64,000 nucleotides of DNA. Source: Chrysomallon squamiferum. Taxonomy: Eukaryota; Animalia; Mollusca. The notes beneath the pieces were generated by a model. It worked only from the letters and a program-made list of their open reading frames with translations. It ran no database searches and was not told the DNA's origin. Positions 1-64,000 of this stretch are shown here, piece by piece. A program made the translations under genes and the position numbers. The stretch is taken from the NCBI GenBank assembly GCA_012295275.1, contig CM022671.1, positions 10,664,001-10,728,000 on the forward strand. Reading direction: 5' to 3'. Each line of letters opens with the position of its first letter. Position 1 is the stretch's first letter.

Positions 1-69
1 AATCAACAACACTAGATGGGTGGTGTCCATATTTTCAGCAGGTTTAAGGCATTCCAATACCATTGCCCA

Positions 70-920
70 AACTGTGCCCTGTAGTTGATAATCCATCCTA
101 GGCAGAAACAGTCCTGGTAATGCAGTCTCATTCCTGATATTCTGACGCATGACTATCCTGTTTGCTGACATCCATTTTAGATAGGGATTGTCTCCACCCT
201 CCTGTCTGTTCATTGATGAGTGTCATATTTACTGATAATTCCAGTTATTTGAAAATGTCTACTAAAATTTCAGTAAGTTAACAAATTGTACAATTAAAAT
301 TATAGCTTTATATTTCTTGGTAGTTAATTTCGCTTAAACATCCATGCAAGAGGTATTTAAGAAGCACTAGATAAAGAAAAACAAAAGGAATAATAATAAA
401 ATTTAAAACAAAAACTGTTTAATGCACTCTAATGTAATGTAAACTTAAAATATTTAATTCTTTGATGATCTGGTCAGGAATAGTGACTGACCAGTAGATA
501 ACTGGAATGGTGTCATTTTTCCTGTAGGGCAGACAGATCATCAGAGATTTAATAATAATAACTTTGAAAAATCTTTTGTCTATTTCTCTTGCCTAACAGC
601 ACAAGTCTTTCTACTCTGTGATGGTCTGTGCAGTAGCAGTGAATGACCAGTGAATAATCTGGAATACATTCATTACTCCTGTGGGGCAGACAGATCATTG
701 GAGAGCTTTCACTTCTCATTTTATTCCAATTTATCAATTTAGATTCAGAATGATAGGTGTCTTCAAAACATTAAATTTATCACATAAACATTTTACTTAT
801 CAAACACTTGCTATGCTGCACTAATTGATAAACAGATAGAAGGGTTACATCCATAATCTGATATGCCTAGTGTGTAAATATGACACTTCCACCAATGGGG
901 AGCATAACAGTGATATGTTT
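70..920 (+). repeat. Diverged direct duplicate of 3730-4620
   Basis: Shared blocks ccattttaga..., ccaccctcctgtctg, cctgt(a/g)gggcagacagatca (twice in each copy) and gtaaatatgacactt. Confidence 0.85.
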
Positions 921-3729
921 TGTTTAAATTTATCAATAAAATCTTGAGAAAGTGCAGTATGCTCATTATATTTTCATTTGTAAGAAAACAAACATTATAA
1001 GTTTTGAACTGTCATGCGTCAATATGCTGGTTGACCAGCCAAGTGTGCTGTAATACCAAAACAGTTGGGGATTATAGTCTACATATCCCTTTAAGTCATT
1101 ACATATTAAAACAGAAAGTAAACCTTAAAAAATTATATATATATACTTTATTTAATATGGGGTAATTTAGTTACATTTTCAATATATTTTAAAGTTTCAT
1201 TCTTATCATTATTATTTAAAGCAGCAATACAAAAAAAGTTACAAATGAAAAGGGAAATCATTGTCAGTTTAAAAATCTCTTTGTTTCAAACAAGAAAATA
1301 AATTAACATTAAAATTTACAACTTTGTCTGATGTGCTTATTTCTAATCCCTGACAGGTATAACATTTATATTCTATGGTGATATAATTACTTTTTTCATC
1401 ATATTATCATTTACTTAATGTTAGCTAGAATACTTATAAATATTGCATTTAAAATTAAAATTAAACTTTTTACAAAATAGTAAATTTTAATGTCATGTTT
1501 ACTTTTCAAAGATATATTATTAGTATTATTATTAGTATTATTATTATAATTAGAATTTTTTTTTTTGTTCATGATTTAAATACTTAAGGATATATATCAG
1601 TAATTATTCTATATTTCATGCAGTAACATTTTGTAAAGTAATTATAGTAAAACATGAATTTCAAGCTAGGTGACATTATTTCAAATATAAAACATTGCTG
1701 TGGCTATTTCTAATAACTAACAAGTATGAGATTTCAATTTAATGTTTTTATTATTTAATTAAGTAGCTGCCTTAGTTATTATAACTAAAATAATGTGTTT
1801 AAAAGAGAATACCTTAAATATTGTTTTAATGATTTTATATATGATAAAATATTGATATAAATATACTGATTTAGAAACCATTTCTGTTTATAGTATACTG
1901 AAATGAATGAATGAATGCTTTTTTCTCTTTCTTTTTTTCTAAGAAATAAAGAAAAGAAAAGAAACGAAAAGAAAAGAACTAATAGTAGCTACTTTATGGA
2001 AAATCTATATAATATCTATAAGTAAAAGAATAAAGTATTAAATATTAATGTTAATTTAGTTTTATAAAATATAATACAGAACATGCATTAAAAAGTTTTT
2101 AGTTGATGAGTTGTTTATGTAAACATTATGACAATAAGAATGACAATAAATTCAATGAATCGATGAAACAAATTTAGGCATTTTGCACTGTAGAAAAATG
2201 TAAGGGGAATTTTCCAAAAATTTAAAATGATGAATACAGAAGAAAACAAAGAAAAGTAATATAAGATTGAGGTTTTAAATGGATTATTTGTAAAAAAAAA
2301 AAAAATAATAAAAAAAAAAAAAAATCATTGAGTAGAAATTACTGATTCTGTGTAAAGCAAAATCAAAGAAAAGGAATGTTTTCCAGCCTTAGAAATAAAT
2401 ACAGATTTAGATATCCTATTCATTTTTTTAAAGCAATTCAAAATTATTTAGGATAGGTATTAGCAGACGATAGTATTTAATCTCTTGAGTAGCTGCAGTA
2501 TCTGCTATACTGGTCAGGTTTGACTTCCCATGTACAAACACTGACAGATTAGTTGTCACTGTACAAATTCCAGTGAATTTCCTCATTGTCATCAGTCCTA
2601 TACTGGATATCATCTACTTCTAACATATGTTTGCATTAGATAAACACTTGGTAGTGAAGAGGTTAAATTCTGGGTACACTGTTACTGGTAATGGTTGCAA
2701 TAGTTTCTAAATAATTTCAGTCCTCAGGGAACAGATATTTAATAAGCATTTAGTAAACAATAAAAGTATATTTAATATAATGTGAACTAACAGTTAAAAC
2801 ATTTTAATTCTCAGACAATCTGGGCAGGAGACAGATCAGCAGATTTATTATATAAAATAATAATTACTGATAATGGTTGTAATATAACTGAAAAGAAGTT
2901 AGGTTACTGAATAAAAATAAGTTCATCAGATTTAAACTTTATGGTATTCAAGTTCTGGTTTCTATAATCTAGCAAGTGAATAGAAGTGAAGTTAGTAGAA
3001 ATAAATACATCCGAGTTAGATTTATATTTTCAGTAAGGGTTTGGAGTTCACTAACAATTCGTGTAAACCAACACATAAACAGTCATCAGTGAAAAACAAA
3101 ACAAAGAAAAATAAAAAGTAATAACACTAAATACTAAAAGCAATTGAATAGCAGATAGATAGTTATTTGGGAGCTTTAAAATTTATATATAATAAAGAAT
3201 TAAACATGAAAAAATGCTCACAAGATGGAAAGAAAGATCTTTGTATTAAGTTTAAATTGTTGGTTACCGTAGTAAAGTATCTGAACTGAAGTAATGTTAA
3301 TTACTAGTAATAAGTACATCTGGCATAAATTTTACTTTTTTGAAATTCTCAATTACAATATGTAGATTAAATTAAACAAAAGGAAATAATATTAGTGTTT
3401 TTTTTAAAAGATCAACAAACTTGACATTATTTAAATTATGTACAGTGATGAAATACTAAGTACTGTTAGATTTATTTTAATGTATTCTACGTTTGGCCAT
3501 TCAACACAAACCAAGAATAGTCTCGGTTTCTTTTAACAATCATTGATGAGATCAGACTCATGCACACTTTTTGATATTTTTAAGCAATGTTGCATTTTGT
3601 AATACTATATTTATAAATTCAGAAGTTTCTAATCAGATCTATAAAATTCAACAGATAAAACTATTATATAAGAAAACAGTTGAACGAAAGCTGAGTTGGT
3701 TGCTTGAAATAAGCACATTTCATTAAAGC

Positions 3730-4620
3730 TGTGCCCCATAAATGGTGTAACCACCCTAGATAAAACAGTCCTGTGAATGTAGTCTAATCCCTGATAATTC
3801 TGATGCTTGACTATCGTGTTTTGCTGACCTTTTGAAACATCCATTTTAGATTGTGATTGTTTCCACCCTCCTGTCTGCTGATTGATGTGTGTCATACTTA
3901 CTGATAATTCTGGTTCTTATTTGAAAATGTCTACTAAAATTTCAATTTTGATATCAAATTCTACTATCAAAATCATAGATTCATATTTCTTGCTAGTTAA
4001 TTTCATTTGTGCATTCATACAAGAGGTATCTAAGAAGCACTAGATAAAAAATAATAAGAAAAAAAAAAAAACAATAATAAAATTAAAAAAAAAAAAAAAA
4101 AACTTTTTAATGCACTGTTTAAGAAGCACTGCAAAAAGAAACTGTTAAAAAAACTGTTTAATTAAACTTAAATATTTTAATTCTTTGATGATCTGGGCAG
4201 GAATAGTGACTGACTGATACATAACTGGAATGAATGACGTTATTGTTCCTGTAGGGCAGACAGATCACCAGAGAATTACAGCACAATTCTTTCTTCTCTA
4301 TGATGGTCTGTGCAGTAGCAGTGAATGACCAGAGAATAATCTGGAACAAATTCATTACTCCTGTGGGGCAGACAGATCATTGTAGAGCTTTCACTTTTAA
4401 CTGTGGTACAGTACCAGTCTCCTCATTAAGATTCAGTCTGATAAGTATCTATTAGAACATAAGTATGTTTATAGTATTAGCATTTTACTTATTAAGTGCT
4501 TACTATGATGCACTAATTGTTAAGCACATAGAACAGTGAGAGCCAGAATTTAACATCCCTAATCTGTAAATATGACACTTTTCCTCCAGTGAATAGGATG
4601 ATGGTGGCATGGTTTTTGAA
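3730..4620 (+). repeat. Diverged direct duplicate of 70-920
   Basis: Same shared blocks as 70-920. Confidence 0.85.
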
Positions 4621-7600
4621 TCTTTGAATTTAGTATTTCAGTTTTGCATTTTTTTAATTTATTTATTTATTTATGACAAAAACCATATTAAATTACTGAT
4701 AATTATCTGGTGAAATCTTACATGCCTAAACCATGTAATCATAATTATTGTATTGGAATGGTAAAATTCCCCATATAATATTTGCTTCAAATTAACTAAT
4801 ATTTCCTATTTTAAAATAACAATATTACAATTTCAGTAATGAGCTAGGTTATGTAATATATACTGATTTGGAGAGGTTAAAATACATATATTCCATGAAT
4901 ATTTTTTTAATATTAAAAGATGTTACTAGGTGTTAATTGTTTAAATTTTACAGCTTTTTCTGATGTGCTTATTTCAAATTGCCAACAAGTTTAAGATTTC
5001 TATGCTACTGTGATATATTTGTTTTTTCATATTTCATTTTTGTCATAATATCATTTGATTAAAGTTACTAAAGTTAATACTGACAAATATTGCATTCATC
5101 TTATTATTTAAGTTGTCATATAATTTTTCACTATTACATTTAATTTATGGTAGCTACTATATACTTTCATAGTGATATTACTGTGTTGGACAAAAAAAAA
5201 AAAAAAATTTCAGTTAACAAATATATCTTAAAATAACCATAATTGTTACAATAACAATAATTATCTAGATTAATTAATATTTATTGCATTGGATTGGATA
5301 AAACACTCACACACACAAAATAAAATAAAATAAAACAAGTAAACATTTGTTTCAAATTAACGAATATTTCTAACATTAACATAGTCACATTATAATATCA
5401 GTAATTAGGCATTTCTTTAATATTTATTATACTAAAGTGGTTAAAAAATGATAATTAAAACAAAATAAATGAATGTTGCTGTTACTAAAAAAATCACTTT
5501 ATAGCAGGTAGATGTCAGTGCTTTAAAATTCACAATTTTGTCTGATGTGAATATATCTAATCACTGTGTAGTACATGATTTATATTCTATAGACATATTC
5601 CCTAACTGTTGTCATTTTCATCATATTATCCTTTGATTGATGTTACTACAATACTTTCAAATACCGTATTAAAACATAAAAATAAAATTTTCATAAAATA
5701 ACAAATTTTAATGTTATGTTTATTTTTTTATAAAATTCAGTTTAGGTAACATAAAACACAAAACCTTTGTTTAAATGAATAAATTAAATCAGTTGGTTAA
5801 AATCACATCTTCATAAAGGAAACTTCTGCTTAAGACACTTTGTAGAATTTGGAGCTTGGAGTCTTTTACTCTTTTGTGTATTACTAACAGTAAATAATTT
5901 TAACAATTAAATGGACAAGTTTTCATTTTTTATTATGATGTTTTAAATAATTAAGAATATCTCTATCTCTAATTATTCTATATTTGATCCAGTAACATTA
6001 CTAAATTAACCTTATTAAAATACTAGGTGTCATCATTTCAAATTTACAATTCTGTCTCCTGTGATTATTCCTAATAAGTAACAAGTATTAGAGATAAAAT
6101 TCAACTGTAATAACTATAAATTTTGGGATTATATCAATCAATTAAAGTAGCTGCCTGAGAGATATTTAAATTTTTCTGTAATATAATTTAATGGTATGAT
6201 AAAATATTTTGATAAACATACTGATTTACAAAGCTTTTCTGTTTAACAGACAAATGAATTAATAAATCAATTAAAGAATAACACAAAATATCATGCTGTG
6301 ATACATGCAGCTCAACGTTTATATTGTGTTTAAAATATATTTGCATTTGCTTCAAAACTACTATTACCACATGATTTCTTTTAAAGACATAATAAATGTT
6401 AACAGTAATTGCATCCACCCAGATTGAGACCAGTGCCGTGATACTGAGTGATGGTTTTTATGTCTCAATACAACTAATCATACCAGTTACTGGTAATAAG
6501 CTAAAATGTACAGTTTTGTCTGGTGAGCTTATTTCATTTAATTTCTACAATAAATTCATTTTACTAGACAGATGCACATAAAATAAAATATTGCCAAATA
6601 ACGAAGTAGTTTCTTGTCATCAGCAACGACAATTAAGATAATTAAAAAAAAAAAAAAATACATCAAAAATTGAAAATATACAACTTACTCTCATGAGCTT
6701 GTTTCTAATAACTAAAAAGTAATATTAGTGGTATAATGATGTAGATCTTCATGTTTATTGTCACTATATATAACTCTTTTTAGCTACCAAACTGCCATTA
6801 TTACAAAAAGAAAAATGACTAAATATTAATTTTTTTCCCTTTTATAGCAAAGTTAATTTTTTATTTCTTTATAATATATAAATGATGAAACAATTTGTTT
6901 GGTTATAAATACATAGTTTGTGTCATGTCTTAAGAAGGTACAAGTTGTACTTGGTTTTTCCTAACATTTAACATTAAACCAATTTAAAAGATATAAACTA
7001 ACTTCAGAACTAATGCATCTGTATCTTAGTCATTCATATTTTCTGGGATTTTATTGTTTCCATTTACCTTTTTGAATATATTCCTACCAGTTGTCACCTT
7101 TATTAAAAATCATTTAAATCTTCATTCACATTTAATGCTGGTTAAAAAAGACAAAGGTCACATTTAACCTTAATTCAATAAATAAATAAATAAATAAATA
7201 AATAAATTACCTATGTTACATTATCAGTAACTAGCTAGGCATCTGTCTCTGGTGTGCTTATTTCTAAAAATTATCAAGTGCTACATTTAAATCATCCTGT
7301 GACATAACTTTCCTCTGATTATTCCATCTTCATTATTTTAGATATTGAATTTAAAATTGTTACTTTTATTTTAGATAAAACATTACAATAAAGTTTTGAT
7401 CATGTATTAAATATTGATATATTGTGACTAGATTTAATTTGAATAAAGTTATTATTATAATATATAAAAAGACCTAGACAGCCTTTTCTCTCTCATTGTA
7501 AGCTATTTATTTAATTGGTGCTGGTTAAAATAGATTAAGTTAGAAGTTCTGTCAAAGAATCAGCAGGGTAAAAATTCACATAAATGTGCTTCTAAACATT

Positions 7601-7654
7601 GTACTGTTAACCATAAGTAATGTTTTTAAAAATATGTATATCACTACTAATTCA

Positions 7655-7815
7655 TCCACCCTCATGAGACTGGTACCTTGTTGTGGTGGGGTGGCTTGAG
7701 AGTCTCGAGGACCCAGAGAGCTATGCCGGCTGGAGTATCAACTCCTGATAGGTCTAACCATGTCGGAAAGGTCAAAGGAGAGAGTCCAGACAAAAGTCAG
7801 TCTCCCAGCCCTACT
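7655..7815 (+). mobile_element. 5' end fragment of an RTE-clade LINE (Expander/BovB-like 5' UTR)
   Basis: A GC-rich island, ccttgttgtggtggggtggcttg...gaccc.gagagctatgcc...aggtcaaagg...ccagac, that matches the RTE 5'-terminal pattern as I recall it. Confidence 0.6.
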
Positions 7816-10800
7816 TCTTAAGAGAGTTTGGCTATCCTTTTATCTGCTAGTTTTTAGTTAAGTTTTAAGCCAAGGTTTATTTTAATTTTTTAAATGATAA
7901 GTAACTGATTTTACATCACAAATAATCAGGTTAATGAAAATATACAACTGTCTGGTGTGCTTATTTCTAACAACTAATAAACTTAAGAGAATATCACATT
8001 AATCATAATGTACTGGATGAGATTTTGGAGGATTTTATTTGTCCAGTTCTTACTTCATTTAGAATTGCTGCATTGGAAGTTCTAATAAAGATAATATTAT
8101 TATTATTTTTTCATTATTATCAAAGCATCATCATGTGTGAAGTCTTCACCATAAAGAACAAAAAACAAACAAAAACAATTATTTAACTGTTACGTACAAG
8201 TTTGTCTGGTGTGCTTATTTCTATGATCTAAACTGGCTTGTATTTTATTTAGTGCATTTAATTCTTCATTAAACAAAAAAATAAAATTAGTGACTATTTT
8301 ATTTATAAAATATGAAAAAACTCTAAATTGAATTAGTTCCAAATGAAGCTGTTAAAATATTTCAAAAATTGATTTCTCATCAGCTAACCTTCATTTTAAA
8401 TAATAAGTAATAATGATAGAGCTAAGTAAGACACATATAAATTGTTCTTCTAAAGGGTTTTTTAAATGTGGAGTTTTTTATTTAATTTTTATTATTATTT
8501 TCTTTTTTTTATTATATCAGGTTTTTCTCCTAAGTACTTACACATTAAATGATCAAAAATTATTTCAAAGTAACCATATTTCATCTGTTAGTAATTAAAT
8601 ATAAAAATATATATATTGCTGTTAATTATTTATTATAAATTACCATCTTCCTCTAAAGATTTTAGTTTTTGTCATTTGTTTGTTAACTGGGTGATTTTCT
8701 CAATAATTTTAATACTGAGAAATACAAAATAAGAAAACAAATATGAAATCTATTTTTGTTATTACATATATTTTTTGTAATTTCTACATAATTTCAGAAA
8801 ATAAATATCAGAGCTTTTGGGGTAGGTTTGTCTTATTTAAAATCAATGATGTTACATACCAGCAATTAGCATGACTTACATTAAAGTTAAAACTTTGATT
8901 AGTTTCCAGAATAATTGAAGATGTTTAGATTTGTATTTTCACTGTTACCATTATACCCATTGGTTCTTGAAACTTCAAAAAAAAAAAAAAAAAAAAAACC
9001 CTCAAGTTATTATTTTGAAACATTTTGCACACCTCAGGTTTGAATTTCAGATTTCCTATAATATAGTAAGTCAAAATGTAAAATGTATTAGTAGCATAGA
9101 TTACAGACAGGTAGTTTCATATTAGTAACCTCTTTTTCATTTTCGCTTTTTGTTTTGTCTTACTTTTCCTGTTTTACATTATAAATTTTCTTTTATCAAA
9201 CTTGAATAATATTTTTGAGATTTCAGTTTGTTTTCCTGAGCTCATTTTTTAAGTGCTTTTGTTCACATGCATATGTTCATTTCATTGTAATACTTGAATA
9301 CTGAAACAGTCAATTTTCATTCTTTTAGTTTCCATTCTATAGAATACTTCATCATTTGGGTGTTTATGAAAATTGGGTAAAGCATGTTCATAAAACTTTT
9401 TTCTAATTTAATTTTATTATTATTATTATTTAATAGAAAATTCAGTTAGCCAAGAATACATGTTAATTTGTTTTCTCTAATTTCATCTTGCTGGTTAGAA
9501 ACAGAAGGTATGTTAAAGTTTGCAAAACATCACTTTTGAAACTCACTGGAATGTTAACTGACTATCTTCTTTTGAAAGAAACTGCAGTCTCAACTGACCA
9601 TCTTTCTAAAATCACTGCTATGTTAAATGATCATCTTTCTAAAGTCAGTGCAATGTTGATACATCTTCTTTCTGATGCAACAGTATTTTTAAATATCAGT
9701 CTTACTCTGTTATCTTTCTCATTTTTCTATTTCATTTCTGTGTTCTGGCAATTCAGTGGTGGTGCCCTGTTGTTTTCCTAGAACACAGTTTAAAAAGATA
9801 ATTTAAGCCTGTTTATTCCTTAATGCTCTGACTGAGCCATTTCAAAATCCAGTCAGTGTTCTGTGAGTTGTTTGTCAACTTTTCTCTTTCTTATTACATT
9901 CTGATACGTCAGTAAAGTTTTGTTCATTCATTCTATAAATTGTAATATTTTATTAAACTTTTAGTTTATTTAAGATAATTTAGTCCTTCATAATAAAAAC
10001 TGTGATCTTACCCATTCAACTTTCTCATTTTGTGTTCCCCAACTGTATGATCATTTTATTTACTTCTTTTCACTAAAATGTGTTACAGAAATTCTGTAAA
10101 AATGATTGCTTCTGGAAAGACAGTAATTCTTGTGTACCTTTAGTGACCCCTATAATAGTTAGAAGTCTAGAGTTATCTTGTTCCTAACTACTTTAGGTGG
10201 TTCAGTCCACTGACCCACAATTTAAGCCCCTTTCTGGCATAGCAAGGTTTCATTGGCCAAATGCAATGAGTGGATATAATTTCCTTTCTGCTGTTAGGTA
10301 CTTGCTATTTTTCTGAAATGGCAACAATGTCTAATTCTGAGTTTAAGCAGTCATTTCCATTACACTGAGTATGTTCTGATAAGATTTAATTTCACTTTTT
10401 AAAAATCAGATTTCAAAAATAGATTGTTTATGATATATACCACACCAGTGAATTATGGAATTCTACTCAAAAAGAAAAAGCCATATTCATGACAGGATGT
10501 GAACTAACTGAAGTAGAGTGCAGAGGTCATGTTTTAAAGCTGTTCTCTAGGTTCTTGCTCATTTGCTGGGATCATTCAAAAATCATTTTACTATCCTTCT
10601 TTAGCTCGTTCTTTCTTTAATATTGTTCTACAGTAACTTGCTGTTCTGGGAATTCAGGATTACTGCCCCATTCTCTTTGCCCAGAACTGAAAGTTACTAG
10701 GGAATACTCTACTTTCACTACAAAGTCTTTTAATTACTTCTTGGTTTAATTCACTGTTAAAGTTTTTCAGCAACACAATTCTTTAAGTTTAAATGATTTT

Positions 10801-11187
10801 CCTTCCACCTTTCTGTTAGTAAATCAATGGGTCCCAGCAAAATTCTGTCAGTTTTGGATTCCTTTAGGAATATTCTTCATCTGTTACAAGAAAATGAACA
10901 GCTTCTGCAAAAATTCTCTCTGCTTTTCTTACTGAAAGTCAAGTTACAATATCCTTTTCTGTATAAACAATTCTCTGAAGGAACAATAAGGAAAACTGTC
11001 CAAATTACTGGACAGTTTTAGTTCCAAACAGCATACTAAAAAACTTAGTTGTCATCAATGTTTATGTATAGACACGGAAAACTAGGAAAACAGAAAGAAG
11101 AGAAGAGAAAAATGTGGAATAGCATTAAAAATTCAAACTCAGAAAAACTAATGTTCTAAAAATCTTAGTATCATTAAAAAACACACT

Positions 11188-11190
<3 letters not shown>

Positions 11191-11232
<42 letters not shown>
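11191..11232 (+). repeat. (CA)n microsatellite
   Basis: Seen directly. Confidence 0.97.
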
Positions 11233-11237
<5 letters not shown>

Positions 11238-11359
11238 ACACAATCAGTTAATGCATTCTCTTTCTGGACACAGTTAACACATGAACAAAATAAATGTTAA
11301 AATTGTCAGTTAATTATTCTCTTTCTGGACACAGTTAACCACTCTTAACAAATGTTAAG

Positions 11360-11515
<156 letters not shown>

Positions 11516-13689
11516 TTCTTTTGTTAGAAAAGTAAAAGTTCCCTTTTCTCTTTATGTTGTTTACTGCATCATTTTCTATGTCTTCTCCATTACTGGAAAT
11601 TGAGCTTGGATTTATTAAAATCAATGTCACTTACACCAAATTTAATAAAACAATTTTTGAAAACATTGATCAATTCATAAGTGTGATTTCTATTCATTAT
11701 CAATTACACTTTGTTCTATGCTAGAACACCTCGTGAATATTCATTCTAAATTTTATTTATTTATTTTTTTATTTATTTAATTAATTAAAAACAAAAGCAA
11801 TCTTTGTAAATTTGAATGGTTTATTGTAACATTTTTTTTTTTAAACTGTTGATTTACAGTTAAAGGACAATTATCAGTATTTTGCTTTTTTTATTTTTTT
11901 TTTCTCCTGTACTTAGAAAAATCATCAGATGTATTACTTCTTTCAGCATTTTTATTTTTAATATGAAAATAAAGCTATGCACTGCTGAATGTAAATGGTT
12001 TATACAAAACCATAGAGCAACTATTGAGAATGTATGATTTATTGTTAATTATCTTTATATTTTGTGTCATTTACTCATTTTTAATGTTTTTATAACCAGT
12101 AACCATTGAGAATGTATAATTTTATTGACAACTTACATTTTGTGACAAATTCCTAATTTTTTATGTTTTTTAATCGGTAAACATGTTTACTGTTTTTACA
12201 TGTATATTGTGTTATCTTAACCAACTTTTTACAAAATGCACTCTTTATTTTATTGCCCATAATGCATTTTACATTGTTTGCTAAACAATTTAAATTTTTT
12301 AATAATTTATATTTTAAATTTGTATCTTTTTAAAACAATATTTGGTTGTGCCAAATAAGTTTTCTATTGTTTGAAACCTGTATTATACCCAGTACATTTA
12401 TATTCTGATAATAGTACTAGTACTATTACACTGTTATACTGAAAATATTTCAATAAATGGCTTAATTGAATTTCTTGTTTGTTGTTATTAGTATAGTTAT
12501 GTGTGCACAAATTAATTTTCAGCTTACAGAGTGTAATTTTATAAATAACAAATACAAATGGTTTTTGATGTGTTTATGATTTGACACATCAATTGAAATA
12601 GTTTCATTGTTTCGTGAAAGAATATATGCTGGCATTAAAGTCAGTTAAGTAAAGAAACACCTAAAACACTGACGTCTATACATAAAATATTTTAAGAGGA
12701 CTGACAATCTTGACAACAGTCATACCCTTGGATCAGTCTGTTGTTAAAACAATTTCTGGGATTCATAAATGATATTGCATGAAATGTAATGAATGAAACA
12801 TGAATCAAAGTTCAACAAACTTGATTATTCTATTGATGACTGGTACTGGGATGATCTTCAAGTCATACTGACAGATATCATAGAAGAAATGAATAACATT
12901 TGTTTGAATATACATTTAGGAAGGAATTTACAATCAAAGAATAATCAGTCAAAGAATAATCAATCAAAGAATAATCAATCAATCTATTAAAAGAAGAAAG
13001 AAAGTATTTTACAAAAGTTAAAATGTTATTTTCAAATAGCCCAAATCTGATGCATTAACACTAATAGATCATATATTTAAATTATTTCAGATCATATTAT
13101 TTTACAACTTAAATCATGAAAAGAAAAAGAAACATAGGCTATCAAAATATTCTCTTAATTTTAAAAATAATAAATGTAAACACAACATCTAACGGTAAAG
13201 ATTTCATTTATCACCATTATTACTTAGCATTTGTTTGATTATTGTTGTTGTTGTTGTTTTTAGTTTATTCTTAGTATTTTATCATTTTTTCTTTATTAAC
13301 TTGTGCATTATATAGATACTTCTCCTATTAGTGATATTTGAATGTAAAAGTTATTTCTCTTAGACCAATTTATTTAGAAAGAGAATCATGAATATATTGC
13401 TAGACATTTTGATGTCCATTAACAAGAAAGGAAAAAAGATGGATAAATATTCTGTTAAAGAGGTTCTATAAATCTGGAGTGTTTACTTTTTTCTGCATTT
13501 TTTCTTCAGTAATCAGGGCTGTTTCATCTAAATACATGTAGAATAATCATTTAAAGTTACCATATTTCATCCATTAAAAAATATATTGCTGTTAATTATA
13601 AATTATTGTCTTCTTTGAAAGACTCTTCATACAATATGGATCTTTGATGGATTTCAGTTTTTGGGTTTTTTTATTTGTTTTGAAGATAA

Positions 13690-14740
13690 TCTGACAACAG
13701 TCTGAATCTGATTCTGTTATGTTGTGTACAGATAACAAAATAATCACCTGCTACATCTTGAGTGGAATGTCTGAGAAAAATCACCTAAAATTAGGTATTG
13801 CTAAACAGTTTGTAGATAACTGATGAAAGCTGCCTAAATCAAATTTATACATAATGTCAGAAACATCAGCCTAAATCAAACATTGCTATGAACTAGCAAA
13901 GTAACCCAAGTTAGATATTTTGTATGATGTGGAGAATATCCAACGAAACAAAACAATATCCAGTTTGCGAACCTGAATCAGTTACTGATGTACAGTCTAA
14001 TCAAGAGAAAGTCAGTTCACACAGACATTGCTTTGAAGTGTGATAAATCATCAAAACAACCTGAACTAGAAGATACTATTATGACATGTAGATCATTTAA
14101 GAAAACATATAAACAATTTAAATTATATACTGTTGAACAGTTTATAGATAATCTAAGAAAAGAACATGAAACCAATGTTATCATTTGAAGATAATCCAAG
14201 AAAATGACCTGAATTAGATATTCTTAGTAAAGTTGCAGATAAAACAACAAAAAAAGCTAAAGCAGGTATTATCATCCATTTTGTAAATAATCTATGATAT
14301 TAATCTGAATCAGAAACTGTTATCTAGTATCTAGATATTCCAGCAAAACAATCAATCTAAATTACATACTGTTATAAGTATTGTGGATTATCTAAAAACT
14401 ATCCAGATTAGATAGTTGTACAGTTTGTAATTGATCTATGAACACCAAAATCACACATTGCTGTCAAGTGTATATAATCATGTAAAACAAACTAAAACAG
14501 ATATTGCGTCTAACAAAACAACCTCATCAGATTGTGTTATCTGGTGTATTCAAAGAGAAGAACATGAATCATGTGCTGTAAACAAGTGTGTAGATAATAC
14601 AACAAAGTGACAGATAATTATTCAACGTATACACAATCCAACAAACACATCCTGATACTGTTAACAAATATTAGACAATCTATGAAAACAACCCAAATTA
14701 GATATTGATATCAAGTGTATGGAAAATCAAATCAAAATAA
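13690..14740 (+). repeat. Old degenerate ~45-bp tandem repeat (mirror at about 41560-42620)
   Basis: Recurrent approximate unit aaacaacctaaatcagatattgttatcaagtgtgtagataatct. Confidence 0.6.
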
Positions 14741-14749
14741 CATGAAACA

Positions 14750-14875
14750 TTTATTTTTACATGTTTATTTCATTTCATTTAAAAAAAAAATAATTTAAGA
14801 TGTTTTATTTTAAAGGTTATGCGGGTGTGGATTTGGATAACAGGTTTTTTTAATCCACTGATGGATCAGATAAAA
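14750..14875 (+). repeat. Partial duplicate of lectin exon 2 plus upstream intron (mirror at about 41412-41550)
   Basis: tttaagatgttttattttaaaggttatgcgggtgtggatttggataacag repeats 15721-15770. Confidence 0.85.
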
Positions 14876-15403
14876 GAACCTGCATCAAATGTTTTCATTC
14901 TGTCATTTGTGTTTCAGATTTTGATGTATTAGTTTATATTTATTCATTTTTAACATCACAATTTTATTTATTTATTTTGTTATTATTTTAAATTAGTTTT
15001 ATTTAAACACTGCTGTCACTCTCTATTTGACTATTTGAAGATGTTAATGATATTAGTGATAAAGTGATAAATAATATAAGCATCAATGCACAATGAAAAA
15101 TGAAATTGCAGTCTGCACTTGTTTCAAAGGATCTAGATTGTGGTGTGATGGATTTAAGTGTATAAAAGGTTAATGCAAATATGTTATAACATTTTTTTAT
15201 TTATCGTTAATAATCATTTTTATCTGTAAAATATTTTTAAATTGATTATAATGTGAAATTATTTATGGCACCAAAAGTTATTTGTAGAAATGGAGAATAT
15301 ATTGTTTGATAATTTTTTTAAAATTCTTGAAAGGTTAATATAAGCAAATGAATGAATGTTTATTTTTGCATGTAAGAACAGGTTGTCTCTGTTTCTTTTG
15401 CAG

Positions 15404-16692
15404 ATTATTCAGTTTACTTTAGAGTGTATAAAGAAAAGTTCACTTTTGAAAAGGGACAGGCTCAGTGTCTTATTCAAGGAGGTCATTTGACTACATTTTT
15501 TACATCTGAAGAATATAACCAATTTTCAGAGGAGCTAACACAAAGTGGAGTTGACAACCAATATTATCACATTGGTAATATTTCTGATTTGGTAACAGAA
15601 AATATATTTGGCACCTACTGAACACTAATAGTTGTTAAGCATATATTTACATAGTTACATTTATTTTTGCATGTTTATTTCATTTCATTTTTTAAAAATA
15701 TCCTCAGAATTTAGCAATAGTTTAAGATGTTTTATTTTAAAGGTAATGCGGGTGTGGATTTGGATAACAGCTTCTTTAAATCCATTGATGGATCATATAA
15801 AACTATTATTCCTAATTTGGACAGACTAAAGGCACCAGGTTCAACAGTTGTAATTGGTAAACAAAACAGAAGTGTGATTTGGAATGCTGTTATTGACAGA
15901 TAAGAATACTACATAAGCTGTCGTATTTCAAGTAAGTATGTCACCTTTTACAGATTTATTAACCTTTTGTTTGTACTCCTGAACAAGTTTGTAACTAAAA
16001 TGAAGTTTTCTGAAAAGCTGCTGATTTGGGAGTACAAGAATGACTCAAATTTTATTTTCAATGATGATTTCACATACTTACATTATTAGCAAAATTTGGT
16101 GTTCATATAACTTTAAGTTCTGTAATAAAATATAAAAGGTTAGTTATGTGTGTAATCAAATCCAATAAAATTAAATAAGAAATGACAGCCGAAAGATGTA
16201 CCTTCCAGAAGACAGGAAAAAAACGTAAATAAAATAAATAAAATGAGAATAAAATATAAAAATCCAAAATTAATATATGACAAGGCTTGATTTGGTAGAA
16301 TATTCCTTGCATTTTCAATGACAAGTTAACTGATCTTATCCGTCATTCTGTCCACCCAAGTTTTGATGGCATCACTAGCTGTTTCTTTTTTAAAGGCATA
16401 ATTTTTATTACAGCATTTATATAATAATAATAATGTGTTTGTGTGTGTGTATATATATTTGTTTTTCATTATGTTCCACAGAGGATGGTTCTTACTTATT
16501 CACTGGTTATCATGATGTTCATGATGATCAGTTCTCCTCATCATCTTGTACTACTCGAACATCTCTGCCTTCAAGTTTAGCATTTGGTCCAGCAATAAGT
16601 CGGCATGGTTCTAAGATGTTTGTAAAAACTGTCGCTGGATTTCTGTTTGGAGCTTACTGGAATCCTGATGCTCATACTAACACATTTTTGAG
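15404..16692 (+). pseudogene. C-type lectin-like + F5/8 type C (discoidin)-like gene fragment, left copy with in-frame TAA
   Basis: Phase-1 exons 15404-15574 (FTFEKGQAQCLIQGGHLTTFFTSEEYNQF...YYHIG), 15743-15931 (FFKSIDGS...WNAVIDR*EYYISC; TAA at 15901-15903) and 16482-~16692 (VHDDQFSSSS...FGPAISR...GAYWNP...TFL). Domain calls are by motif recognition only. Confidence 0.65.
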
Positions 16693-18548
16693 GCAATTAT
16701 TATTTTGTAATGTATTTCATTTCATTGTGTACACAATTTTTATTATTTCTGAAATTGCTATCTTAATTTTAAATAGTTTCTAGTTGTCTGGAAAATATTT
16801 AAGACATAATAAGAGATGAAAACTTTGCAAATTCAGAAAATTAAATGGAAATCAGCTAAAACAATTTTCTTTTCATTAAACCAATACATTATAAAACCAT
16901 TTGATTAAAGCAATGCAATGTATACATGAGTGTTTCTATGTGTTTATGTATAAACGTGTATTCAAAAATAAAAAAAAGTATAAACATCCAGAGTCCAAAT
17001 CACAATGCATCTTTTAGTTTTACTACGATTCAAGTAGTATTTATAAAGGTAGTCCTATAAATTATAGATAAATTAAAATTGTAAATAACATGTTCAGTAA
17101 CTATGGAATGTCTGAATACCATTTGTCTAACAAATGTGACATCATCACATTTCTTGAATATTTATTTGGATGTGCCAATACTGAATCCTTCAAATGCTTA
17201 AGAGTAACTTTTGTTTCTGTTATTCAAATTCAAAATTACTGAAGTTGAATATTTGTTTTAGTAAAATATTACACATGATTTTAAACATATTATATTCACA
17301 TCAAAGAAACCTTCAATATGTTCATATAAACAGCATTTCCAGTATGTACATTTTTGCACAATAACTATGTTGCAGGGCTTAAAAGAATAATTTTAATTAT
17401 TTTGTTTATTATTTTAATAACAGTATGTTACCTGAAATAAAAACTTGTTTAATCTCAAGCTTGTGATTTATTAATATAATCACAAAAAATAATGGATAAT
17501 TGATTATTCTTCAGAGAAGCTGTTTTTCATATATATCTATGTTTAATCCAGCATAGTTAGTTTGTTTTCTCTTTGTTTAATTTGGAAAAAATTACTCATT
17601 TCAAAATGTGGCAAAGCTTTTACTAGCAAGAGAGGCCTGGCTACAATTGTTAATATTTTATTTATTTTTTTAACTTGGCTTCCATTCTTGGTCTAACAGT
17701 AAAAGTACCTTTTTGTTCTAGAGCTTAATCTATTTCCTGTCACTATATATAATTAAATACAATTTAAAAACTGTAATTTCCTTCCCAACTGTTATGGTGT
17801 AGCCTTATTTGATAATTCTAAAACAAATGAACTATCAAGCATAATTGAAAAGAAGATATTCCATATGCATTAATTAATTTATTAAAATAGATAAAAGGAA
17901 GACAAATAACATTCATGTTTAGTAACTATAAATTTGTTTATATTATGTTCTCTGTATGACATTGTTGAATCAAAGTGAATAAATATGATGAAAACATGTT
18001 TGTACATATTTATTGTATTAATTAAATATTGGCCTTCAGACATTCACTTTTTAAAATGGTGCTGAAATTTTATTAATTTCTTTTTATACTACATGACTGA
18101 GTACAGTTATGGCACCTAATATATACAATAAGAATAAAAATTATAAAATGTTATTTATTATTTATTTTTTTTTACATTTTTTGCAGGGTTAAATCATAAT
18201 TAAATGACTTTTTGGTTTTGTTTTAGGTTACTCTGTCAAAAATACATAGCGCATTATAAAAACATTTTATAACTCTGTGCCTTGCTTGTTCATTATTAGT
18301 TTTGTCAGTTTAATATATCGTAAATAAACATTAATGAAATGAAGAGGTTTGACTTGTACAAAAATAACAACAAATGTACTTCATTAGGCTTAAACACAAT
18401 TGAAACCCTTTAAGAATGTTATTTTATAAATAAGCCTATATATCTGGTCTCAAATATATGTATATGTATTATTGATTTTTTTTACATTTTAATAATCACA
18501 GTTCAATACTGATAAATACTGAATAGGCAGATGGATAGACATAACATA

Positions 18549-18549
18549 A

Positions 18550-18584
<35 letters not shown>

Positions 18585-18623
18585 TATAGACAGATATATA
18601 TATATTGATAGATGTATAGATAT

Positions 18624-18670
<47 letters not shown>
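18549..18670 (+). repeat. (GATA)n microsatellite, interrupted (mirror at about 37618-37718)
   Basis: Seen directly. Confidence 0.97.
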
Positions 18671-18673
<3 letters not shown>

Positions 18674-19654
18674 AAGAAAAAAAAAAAAAAAAAAAAAATA
18701 CATTGATTTCACAAAAAAAAGAGAGACTATATATATATAATCTGTTTGATAGACTATACGTATATGTGCATGCATTTATATATTACATAAATATATACAC
18801 ATTCCCATCCACACCTGCATATATATACTTCATCATAACTTGCTGATTTATCATTTAATTTTAATAAAGATCTCTATTAATTAACTACCTAAACTTATTT
18901 CAGTTTCTGGTTGATCAGTATATTCTTTTCCTTAAATAAATAATAAGATAACATCCAGTACAAACGGCAAGCAATGACATTCTTGTCGGATACACCTCCG
19001 AACTCAATTATTAACGCTGATAATAAACCACTTGTATTATAAAATTATTTCTAATTTTACTGTGTGACCTTGACATCAGAATGTTTAAAATTTAGTTTTG
19101 AGGCTGTTGGAGATAATTTAATCAGTTAATCAATTTTAATAGTTTCTGTGCAAGTCACTAAAGTTAATTATTTATTTATCATTTTATGTATTTATTATTA
19201 TTCATTTATTCAAATTATTGTGTTTACCTTTTTTATTATTCATTTTTTTTACGCGAATGAAATGTATTAATATTCAAATAGAAGATATGACCAATAACAA
19301 AGTTTTCTCAGGTGATCAAGATATGCAAAAATATTTAATATACTTTCATTTCAACCGCTAGACTGAAGAGAGAGTATATAATGATAATATAATAATACTC
19401 AGAATTTAGCGCTCAAACGCTCACCTTTCGTTTGTCTTGGGTTTCCTTGCAGAACTAAGTGCGTACCAACAAATACTGGAAAGTAGTGAAACTACCGTAA
19501 GAACTGTGCTACAATATTTTGTTTTACTGCTAACAGCTTGCTTCACAAATATGTCAGATCAACTAGCTTTTCAGATTCTGACACTGATCTGACAGGTGTA
19601 CACGTAACTAGATCTGTTCTAAATGAAATTAGTTTAATGAGCTGCTGCAATCTA

Positions 19655-19656
<2 letters not shown>

Positions 19657-19712
<56 letters not shown>

Positions 19713-19762
19713 CAAACAAACAAACAAACAAACAAACAAACAAATAAATAAATAAATAAAAT
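19657..19762 (+). repeat. Compound (AAT)n(AAAC)n(AAAT)n microsatellite (mirror at about 36527-36640)
   Basis: Seen directly. Confidence 0.97.
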
Positions 19763-20077
19763 AAGTAAATTAAATAAAAATAAAAACAATACAAACAAAT
19801 GCATATTTCTATAATGGTATAGGTTTAAATTTTCTTGTGTATTGGGTCAAAATGTTTTGAAAGTAATTACTGCTACTACTACTACTGTTGTTATTATTAA
19901 CATATACACTGTGTACTGTGTGAAGTCACATAGAATTAATATAATTATATTTAGCCCAACCCTAATCTGTTTATTTACCAGGTAAAGAAAATTAAATTTA
20001 GTTTATTATCTTTAAAATTAGTTTACAGCCTTTAAAATCGAAACCTTATTTTATATTCTTTTGCATGTTTCTATTCA

Positions 20078-20166
20078 ATTTTCCCCGCCAAACAGTTGAT
20101 TGGTCAATCCAGAATTTGTCCCCGGCGACGGCTCTTGTAAGCGATTGGTTGAATGCTAGTCACGTG
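20078..20166 (+). promoter_or_regulatory. Candidate CDC14 promoter: E2F-like site, two reverse CCAAT boxes, E-box
   Basis: ttttccccgccaaa (about 20079-20092), ATTGG at 20099 and 20144, and CACGTG at 20161, in a CpG-enriched stretch about 250-330 bp upstream of the ATG. Confidence 0.55.
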
Positions 20167-20414
20167 TAAGTGTTTATCATTTCTATCTGATTAAACTAGA
20201 TGCCAAAACAGTTTTACGTATATTTCACAATATTTATAAGCGGAAAGCATTATTATTACTACAGCTAAAGTAATTTATAATTCGTTGATTCCTGTTGATT
20301 CCTGCTGCTAAGGTTCCAGGTTTAAGACTTCAGTAAGCTGGACAATAAATAAGCATACCTGCGTAGCAAAACGGACCATAGAAATCGCAGCTTCGCTGTA
20401 TTGACAAAGTCGTA

Positions 20415-20454
20415 ATGACTACAAGAGCTAAGACCGCCTGTGAATTTATTCCAG
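20415..20454 (+). CDS. CDC14: CDC14 exon 1 ([13 protein letters not shown])
   Basis: ATG in a CpG-rich region; the ACEF motif is typical of the CDC14 N-terminus; donor CAG|gtaaat, phase 1. Confidence 0.85.
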
Positions 20455-21103
20455 GTAAATTTCGATCAATATTGACTATCACTGAATCGATCTCATTTAC
20501 ATCATTTTAAAGCGTTGCCAAGACTAAGGCGTCAAAGTTAAGTATTAAAATAAAAAAAATTCACACGATCATACTCATTGCCCCATTTTTTTATTCTTTA
20601 AAAAAACATAACAACCCCCACCCCCCAAAAAAAAGTAATAAAGAAATAATGGATAATCCTCTTGGCAACGTAGCTTTTACTAACTTTTATTATTATTACT
20701 TTTTCAATACTGCTAGTGATAAAACTGTGAATAATTGTTTTCTACGATAACACAGCCAGCCATACTCCTGTTGTAACCGGTGTTTATGCAAAAACGGTTC
20801 TATGCAATCCAAACAAATCTAGTGAGCCACGTCGATCTATTTTTCGGAAAAAGTATATGTATCTTTATTTATTTATTTTTGTATTATAAACAAAACGTAT
20901 GCAAATTAAAAGTTACATATTTTTCCAAAAATAGATCGGTGTCGTTCACTAGACTTGTTTTCAGTAACATTTTTGTTTTGCATGTAGTACATGATGTACA
21001 CCGCTAATCGCGACAGCACAGCTAGCTGCCTCTGTTATCGTTGGCGTAATTGGTCGACTTGTCGAGTTGGACAAGAAAAAACCAGTTTTTACAGTTATAA
21101 ATG

Positions 21104-21135
<32 letters not shown>

Positions 21136-24100
21136 ATTTAAATTAATTTAATTTTTAAAGAATTACTTAACCTTAATAACGACAGTAAATTATTATTTGT
21201 GTTTATGTCGGTTTGGTCCGCGTTTTTAAGGTAAGGTAAATGCTAGTGTTTTATATAAATTTATAATGTTGAGTAAAAATATACATCCGACTTTTCATAG
21301 ATTCGTTGACTCATTGTTTTCAGAGTAAGTGCTGTTTGCCAGAAAGTGTAACAGGCGACTAAACTATTAATAATGTCAGTGCTGACTGGATGATTGTGTG
21401 TTCTTTGTTAAGCATTATTAAATATGTTTTTTCAAACCATTTATGACAGCCATGGAAGTAAACCGATGCCATCTCAGATCATTGTTTTCACAGAGGTTGT
21501 AATCAGTCATACTAAATATCTGACCTTGTTGACTTCTCTACATACATGTACTAACGATTCTAGGAAAATAAGTCACAAATATTTAATTAAGAAAAATATT
21601 AGAAATGAAAGATTGATTAAACACATTTTGTCAGAGGTCTTCGATTTTAATGTTAATGGTGTAGGCAGATACCAATACCACAAAGAAATTCTGCCAATTG
21701 CAACTAGATCTTTTGACGTATTTCAACCACTACTTTGTTTTGCGAGTTGCATGTTTGGTATATAACAGATTTTGTTATCACCCTTTTGCTATGAATAACT
21801 TCCATATTAAAAATACTTCTGATAGTAGAGCAGTCTGGAGACTATAGAGTGAAACACATTTTAACCTGGGATATTTTATAAATCATTTACAATAGGAAGC
21901 CCTCAATTTAAATATATCCTAATCCTGCCTGATCCTAATTAATAAGTGTAACAAGTCACTACCCTTGCACAATATGAAGCCCCTTTCTTTAATCTAACCT
22001 AATCAATAAGCTTAACAATTACTCCATGCATACTATGATGCCACATTCAATACACTACAAATCCATACATTTTGTGACTTTTTCCTGTGATTTGTTTTCA
22101 TGTAGATACTAAATTGTGACTTCATTCTGTGACTTTTTTCCAGCCACTGTATTAAGAAAGAAAACACTAACTGACAATTATTTCAATTATAGGAATGGCA
22201 AAAAAAAAAAAAAAAAAAAAAAAAATAATAATAATAATAACAATAATGAAAACTGAAAGTCTGATAAATAAACATGCTTTTGAAGACTAAGGTTGGTAGC
22301 AAAGATTTTAAATCAGTCACAGACAGGAAAAAAAAAAAAAATTCCTCCACAACTAATTTAAAGTCTTCTTTCCCCTTCTTTAAATAAGATTGAAAATAAG
22401 TTGAATGACAATAAATTGTTTTACAAATTATTTAATAAAAAATCTACATTCTGATACATTAAAGGTCCATTACTTTTGTGTTCACTCTTATGATTAGTTG
22501 TATTTAAAAAACAGAATTTTTGAACATGTACTGTAAAAATAGTTTAATAACTTATAATTACTACATACTTTGTATCAAATTATGTGCAGTGCCTTTTCCT
22601 TTTCTTTTTTTAAATCTTTTTTCAGAGTCTGGGTAGAGAAACAATATAAGATATAACTTATATTTTACAGGACATTTGTATTTTGTAAGCTTAAAGAGGA
22701 AGCCAAAGCCAACCTCTGAGATTTATTATTTTTCAACAGATAATGAGTACATATATGATAAGTAAGTATAAATTTATGATCTGATTCAATAATGTAGAGT
22801 GTTTTCTCTCTGTATAGTGCAGGTTATTGTTTAGAAGTAGAAACTGATCATTTAAAGGATTTGAAGATGGAATTTTAAAAAGTTCATTTCATTGTCAGAT
22901 AAAGTCTTAATTATAATATTTAAAAGCTTGGTATCATAATTGTATATCATAAAGCCAGATAATATTTATTTCAACATTTGTTTCAGGCAAATTTTAAATT
23001 GATGTGTCGAATTGAAATTTATTTGTTTTTACATTTTTTTAAATTTGTTACTGACTAATTTAGAATTTTGATCTATTGTTAAAAATAGACTGTCATTTAT
23101 TAATTAAAAATAAAGATTATTGTCCGTAAATAAACACAGCGAATATATCGAGACTAATTGTTAGGATGGGAAACCAAAAAGACATGATAAGCTTTTCTTG
23201 TACGGTTTGCCAAAAATCTGACAGATCTTTAGAAAATCTGACTCAAATGCAATTTTCTTCAGGATCACACATTATATAATATTTCTACAATTACATCCAA
23301 AAACTGATGATGAAATTAATTAAATATTTGAAATAGAAGCATGTTCTGTGTATAGAATATTTGCACAACAAAGGTTTTTTTCAAAGGATTAGATTAATGA
23401 TCAGTATGTAAAATTCTGTGTTTAAACAAGATTTGATCCCAAATTTACTAATAATGATTTACCACCTTTTGTATTTGAATTGTTTGCATATTATTATTAT
23501 TTCATTACTTTGTTTCAGGATCAACTCAGACTTTGGGCCTCTGAATTTAGGACATGTTTACCGATTTTGTGAACGGATGCAGGAATTATTGTCTGTAAGA
23601 ATTTACTGAATTGAGAACAAACCAAGATAATCACATGATCTTTACTCAGAATTACAAATCTTTACACACTCTTTGAGTGGATCAGTGCTGATAATTTGTT
23701 GCTTCCATGCAGACTGGGTTTATACCAACTGTAATAGGCTTTTGTAATGGAAATTTTTAATAAAGTTCAGCATCATAAATTAACTTTGAGGAAAGAATAT
23801 GAATAACTTTTCTCTCAGTTTTCAGTTTTGAAGTAAATTTAAACCTTAATTATGTACACGTTACTTTACTACTTGTATACTCCTTGTTTTTCATAATGAA
23901 AAAAATGTATAGCTTTAAATGTTAAAAATAATTCTATATTGCCATTAGAAATAACAGAGTTTTATTGACATAGAGATAATTTGCTATCATTCAAAAATTA
24001 AAGTTTTTTTTGTATTTCTGTTAACGCTGTAAATGATTACTACTTTAGAGGGAAATATACATTTATATTTAGGATGTTTTAAAAATGTAAAATAAAAATA

Positions 24101-24620
24101 ATTTAATAATCACAACACTTAATAGTTCATTTTTTTGTTTTCAGTGTTTGTCATTGGCAAACAAAAAAATTGTATATTACACCAGATATAATGCAAAAAA
24201 ACGTGCCAATGCAGCCTTCTTGATTGGCTGTTATGCTGTAAGTATATATCTAGTTTGAACTAAGATACTGTTAATAATGTAAATTGTATTCAGATATACG
24301 TTTGATACAAATGCAAACCTTATGACAATTCAATCATAATTTATGAATGGAAAAATGTAATGAATGTAATGCAGATTTTGACTGATATTTAAATAAAGAG
24401 GGAAAAAAAGAGTCGCCATTTCCTGAGCTTAAATTAAAACCTTTTATGTTGAATATTTTCCATTTTCAGACTCTATATTTGAATAAAACACCAGAAGAAG
24501 CCTACGACATGCTTGTTGCAGCAGCAGATCAGCCATTCCGGCCATTCAGGTAAGACATACTTTGTCGATCAATCGTTTATATATTCATATACTTATCTTG
24601 GATTTTAGTGTATACGTTTG

Positions 24621-24672
<52 letters not shown>

Positions 24673-27600
24673 CTGTTTACAAGTTACATTGATCACTTGT
24701 AAATGCTAATTACTTTTCTTCATAATTGTTTTCAAACATGATGTGACCTTGATAGGATGTAATGTAACTGACACAGAAACTGCCAAAGCTGAATTACTAG
24801 CTCAATATTGATTTCCTGTATTGAGCTGTCTTAATAAATAGTGAACTTTTTCATTCAAACAATTATGTAATTATATTTGCAAATTAAATTAATAACTGCA
24901 CTGATGATATGCATGTCATTTATATTTACCCAATATTTTGTTATTATTATATATTTTTGGAACTACATAAATTAGAATGCACATGTACATTAATTTCATT
25001 GAGGGGAAAGTTTATTGCTTTCTAAAGTCACTTTTGTTTTTCTTCTTCATGGTACGTTCTTCAAAACACTCGATTATAACTGTTGTCCGCCTTGACTTTC
25101 ATAAAAAGTTCAGTGTGGTTGTACACTGACTCGGGCTTATTTTCTTATTCTGTGTCTTGTAGTTACAAAACAAAATGGTTGGGTGATTTAAAATCAAGCT
25201 TTTCTGTTTGTGTGGCTTTCTTATTATAATTTAAAAAATTTTAAATAACAAAAATCAAATAATTCCACTTGATTGAAAACAAAGCTGTGCTTAACATATG
25301 TATTCAACATTATCATAACTTTTAATATAACTGCCATAAAATCAAACAAAATGTATTTTTTTCCCCCACATTTAACATTGTTTCAGTAAAAGTAACTGTG
25401 TTTTTAGAATAAACAACCCCAGCAAACATCTGACTAAAACAGTAGACAAAATAATTGTATTATTGATACTTTCCATCTCTGGATTTCAAAAGGTCATAAA
25501 AAGTTTCTGTACATAGATCTTGAAAAAAAGAATAGCTGTGAAGAATTAAAAACTATGCAGTAATGTAACCAGTATTATAATTTTATTTTATTATTTTCCA
25601 GGGATGCTGCATTTGGAGGTTGCTCGTATTTTCTTACCTTGCTGGATTGCTTCAAAGCAATTAAAAAAGTAAATGTTACACCTGAAAATACCTCGTTATA
25701 ACAGACTTAAATTTTATTATGAAATAAATTGGCATATCTTTTTTTTAAATCTATTATCTCACCAGAATTTAATTTTGTTTAAAATTATCAGTTAAATAGA
25801 ATATAAAAAAAAATAAAACTCAAATCAATTAAAAACTGTTGTGATAAAGTTGTGTGATAGTACATTGATTTAAACTTACACTGGATAACTATTTGACTAA
25901 ATAGGTTCTGCAAGTTTTAGTGCAGATATTTTTCTTAAACACTAATAAATTACAACAGAGAAGTGAAGTGTTTTGCAGTATGGAAAATTATGGGTTTTAT
26001 TTTTGTAGTGATAAAACTTCTTGAACGCTAGAAGTGAGTTTCTTAATTGTTTTTGTATGTGTGTTGTTGTTATTGTTATTGTTATTATTATTATTGTTGT
26101 TATTGTTGTTATTATTATTATTATTATTATATTGCTAGGCACAGGACAATGGATTTTTCGATTTCCGTAACTTCAACATCTCGAAGTACGAATTTTACGA
26201 TGTACGTATCCATAAAAAATATAACTTATTGAATCTATTTCAGTCTAAACAATTATACTTTAATAAGTAATATCAGTGATGTATTTTTTTACAAGTCAAA
26301 AGATTGAGTTAAAGATGTAAATATTTAACATTCTGGTAACATCGTGTAGATAATATTTAAGTAAACTCTTGTTACTCAGTGTAATATTAATAGTTGATGG
26401 GAGAGAGAGGAAACATGTTGCTACCACCCAGTGAGCAACCATTATCACTACAACAATCTTTAAAAGTAAATAGCCCAAAACAGTGAGGGACAGAGCCATT
26501 TTATTAAATATATGCACTTTACATATTATTTTAAGATTAAGAAGAAAAACCACATAGATCCATAAAACATTCTGAGCAAACACTCACCTTTTTTATATAT
26601 TTTTGTTTATTTTCAGCATGTTAGATCATTTATATAATATGTAATGGGGTAAAAAATAAAGTATCTTATTCTTAGACATTAAAGAACATTGTAAATAACA
26701 TTCCTTGGTGAATTTAGGCTTTTAAAGCCCTATATCTGGAAATGTATTTTCTATGGGATTAAACTGGATGTAAAACATCAGTCCTATATATAATTAGACT
26801 CTTTTTGTTTTTTACAGAAAGTTGACAATGGAGATTTGCATTGGGTGATCCCAAACAAGTTTTTAGCCTTTTCTGGGCCTCGTCGTACAACAGAAGTCGA
26901 CAAAAATGGTATGAAATAATAAGGCATAATTTAAAGTTCCAACATCATAGTTCATGTTCATATTTCTAATACTAACATCATTGCGTGTTATTTTTGTTTT
27001 GTGAAATGCCAGCCAGAAATATTTATTTATTTGTTTATTTTGTCAAACAATTTAGTATTGTTAAAAAAATTAGAAATTAATTTAAATTTATTTTTGACAA
27101 GTGAAGAATAATGCAGCCATCAAAGAAAACTTACACCTGTGAAAACAATGTCTCTCTGCAAACATCAGTCAAAACACAGATATACATATAAATTCATGCC
27201 AGTCTATTAGTTTTTGTTTTCTAAGTTGATTGTTGAAATATTTACTAGTTAAATTTCAAATGCTTAGTTTTCTTTTAATTTTTGTTGATGTTGGTTTTGA
27301 AATTTTTGCTTCTATCAACTTAAAATAATTTGTTCCTTTGTTGTATTGTTTGAGACTTTTAAAATTGTGTTGAAATCATTACTTCTACATTAGTTCTTTT
27401 TCTTCCTTTTTATTAATTATGTGTCAAATATTCATTAAAAATCTTTTCTAATTTCTTAGTATTTTAATGCAGTAATTATTATTTCTGTGTATCAAAAACA
27501 ACACATGAATAATTTAGATGAATGTATTTAAACTAAAATTACAGTAAATTAAAAGTGATAGTGTTAGAAAACAGTTTTTGATCTAATTTGATTTATAACT

Positions 27601-29803
27601 ATTTCCGAGATAGCAAATAAATAATCTTTTTCTGGCATGTGCTTGACAAAACAAGAAGGTTTAAATTTCTTATTGAGTTCTCTACACAAGCAGATTAATT
27701 GGTGCTCAAGCAATCGGCTCTGATTAAACTGCTGGTGTATGTTTTTTCTATCCACAACCAAATGAACTTTGCGTAAAATTGGTTTTGATTTTTGGAATAC
27801 ACATTTATGCCATTATTTCCTATTTTAATATTTTTGTCTCATATTTAAGTTGTGCTCACTTAAGAATTTCAGTTAACAGAAACTAATTAATTTTAAACTA
27901 TGGCATACTTGTAAGTGATTCCAGGGAAATTCACTCTAGTTTTATACAGTTTTTATTTTGGTTGGTGGTGTATATTTTCAGTTTCAGAAATATCTGCCTT
28001 AAGATTGTGCATTTCCTTTGAGAAGAATACTTTTGTAGTAAATATTTTGTACATTTGCATTCTCCATGTTTGTTTTAACATTATTATTCACTACAAAGTA
28101 TGCGAAATTATTTTTCTTTTAGGGGATCCAGAACATCAGCTTTTCAACCAGAAAATATTAAAATAATTAGTAAATAATGAACATTCACCAATTATCAAAG
28201 ATACCTATTTAATGTCATTGTTTTGTGTCAAAAAGTAAATAACAGTAACAAGTTTCTATTGAATCACTCCAGACTGCCATTGAGATGACACTTAACATGA
28301 ACGCTTCTAAGACAGAGAATGCAATTTAACTTGGGAGACCAAAGATATTTCTTACCATTGTCACTAATTTTTCATGTATTCTGTTTGGCCCTGCAGTGAG
28401 TAGAAAATGAAGATCACAACTGGATTGTACCCAACAAATTTCTACCTTACAGTGGACCACGTCCAAAGAGCAACCTACAGTATGGTATGACTGAGAAATC
28501 TTTCACTTCAAAGCAAGCTTACTCACTTTGTGTGGCATGCCTTTCCATATTTATTAACAGTGTTCTGTATCCATGATTGATGCATCTTGAAAGAGAGAAA
28601 GAAAAACAAACTAATTTTTGTTTTAACACTTGCTTGTAGCTGCTAAGAACACTTTCTTCTTGTCTTATTTTCACATCCAAGTTTTTTCTTCTTTCTTCAA
28701 GTTTATAAATGCACTTCCATTTTGTTGGTTTTTTGTTTGTTTGTTTTATTCATTTACTTACAAGCTGTTGTTTGTTCATATTGAAATATAACAGCATGTG
28801 TCAGGTTATAAGAATGTTTATTAATTTAATAGTGCACTGAAATACTTCATTTATTCTATTTTTTTGTAGATTCTGAGTGATCGCTAAAACATCATATTTT
28901 TATATTTACAATCATCACAAATTAAAATATTCAAAATGTTCTTTCTCAGTTCACTATAACATTTTAAAAATTGTTCTGAAAGATGCATTCCAGAGAAAAG
29001 TTGATAGAACGATACTTAGGAAAATTGTTACAGTCAGTCATAAGTGGATGACTTAGTGAGTCATTTAACTGAATAACCCACATACAGAAAAACAAAAAAT
29101 AAAAAATAAACTTTGTTATGAACACTTTGAAAAAATTGGTTAGTTTAATTGGTTTTGAAATGCAAACTGTACTCTAAAATGTCACGGAATTCTTAAATTA
29201 GTCTGCTTTCATTGAAGGGAAATAACTCATGAATAGTGATACAATGGGAAATTAAGAAACATTTTGAGCTATTAATTTAAATTGAATAAAATCTTTAAAA
29301 TGACTTTTTTTTTTTTGCTTCAATATTTGCTATATGTGATTACTGTAAGTAGAGTGTATGAATAATCATTTTATCATCTTTTCAGGAACATTGTCATTTT
29401 CACCTGGAGACTATGTGCCCATTTTACAAAATCATAACGTATCTAAAATCATTCGACTAAATCGGAAGATGTATGATGCCAGCATCTTTAAAAGTGCTGG
29501 ATTTGAATTTTACGACCTATTCTTTGAAGACGGCAGCGTGCCGAGCGATGAAATCATCCAGAGGTTTCTGCACATATCAGAATGCCCCGGTCCCGCGATT
29601 GCAGTGCACTGCAAAGGTATAGCTTTGATATTTTCTCAGACTGGTTGAGGAATGTTTAAAACTTAAATGCTGATATTTGTTTACTAAGTAAATATTTAAA
29701 TTCATTTTCAGCGGGACTGGGGCGGACTGGCACCCTAATATGCTGCTACATGATGAAACACCATAAATTCACTGCCGCTGAAGCAATAGCAACTGGGTGG
29801 TAA
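20415..29803 (+). CDS. CDC14: CDC14 dual-specificity phosphatase, 10 exons, 3'-truncated at inversion junction (predicted 307 aa)
   Basis: GT-AG exons with consistent phases: 20415-20454, 22671-22761, 23519-23594, 24145-24237, 24470-24549, 25602-25668, 26139-26201, 26818-26908, 29386-29616, 29712-29803. The translation includes [119 protein letters not shown], then arm-derived TGW*. Confidence 0.95.
21440..22147 (-). mobile_element. Degenerate MULE/Mutator-like transposon remnant in CDC14 intron 1 (mirror at about 34114-34815)
   Basis: Frameshifted minus-strand motifs WYLP, TYF and NNDL(R)WHRF resemble MULE transposase LAYLP, YF and TNNDLEGWH. The terminal region has repeated gtgacttttt/aaaaagtcac subrepeats at 22068-22147. 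Confidence 0.45.
22671..22761 (+). CDS. CDC14: CDC14 exon 2 ([30 protein letters not shown])
   Basis: tttacag acceptor, gtaagt donor; LYF and YFS.D.E..Y motifs. Confidence 0.92.
23519..23594 (+). CDS. CDC14: CDC14 exon 3 ([25 protein letters not shown])
   Basis: DFGPLN motif; tttcag and gtaaga boundaries. Confidence 0.95.
24145..24237 (+). CDS. CDC14: CDC14 exon 4 ([31 protein letters not shown])
   Basis: [10 protein letters not shown] motif; tttcag and gtaagt boundaries. Confidence 0.95.
24470..24549 (+). CDS. CDC14: CDC14 exon 5 ([27 protein letters not shown])
   Basis: YL.KTPEEAY motif; tttcag and gtaaga boundaries. Confidence 0.95.
25602..25668 (+). CDS. CDC14: CDC14 exon 6 ([22 protein letters not shown])
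   Basis: DA.FG...LT.LDC motif; ttccag and gtaaat boundaries. Confidence 0.95.
26139..26201 (+). CDS. CDC14: CDC14 exon 7 ([21 protein letters not shown])
   Basis: GFFDF..F....YE.Y motif; 63 nt, phase 0-0. Confidence 0.92.
26818..26908 (+). CDS. CDC14: CDC14 exon 8a ([30 protein letters not shown])
   Basis: [13 protein letters not shown] motif; tttacag and gtatga boundaries; 91 nt. Confidence 0.95.
28397..28484 (+). pseudogene. CDC14: Second copy of CDC14 exon 8 (8b): [28 protein letters not shown]
   Basis: ctgcag acceptor and G|gtatga donor; 88 nt with the same 0-1 phase as exon 8a; clear homology to the CDC14 [22 protein letters not shown] segment; first codon is TGA. Confidence 0.85.
29386..29616 (+). 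CDS. CDC14: CDC14 exon 9 (catalytic domain, ...[34 protein letters not shown])
   Basis: Lies within ORF 29358..29648; contains the general-acid loop and VHCK. Confidence 0.97.
29712..29803 (+). CDS. CDC14: CDC14 exon 10, truncated ([30 protein letters not shown])
   Basis: Completes the CX5R P-loop; homology stops at 29791, where the inverted arm begins. Confidence 0.92.
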
Positions 29804-30016
29804 ACATGTTTACTCTCTCTCCATCAACTATTAATATTACACTGAGTAACAAGAGTTTACTTAAATATTATCTACACATGTTACCAGAATGTTAAATATT
29901 TACATCTTTAACTCAATCTTTTGACTTGTAAAAATACATCACTGATATTACTTATTAAAGTATAATTGTTTAGACTGAAATAGATTCAATAAGTTATATT
30001 TTTTATGGATACGTAC

Positions 30017-31566
30017 ATCGTAAAATTCTGTACTTCGAGATGTTGAAGTTACGGAAATCGAAAAATCCATTGTCCTGTGCCTAGCAATATAATAATAATA
30101 ATAATAATAACAACAATAACAACAATAATAATAATAATAACAAACAATAACAACAACACACATACAAAAACAATTAAGAAACTCACTTCTAGCGTTCAAG
30201 AAGTTTTATCACTACAAAAATAAAACCCATAATTTTCCATACTGCAAAACACTTCACTTCTCTGTTGTAATTTATTAGTGTTTAAGAAAAATATCTGCAC
30301 TAAAACTTGCAGAACCTATTTAGTCAAATAGTTATCCAGTGTAAGTTTAAATCAATGTACTATCACACAACTTTATCACAACAGTTTTTAATTGATTTGA
30401 GTTTTATTTTTTTTTATATTCTATTTAACTGATAATTTTAAACAAAATTAAATTCTGGTGAGATAATAGATTTAAAAAAAAGATATGCCAATTTATTTCA
30501 TAATAAAATTTAAGTCTGTTATAACGAGGTATTTTCAGGTGTAACATTTACTTTTTTAATTGCTTTGAAGCAATCCAGCAAGGTAAGAAAATACGAGCAA
30601 CCTCCAAATGCAGCATCCCTGGAAAATAATAAAATAAAATTATAATACTGGTTACATTACTGCATAGTTTTTAATTCTTCACAGCTATTCTTTTTTTCAA
30701 GATCTATGTACAGAAACTTTTTATGACCTTTTGAAATCCAGAGATGGAAAGTATCAATAATACAATTATTTTGTCTACTGTTTTAGTCAGATGTTTGCTG
30801 GGGGTTGTTTATTCTAAAAACACAGTTACTTTTACTGAAACAATGTTAAATGTGGGGGAAAAAAATACATTTTGTTTGATTTTATGGCAGTTATATTAAA
30901 AGTTATGATAATGTTGAATACATATGTTAAGCACAGCTTTGTTTTCAATCAAGTGGAATTATTTGATTTTTGTTATTTAAAATTTTTTAAATTATAATAA
31001 GAAAGCCACACAAACAGAAAAGCTTGATTTTAAATCACCCAACCATTTTGTTTTGTAACTACAAGACACAGAATAAGAAAATAAGCCTGAGTCAGTGTAC
31101 AACCACACTGAACTTTTTATGAAAGTCAAGGCGGACAACAGTTATAATCGAGTGTTTTGAAGAACGTACCATGAAGAAGAAAAACAAAAGTGACTTTAGA
31201 AAGCAATAAACTTTCCCCTCAATGAAATTAATGTACATGTGCATTCTAATTTATGTAGTTCCAAAAATATATAATAATAACAAAATATTGGGTAAATATA
31301 AATGACATGCATATCATCAGTGCAGTTATTAATTTAATTTGCAAATATAATTACATAATTGTTTGAATGAAAAAGTTCACTATTTATTAAGACAGCTCAA
31401 TACAGGAAATCAATATTGAGCTAGTAATTCAGCTTTGGCAGTTTCTGTGTCAGTTACATTACATCCTATCCAGGTCACATCATGTTTGAAAACAATTATG
31501 AAGAAAAGTAATTAGCATTTACAAGTGATCAATGTAACTTGTAAACAGGTTATTATTATTATTATG

Positions 31567-31609
<43 letters not shown>

Positions 31610-33888
31610 CAAACGTATACACTGAAATCCAAGATAAGTATATGAATATATAAACGATTGATCGACAAAGTATGTCTTACCTGAATGGCCGGAATGGCTG
31701 ATCTGCTGCTGCAACAAGCATGTCGTAGGCTTCTTCTGGTGTTTTATTCAAATATAGAGTCTGAAAATGGAAAATATTCAACATAAAAGGTTTTAATTTA
31801 AGCTCAGGAAATGGCGACTCTTTTTTTTCCTCTTTATTTAAATATCAGTCAAAATCTGCATTACATTCATTACATTTTTCCATTCATAAATTATGATTGA
31901 ATTGTCATAAGGTTTGCATTTGTATCAAACGTATATCTGAATACAATTTACATTATTAACAGTATCTTAGTTCAAACTAGATATATACTTACAGCATAAC
32001 AGCCAATCAAGAAGGCTGCATTGGCACGTTTTTTTGCATTATATCTGGTGTAATATACAATTTTTTTGTTTGCCAATGACAAACACTGAAAACAAAAAAA
32101 TGAACTATTAAGTGTTGTGATTATTAAATTATTTTTATTTTACATTTTTAAAACATCCTAAATATAAATGTATATTTCCCTCTAAAGTAGTAATCATTTA
32201 CAGCGTTAACAGAAATACAAAAAAAACTTTAATTTTTGAATGATAGCAAATTATCTCTATGTCAATAAAACTCTGTTATTTCTAATGGCAATATAGAATT
32301 ATTTTTAACATTTAAAGCTATACATTTTTTTCATTATGAAAAACAAGGAGTATACAAGTAGTAAAGTAACGTGTACATAATTAAGGTCTTAATTTACTTC
32401 AAAACTGAAAACTAAGAGAAAAGTTATTCATATTCTTCTTCATAAAGTTAATTTATGAAGCTGAATTTTAGTAAAAATTTCCTTTACAAAAGCCTATTAC
32501 AGTTGGTATAAACCCAGTCTGCATGGAAGCAACAAATTATCAGCACTGATCCACTCAAAGAGTGTGTAAAGATTTGTAATTCTGAGTAAAGATCATGTGA
32601 TTATCTTGGTTTGTTCTCAATTCAGTAAATTCTTACAGACATTAAGCCTTGCATCCGTTCACAAAATCGATAAACATGTCCTAAATTCAGAGGCCCAAAG
32701 TCTGAGTTGATCCTGAAACAAAGTAATGAAATAATAATAATATGCAAACAATTCAAATACAAAAGGTGGTAAATCATTATTAGTAAATTTGGGATCAAAT
32801 CTTGTTTAAACACAGAATTTTACATACTGATCATTAATCTAATCCTTTGAAAAAAACCTTTGTTATGCAAATATTCTATACACAGAACATGCTTCTATTT
32901 CAAATATTTAATTAATTTCATCATCAGTTTATGGATGTAATTGTAGAAACATTATAAAATGTGTGATCCTGAAGAAAATTGCATTTGAGTCAGATTTTCT
33001 AAAGATCTGTCAGATTTTGGGCAAACCGTACAAGAAAAGCTTATCATGTCTTTTTGGTTTCCCATCCTAACAATTAGTCTCGATATATTCGCTGTGTTTA
33101 TTTACGGACAATAATCTTTATTTTTAATTAATAAATGACAGTCTATTTTTAACAATAGATCAAAATTCTAAATTAGTCAGTAAGAAATTTAAAAAAATAT
33201 AAAAACAAATAAATTTCAATTCGAAACACCAATTTAAAATTTGCCTGAAACAAATGTTGAAATAAATATTATCTGGCTTTATGATATACAATTATGATAC
33301 CAAGCTTTTAAATACTATAATTAAGACTTTATCTGACAATGAAATGAACTTTTTAAAATTCCATTTTCAAATCCTTTAAATGATCAGTTTCTACTTCTAA
33401 ACAATAACCTGCACTATACAGAGAGAAAACACTCTACATTATTGAATCAGATCATAAATTTATACTTACTTATCATATATGTACTCATTATCTGTTGAAA
33501 AATAATAAATGTTAGAGGTTGGCTTTGGCTTCCTCTTTAAGCTTACAAAATACAAATGTCCTGTAAAATATAAATTATATCTTATATTGTTTCTCTACCC
33601 AGACTCTGAAAAAAGATTTAAAAAAAAGAAAAGGAAAAGGCACTGCACATAATTTGATACAAAGTATGTAGTAATTCTAAGTTATTAAACTATTTTTACA
33701 GTACATGTTCAAAAATTCTGTTTTTTAAATACAACTAATCATAAGAGTGAACACAAAAGTAATGGACCTTTAATGTATCAGAATGTAGATTTTTTATTAA
33801 ATAATTTGTAAAACAATTTATTGTCATTCAACTTATTTTCAATCTTATTTAAAGAAGGGGAAAGAACACTTTAAATTAGTTGTGGAGG

Positions 33889-33919
<31 letters not shown>

Positions 33920-34018
33920 CCCGTCTGTGACTGATTTAAAATCTTTGGTACCAAACTTAGTCTTCAAAAGCATGTTCAGACTTTCAATTTTCATTATTGT
34001 TATTATTATTATTATTTT

Positions 34019-34061
<43 letters not shown>

Positions 34062-35137
34062 CATTTCTATAATTGAAATAATTGTCAGTTAGTGTTTTCT
34101 TTCTTAATACAGTGGCTGGAAAAAAGTCACAGAATGAAGTCACAATTTAGTATCTACATGAAAACAAATCACACGAAAAAGTCACAAAATGTATGGATTT
34201 GTAGAGTATTGAAAGTGGCATCATAGTATGCATGGAGTAATTGTTAAGCTTATTGATTAGGTTAGATTAAAGAAAGGGGCTTCATATTGTGCAAGGGTAT
34301 TGACTTGTTACACTTATTAATTAGGATCAGGCAGGATTAGGATATATTTAAACTGAGGGCTTCCTATTGTAAATGATTTATAAAATATCCCAGGTTAAAA
34401 TGTGTTTCACTCTATAGTCTCCAGACTGTTCTACTATCAGAAGTATTTTTAATATGGAAGTTATTCATAGCAAATGGGTGATAACAAAATCTGTTATGAG
34501 GGGTTTATATATACCAAACATGCAACTTGCAAAACAAAGTAGTGGTTTAAATACGTCAAAAGATCTAGTTGCAATTGGCAGAATTTCTTTGTGGTATTGG
34601 TATCTGCCTACACCATTAATATCAAAATCGAAGACCTGTGACAAAATGTGTTTAATCAATCTTTCATTTCTAATATTTTTCTTAATTAAATATTTGTGAC
34701 TTATTTTCCTACAATCGTTAGTACATGTATATAGAGAAGTCAACAAGGTCAGATATTTAGTATGACTGATTACAACCTCTGTGAAAACAATGATCTGAGA
34801 TGGCATCGGTTTACTTCCATGGCTGTCATAAATGGTTTGAAAAAACATATTTAATAATGCTTAACAAAGAACACACAATCATCCAGTCAGCACTGACATT
34901 ATTAATAGTTTAGTCGCCTGTCACACTTTCTGGGAAACAGCACTTACTCTGAAAACAATGAGTCAACGAAACAATGAAAAGTTGGATGTATATTTTTACT
35001 CAACATTATAAATTTATAAAAAACACTAGCATTTACCTTACCTTAAAAACGCGGACCAAACCGACATAAACACAAATAATAATTTACTGTCGTTATTAAG
35101 GTTAGGTCATTCTTTAAAAATTAAATTAAATTAAAAT

Positions 35138-35175
<38 letters not shown>

Positions 35176-35862
35176 TTTATAACTGTAAAAACTGTTTTTT
35201 TCTTGTCCAACTCGACAAGTCGACCAATTACGCCAACGATAACAGAGGCAGCTAGCTGTGCTGTCGCGATTAGCGGTGTACATCATGTACTACATGCAAA
35301 ACAAAAATGTTACTGAAAACAAGTCTAGTGAACGGCACCGATCTATTTTGGGAAAAATATGTAACTTTTAATTTGCATACGTTTTGTTTATAATACAAAA
35401 ATAAATAAATAAAGATACATATACTTTTTCCGAAAAATAGATCGACGTGGCTCACTAGATTTGTTTGGATTGCATAGAACCGTTTTTGCATAAACACCGG
35501 TTATAACAGGAGTATGGCTGGCTGTGTTATCGTAGAAAACAATTATTCACAGTTTTATCACTAGCAGTATTGAAAAAGTAATAATAATAAAAGTTAGTAA
35601 AAGCTACGTTGCCAAGAGGATTATCCATTATTTCTTTATTACTTTTTTTTGGGGGGTGGGGGTTGTTATGTTTTTTTAAAGAATAAAAAAATGGGGCAAT
35701 GAGTATGATCGTGTGAATTTTTTTTTTTTTAATACTTAACTTTGACGCCTTAGTCTTGGCAACGCTTTAAAATGATGTAAATGAGATCGATTCAGTGATA
35801 GTCAATATTGATCGAAATTTACCTGGAATAAATTCACAGGCGGTCTTAGCTCTTGTAGTCAT
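30017..35862 (-). pseudogene. CDC14: Inverted partial CDC14 copy (exons 1-7 only, +1 frameshift in exon 7, no catalytic domain)
   Basis: Exons 35823-35862, 33470-33560, 32637-32712, 31993-32085, 31681-31760, 30552-30618 and 30017-30080 (64 nt against 63 nt in the left copy). Confidence 0.9.
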
Positions 35863-36110
35863 TACGACTTTGTCAATACAGCGAAGCTGCGATTTCTATG
35901 GTCCGTTTTGCTACGCAGGTATGCTTATTTATTGTCCAGCTTACTGAAGTCTTAAACCTGGAACCTTAGCAGCAGGAATCAACAGGAATCAACGAATTAT
36001 AAATTACTTTAGCTGTAGTAATAATAATGCTTTCCGCTTATAAATATTGTGAAATATACGTAAAACTGTTTTGGCATCTAGTTTAATCAGATAGAAATGA
36101 TAAACACTTA

Positions 36111-36199
36111 CACGTGACTAGCATTCAACCAATCGCTTACAAGAGCCGTCGCCGGGGACAAATTCTGGATTGACCAATCAACTGTTTGGCGGGGAAAAT
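36111..36199 (-). promoter_or_regulatory. Mirror copy of candidate CDC14 promoter
   Basis: cacgtg, two ccaat and tttggcggggaaaa are present as the reverse complement of the left copy. Confidence 0.5.
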
Positions 36200-36586
36200 T
36201 GAATAGAAACATGCAAAAGAATATAAAATAAGGTTTCGATTTTAAAGGCTGTAAACTAATTTTAAAGATAATAAACTAAATTTAATTTTCTTTACCTGGT
36301 AAATAAACAGATTAGGGTTGGGCTAAATATAATTATATTAATTCTATGTGACTTCACACAGTACACAGTGTATTAACAAAATATGTTAATAATAACAACA
36401 GTAGTAGTAGTAGCAGTAATTACTTTCAAAACATTTTGACCCAATACACAAGAAAATTTAAACCTATACCATTATAGAAATATGCATTTGTTTGTATTGT
36501 TTTTATTTTTATTTAATTTACTTATTTTATTTATTTATTTATTTGTTTGTTTGTTTGTTTGTTTGTTTGTTTGTTTGTTTTATTTG

Positions 36587-36643
<57 letters not shown>

Positions 36644-37616
36644 TAGATTGCAGCAGCTCATTAAACTAATTTCATTTAGAACAGATCTAGTTACGTGTAC
36701 ACCTGTCAGATCAGTGTCAGAATCTGAAAAGCTAGTTGATCTGACATATTTGTGAAGCAAGCTGTTAGCAGTAAAACAAAATATTGTAGCACAGTTCTTA
36801 CGGTAGTTTCACTACTTTCCAGTATTTGTTGGTACGCACTTAGTTCTGCAAGGAAACCCAAGACAAACGAAAGGTGAGCGTTTGAGCGCTAAATTCTGAG
36901 TATTATTATATTATCATTATATACTCTCTCTTCAGTCTAGCGGTTGAAATGAAAGTATATTAAATATTTTTGCATATCTTGATCACCTGAGAAAACTTTG
37001 TTATTGGTCATATCTTCTATTTGAATATTAATACATTTCATTCGCGTAAAAAAAAAATGAATAATAAAAAAGGTAAACACAATAATTTGAATAAATGAAT
37101 AATAATAAATACATAAAATGATAAATAAATAATTAACTTTAGTGACTTGCACAGAAACTATTAAAATTGATTAACTGATTAAATTATCTCCAACAGCCTC
37201 AAAACTAAATTTTAAACATTCTGATGTCAAGGTCACAGTAAATTAGAAATAATTTTATAATACAAGTGGTTTATTATCAGCGTTAATAATTGAGTTCGGA
37301 GGTGTATCCGACAAGAATGTCATTGCTTGCCGTTTGTACTGGATGTTATCTTATTATTTATTTAAGGAAAAGAATATACTGATCAACCAGAAACTGAAAT
37401 AAGTTTAGGTAGTTAATTAATAGAGATCTTTATTAAAATTAAATGATAAATCAGCAAGTTATGATGAAGTATATATGCAGGTGTGGATGGGAATGTGTAT
37501 ATATTTATGTAATATATAAATGCATGCACATATACGTATAGTCTATCAAACAGATTATATATATATAGTCTCTATTTTTGTGAAATCAATGTATTTTTCT
37601 TTTTTCTTTTCTTTTA

Positions 37617-37663
<47 letters not shown>

Positions 37664-37684
37664 ATATATATATCTATATATATA

Positions 37685-37719
<35 letters not shown>

Positions 37720-39578
37720 TTATGTTATGTCTATCCATCTGCCTATTCAGTATTTATCAGTATTGAACTGTGATTATTAAAATGTAAAAAAAATCAATAA
37801 TACATATACATATATTTGAGACCAGATATATAGGCTTATTTATAAAATAACATTCTTAAAGGGTTTCAATTGTGTTTAAGCCTAATGAAGTACATTTGTT
37901 GTTATTTTTGTACAAGTCAAACCTCTTCATTTCATTAATGTTTATTTACGATATATTAAACTGACAAAACTAATAATGAACAAGCAAGGCACAGAGTTAT
38001 AAAATGTTTTTATAATGCGCTATGTATTTTTGACAGAGTAACCTAAAACAAAACCAAAAAGTCATTTAATTATGATTTAACCCTGCAAAAAATGTAAAAA
38101 AAAATAAATAATAAATAACATTTTATAATTTTTATTCTTATTGTATATATTAGGTGCCATAACTGTACTCAGTTATGTAGTATAAAAAAAATTAATTAAT
38201 AAAATTTCAGCACCATTTTAAAAAGTGAATGTCTGAAGGCCAATATTTAATTAATACAATAAATATGTACAAACATGTTTTCATCATATTTATTCACTTT
38301 GATTCAACAATGTCATACAGAGAACATAATATAAACAAATTTATAGTTACTAAACATGAATGTTATTTGTCTTCCTTTTATCTATTTTAATAAATTAATT
38401 AATGCATATGGAATATCTTCTTTTCAATTATGCTTGATAGTTCATTTGTTTTAGAATTATCAAATAAGGCTACACCATAACAGTTGGGAAGGAAATTACA
38501 GTTTTTAAATTGTATTTAATTATATATAGTGACAGGAAATAGATTAAGCTCTAGAACAAAAAGGTACTTTTACTGTTAGACCAAGAATGGAAGCCAAGTT
38601 AAAAAAATAAATAAAATATTAACAATTGTAGCCAGGCCTCTCTTGCTAGTAAAAGCTTTGCCACATTTTGAAATGAGTAATTTTTTCCAAATTAAACAAA
38701 GATAAAACAAACTAACTATGCTGGATTAAACATAGATATATATGAAAAACAGCTTCTCTGAAGAATAATCAATTATCCATTACTTTTGTGATTATATTAA
38801 TAAATCACAAGCTTGAGATTAAACAAGTTTTTATTTCAGGTAACATACTGTTATTAAAATAATAAACAAAATAATTAAAATTATTCTTTTAAGCCCTGCA
38901 ACATAGTTATTGTGCAAAAATGTACATACTGGAAATGCTGTTTATATGAACATATTGAAGGTTTCTTTGATGTGAATATAATATGTTTAAAATCATGTGT
39001 AATATTTTACTAAAACAAATATTCAACTTCAGTAATTTTGAATTTGAATAACAGAAACAAAAGTTACTCTTAAGCATTTGAAGGATTCAGTATTGGCACA
39101 TCCAAATAAATATTCAAGAAATGTGATGATGTCACATTTGTTAGACAAATGGTATTCAGACATTCCATAGTTACTGAACATGTTATTTACAATTTTAATT
39201 TATCTATAATTTATAGGACTACCTTTATAAATACTACTTGAATCGTAGTAAAACTAAAAGATGCATTGTGATTTGGACTCTGGATGTTTATACTTTCTTT
39301 TATTTTTGAATACACGTTTATACATAAACACATAGAAACACTCATGTATACATTGCATTGCTTTAATCAAATGGTTTATAATGTATTGGTTTAATGAAAA
39401 GAAAATTGTTTTAGCTGATTTCCATTTAATTTCTGCGAATTTGCAAAGTTTTCATCTCTTATTATGTCTTAAATATTTTCCAGACAACTAGAAACTATTT
39501 AAAATTAAGATAGCAATTTCAGAAATAATAAAAATTGTGTACACAATGAAATGAAATACATTACAAAATAATAATTGC

Positions 39579-40885
39579 CTCAAAAATGTGTTAGTATGAG
39601 CATCAGGATTCCAGTAAGCTCCAAACAGAAATCCAGCGACAGTTTTTACAAACATCTTAGAACCATGCCGACTTATTGCTGGACCAAATGCTAAACTTGA
39701 AGGCAGAGATGTTCGAGTAGTACAAGATGATGAGGAGAACTGATCATCATGAACATCATGATAACCAGTGAATAAGTAAGAACCATCCTCTGTGGAACAT
39801 AATGAAAAACAAATATATATACACACACACAAACACATTATTATTATTATATAAATGCTGTAATAAAAATTATGCCTTTAAAAAAGAAACAGCTAGTGAT
39901 GCCATCAAAACTTGGGTGGACAGAATGACGGATAAGATCAGTTAACTTGTCATTGAAAATGCAAGGAATATTCTACCAAATCAAGCCTTGTCATATATTA
40001 ATTTTGGATTTTTATATTTTATTCTCATTTTATTTATTTTATTTCTTTATTTATTTTCGTTATACGTTTTTTCCTGTCTTCTGGAAGGTACATCTTTCGG
40101 CTGTCATTTCTTATTTAATTTTATTGGATTTGATTACACACATAACTAACCTTTTATATTTTATTACAGAACTTAAAGTTATATGAACACCAAATTTTGC
40201 TAATAATGTAAGTATGTGAAATCATCATTGAAAATAAAATTTGAGTCATTCTTGTACTCCCAAATCAGCAGTTTTTCAGAAAACTTCATTTTAGTTACAA
40301 ACTTGTTCAGGAGTACAAACAAAAGGTTAATAAATCTGTAAAAGGTGACATACTTACTTGAAATACGACAGCTTATGTAGTATTCTTCTCTGTCAATAAC
40401 AGCATTCCAAATCACACTTCTGTTTTGTTTACCAATTACAACTGTTGAACCTGGTGCCTTTAGTCTGTCCAAATTAGGAATAATAGTTTTATATGATCCA
40501 TCAATGGATTTAAAGAAGCTGTTATCCAAATCCACACCCGCATTACCTTTAAAATAAAACATCTTAAACTATTGCTAAATTCTGAGGATATTTTTAAAAA
40601 ATGAAATGAAATAAACATGCAAAAATAAATGTAACTATGTAAATATATGCTTAACAACTATTAGTGTTCAGTAGGTGTCAAATATATTTTCTGTTACCAA
40701 ATCAGAAATATTACCAATGTGATAATATTGGTTGTCAACTCCACTTTGTGTTAGCTCCTCTGAAAATTGGTTATATTCTTCAGATGTAAAAAATGTAGTC
40801 AAATGACCTCCTTGAATAAGACACTGAGCCTGTCCCTTTTCAAAAGTGAACTTTTCTTTATACACTCTAAAGTAAACTGAATAAT
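39579..40885 (-). CDS. C-type lectin-like + F5/8 type C-like gene fragment, right copy open across three exons
   Basis: Exons 40715-40885, 40358-40546 (DREEYYISC, with GAA where the left copy has TAA) and 39579-39789. I identified no start exon; the last donor is non-canonical (GC). Confidence 0.6.
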
Positions 40886-43800
40886 CTGCAAAAGAAACAG
40901 AAACAACCTGTTCTTACATGCAAAAATAAACATTCATTCATGTGCTTATATTAACCTTTCAAGAATTTTTAAAAAATTATCAAACAATATATTCTCCATT
41001 TCTACAAATAACTTTTGGTGCCATAAATAATTTCACATTATAATCAATTTAAAAATATTTTACAGATAAAAATGATTATTAACGATAAATAAAAAAATGT
41101 TATAACATATTTGCATTAACCTTTTATACACTTAAATCCATCACGCCACAATCTAGATCCTTTGAAACAAGTGCAGACTGCAATTTCATTTTTCATTGTG
41201 CATTGATGCTTATATTATTTATCACTTTATCACTAATATCATTAACATCTTCAAATAGTCAAATAGAGAGTGACAGCAGTGTTTAAATAAAACTAATTTA
41301 AAATAATAACAAAATAAATAAATAAAATTGTGATGTTAAAAATGAATAAATATAAACTAATACATCAAAATCTGAAACACAAATGACAGAATGAAAACAT
41401 TTGATGCAGGTTCTTTTATATGATCCATCAATGGATTTAAAGAAGCTGTTATCCAAATCCACACCCGCATAACCTTTAAAATAAAACATCTTAAATTATT
41501 TTTTAATTCTGAGGTATTTTTTAAAAATGAAATGAAATAAACATGTAAAAATAAATGTTTCATGTTATTTTGATTTGATTTTCCATACACTTGATATCAA
41601 TATCTAATTTGGGTTGTTTTCATAGATTGTCTAATATTTGTTAACAGTATCAGGATGTGTTTGTTGGATTGTGTATACGTTGAATAATTATCTGTCACTT
41701 TGTTGTATTATCTACACACTTGTTTACAGCACATGATTCATGTTCTTCTCTTTGAATACACTGGATAACACAATCTGATGAGGTTGTTTTGTCAGACGCA
41801 ATATCTGTTTTAGTTTGTTTTACATGATTATATACACTTGACAGCAATGTGTGATTTTGGTGTTCATAGATCAATTACAAACTGTACAACTATCTAATCT
41901 GGATAGTTTTTAGATAATCCACAATACTTATAACAGTATGTAATTTAGATTGATTGTTTTGCTGGAATATCTAGATACTAGATAACAGTTTCTGATTCAG
42001 ATTAATATCATAGATTATTTACAAAATGGATGATAATACCTGCTTTAGCTTTTTTTGTTGTTTTATCTGCAACTTTACTAAGAATATCTAATTCAGGTCA
42101 TTTTCTTGGATTATCTTCAAATGATAACATTGGTTTCATGTTCTTTTCTTAGATTATCTATAAACTGTTCAACAGTATATAATTTAAATTGTTTATATGT
42201 TTTCTTAAATGATCTACATGTCATAATAGTATCTTCTAATCAGGTTGTTTTGATGATTTATCACACTTCAAAGCAATGTCTGTGTGAACTGACTTTCTCT
42301 TGATTAGACTGTACATCAGTAACTGATTCAGGTTCGCACACTGGACATTATTTTGTTTCGTTGGATATTCTCCACATCATACAAAATATCTAACTTGGGT
42401 TACTTTGCTAGTTCATAGCAATGTTTGATTTAGGCTGATGTTTCTGACATTATGTATAAATTTGATTTAGGCAGCTTTCATCAGTTATCTACAAACTGTT
42501 TAGCAATACCTAATTTTAGGTGATTTTTCTCAGACATTCCACTCAAGATGTAGCAGGTGATTATTTTGTTATCTGTACACAACATAACAGAATCAGATTC
42601 AGACTGTTGTCAGATTATCTTCAAAACAAATACAAAAAAAACCCAAAAACTGAAATCCATCAAAGATCCATATTGTATGAAGAGTCTTTCAAAGAAGACA
42701 ATAATTTATAATTAACAGCAATATATTTTTTTAATGGATGAAATATGGTAACTTTAAATGATTATTCTACATGTATTTAGATGAAACAGCCCTGATTACT
42801 GAAGAAAAAATGCAGAAAAAAGTAAACACTCCAGATTTATAGAACCTCTTTAACAGAACATTTATCCATCTTTTTTCCTTTCTTGTTAATGGACATGAAA
42901 ATGTCTAGCAATATATTCATGATTCTCTTTCTAAATAAATTGGTCTAAGAGAAATAACTTTTACATTCAAATATCACTAATGGGAGAAGTATCTATATAA
43001 TGCACAAGTTAATAAAGAAAAAATGATAAAAATAATAAGAATAAACTAAAAACAACAACAACAACAATAATCAAACAAATGCTAAGTAATAATAGTGATA
43101 AATGAAATCTTTACCGTTAGATGTTGTGTTTACATTTATTATTTTTAAAATTAAGAGAATATTTTGATAGCCTATGTTTTTTTTCTTTTCATTTCATGAT
43201 TTAAGTTGTAAAATAATATGATCTGAAATAATTTAAATATATGATCTATTAGTGTTAATGCATCAGATTTGGGCTATTTGAAAATAACATTTTAACTTTT
43301 GTAAAATACTTTTATTTCTTCTTTTAATAGATTGATTGATTATTCTTTGATTGTAAATTCCTTCCTAAATGTATATTCAAACAAATGTTATTCATTTCTT
43401 CTATGATATCTGTCAATATGACTTGAAGATCATCCCAGTACCAGTCATCAATAGAATAATCAAGTTTGTTGAACATTGATTCATGTTTCATTCATTACAT
43501 TTCATGCAATATCATTTATGAATCCCAGAAATTGTTTTAACAACAGACTGATCCAAGGGTATGACTGTTGTCAAGATTGTCAGTCCTCTTAAAATATTTT
43601 ATGTATAGACGTCAGTGTTTTAGGTGTTTCTTTACTTAACTGACTTTAATGCCAGCATATATTCTTTCACGAAACAATGAAACTATTTCAATTGATGTGT
43701 CAAATCATAAACACATCAAAAACCATTTGTATTTGTTATTTATAAAATTACACACTGTAAGCTGAAAATTAATTTGTGCACATAACTATACTAATAACAA

Positions 43801-44643
43801 CAAACAAGAAATTCAATTAAGCCATTTATTGAAATATTTTCAGTGTAACAGTGTAATAAATACTGTTATGACATGTATATTCTGTAATCTAAGCCAAGTT
43901 TTTACAAAATTTACACTTTATTTTATTGCCCGTAATGCATTTTACATTGTTTCCTACAGATGTTAAACAATTTTAATAATTTTAATAATTTATATTTCAA
44001 ATTTGTATCTTTTTAAAACAATATTTAATTAAATACTAGTACTATTAAACATGCTATAAAAACAAAATGTAAGTTATCAATAAAATCACACATTCTCAAT
44101 GTAAGTTATCTGAAGATAATTAACAATAAATCATACATTCTCAATAGTTTCAATATGGTTTTGTATAAACCATTTACAGTGAGCAGTGCATAGGTTTATT
44201 TTTATATTAAAAATAAAAATGAAAGATATAATACATCTGATGATTTTTCTAAGTACAGAAAAAAATTTAAAAAATCAAAATACTGATAATTTTCTTTTAA
44301 TTGTAAATCATAATAGTTTATAAAAAAAATATTACATAAACCATTCAAATTTACTAAGATTGCTTTTGTTTTTAGTTCAATAACAAAATAAATAAATAAA
44401 TAAAAAATAAAAATTACAAAGAATGTTCATGAGGTATACTAATATAAAACAAATTGTAAATGATAATGAAGAAACAAAGATCACACTTATGAATTTCATC
44501 AACTTTGTTTTATTAAATTTGTTTTATTGACATTGATTTCAATAGATCCAAGCTAGACTTCCAGTAATGGAGAAGACATTGAAAATGAAGTAATAAAAAA
44601 CAAAAAGAGAGAAAAGTGAACTTTTACTTTTCTAATAAAAGAA

Positions 44644-44702
<59 letters not shown>

Positions 44703-47700
44703 TAATAATAAAAATGACAATGAAATGATAACAAAAAGAAAATTCTTAATATTTGTTAACTATGGTTAACTGTGTGCAGAAAGAGAATACATTAAGTATT
44801 CTTTTTTCATGTCTACATGTTTGTGTGCATGTGTGTGTATTTTAATAATTTAATGATTCTAAGATTCTTAGAACATTATTTTTGTAAGTTTGAATTTTTA
44901 ATGCTATTCCACATTTTTCTGTTCTCTTCTTTCTTTTTTCCTAGCTTATTTCTGTGTCTATACATAAACGTTGATGACACTAAGATTTATAGAAATGCTG
45001 CTTGGACCTAAAAATGTCCAGTGATTTGGAAAGTTTTCCTTATTGTTCCTTCAGTGAACTGTTTATACAGAAAAGGATACTGTAACTTGACTTTCAGTAA
45101 GATGGGCAGAGAGAATTTTTACAGAAGCTGTTCATTTTCTAGTAACAGATGAAGAATATTCCTAAAGTAACCCAAAAGTGACAGAACTTTGCTGGGACCC
45201 ATTGGTTTACTAACAGAAATGTGGAAGGAAAATCATATAAACTTAAAGAATTGTGTTTCTGAAAAACTTTAACAGTGAATTAAACCAAGAAGTAATTAAA
45301 AGACTTTGTAGTGAAAGTAAAATTTTCCATAGTAACTTTCAGTTCTGGGCAGACAGAATGTGGCAGTTATCTTGAATTCCCAGAACAGTAAGTTACTGTA
45401 GAACAATATCAAAGAAAGAACGAGCTAAAGAATGATAATAAAATGATTATTGAATGATCCCAGCAAATCAGTGTGGATACATAGAAAGTTAAAACAGAAG
45501 ATTATTGCAGCAAGAACCTAGAGAACAGCTTTAAAACATGGCCTCTGCACTCTACTTTGGTTAGTTAACATCCTGTCATGAATATGGCTTTTTTGTTTTT
45601 GAGTAGAATTCCATAATTCACTGGTGTGGTATATATCATAAACTATCTATTTTTGAAATCTGATTTTTAAAAAGTGAAATAAATCTTATCAGAACATACT
45701 CAGTGTAATGAAAATGAGTCTAAAACTCAGAATCAGACACTGCTGCCCCTTTCAGAAAAATAGTGAATACCTAACAGCAGAAAGGAAATGATATCCACTC
45801 ATTGCATTTGATCAATGAAAACTTGCTATGAGAGAAAGGGGCTTAAATTGCAGCTCAGTGTACTGAACCACCTAAAGTAGTTAGGAACAAGATAACTCAA
45901 GACTTCTAGCTATTATAGGGGTCACTAAAGGTACACAAGAATTACTGTCTTTCCAGAAGCAATCATCTTTACAGAATTCCTGTTACACATTTTAGTGAAA
46001 AGAAGTAAATAAAATTATCATATAGTTGGGGAATGAAATGAACATATTCATATATGTGATAGAAGCACTGAAAGATTGAGTTCAGGAAAACAAATTGAAA
46101 TCTCAAAAGTATTATTTAAGATTGATAAAAGAAAATTTATAATGTAAAACAGAAAAACTAAGACAAAACAAAAACCGAAAATGAAAATGAGCTAACTAAT
46201 ATGAAACTGCCTGTCTGTAATCTATGCTACTAATACATTTTACATTTTGACTTACTATATTATAGGAAATCTGAAATTCAAACCTGAGGTGTGCAACATG
46301 TTTTAAAATAATAACTTCAGGGTAACTTATATTTTTACAAGTTTCAATTTCCAGTAATGGAGAAGACATTGAAAATGATGCAGTAAACAACAAAAAGATA
46401 ATAATAACAATAACAATAAAAATAATAATAATAACAATGACAATGGCAATAATTATAAGAATAAATACTTAATATTTGTTAAATGTGGTTAACTGTGTGC
46501 AGTATTTTGTTTATGTGTACGTGTCTCTGTGTGTATGTGTGTCTGTGAGTATATGTGTGTTTTAATAATTTAATGATACTAAGATTTTGAAGTTTGAATT
46601 TTTAATGCTATTTCACATTTTTCTCTTCTCTTCTTAATTCGACCTTGTTTCTGTGTTTATACATAAACGTTCATGACATTAAATTTTTAAGTATGCTGTT
46701 TGGAACTAAAAATCTCCAGTAATTTGGACAGTTTTCCTTATTGTTCCTTCAGAGAACTGTTTATACAGAAAAGGATACTGTAACTTTACTTTCACTAAGA
46801 AAAGCAGAGAGAAGTTTTGCAGAAGCTGTTCATTTGCATACACTCAGAATTAGACATTGCTTCCCATTTCAGAAAAATAGCGAGTACCTAACAGCAGAAA
46901 GGAAAAGATATCCACTCATTACATTTGGCCAATGAAAACTTATTACAACAGAAAGGGGCTTAAATTGCAGCTCAGTGTACTGAAACCACTAAGGTAGTTA
47001 GCAACAAGATAACTCTTAGACTTCTTACTATTATAGGGGTCACTTAAGGTACACAAAGATTACTGTTTTTCCAGAAGCAATCATCTTTACAGAATTTCTG
47101 TAACACATTTTAGTGAAAAGAAGTAAATAAAATGATCATACAGTTGGGGAACACAAAATGAGAAAGTTGAATGGTAAGATCACAGTTTTTGTTATGAAGG
47201 ACTAAATTATCTTAAACTAAAAGTTTAATAAAATATTACAATTTATAGAATGAATGAACAAAACTTTACTGACGAATCAGAATGTAATAAGAAAGAGAAA
47301 ACTTGACAAACAACTCACAGAACACTGACTGGATTTTGAAATGGCTCAGTCAGAGCATTAAGGAATAAACAGGCTTAAATTATCTACTTTAAACTGTGTT
47401 CTAGGAAAACAACAGGGCACCACCACTGAATTGCCAGAACACAGAAATGAAATAGAAAAATGAGAAAGATAACAGAGTAAGACTGATATTTAAAAATACC
47501 GTTGCATCAGAAAGAAGATGTATCAACAGTGAACTGACTTTAGAAAGATGATCATTTAACATAGCAGTGATTTTAGAAAGATGGTCAGTTGAGACTGCAG
47601 TTTCTTTCAAAAGAAGATAGTCAGTTAACATTCCAGTGAGTTTCAAAAGTGATGCTTTGTAAACTTTAACATACCTTCTGTTTCTAACCAGTGAGATGAA

Positions 47701-48454
47701 ATTAGATAAAAAAATTAACATGTATTCTTGGCTAATTGAATTTTCTATTAAAGATTTATAAACGTAAAACAGGAAAGGACACAAAACAAAAACCAAAAAT
47801 CAAAGAGACATCACAAGTGTGAAACTGCCTGTCTGTAATCTATGCTACTAATACATTTTACATTTTAACTTTTTTTATATTATAGGAAATTCAAACCTGA
47901 AAACAAGTTTCAACAAACCTGAGGGTAATTTATATTTAACAAGTTTTTTAACAACTATTGTGTATAATGGTAACAGTAAAATTTAAACCTCCCCAAAAAC
48001 TTTTCAGTTATTTTGCAAACTAAAAATATCAAAGTTTTAACTCAATGCTTTTAGTTTGCTAATTGCTTTTTTTTCAGTATTAAATTTGATTAAAACCACC
48101 CAGTTAATGAAAAACTAAAATCCATCAAAGATCCATATATATATATATATTATAATATACTAATGAATGAAATATGGTTACTTTAAAATAATTTTTGATC
48201 ATTTAATGTTTAAGTATTTAGGAGAAAAAGCTGATATAAAATACAAGCCAGTTTAATTCCTAGAAATAAGCACACCAGACAAACTTGTATATAATTAATT
48301 GGTTAATAATAGTTTATTTTGTTTTTTTTTTTTTTTTTTCGGGTGAAGAATAAAAATTATATCACATGTTTTAAATGTAGCATTGAAAAATAAACACACC
48401 AGACGGTTGTATATTTTACTTTAAATAACTAATTATTTGTAATGTACCTTCAGG

Positions 48455-48649
48455 ATCTTATTTTACAAATTAAAATAAACCATGGCATAAGTCTTAGCTA
48501 AAAACTAGCAGATAAAACAATCTTATTTTACAAATTAAAATAAACCATGGCATAAGTCTTAGCTAAAAACTAGCAGATAAAACAATCTTATTTTACAAAT
48601 TAAAATAAACCATGGCATAAGTCTTAGCTAAAAACTAGCAGATAAAACA
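48455..48649 (+). repeat. Perfect 65-bp tandem repeat x3 (right arm only)
   Basis: atcttattttacaaattaaaataaaccatggcataagtcttagctaaaaactagcagataaaaca at 48455, 48520 and 48585. Confidence 0.95.
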
Positions 48650-48758
48650 AAAAGTAAAATGTTTTGATACTGCAGTTGACATGCTTTGATATTATTATTT
48701 TTATATTATTATCATCATCATTATCATTATCATTATTATTATGGAACTTTCATACAGA

Positions 48759-49367
48759 TATTGTCTGTATTGAATTGTATTGGAATTTCCAATGCAGCAG
48801 GCAAAGTTTACGAGTTTTGACACCACGCCAGGGACTCGCAATCTTATGGCCTCATTTCAAGCATGCCAGAAGATTGCGTCCTGCTGGATTGGAATTGCAA
48901 TGCAACACAATCCAGAAAATACCCGGAGCACTATTGTCTGTATTGAATTGTATTGGAATTTCCGATGCAGCAGGCAAAGTTTACGAGTTTTGACACCACG
49001 CCAGGGACTCGCAATCTTACAGCCATATTGCATGCATGCCAGAGGATTGCGTCCTGCTGGATTGGAATTGCAATACAACACGATCCAGAAAATACTTTGA
49101 ACACATAATAATAATAATAACAATAATAATAATTATAATAATAATAATAATAACAATAACAATAGCAATAATAATAATAATAGTTATTATTATTATTATA
49201 AATCTAATCTTCATGAAGATACTTTCTGTATTGAATTGTATTGGAACTTCCAATGCAACAGGCAAAGTTTACGGGTTATGACACCATGCCAGCCACTTTC
49301 AAAAACTTTCAGCCATATTTCATGTCCTGCTGCATTGGAATTGTAATACAAACAGATCCAGAAAATA
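48759..49367. mobile_element. Three copies of a ~150-163 bp MITE-like element with ~42 bp imperfect TIRs
   Basis: Copies at 48759-48921, 48932-49094 and 49220-49367. The start tattgtctgtattgaattgtattggaatttccaatgcagcagg pairs with the end cctgctggattggaattgcaatgcaacacaatccagaaaata; termini are TA. Confidence 0.7.
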
Positions 49368-49648
49368 CTCTGAACACATGATCATTTTTTACAAGCTGTT
49401 TTAAAAGTAGCAAGAATTAGCTAAGTAAAATACTTCAAAATGTCATCCAGTACATTATTATTACTGTTATGTTCTCTTAAGGTTATTAATTATTAGAAAT
49501 AAGCACACCAGACAGTTGTATATTTTCATTAACCTGATTATTTGTGATGTAAAATCAGTTACTTATCATTTAAAAAATTAAAATAAACCTTGGCTTAAAA
49601 CTCAACTAAAAACTAGCAGATAAAAGGATAGCCAAACTCTCTTAAGAA

Positions 49649-49808
49649 GTAGGGCTGGGAGACTGACTTTTGTCTGGACTCTCTCCTTTGACCTTTCCGA
49701 CATGGTTAGACCTATCAGGAGCTGATACTCCAGCCGGCATAGCTCTCTGGGTCCTCGAGACTCTCAAGCCACCCCACCACAACAAGGTACCAGTCTCATG
49801 AGGGTGGA
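49649..49808 (-). mobile_element. Mirror copy of RTE 5' end fragment
   Basis: Reverse complement of 7655-7815. Confidence 0.6.
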
Positions 49809-50257
49809 TGAATTAGTAGTGATATACATATTTTTAAAAACATTACTTATGGTTAACAGTACAATGTTTAGAAGCACATTTATGTGAATTTTTACCCTGC
49901 TGATTCTTTGACAGAACTTCTAACTTAATCTATTTTAACCAGCACCAATTAAATAAATAGCTTACAATGAGAGAGAAAAGGCTGTCTAGGTCTTTTTATA
50001 TATTATAATAATAACTTTATTCAAATTAAATCTAGTCACAATATATCAATATTTAATACATGATCAAAACTTTATTGTAATGTTTTATCTAAAATAAAAG
50101 TAACAATATTAAATTCAATATCTAAAATAATGAAGATGGAATAATCAGAGGAAAGTTATGTCACAGGATGATTTAAATGTATAACTTGATAATTTTTAGA
50201 AATAAGCACACCAGAGACAGATGCCTAGCTAGTTACTGATAATGTAACATAGGTAAT

Positions 50258-50288
<31 letters not shown>

Positions 50289-53200
50289 TTCATTGAATTA
50301 AGGTTAAATGTGACCTTTGTCTTTTTTAACCAGCATTAAATGTGAATGAAGATTTAAATGATTTTTAATAAAGGTGACAATTGGTGGGAATATATTCAAA
50401 AAGGTAAATGGAAACAATAAAATCCCAGAAAATATGAATGACTAAGATACAGATGCATTAGTTCTGAAGTTAGTTTATATCTTTTAAATTGGTTTAATGT
50501 TAAATGTTAGGAAAAACCAAGTACAACTTGTACCTTCTTAAGACATGACACAAACTATGTATTTATAACCAAATTGTTTCATCATTTATATATTATAAAG
50601 AAATAAAAAATTAACTTTGCTATAAAAGGGAAAAAAATTAATATTTAGTCATTTTTCTTTTTGTAATAATGGCAGTTTGGTAGCTAAAAAGAGTTATATA
50701 TAGTGACAATAAACATGAAGATCTACATCATTATACCACTAATATTACTTTTTAGTTATTAGAAACAAGCTCATGAGAGTAAGTTGTATATTTTCAATTT
50801 TTGATGTATTTATTTTTTTTTTTTTATTATCTTAATTGTCGTTGCTGATGACAAGAAACTACTTCGTTATTTGGCAATATTTTATTTTATGTGCATCTGT
50901 CTAGTAAAATGAATTTATTGTAGAAATTAAATGAAATAAGCTCACCAGACAAAACTGTACATTTTAGCTTATTACCAGTAACTGGTATGATTAGTTGTAT
51001 TGAGACATAAAAACCATCACTCAGTATCACGGCACTGGTCTCAATCTGGGTGGATGCAATTACTGTTAACATTTATTATGTCTTTAAAAGAAGTCATGTG
51101 GTAATAATAGTTTTGAAGCAAATGCAAATATATTTTAAACACAATATAAACGTTGAGCTGCATGTATCACAGCATGATATTTTGTGTTATTCTTTAATTG
51201 ATTTATTAATTCATTTGTCTGTTAAACAGAAAAGCTTTGTAAATCAGTATGTTTATCAAAATATTTTATCATACCATTAAATTATATTACAGAAAAATTT
51301 AAATATCTCTCAGGCAGCTACTTTAATTGATTGATATAATCCCAAAATTTATAGTTATTACAGTTGAATTTTATCTCTAATACTTGTTACTTATTAGGAA
51401 TAATCACAGGAGACAGAATTGTAAATTTGAAATGATGACACCTAGTATTTTAATAAGGTTAATTTAGTAATGTTACTGGATCAAATATAGAATAATTAGA
51501 GATAGAGATATTCTTAATTATTTAAAACATCATAATAAAAAATGAAAACTTGTCCATTTAATTGTTAAAATTATTTACTGTTAGTAATACACAAAAGAGT
51601 AAAAGACTCCAAGCTCCAAATTCTACAAAGTGTCTTAAGCAGAAGTTTCCTTTATGAAGATGTGATTTTAACCAACTGATTTAATTTATTCATTTAAACA
51701 AAGGTTTTGTGTTTTATGTTACCTAAACTGAATTTTATAAAAAAATAAACATAACATTAAAATTTATTTTTTATGAAAATTTTATTTTTATGTTTTAATA
51801 CGGTATTTTAAAGTATTGTAGTAACATCAATCAAAGGATAATATGATGAAAATGACAACAGTTAGGGAATATGTCTATAGAATATAAATCATGTACTACA
51901 CAGTGATTAGATATATTCACATCAGACAAAATTGTGAATTTTAAAGCACTGACATCTACCTGCTATAAAGTGATTTTTTTTGTTAACAGCAACATTCATT
52001 TATTTTGTTTTAATTATCATTTTTTAACCACTTTAGTATAATAAATATTAAAGAAATGCCTAATTACTGATATTATAATGTGACTATGTTAATGTTAGAA
52101 ATATTCGTTAATTTGAAACAAATGTTTACTTGTTTTATTTTATTTTATTTTGTGTGTGTGTGTGTTTTATCCAATCCAATGCAATAAATATTAATTAATC
52201 TAGATAATTATTTTTATTGTAACAATTATGGTTATTTTAAGATATATTTGTTAACTGAAAGCATTTTTTTTTTTTCCAACACAGTAATATCACTATGAAA
52301 ATATAGTAGCTACCATAAATTAAATGTAATAGTGAAAAATTATATGACAACTTAAATAATAAGATGAATGCAATATTTGTCAGTATTAACTTTAGTAACT
52401 TTAATCAAATGATATTATGACAAAAATGAAATATGAAAAAACAAATATATCACGGTAGCATAGAAATCTTAAACTTGTTGGCAATTTGAAATAAGCACAT
52501 CAGAAAAAGCTGTAAAATTTAAACAATTAACACCTAGTAACATCTTTTAATATTAAAAAAATAATTTCATGGAATATATGTATTTTAACCTCTCCAAATC
52601 AGTATATATTACATAACCTAGCTCATTACTGAAATTGTAATATTGTTATTTTAAAATAGGAAATATTAGTTAATTTGAAGCAAATATTATATGGGGAATT
52701 TTACCATTCCAATACAATAATTATGATTACACGGTTTAGGCATGTAAGATTTCACCAGATAATTATCAGTAATTTAATATGGTTTTTGTCATAAATAAAT
52801 AAATAAATTAAAAAATGCAAAACTGAAATACTAAATTCAAAGATTCAAAACCATGCCACCATCATCCTATTCACTGGAGGAAAAGTGTCATATTTACAGA
52901 TTAGGGATGTTAAATTCTGGCTCTCACTGTTCTATGTGCTTAACAATTAGTGCATCATAGTAAGCACTTAATAAGTAAAATGCTAATACTATAAACATAC
53001 TTATGTTCTAATAGATACTTATCAGACTGAATCTTAATGAGGAGACTGGTACTGTACCACAGTTAAAAGTGAAAGCTCTACAATGATCTGTCTGCCCCAC
53101 AGGAGTAATGAATTTGTTCCAGATTATTCTCTGGTCATTCACTGCTACTGCACAGAGCATCATAGAGAAGACAGAATTGTGCTGTAATTCTCTGGTGATC

Positions 53201-56200
53201 TGTCTGCCCTACAGGAACAATAACGTCATTCCAGTTATGTATCGGTCAGTCACTATTCCTGCCCAGATCATCAAAGAATTAAAATATTTAAGTTTACATT
53301 ACATAACAGTGCAATAAACAGTTTTTTTAATTTTATTATTGTTTCTTTTTTCTTATTATTTTTTATCTAGTGCTTCTTAGATACCTCTTGTATGAATGCA
53401 CAAATGAAATTAACTAGCAAGAAATATGAATCTATGATTTTGATAGTAGAATTTGATATCAAAATTGAAATTTTAGTAGACATTTTCAAATAAGAACCAG
53501 AATTATCAGTAAGTATGACACACATCAATCAGCAGACAGGAGGGTGGAAACAATCACAATCTAAAATGGATGTTTCAAAAGGTCAGCAAAACACGATAGT
53601 CAAGCATCAGAATTATCAGGGATTAGACTACATTCACAGGACTGTTTTATCTAGGGTGGTTACACCATTTATGGGGCACAGCTTTAATGAAATGTGCTTA
53701 TTTCAAGCAACCAACTCAGCTTTCGTTCAACTGTTTTCTTATATAATAGTTTTATCTGTTGAATTTTATAGATCTGATTAGAAACTTCTGAATTTATAAA
53801 TATAGTATAACAAAATGCAACATTGCTTAAAAATATCAAAAAGTGTGCATGAGTCTGATCTCATCAATGATTGTTAAAAGAAACCGAGACTATTCTTGGT
53901 TTGTGTTGAATGGCCAAACGTAGAATACATTAAAATAAATCTAACAGTACTTAGTATTTCATCACTGTACATAATTTAAATAATGTCAAGTTTGTTGATC
54001 TTTTAAAAAAAAAACTAATATTATTTCCTTTCGTTTAATTTAATCTACATATTGTAATTGAGAATTTCAAAAAAGTAAAATTTATGCCAGATGTACTTAT
54101 TACTAGTAATTAACATTACTTCAGTTCAGATACTTTACTACAGTAACCAACAATTTAAACTTAATACAAAGATCTTTCTTTCCATCTTGTGAGCATTTTT
54201 TCATGTTTAATTCTTTATTATATATAAATTTTAAAGCTCCCAAATAACTATCTATCTGCTATTCAATTGCTTTTAGTATTTAGTGTTATTACTTTTTATT
54301 TTTCTTTGTTTTGTTTTTCACTGATGACTGTTTATGTGTTGGTTTACACGAATTGTTAGTGAACTCCAAACCCTTACTGAAAATATAAATCTAACTCGGA
54401 TGTATTTATTTCTACTAACTTCACTTCTATTCACTTGCTAGATTATAGAAACCAGAACTTGAATACCATAAAGTTTAAATCAGAACTTATTTTTATTCAG
54501 TAACCTAACTTCTTTTCACTTATATTACAACCATTATCAGTAATTATTATTTTATATAATAAATCTGCTGATCTGTCTCCTGCCCAGATTGTCTGAGAAT
54601 TAAAATGTTTTAACTGTTAGTTCACATTATATTAAATATACTTTTATTGTTTACTAAATGCTTATTAAATATCTGTTCCCTGAGGACTGAAATTATTTAG
54701 AAACTATTACAACCATTACCAGTAACAGTTTACCCAGAATTTAACCTCTTCACTACCAAGTGTTTATCTAATGCAAACATATGTTAGAAGTAGATGATAT
54801 CCAGTATAGGACTGATGACAATGAGGAAATTCACTGGAATTTGTACAGTGACAACTAATCTGTCAGTGTTTGTACATGGGAAGTCAAACCTGACCAGTAT
54901 AGCAGATACTGCAGCTACTCAAGAGATTAAATACTATCGTCTGCTAATACCTATCCTAAATAATTTTGAATTGCTTTAAACAAATGAATAGGATATCTAA
55001 ATCTGTATTTATTTCTAAGGCTGGAAAACATTCCTTTTCTTTGATTTTGCTTTACACAGAATCAGTAATTTCTACTCAATGATTTTTTTTTATTATTATT
55101 ATTTTTTTTACAAATAATCCATTTAAAACCTCAATCTTATATTACTTTTCTTTGTTTTCTTCTGTATTCATCATTTTAAATTTTTGGAAAATTCCCCTTA
55201 CATTTTTCTACAGTGCAAAATGCCTAGATTTGTTTCATCGATTCATTGAATTTATTGTCATTCTTATTGTCATAATGTTTACATAAACAACTCATCAACT
55301 AAAAACTTTTTAATGCATGTTCTGTATTATATTTTATAAAACTAAATTAACATTAATATTTAATACTTTATTCTTTTACTTATAGATATTATATAGATTT
55401 TCCATAAAGTAGCTACTATTAGTTCTTTTCTTTTCGTTTCTTTTCTTTTCTTTATTTCTTAGAAAAAAAGAAAGAGAAAAAAGCATTCATTCATTCATTT
55501 CAGTATACTATAAACAGAAATGGTTTCTAAATCAGTATATTTATATCAATATTTTATCATATATAAAATCATTAAAACAATATTTAAGGTATTCTCTTTT
55601 AAACACATTATTTTAGTTATAATAACTAAGGCAGCTACTTAATTAAATAATAAAAACATTAAATTGAAATCTCATACTTGTTAGTTATTAGAAATAGCCA
55701 CAGCAATGTTTTATATTTGAAATAATGTCATCTAGCTTGAAATTCATGTTTTACTATAATTACTTTAAAAAATGTTACTGCATGAAATATAGAATAATTA
55801 CTGATATATATCCTTAAGTATTTAAACCATGAACAATAAAAAAAATTCGAATTCTAATAATAATACTAATAATAATACTAATAATATATCTTTGAAAAGT
55901 AAACATGACATTAAAATTTACTATTTTGTAAAAAGTTTAATTTTAATTTTAAATGCAATATTTATAAGTATTCTAGCTAATATTAAGTAAATGATAATAT
56001 GATGAAAAAAGTAATTATATCACCATAGAATATAAATGTTATACCTGTCAGGGATTAGAAATAAGCACATCAGACAAAGTTGTAAATTTTAATGTTAATT
56101 TATTTTCTTGTTTGAAACAAAGAGATTTTTAAACTGACAATGATTTCCCTTTTCATTTGTAACTTTTTTTGTATTGCTGCTTTAAATAATAATGATAAGA

Positions 56201-57456
56201 ATGAAACTTTAAAATATATTGAAAATGTAACTAAATTACCCCATATTAAATAAAGTATATATATATAATTTTTTAAGGTTTACTTTCTGTTTTAATATGT
56301 AATGACTTAAAGGGATATGTAGACTATAATCCCCAACTGTTTTGGTATTACAGCACACTTGGCTGGTCAACCAGCATATTGACGCATGACAGTTCAAAAC
56401 TTATAATGTTTGTTTTCTTACAAATGAAAATATAATGAGCATACTGCACTTTCTCAAGATTTTATTGATAAATTTAAACAAAACGTATCACTGTTATGCT
56501 CCCCATTGGTGGAAGTGTCATATTTACACACTAGGCATATCAGATTATGGATGTAACCCTTCTATCTGTTTATCAATTAGTGCAGCATAGCAAGTGTTTG
56601 ATAAGTAAAATGTTTATGTGATAAATTTAATGTTTTGAAGACACCTATCATTCTGAATCTAAATCGATAAATTGAAATGAAATGAGAAGTGAAAGCTCTC
56701 CAATGATCTGTCTGCCCCACAGGAGTAATGAATGTATTCCAGATTATTCACTGGTCATTCACTGCTACTGCACAGACCATCACAGAGTAGAAAGACTTGT
56801 GCTGTTAGGCAAGAGAAATAGACAAAAGATTTTTCAAAGTTATTATTATTAAATCTCTGATGATCTGTCTGCCCTACAGGAAAAATGACACCATTCCAGT
56901 TATCTACTGGTCAGTCACTATTCCTGACCAGATCATCAAAGAATTAAATATTTTAAGTTTACATTACATTAGAGTGCATTAAACAGTTTTTGTTTTAAAT
57001 TTTATTATTATTCCTTTTGTTTTTCTTTATCTAGTGCTTCTTAAATACCTCTTGCATGGATGTTTAAGCGAAATTAACTACCAAGAAATATAAAGCTATA
57101 ATTTTAATTGTACAATTTGTTAACTTACTGAAATTTTAGTAGACATTTTCAAATAACTGGAATTATCAGTAAATATGACACTCATCAATGAACAGACAGG
57201 AGGGTGGAGACAATCCCTATCTAAAATGGATGTCAGCAAACAGGATAGTCATGCGTCAGAATATCAGGAATGAGACTGCATTACCAGGACTGTTTCTGCC
57301 TAGGATGGATTATCAACTACAGGGCACAGTTTGGGCAATGGTATTGGAATGCCTTAAACCTGCTGAAAATATGGACACCACCCATCTAGTGTTGTTGATT
57401 TTTTCTAAACAATTTTTAGTTTTCATTTTTTGTTTTAAGCAATGATTATAGAAATG

Positions 57457-57495
<39 letters not shown>

Positions 57496-57689
57496 AAAAA
57501 AAAAAAAAAAACATGATATGAAAAACATAAATTCCCCACTATGCTTTTATGACTGTAAAGTTTCCCATGAAGTTATATCAATAAGTTTCAAAGTGTTTAT
57601 TTATTTCACATTTCGTTTATCTCTGTACCTGTATTACATCTATTCAGCTGTTTATTTCAGCTACCAATGTAAGAGTTTAAATAACAGAA

Positions 57690-58539
57690 CATTTAAATCA
57701 GATGTGCTTATTTCTAATAACTAACTCAATTTATATTCAGTAGTTTTACTATAATTATTACTATTAACCATCAACTTCAATATTAAATACAAGGAAAAGA
57801 AAAGAAGTAAAAATAGATGCATTTGTTCCACAATATCCTAGACTGTTCAGTGGAAGCATTTTCAATAGATTTCCAAAACTAACATTTAAATGATGCAATG
57901 GTTAGTAAGCTTTTTTTGAAGAAACTAATGCTATTTCTTTTCATTTATTTTCATAAATATCTGAGAATATCAAAATGGTAAAATTTATATCAGATGTGCA
58001 TGTTTCTTTTAACTAACATTACTTCTGTTCAGTTATTTTATTAAACCAACAACTGAATGAAATCTGAACAAAAATGTACTTGTTTCTAACACTATCCATC
58101 ATGCCTATGTGTTTAAATTTTAAAAATTATTTATATATTTATTTATTCATTTGTTTATTTATTTATATTTATTTATTTATTTATTTATTTTATTTTTATT
58201 TATTTATTTATATTTATTTATTTATTTATTTATTATATAATGTATCTAAATAAACAAGCTGTCTTCTCTTTCGCTGCTTATTTATGATTTCTATCACAAA
58301 AACTAACTGTCTGTGATTTTATATAATACACTTTAAATCAAATGTGCTTATTTCCAGTAACCAGCCCAACTTCTATTCTACTCTGCTGTTATATAAGAAT
58401 TTTAGTACAATTTATATCAGGTGTACTTATTTTTTTTTACTAACATTACCTCTGTCCAGTTATTTTATTAAAGTATCCAAATGTATTTGTTTCTAACAAT
58501 ATCCATGATGCTTATGTGTTTAAATTTTTAAATTCTGAT

Positions 58540-58590
<51 letters not shown>

Positions 58591-60440
58591 TTATAATACT
58601 TCTAAATATACAAGCTGTCTTCTGTTTAGTTGTTTATTTTGGACTAATATCAAAAGAGCGATCTCTGAGTTTATATAATCCTCAGTTTAAATCAGATGTG
58701 CTTATTTCCAGTAATCTGATCAACTTCTATTCAACTGTTTAATTATATAATAATTTTAATAAAATTTATGCCAGCTATAAAAATAATTCTAACAGTACTT
58801 AGCATTTCATCACTGTACACAATTTAAATAATGTAATGTCTGGTGAGCTTCTTTAAAGAAACTAATGTTTTTTCTTTTTATTTTTTTTTTTTTTTTGTCC
58901 AAATGTTATAAATATCCACCCATTAAGAATATCAAACTGGTTAAATTTATATCAGGTGTACTTATTTCTTTTAACTAACATTACCTCAGTCCAGTTAGTT
59001 TATTAAAGTATCCAACAACTGAATTCAGTCAACTAAAATGTATTTGTTTCTAACACTATCCATCATGTATATGTGTTTAAATTTTAAATTTTATTTAAAT
59101 ATTTATTTATTTATTTGTTTATTTATTTATATTTATTTATTTATTTATTATATAATGTATCTAAATAAACAAGCTGTCTTTTCTTTGGCTGCTTATTTAT
59201 GATTTCTATCACAAAAAACTGTCTGTGATTTTATATAATACACTTTAAATCAAATGTGCTTATTTCCAGTAACCAGCCCATCTTCTATTCTACTCTGCTG
59301 TTATATAAGAATTTTAGTACAATTTATATCAGGTGTACTTATTTCTTTTAACTAACATTACCTCTGTCCAGTTATTTTATTAAAGTATCCAAATGTATTT
59401 GTTTCTAACAATATCCATCATGCCTATGTGTTTAAATTTTAAACTTTATTTATTTATTTATTTATTATATAATGTATCTAAATAAACAAGCTGTCTTCTC
59501 TTTAGTTGCTTATTTATGAATTCTATGAGAACAGCTGTCTCTGTTTTATATAATACAGTTTAAATCAAATGTGCTTATTTCCAGTAACCAGCCCACTTCT
59601 ATTCTACTCTTTTCTTACATAATTTTAGTCAAATGTATGTTAGGTGTACTTATTTCTAGTAACTAGGATCACCTCTGTTCAGTTGTTTTGTTGGAGTTGC
59701 CAACAACAGAATTATATAATGTTTCTAAATAATCAAGCTGTCTTCTCCTTAGTTGCTTATTTATGATTTCTATCACAACAGCTAACTGTCTCTGATTTTA
59801 TATAATACACTTTAAATCAAATGTGCTTATTTCCAGTAACCAGCCCATCTTCTATTCTACTCTGCTGTTATATAAGAATTTTAGTACAATTTATATCAGG
59901 TGTACTTATTTCTTTTAACTAACATTACCTCTGTCCTGTTATTTTATTAAAGTATCCAAATGTATTTGTTTCTAACAATATCCATCATGCCTATGTGTTT
60001 AAATTTTAAACTTTATTTATTTATTTATTTATTTATTTATTATATAATGTATCTAAATAAACAAGCTGTCTTCTCTTTAGTTGCTTATTTATGAATTCTA
60101 TGAGAACAGCTGTCTCTGTTTTATATAATACAGTTTAAATCAAATGTGCTTATTTCCAGTAACCAGCCCACTTCTATTCTACTCTTTTCTTACATAATTT
60201 TAGTAAAATGTATGTTAGGTGTACTTATTTCTAGTAACTAGGATTGCCTCTGTTCAGTTGTTTTGTTTGAGTTGCTAACAACAGAATTATATAATGTTTC
60301 TAAATAATCAAGCTGTCTTCTCCTTAGTTGCTTATTTATGATTTCTATCACAACAGCTGTCTCTGATTTTATATAATACACAGTTTAAATCAAATGTGCT
60401 TATTTCCAGTAACCAGCCCAACTTCTATTCTACTTTTTTC
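57690..60440 (+). repeat. Satellite with higher-order structure (~315/~250 bp alternating monomers)
   Basis: The anchor caaatgtgcttatttccagtaaccagccca occurs at 58339, 59251, 59566, 59818, 60141 and 60391 (variant at 58693); the last four spacings are 315, 252, 323 and 250. Confidence 0.9.
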
Positions 60441-60897
60441 TACATATATGAGTTTCCCCCGAAATAAAAAGAAAAAGGAAAAAGAAAAGAAAAAATAGGA
60501 CCCAAAAGTACCATGAAAATAAATCTATCCCACCAGTAAAACTGAAATAAACATCAACATGTTTGTACAAGTTATCATTTTGTTATTACATCCATATTTA
60601 AAATGTGTGGACTGTTCCTAATTTAGGTTTCTTCCTCTGGAATATGTTTATTTAAATTAGAAGTGTGAAATCATTGTATTTACTCTGTCAATCAAAACGT
60701 TATCTGACTTGTTTTTAATTGTGCAGAACAACTAGCCTGCTTCACATGATCCCTGCTGTTAAAGTCAAAAGTTTCTCCCCACCACTATACAAATGACAAT
60801 ATTTCAAATAAAAGTATACAAAACCAAATAGTACTAGCACTCTTTAGACTAGACAGACAGGCAGTTCCACGCCAATGTGTATTTGTTATTTTAGATT

Positions 60898-61045
<148 letters not shown>

Positions 61046-61379
61046 GTTTAACACCTACTTTCTACAAGTTACCATGATCAACATATTTATACTGTACATA
61101 TTCAGTACAGCACACAATGTTAGGCAAAAACTTGAAAAAGAACAAAATAATTTGAAATGCTTTGATTGAAGTAAAATAAAATATATAATTTACAAATGCA
61201 AATATTCTTCTTTGTTTAATGGTTACTTTTTTTTTTTTCTACTTGTTTTAACTTATTATTCATTTTCTCTTTTGTTTCTAAAAATGACTAATTTTACAAA
61301 CATCACTAAGAAAGACACTGAATGAATTAATGAGCTGTCCAACAAAATACAGGACACATGATTTTTCTTTAGTAGTTAT

Positions 61380-61700
61380 ATCAGAGAGAAGAAACTCTGT
61401 ACTGCTAGATTAATCAGAGAAAACATATATGACTGAACATGATGAAAACAAGCAGACAAGCTCATGGCACAGGAGTTGAACACAGTACAACCTGTGGATA
61501 TTGCATATGACCACTTAAAACCATAAGAAGGGAAAAGGTTTAGATGAAGGCCAACAAGAGGAATGGAATATGAAGGAATGGACTGGACAAGGACTGGAAA
61601 AGTATTGGCTGGCAGAAGGCAAATTACAAAGATTTTCAAACAATATGCTGAAGCTTTTTTCTGAACAATGGGAGCCTACGTCAGTGCTATGATATTGATG
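61380..61700 (+). mobile_element. Degenerate 3' end of RTE-clade LINE ORF
   Basis: Broken frames give QRKHI*, EGKRFR*RP and NMKEWTG, resembling the RTE C-terminus (RKL.WFGH...EG.R.RGRP..W.DNIKEWTG). Confidence 0.55.
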
Positions 61701-63049
61701 AAACAGCAAGAAATGTTTTAAATGGATCTTTCAGACAGAAAACCATGTATTACAATTTTGGGAACACCTCTAGATGACCCCTTGTTGTAAATGGAAATAC
61801 TCTGTTGCTTTCAAAAGAAAACTGATCTTAACACAATTTTGAGCTTGACTCATTAAATACAACAACTGTGACAGGAAAACAGTAATGTTCAGATACATGT
61901 TATTTATCTTTTGAAATTATAGCTAATTTACAGTGAAAGAGGAATTAAAAAACCTCATTTTAACATTAACAGTTGGCTAGTTTTGTCACACAGCAGACAG
62001 GATTGTTTCATAATAACTCTTTACAACAAGAGCAAAGAACAAACCATGGCCTTTGATGAAACAAACAAGGGTCACTGGCTGGAATGGGGAAATACCAAAT
62101 GTTTATACCCATGTGCAAGAAGCAGCAAAGGATAAATATCTATTAGTTCTAATAAAATATAAAAATGATGAAATCAAATAAGAGGAAATCAGAAAATAGT
62201 TTCAGTCTTGGGGCAAAATAACCCTAGAAAAAGCATCTGTTTTCCTTGCTACATGTCAAATTTTCTACTTCTTAATTCTAGCAATCAAGAAGAAAGAGAC
62301 AAAATGTTCTCAAAGAAAACTGAAGCAGTTTAACTTAATACTCTAAAGTTGTTGTTTTCTGAATGAAAACAAACCAACCTCATTTTTTTCATAAAGATTC
62401 ACTTATATTCTTTAAGATGTTTTTCAATATTGTTTCTATTGAAAAAGAGATCTTATCTTAGTATCATCTTGATGTCTAATGTAATGTCATTGTAATTTTT
62501 TTATAAATGCAATACATGTGTGCGTTTTGTGTGTTTGTTTTTTTTTAAGTGTTACATTTTCTTTTCATGATAATTTTAAAAAGTAAAAAAAAAGTAAAAG
62601 TAAATTTACACTACAAGGATTCTGTAAAAGAAATATTGGGAACAACAGAAGTTTTCTCCATTACTGGTTGTCACTTTTACTTGAATGTGCTTATGATACA
62701 TAAGTGGATACTAATGTAACATTTTATGTGTTCATACAAATGTATAACACTTTAAAGACACTTTTACCTGAGATATTACAGATAATCTTAATGTAAACAT
62801 GGAAGTGTGGAAAAAAATACCACATTGAAATAATTTTTGAAAAGAAAAATTAAAATATGCCACTACTGATTTAACTACTTTTTTTTTTTTTTTTCAAAAA
62901 ACAAAAAGACAGCAATAAAATAACACAATACATTTATCTATTGTACTATATGTATATCTTATTTGATACTGATTTTCTTTTCTCTTTCAAAATTGAGGTC
63001 TATTAATCTTATAATGAAACTATAATTTTAAATATACATATAGTAATTC

Positions 63050-63206
63050 TAAATAAAATAATAATAATAATAACAGTAATAATAATAATAATAGCTCTAA
63101 TAATAATAGTACTAGTAGTAGTAGTAAATAAATAAATAAATTAAACTAAAATATTTTTAAATTCATAACAGTAAAAATAAAAAAAAAAAAAATAAAAATT
63201 AAATAA

Positions 63207-63270
<64 letters not shown>

Positions 63271-63610
63271 GTAGTAGTAAAAAAAAAATAAATAAATTAA
63301 AATAAAAAAAATTTTAAAATCAAAAAAAAGAAAAAAATTATAAATTTAAATTTAATAAAAATAATAATAATAATAATAAAAAAAAATAAATAAATAAATA
63401 AATAAATAAAAAAAAATAAATAAAAAAAAATTTTAAAAATATGAAATAAAATTAAAGATTTTTAAAATCAATGTCAGAGAAAAAAAAAAAAAAAAAAATA
63501 AATATTAGAATAAAAATTATAAATTTGAAAAAAAAAAAAAAAAAAAAAAAGTAAATACATTTTAAACCAATCAAAGTAAGCAAAAAAAAAAAAAAAATAA
63601 AAAAAAGTAT
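63050..63610 (+). repeat. A-rich low-complexity tract with (AAT)n
   Basis: Seen directly. Confidence 0.9.
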
Positions 63611-64000
63611 TTAGAACTTTTTTAAACACAGCAATAAATGAAACTTCATTTGACTGATGAAAATACTAACATACTTGATACTAGGAATGCTAATTCTAAC
63701 ATTACAATAGCAATGTAGATAAAATACAGCAATTCAGAAATTATCTCGACTTACTAATAACTGTGGCTTGCTCATTATTGCTTTGTTCACTTCCGTTCAA
63801 GCTTCCTTTTATAATGTCTTTTTTTTTCTTCTTTTTTTTCTACTGTTTTCTATCTTTTCTTCCTTATTTTAATTTTTGATGTCCGTATTTTCACCATTTT
63901 CACAAATTTGAAGAAAGTTTCCCTCATAAATTCCTGTAATCAAAAAAATATATGTACATGTTACTATTCATGGTTAAAAAGTTAGCAATAATAAATCAAA

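What the first reader, a model, noticed from the sequence alone, without database searches (positions are those of the whole stretch)
28397..28484. Hidden second CDC14 exon 8 with splice sites intact and a TGA first codon: mutually exclusive or poison exon
Seen: intron 8 holds an 88-nt exon homologous to exon 8a (91 nt), with the same phases and the same gtatga donor. The two are strongly diverged from each other, so the duplication is much older than the palindrome. Including both would frameshift, which is the layout of mutually exclusive exons. Exon 8b is closer to the canonical CDC14 segment ([25 protein letters not shown] in human CDC14A, from memory), yet it carries TGA (one transition from CGA-Arg), G>E and A>P. 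Inference: an ancestral 8a/8b switch in which this gene copy disabled the canonical exon, or an NMD poison exon. Speculatively, A-to-I editing could change UGA to UGG and GAA to GGA.
Basis: partly seen in the sequence, partly recalled or inferred. Interest (0 to 1): 0.8.

Follow-up and report, generated by a model that had tools for sequence, protein, structure and literature searches.

The report
Snail CDC14 swap-exon turned off-switch
Many snails and bivalves make two versions of the cell-cycle phosphatase CDC14 by swapping one exon; in a fast-evolving extra copy of the gene in what is probably a snail, the second exon now starts with a stop codon yet is still spliced into RNA, so it likely works as an off-switch that would send the message for destruction.

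Summary
Exon 8b (28397-28484, 88 nt, AG/GT, first codon TGA) is real in DNA and unedited in RNA contigs.

Public isoforms show an either-or exon-8 pair (K-type and R-type, both 29 aa) in 10 of 16 mollusc groups and 0 of 5 other groups. I found no paper on this pair.

The window gene is a fast-evolved paralogue (57-58% identical to canonical CDC14A). Its 8a is coding. Its 8b comes from the R-type exon, has lost near-invariant residues and has a stop in both entry frames. It still matches the canonical gene's exon at 75/88 nt, against 30/61 for the adjacent coding exon ends. Several diverged copies keep a TGA-type 8b.

RNA joins 8b to exon 9 (2 of 2 runs). One run shows an 8a end joined to 8b. 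No exon 7-to-TGA-8b join was seen.

Best reading: an ancestral mutually exclusive exon turned into a poison exon, like SCN8A 18N or cockroach Nav G3. NMD itself was not tested. A relic kept similar by gene conversion remains possible. Editing rescue is not supported. The scan had not noted this on other DNA.

The parts
28397..28484 (+). Exon 8b: R-type CDC14 exon 8, now non-coding; TGA at 28397-28399 (frame after exon 7) and TGA at 28408-28410 (frame after exon 8a); candidate poison exon
28364..28396 (+). Branch-point-like CTAAT (28364-28368), pyrimidine tract and AG acceptor of 8b; start of the block that is identical between diverged copies
   Evidence: the branch-point role is inferred from the recalled consensus
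28485..28512 (+). Donor and downstream intron flank of 8b, alignable in diverged copies (to 28508-28512) and in organism B's canonical-type exon (to 28508)
   Evidence: records 1, 13, 15
26818..26908 (+). Exon 8a: coding exon, inferred descendant of the K-type exon, 91 nt; joined to exon 7 in RNA
   Evidence: (joint 26201-26818)
20415..26201 (+). Exons 1-7 of the diverged CDC14 paralogue (20415-20454, 22671-22761, 23519-23594, 24145-24237, 24470-24549, 25602-25668, 26139-26201); exon 4 matches Pfam DSPn
29386..29791 (+). Exon 9 (29386-29616) and the first 80 nt of exon 10 (29712-29791) with the intact catalytic HCKAGLGRTG motif; cut by the fold-back junction at 29791/29792
29792..43858 (-). 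Inner part of the right palindrome arm (inverted copy of 12424-26432, 97.7%); carries a second copy of exons 1-7 but not 8a or 8b

Best explanation
Exon 8b is the second member of an old mollusc either-or exon pair of CDC14 that, in this fast-evolving gene copy, has lost its coding role but is still spliced in, and it likely acts as a poison exon whose inclusion would trigger nonsense-mediated decay. Steps: (1, shown from public isoforms) canonical mollusc CDC14A uses a K-type or an R-type exon 8. (2, shown) a lineage-specific paralogue carries both; 8a gives an open frame through the catalytic motif; 8b stops translation after 170 aa if entered from exon 7 or after 204 aa if entered from 8a, before the catalytic site. 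(3, shown in contigs) TGA-type 8b is joined to exon 9. (4, inferred from a 9-letter loose end in one run) it is included together with 8a; in the other run it sits behind a retained intron. (5, inferred) selection keeps the branch point, exon and donor flank as DNA signals. (6, inferred, untested) these transcripts are degraded by NMD, so the inherited splicing switch now sets the amount of the paralogue instead of its sequence.
For: Both exon types occur in isoforms of 10 of 16 mollusc groups and 0 of 5 non-mollusc groups (at most 15 members listed per cluster). 8b matches the canonical mRNA's R-type exon at 75/88 nt, while the adjoining coding exon ends match at 30/61 (counted by eye loose ends; Fisher p=3e-6). 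At protein level 8b is 69% identical to the Gigantopelta R-type isoform, against 44-65% for exons 2-7, 8a and 9 and 88% for exon 10, although it has lost G, A and F that are 97-99% conserved. A copy with 19 differences in 164 nt of upstream intron has 0 in the next 97 nt, starting at the branch-point-like motif (chance of such a run 0.003). Diverged RNA records 13, 20 and 22 align from 28396/28397 and lack the canonical letters at 28410, 28445 and 28449, so TGA, G>E, A>P and F>Y appear shared by the family. 8b-to-9 joins appear in 2 of 2 spliced runs laid there (X6, X7), and a diverged paralogue uses both 8a-9 and 8b-9 (record 22). The stops lie 85 and 74 nt upstream of the 8b/9 junction. NMD enforces 14 of 19 non-3n exon clusters in C. 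elegans (PMC4165533, passages).
Against: No NMD test was possible. 8b-containing contigs are not rare (depth 51 in X7), which fits inefficient decay or nuclear retention. The 8a-8b joint rests on a two-record consensus in 1 of 2 runs; X6 shows none for this copy. Over the whole exon, the diverged copy's 8b is not significantly more conserved than its exon 9 (4/88 versus 21/230, p=0.24; pairing of those records is inferred), and the 97-nt block was defined after the fact. Some copies carry further substitutions and frameshifting indels in 8b (records 13, 20). The family seems amplified, so gene conversion could keep tracts alike without selection. No local RNA structure supports a fold-based switch (z=+1.44). 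Diverged copies seen in RNA were mostly not seen among the 8 DNA records laid from X3, so their status as paralogues of one genome is inferred.
Confidence: 0.58

Rival explanations
1. Dead relic. After duplication the paralogue needed only 8a; 8b died and is included only by leaky splicing. Its similarity across copies comes from gene conversion within an amplified array, or from one late conversion from the canonical gene.
For: Protein-level decay with dN/dS-like neutrality (4 synonymous, 9 other changes); indels in some copies; signs of amplification (main depth 14-29 times that of minor versions) and mosaic arm divergence, which fit conversion.
Against: The similarity is confined to the exon plus about 25-30 nt of flank and starts at the branch-point-like motif. 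It is also seen against another organism's canonical-type exon (record 1). Acceptor and donor are intact and used. The exon is far closer to the canonical gene than neighbouring coding exons are.
Confidence: 0.25
2. 8b is kept as a splicing element or makes a short product rather than acting through decay. It could be a decoy or detained-intron signal that paces 8a-9 splicing, or the 204-aa 8a+8b product (N-terminal domain without catalytic site) could be stable and act on the full-length enzyme.
For: In X6 the upstream intron is covered at depth 61 versus about 19 further upstream, and 8b runs on unbroken from that intron. 8b-containing contigs are abundant. The 8a+8b frame ends after 204 aa.
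Against: Several downstream junctions make it a standard NMD substrate (general knowledge). There is no peptide evidence. Contig depth is a poor measure of expression.
Confidence: 0.14
3. Still a coding either-or exon, rescued by A-to-I editing (UGA to UGG, GAA to GGA) or readthrough.
For: RNA shows A>G at 28405 and 28410.
Against: Those letters lie in records with 12 differences that join canonical exons 7 and 9, that is, another gene. Records with 0 differences keep TGA and GAA (X6 record 12, X7 records 18 and 21). Editing could not undo A>P, F>Y or L>H. No exon 7-to-TGA-8b join was seen. No stable fold.
Confidence: 0.02

Closest known systems
SCN8A (Nav1.6) exons 18A/18N and cockroach BgNav exons G1/G2/G3 (PMC3809569, PMC4309913; passages)
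   Same: A mutually exclusive exon set in which one member has an in-frame stop and gives a truncated, non-functional product, read as a fail-safe off-switch. In cockroach, coding G1 and G2 sit beside stop-bearing G3.
   Different: Here the stop-bearing exon is the direct counterpart of an exon that still codes in the parent gene of the same animal. The RNA points to inclusion with 8a or behind a retained intron rather than exclusive choice. Tissue regulation is not shown.
NMD-enforced mutually exclusive exons of non-3n length (C. elegans survey PMC4165533, passages; FGFR2 IIIb/IIIc cited there)
   Same: Both exons are 3n+1, the intervening intron is long (1488 nt), and double inclusion frameshifts.
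   Different: In this copy single inclusion of 8b is also unproductive, so only one coding isoform remains.
Duplicated exons 5a/5b retained across SCN-alpha paralogues (PMC12772994; abstract and section 5)
   Same: An exon duplication older than the gene duplications, with conserved intronic elements shared by paralogues.
   Different: Those exons are treated there as alternative coding exons or as lost, and the abstract says NMD is not the main factor.
Canonical mollusc CDC14A (for example Gigantopelta aegis isoforms X1/X3/X4 versus X2)
   Same: Two exon-8 types occur at the same position and with the same length; the exon read from RNA and organism B is of the X2 type.
   Different: The window gene is only 57-58% identical to canonical CDC14A proteins, its 8a has gained one codon, and its 8b cannot code.

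Membership tests
Homologous mutually exclusive exons (canonical mollusc CDC14A exon 8) | Isoforms carry one or the other homologous segment of equal length between the same flanking exons | tested here: met
   10 of 16 mollusc groups show both types, each listed protein with one segment; from protein models, genomes not inspected
Homologous mutually exclusive exons (window gene 8a/8b) | Both exons give in-frame protein | tested here: not met
   8b stops at codon 171; RNA unedited
Homologous mutually exclusive exons (window gene 8a/8b) | 7-8b-9 junctions present and 8a-8b junctions absent | tested here: not met
   No 7-to-TGA-8b join seen; an 8a-end-to-8b join inferred in X7. Tables were cut and contigs drop rare forms
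Poison (NMD-inducing) exon | Inclusion brings a premature stop more than 50 nt upstream of a downstream junction | tested here: met
   Stops 85 and 74 nt before the 8b/9 junction
Poison (NMD-inducing) exon | Exon is spliced into RNA | tested here: met
   8b-9 joins in X6 and X7
Poison (NMD-inducing) exon | Conserved as nucleotide sequence without protein constraint | tested here: inconclusive
   75/88 versus 30/61 (p=3e-6) and 0/97 versus 19/164 are in favour; 4/88 versus 21/230 (p=0.24) is not; conversion not excluded
Poison (NMD-inducing) exon | Included isoform rises when NMD is blocked, and inclusion is regulated | not testable with these tools
   Only assembled contigs of untreated samples were available
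CDC14 dual-specificity phosphatase | DSPn domain followed by a catalytic domain with the HCxxGxxR motif in one open frame | tested here: met
   Pfam DSPn hit on exon 4; 304 codons open with the motif via 8a; activity not tested
A-to-I recoding site | RNA shows G where DNA of the same gene has A | tested here: not met
   0-difference RNA records over 28397-28412; low-level editing cannot be excluded from contigs

The most novel reading that the evidence does not exclude
An isoform switch caught becoming an off-switch. The tissue programme that makes the parent CDC14A choose its R-type exon is reused unchanged to silence a young, amplified family of CDC14 paralogues in the same cells. Two separate point changes put a TGA in each frame by which the exon can be entered, and selection now preserves only the splice signals. 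Parent and daughter genes in one genome would give a direct before-and-after test of how poison exons arise from coding mutually exclusive exons.
Probability: 0.3. Interest if true: 0.72.

Novelty: new variant of a known kind. Interest (0 to 1): 0.52.

Why it matters
There are two results. First, a mutually exclusive exon pair in CDC14A is shared by gastropods and bivalves, and my paper searches did not find it described. Second, a derived gene copy has turned one member of that pair into a stop-bearing exon that is still spliced and still conserved as DNA. Stop-bearing partners of coding exons are known from sodium channels, but there the coding ancestor is not sitting in the same genome. Here the coding and the poisoned form of the same exon can be compared in one animal, which makes the origin of poison exons testable.

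Tried and rejected
No whole genome is held for this window, so paralogue loci could not be read.

Searches with exon 9 found no close relative of the derived gene. Best hits were 61% (24 candidates, weak), 65% among the 150 listed, and 54% (1 candidate). This is weak evidence that the family is lineage-specific.

A degenerate 27-letter scan of metagenome contigs gave one hit, a ciliate-type Cdc14 nanochromosome (L001), which is irrelevant.

I considered a second AG at 28402-28403, which would make an 81-nt in-frame cassette after 8a. No record begins or has a loose end at 28404, so it was dropped.

An internal promoter with 8b as first exon was dropped: the ATGs in 8b are out of frame with exon 9 (read from the sequence).

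I considered 8b as a late insert from the canonical gene. The ancestral pair makes this unnecessary, but a later conversion is not excluded.

Docking-site/selector pairing was not found: inverted repeats in 26200-29400 are AT-rich matches of 70-86%, and 28355-28545 folds worse than shuffles.

The upstream loose end of X6 record 13 first looked like a paralogue's 8a end, but it matches the intron flank about as well, so it is not counted.

I first read the palindrome as an assembly fold-back because DNA runs continue exon 10 at 29791. With a multi-copy gene this does not decide the matter.

X8 was laid only. Organism B (X10) gave one canonical-type record and no TGA-type record; a hole proves nothing.

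Pfam found nothing for 8 other ORF-like stretches, nor for 8a or 8b alone.

Paper searches found no description of the CDC14 pair: 20 papers, 18 listed, none on it by title or abstract start; 1, unrelated; 6, unrelated; 0; 0. Searches (0; 2 listed; 7 listed) gave no matching case. Subscription journals and supplements of genome papers were not searched and could list these exons.

Full report
Observation. The window holds a CDC14 gene on the + strand: exon 1 at 20415-20454, exons 2-7, 8a (26818-26908, 91 nt), 8b (28397-28484, 88 nt), 9 (29386-29616) and the first 80 nt of exon 10. All internal exons have AG acceptors and, except the cut exon 10, GT donors. The path through 8a is open for 304 codons and includes the catalytic motif. 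The path through 8b stops after 170 aa, 8a+8b after 204 aa, and skipping both after 194 aa. 8b matches 8a at 38 of the first 63 nt; 0 of 500 shuffles of the intron reach that. DNA contigs with no difference span the TGA in X1 and X3.

The gene. Against fetched CDC14 proteins the spliced product is at best 57-58% identical and sits on a long branch. Exon-9 searches found nothing closer than 65%. Earlier notes on this genome call it a snail. I checked this only in part: the canonical exon read from RNA and from organism B is of the type seen in Gigantopelta and Haliotis isoforms. A canonical CDC14 mRNA exists separately (X7 record 23, 2376 nt; X6 record 14), so the window gene is a derived paralogue. 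RNA shows several further diverged versions. Main DNA depth is 14-29 times that of minor versions, a hint of amplification; the tool warns that such depth is no copy number.

Ancestral switch. Cluster members of mollusc CDC14A fall into two exon-8 types of 29 aa between identical flanks: K-type (starts with K, Cys before GP) and R-type (starts with R, Ser before GP). Both types occur in Gigantopelta, Haliotis, Patella, oysters, scallops, Dreissena/Mya, venerids and Mytilus (8 of 11 groups), and in Physella and unionids (2 of 5). Only the K-type was listed for Pomacea, Babylonia, Littorina, chiton, Biomphalaria and sacoglossans. One type only was seen in amphioxus, sea urchin, turtle CDC14B, fish and mammal CDC14A (0 of 5 with two). 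At most 15 members per cluster were listed, and these are protein models, not genomes; 20 single proteins could not show pairs. 8b is R-type (20/29 versus 15/29 to the Gigantopelta isoforms). For 8a protein identity is a tie (15 versus 16 of 21). Its first and third residues match the Gigantopelta K-type, and its Leu and Ser codons are one step from Phe and Cys codons but two from the R-type codons (read), so descent from the K-type is an inference.

What 8b has become. It differs from the canonical RNA exon at 13 of 88 nt: 4 synonymous, 9 not. It has lost G, A and F that are 97-99% conserved in 68 CDC14 segments, which 8a keeps. Both entry frames meet TGA at once: 28397 after exon 7, and 28408 after 8a, the latter made by the G>E change. 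Yet as DNA it is conserved: 75/88 to the canonical exon against 30/61 for the adjoining ends of exons 7 and 9 (counted by eye; p=3e-6). One copy differs at 19 of 164 nt in the upstream intron and at 0 of the next 97 nt, a block that begins at a branch-point-like CTAAT (run probability 0.003). Records of more diverged versions align from 28396/28397 and share the inactivating letters; some add indels. Organism B's canonical-type exon aligns with about 23 nt of flank on each side (record 1). Against this reading: over the whole exon the contrast with exon 9 is not significant (4/88 versus 21/230, p=0.24), the block was picked after the fact, and conversion among copies could mimic constraint.

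RNA. X7 is labelled 'DNA?' but holds spliced contigs, so I treat it as RNA. Exon 7 joins 8a in X6 and X8. TGA-type 8b joins exon 9 in X7 (record 21, 0 differences in 8b, one letter different at the start of exon 9) and in X6 (loose end at 28485), and a diverged paralogue does so too (record 22). Upstream, the X7 loose-end consensus at 28396 ends in the last 9 letters of 8a followed by its final G, which indicates an 8a-8b join; the consensus merges two records, so which copy gives it is inferred. In X6 the 8b contig runs unbroken from the upstream intron, which is covered at depth 61 against about 19 further upstream. No exon 7-to-TGA-8b join was seen; 43 joints, 7 pieces and 1 loose end were not shown, and contigs drop rare forms. 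Editing is not seen: records with 0 differences cover 28397-28412, and the RNA A>G letters belong to the canonical mRNA.

Mechanism. In the parent gene two 3n+1 exons with room for the intron between them give two proteins, and double inclusion frameshifts. NMD polices 14 of 19 such clusters in C. elegans (PMC4165533, passages). In the paralogue any use of 8b is unproductive, so the inherited splicing choice can only lower the amount of active enzyme. Stop positions and splicing to exon 9 are shown. Co-inclusion with 8a, selection on the signals, decay by NMD and tissue regulation are inferred. I put this at 0.58, a converted relic at 0.25, a detention, decoy or short-protein role at 0.14, and editing at 0.02.

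Known relatives and novelty. SCN8A 18N and cockroach Nav G3 are stop-bearing members of mutually exclusive sets read as fail-safe switches (PMC3809569, PMC4309913; passages). SCN-alpha exon 5 pairs predate their gene duplications (PMC12772994; abstract and section 5). PMC7954323 does not mention CDC14 in its main text (find). So the kind is known. The CDC14 pair was not found, and a parent-and-daughter case was not found or 63 (listings only, apart from the papers named); subscription papers and supplements were not searched. Earlier scan notes hold nothing on this locus or a look-alike. Verdict: new variant of a known kind, interest 0.52.

Context. The gene lies across the centre of a palindrome of about 57 kb that cuts exon 10 at 29791. 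DNA runs X1 and X3 continue there with in-frame exon 10, so most copies are not cut. Whether the fold-back is one real rearranged copy or an assembly artefact is open. 8a and 8b lie in the unique spacer and do not depend on it.

Noticed in passing
window 1-57400, centre 26432/29792: Palindrome of about 57 kb. The junction cuts CDC14 exon 10 at 29791, while DNA runs X1 and X3 continue with intact exon 10 there. Real rearranged copy or fold-back artefact is unresolved.
   Followed up: partly
window 21000-24000 versus its inverted copy at about 32300-35300: Arm divergence is mosaic: 22-24 substitutions per kb at 21-24 kb but 0-9 per kb elsewhere in 12-27 kb, as if the arms come from different gene copies or were partly converted.
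   Followed up: partly
window 29995-30065 (minus strand): The minus-strand CDC14 copy has a 1-nt insertion in exon 7 and ends before exon 8, so it looks truncated.
   Followed up: partly
window 20900-29900: DNA depth of the main version is 14-29 times that of minor versions, and one exon-9 variant that dominates RNA in X6 and X8 is present in X3 but not listed in X1: a hint of an amplified, copy-number-variable family of diverged CDC14 genes.
   Followed up: partly
public proteins P0198/P0290, P0180/P0294, P0376/P0282, P0189/P0453, P0494/P0201 and others: The mollusc CDC14A exon-8 pair itself (Cys versus Ser before the GP motif) deserves study; only the K-type was listed for three caenogastropod groups, possibly a loss.
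   Followed up: partly
window 28200-28396: The intron just upstream of 8b is covered in X6 RNA at about three times the depth of intron further upstream, suggesting slow or detained splicing at the 8b acceptor.
   Followed up: partly
window 28535-28539 and 28363-28368: A GCATG motif 50 nt downstream of 8b and an ACTAAT motif at the branch point; these resemble Rbfox and QKI sites (labels recalled, not tested).
   Followed up: no
window 57670-60460: Degenerate tandem repeats with units of about 300-570 nt just beyond the palindrome end, with related copies near 53680-54160.
   Followed up: no
window 48774-49378: Short repeated ORF-like units in the right arm; no Pfam match.
   Followed up: partly
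L001 1-1964: A complete ciliate-type nanochromosome (C4A4/G4T4 ends, TAA/TAG in frame) encoding a Cdc14; chance hit of the pattern scan.
   Followed up: partly
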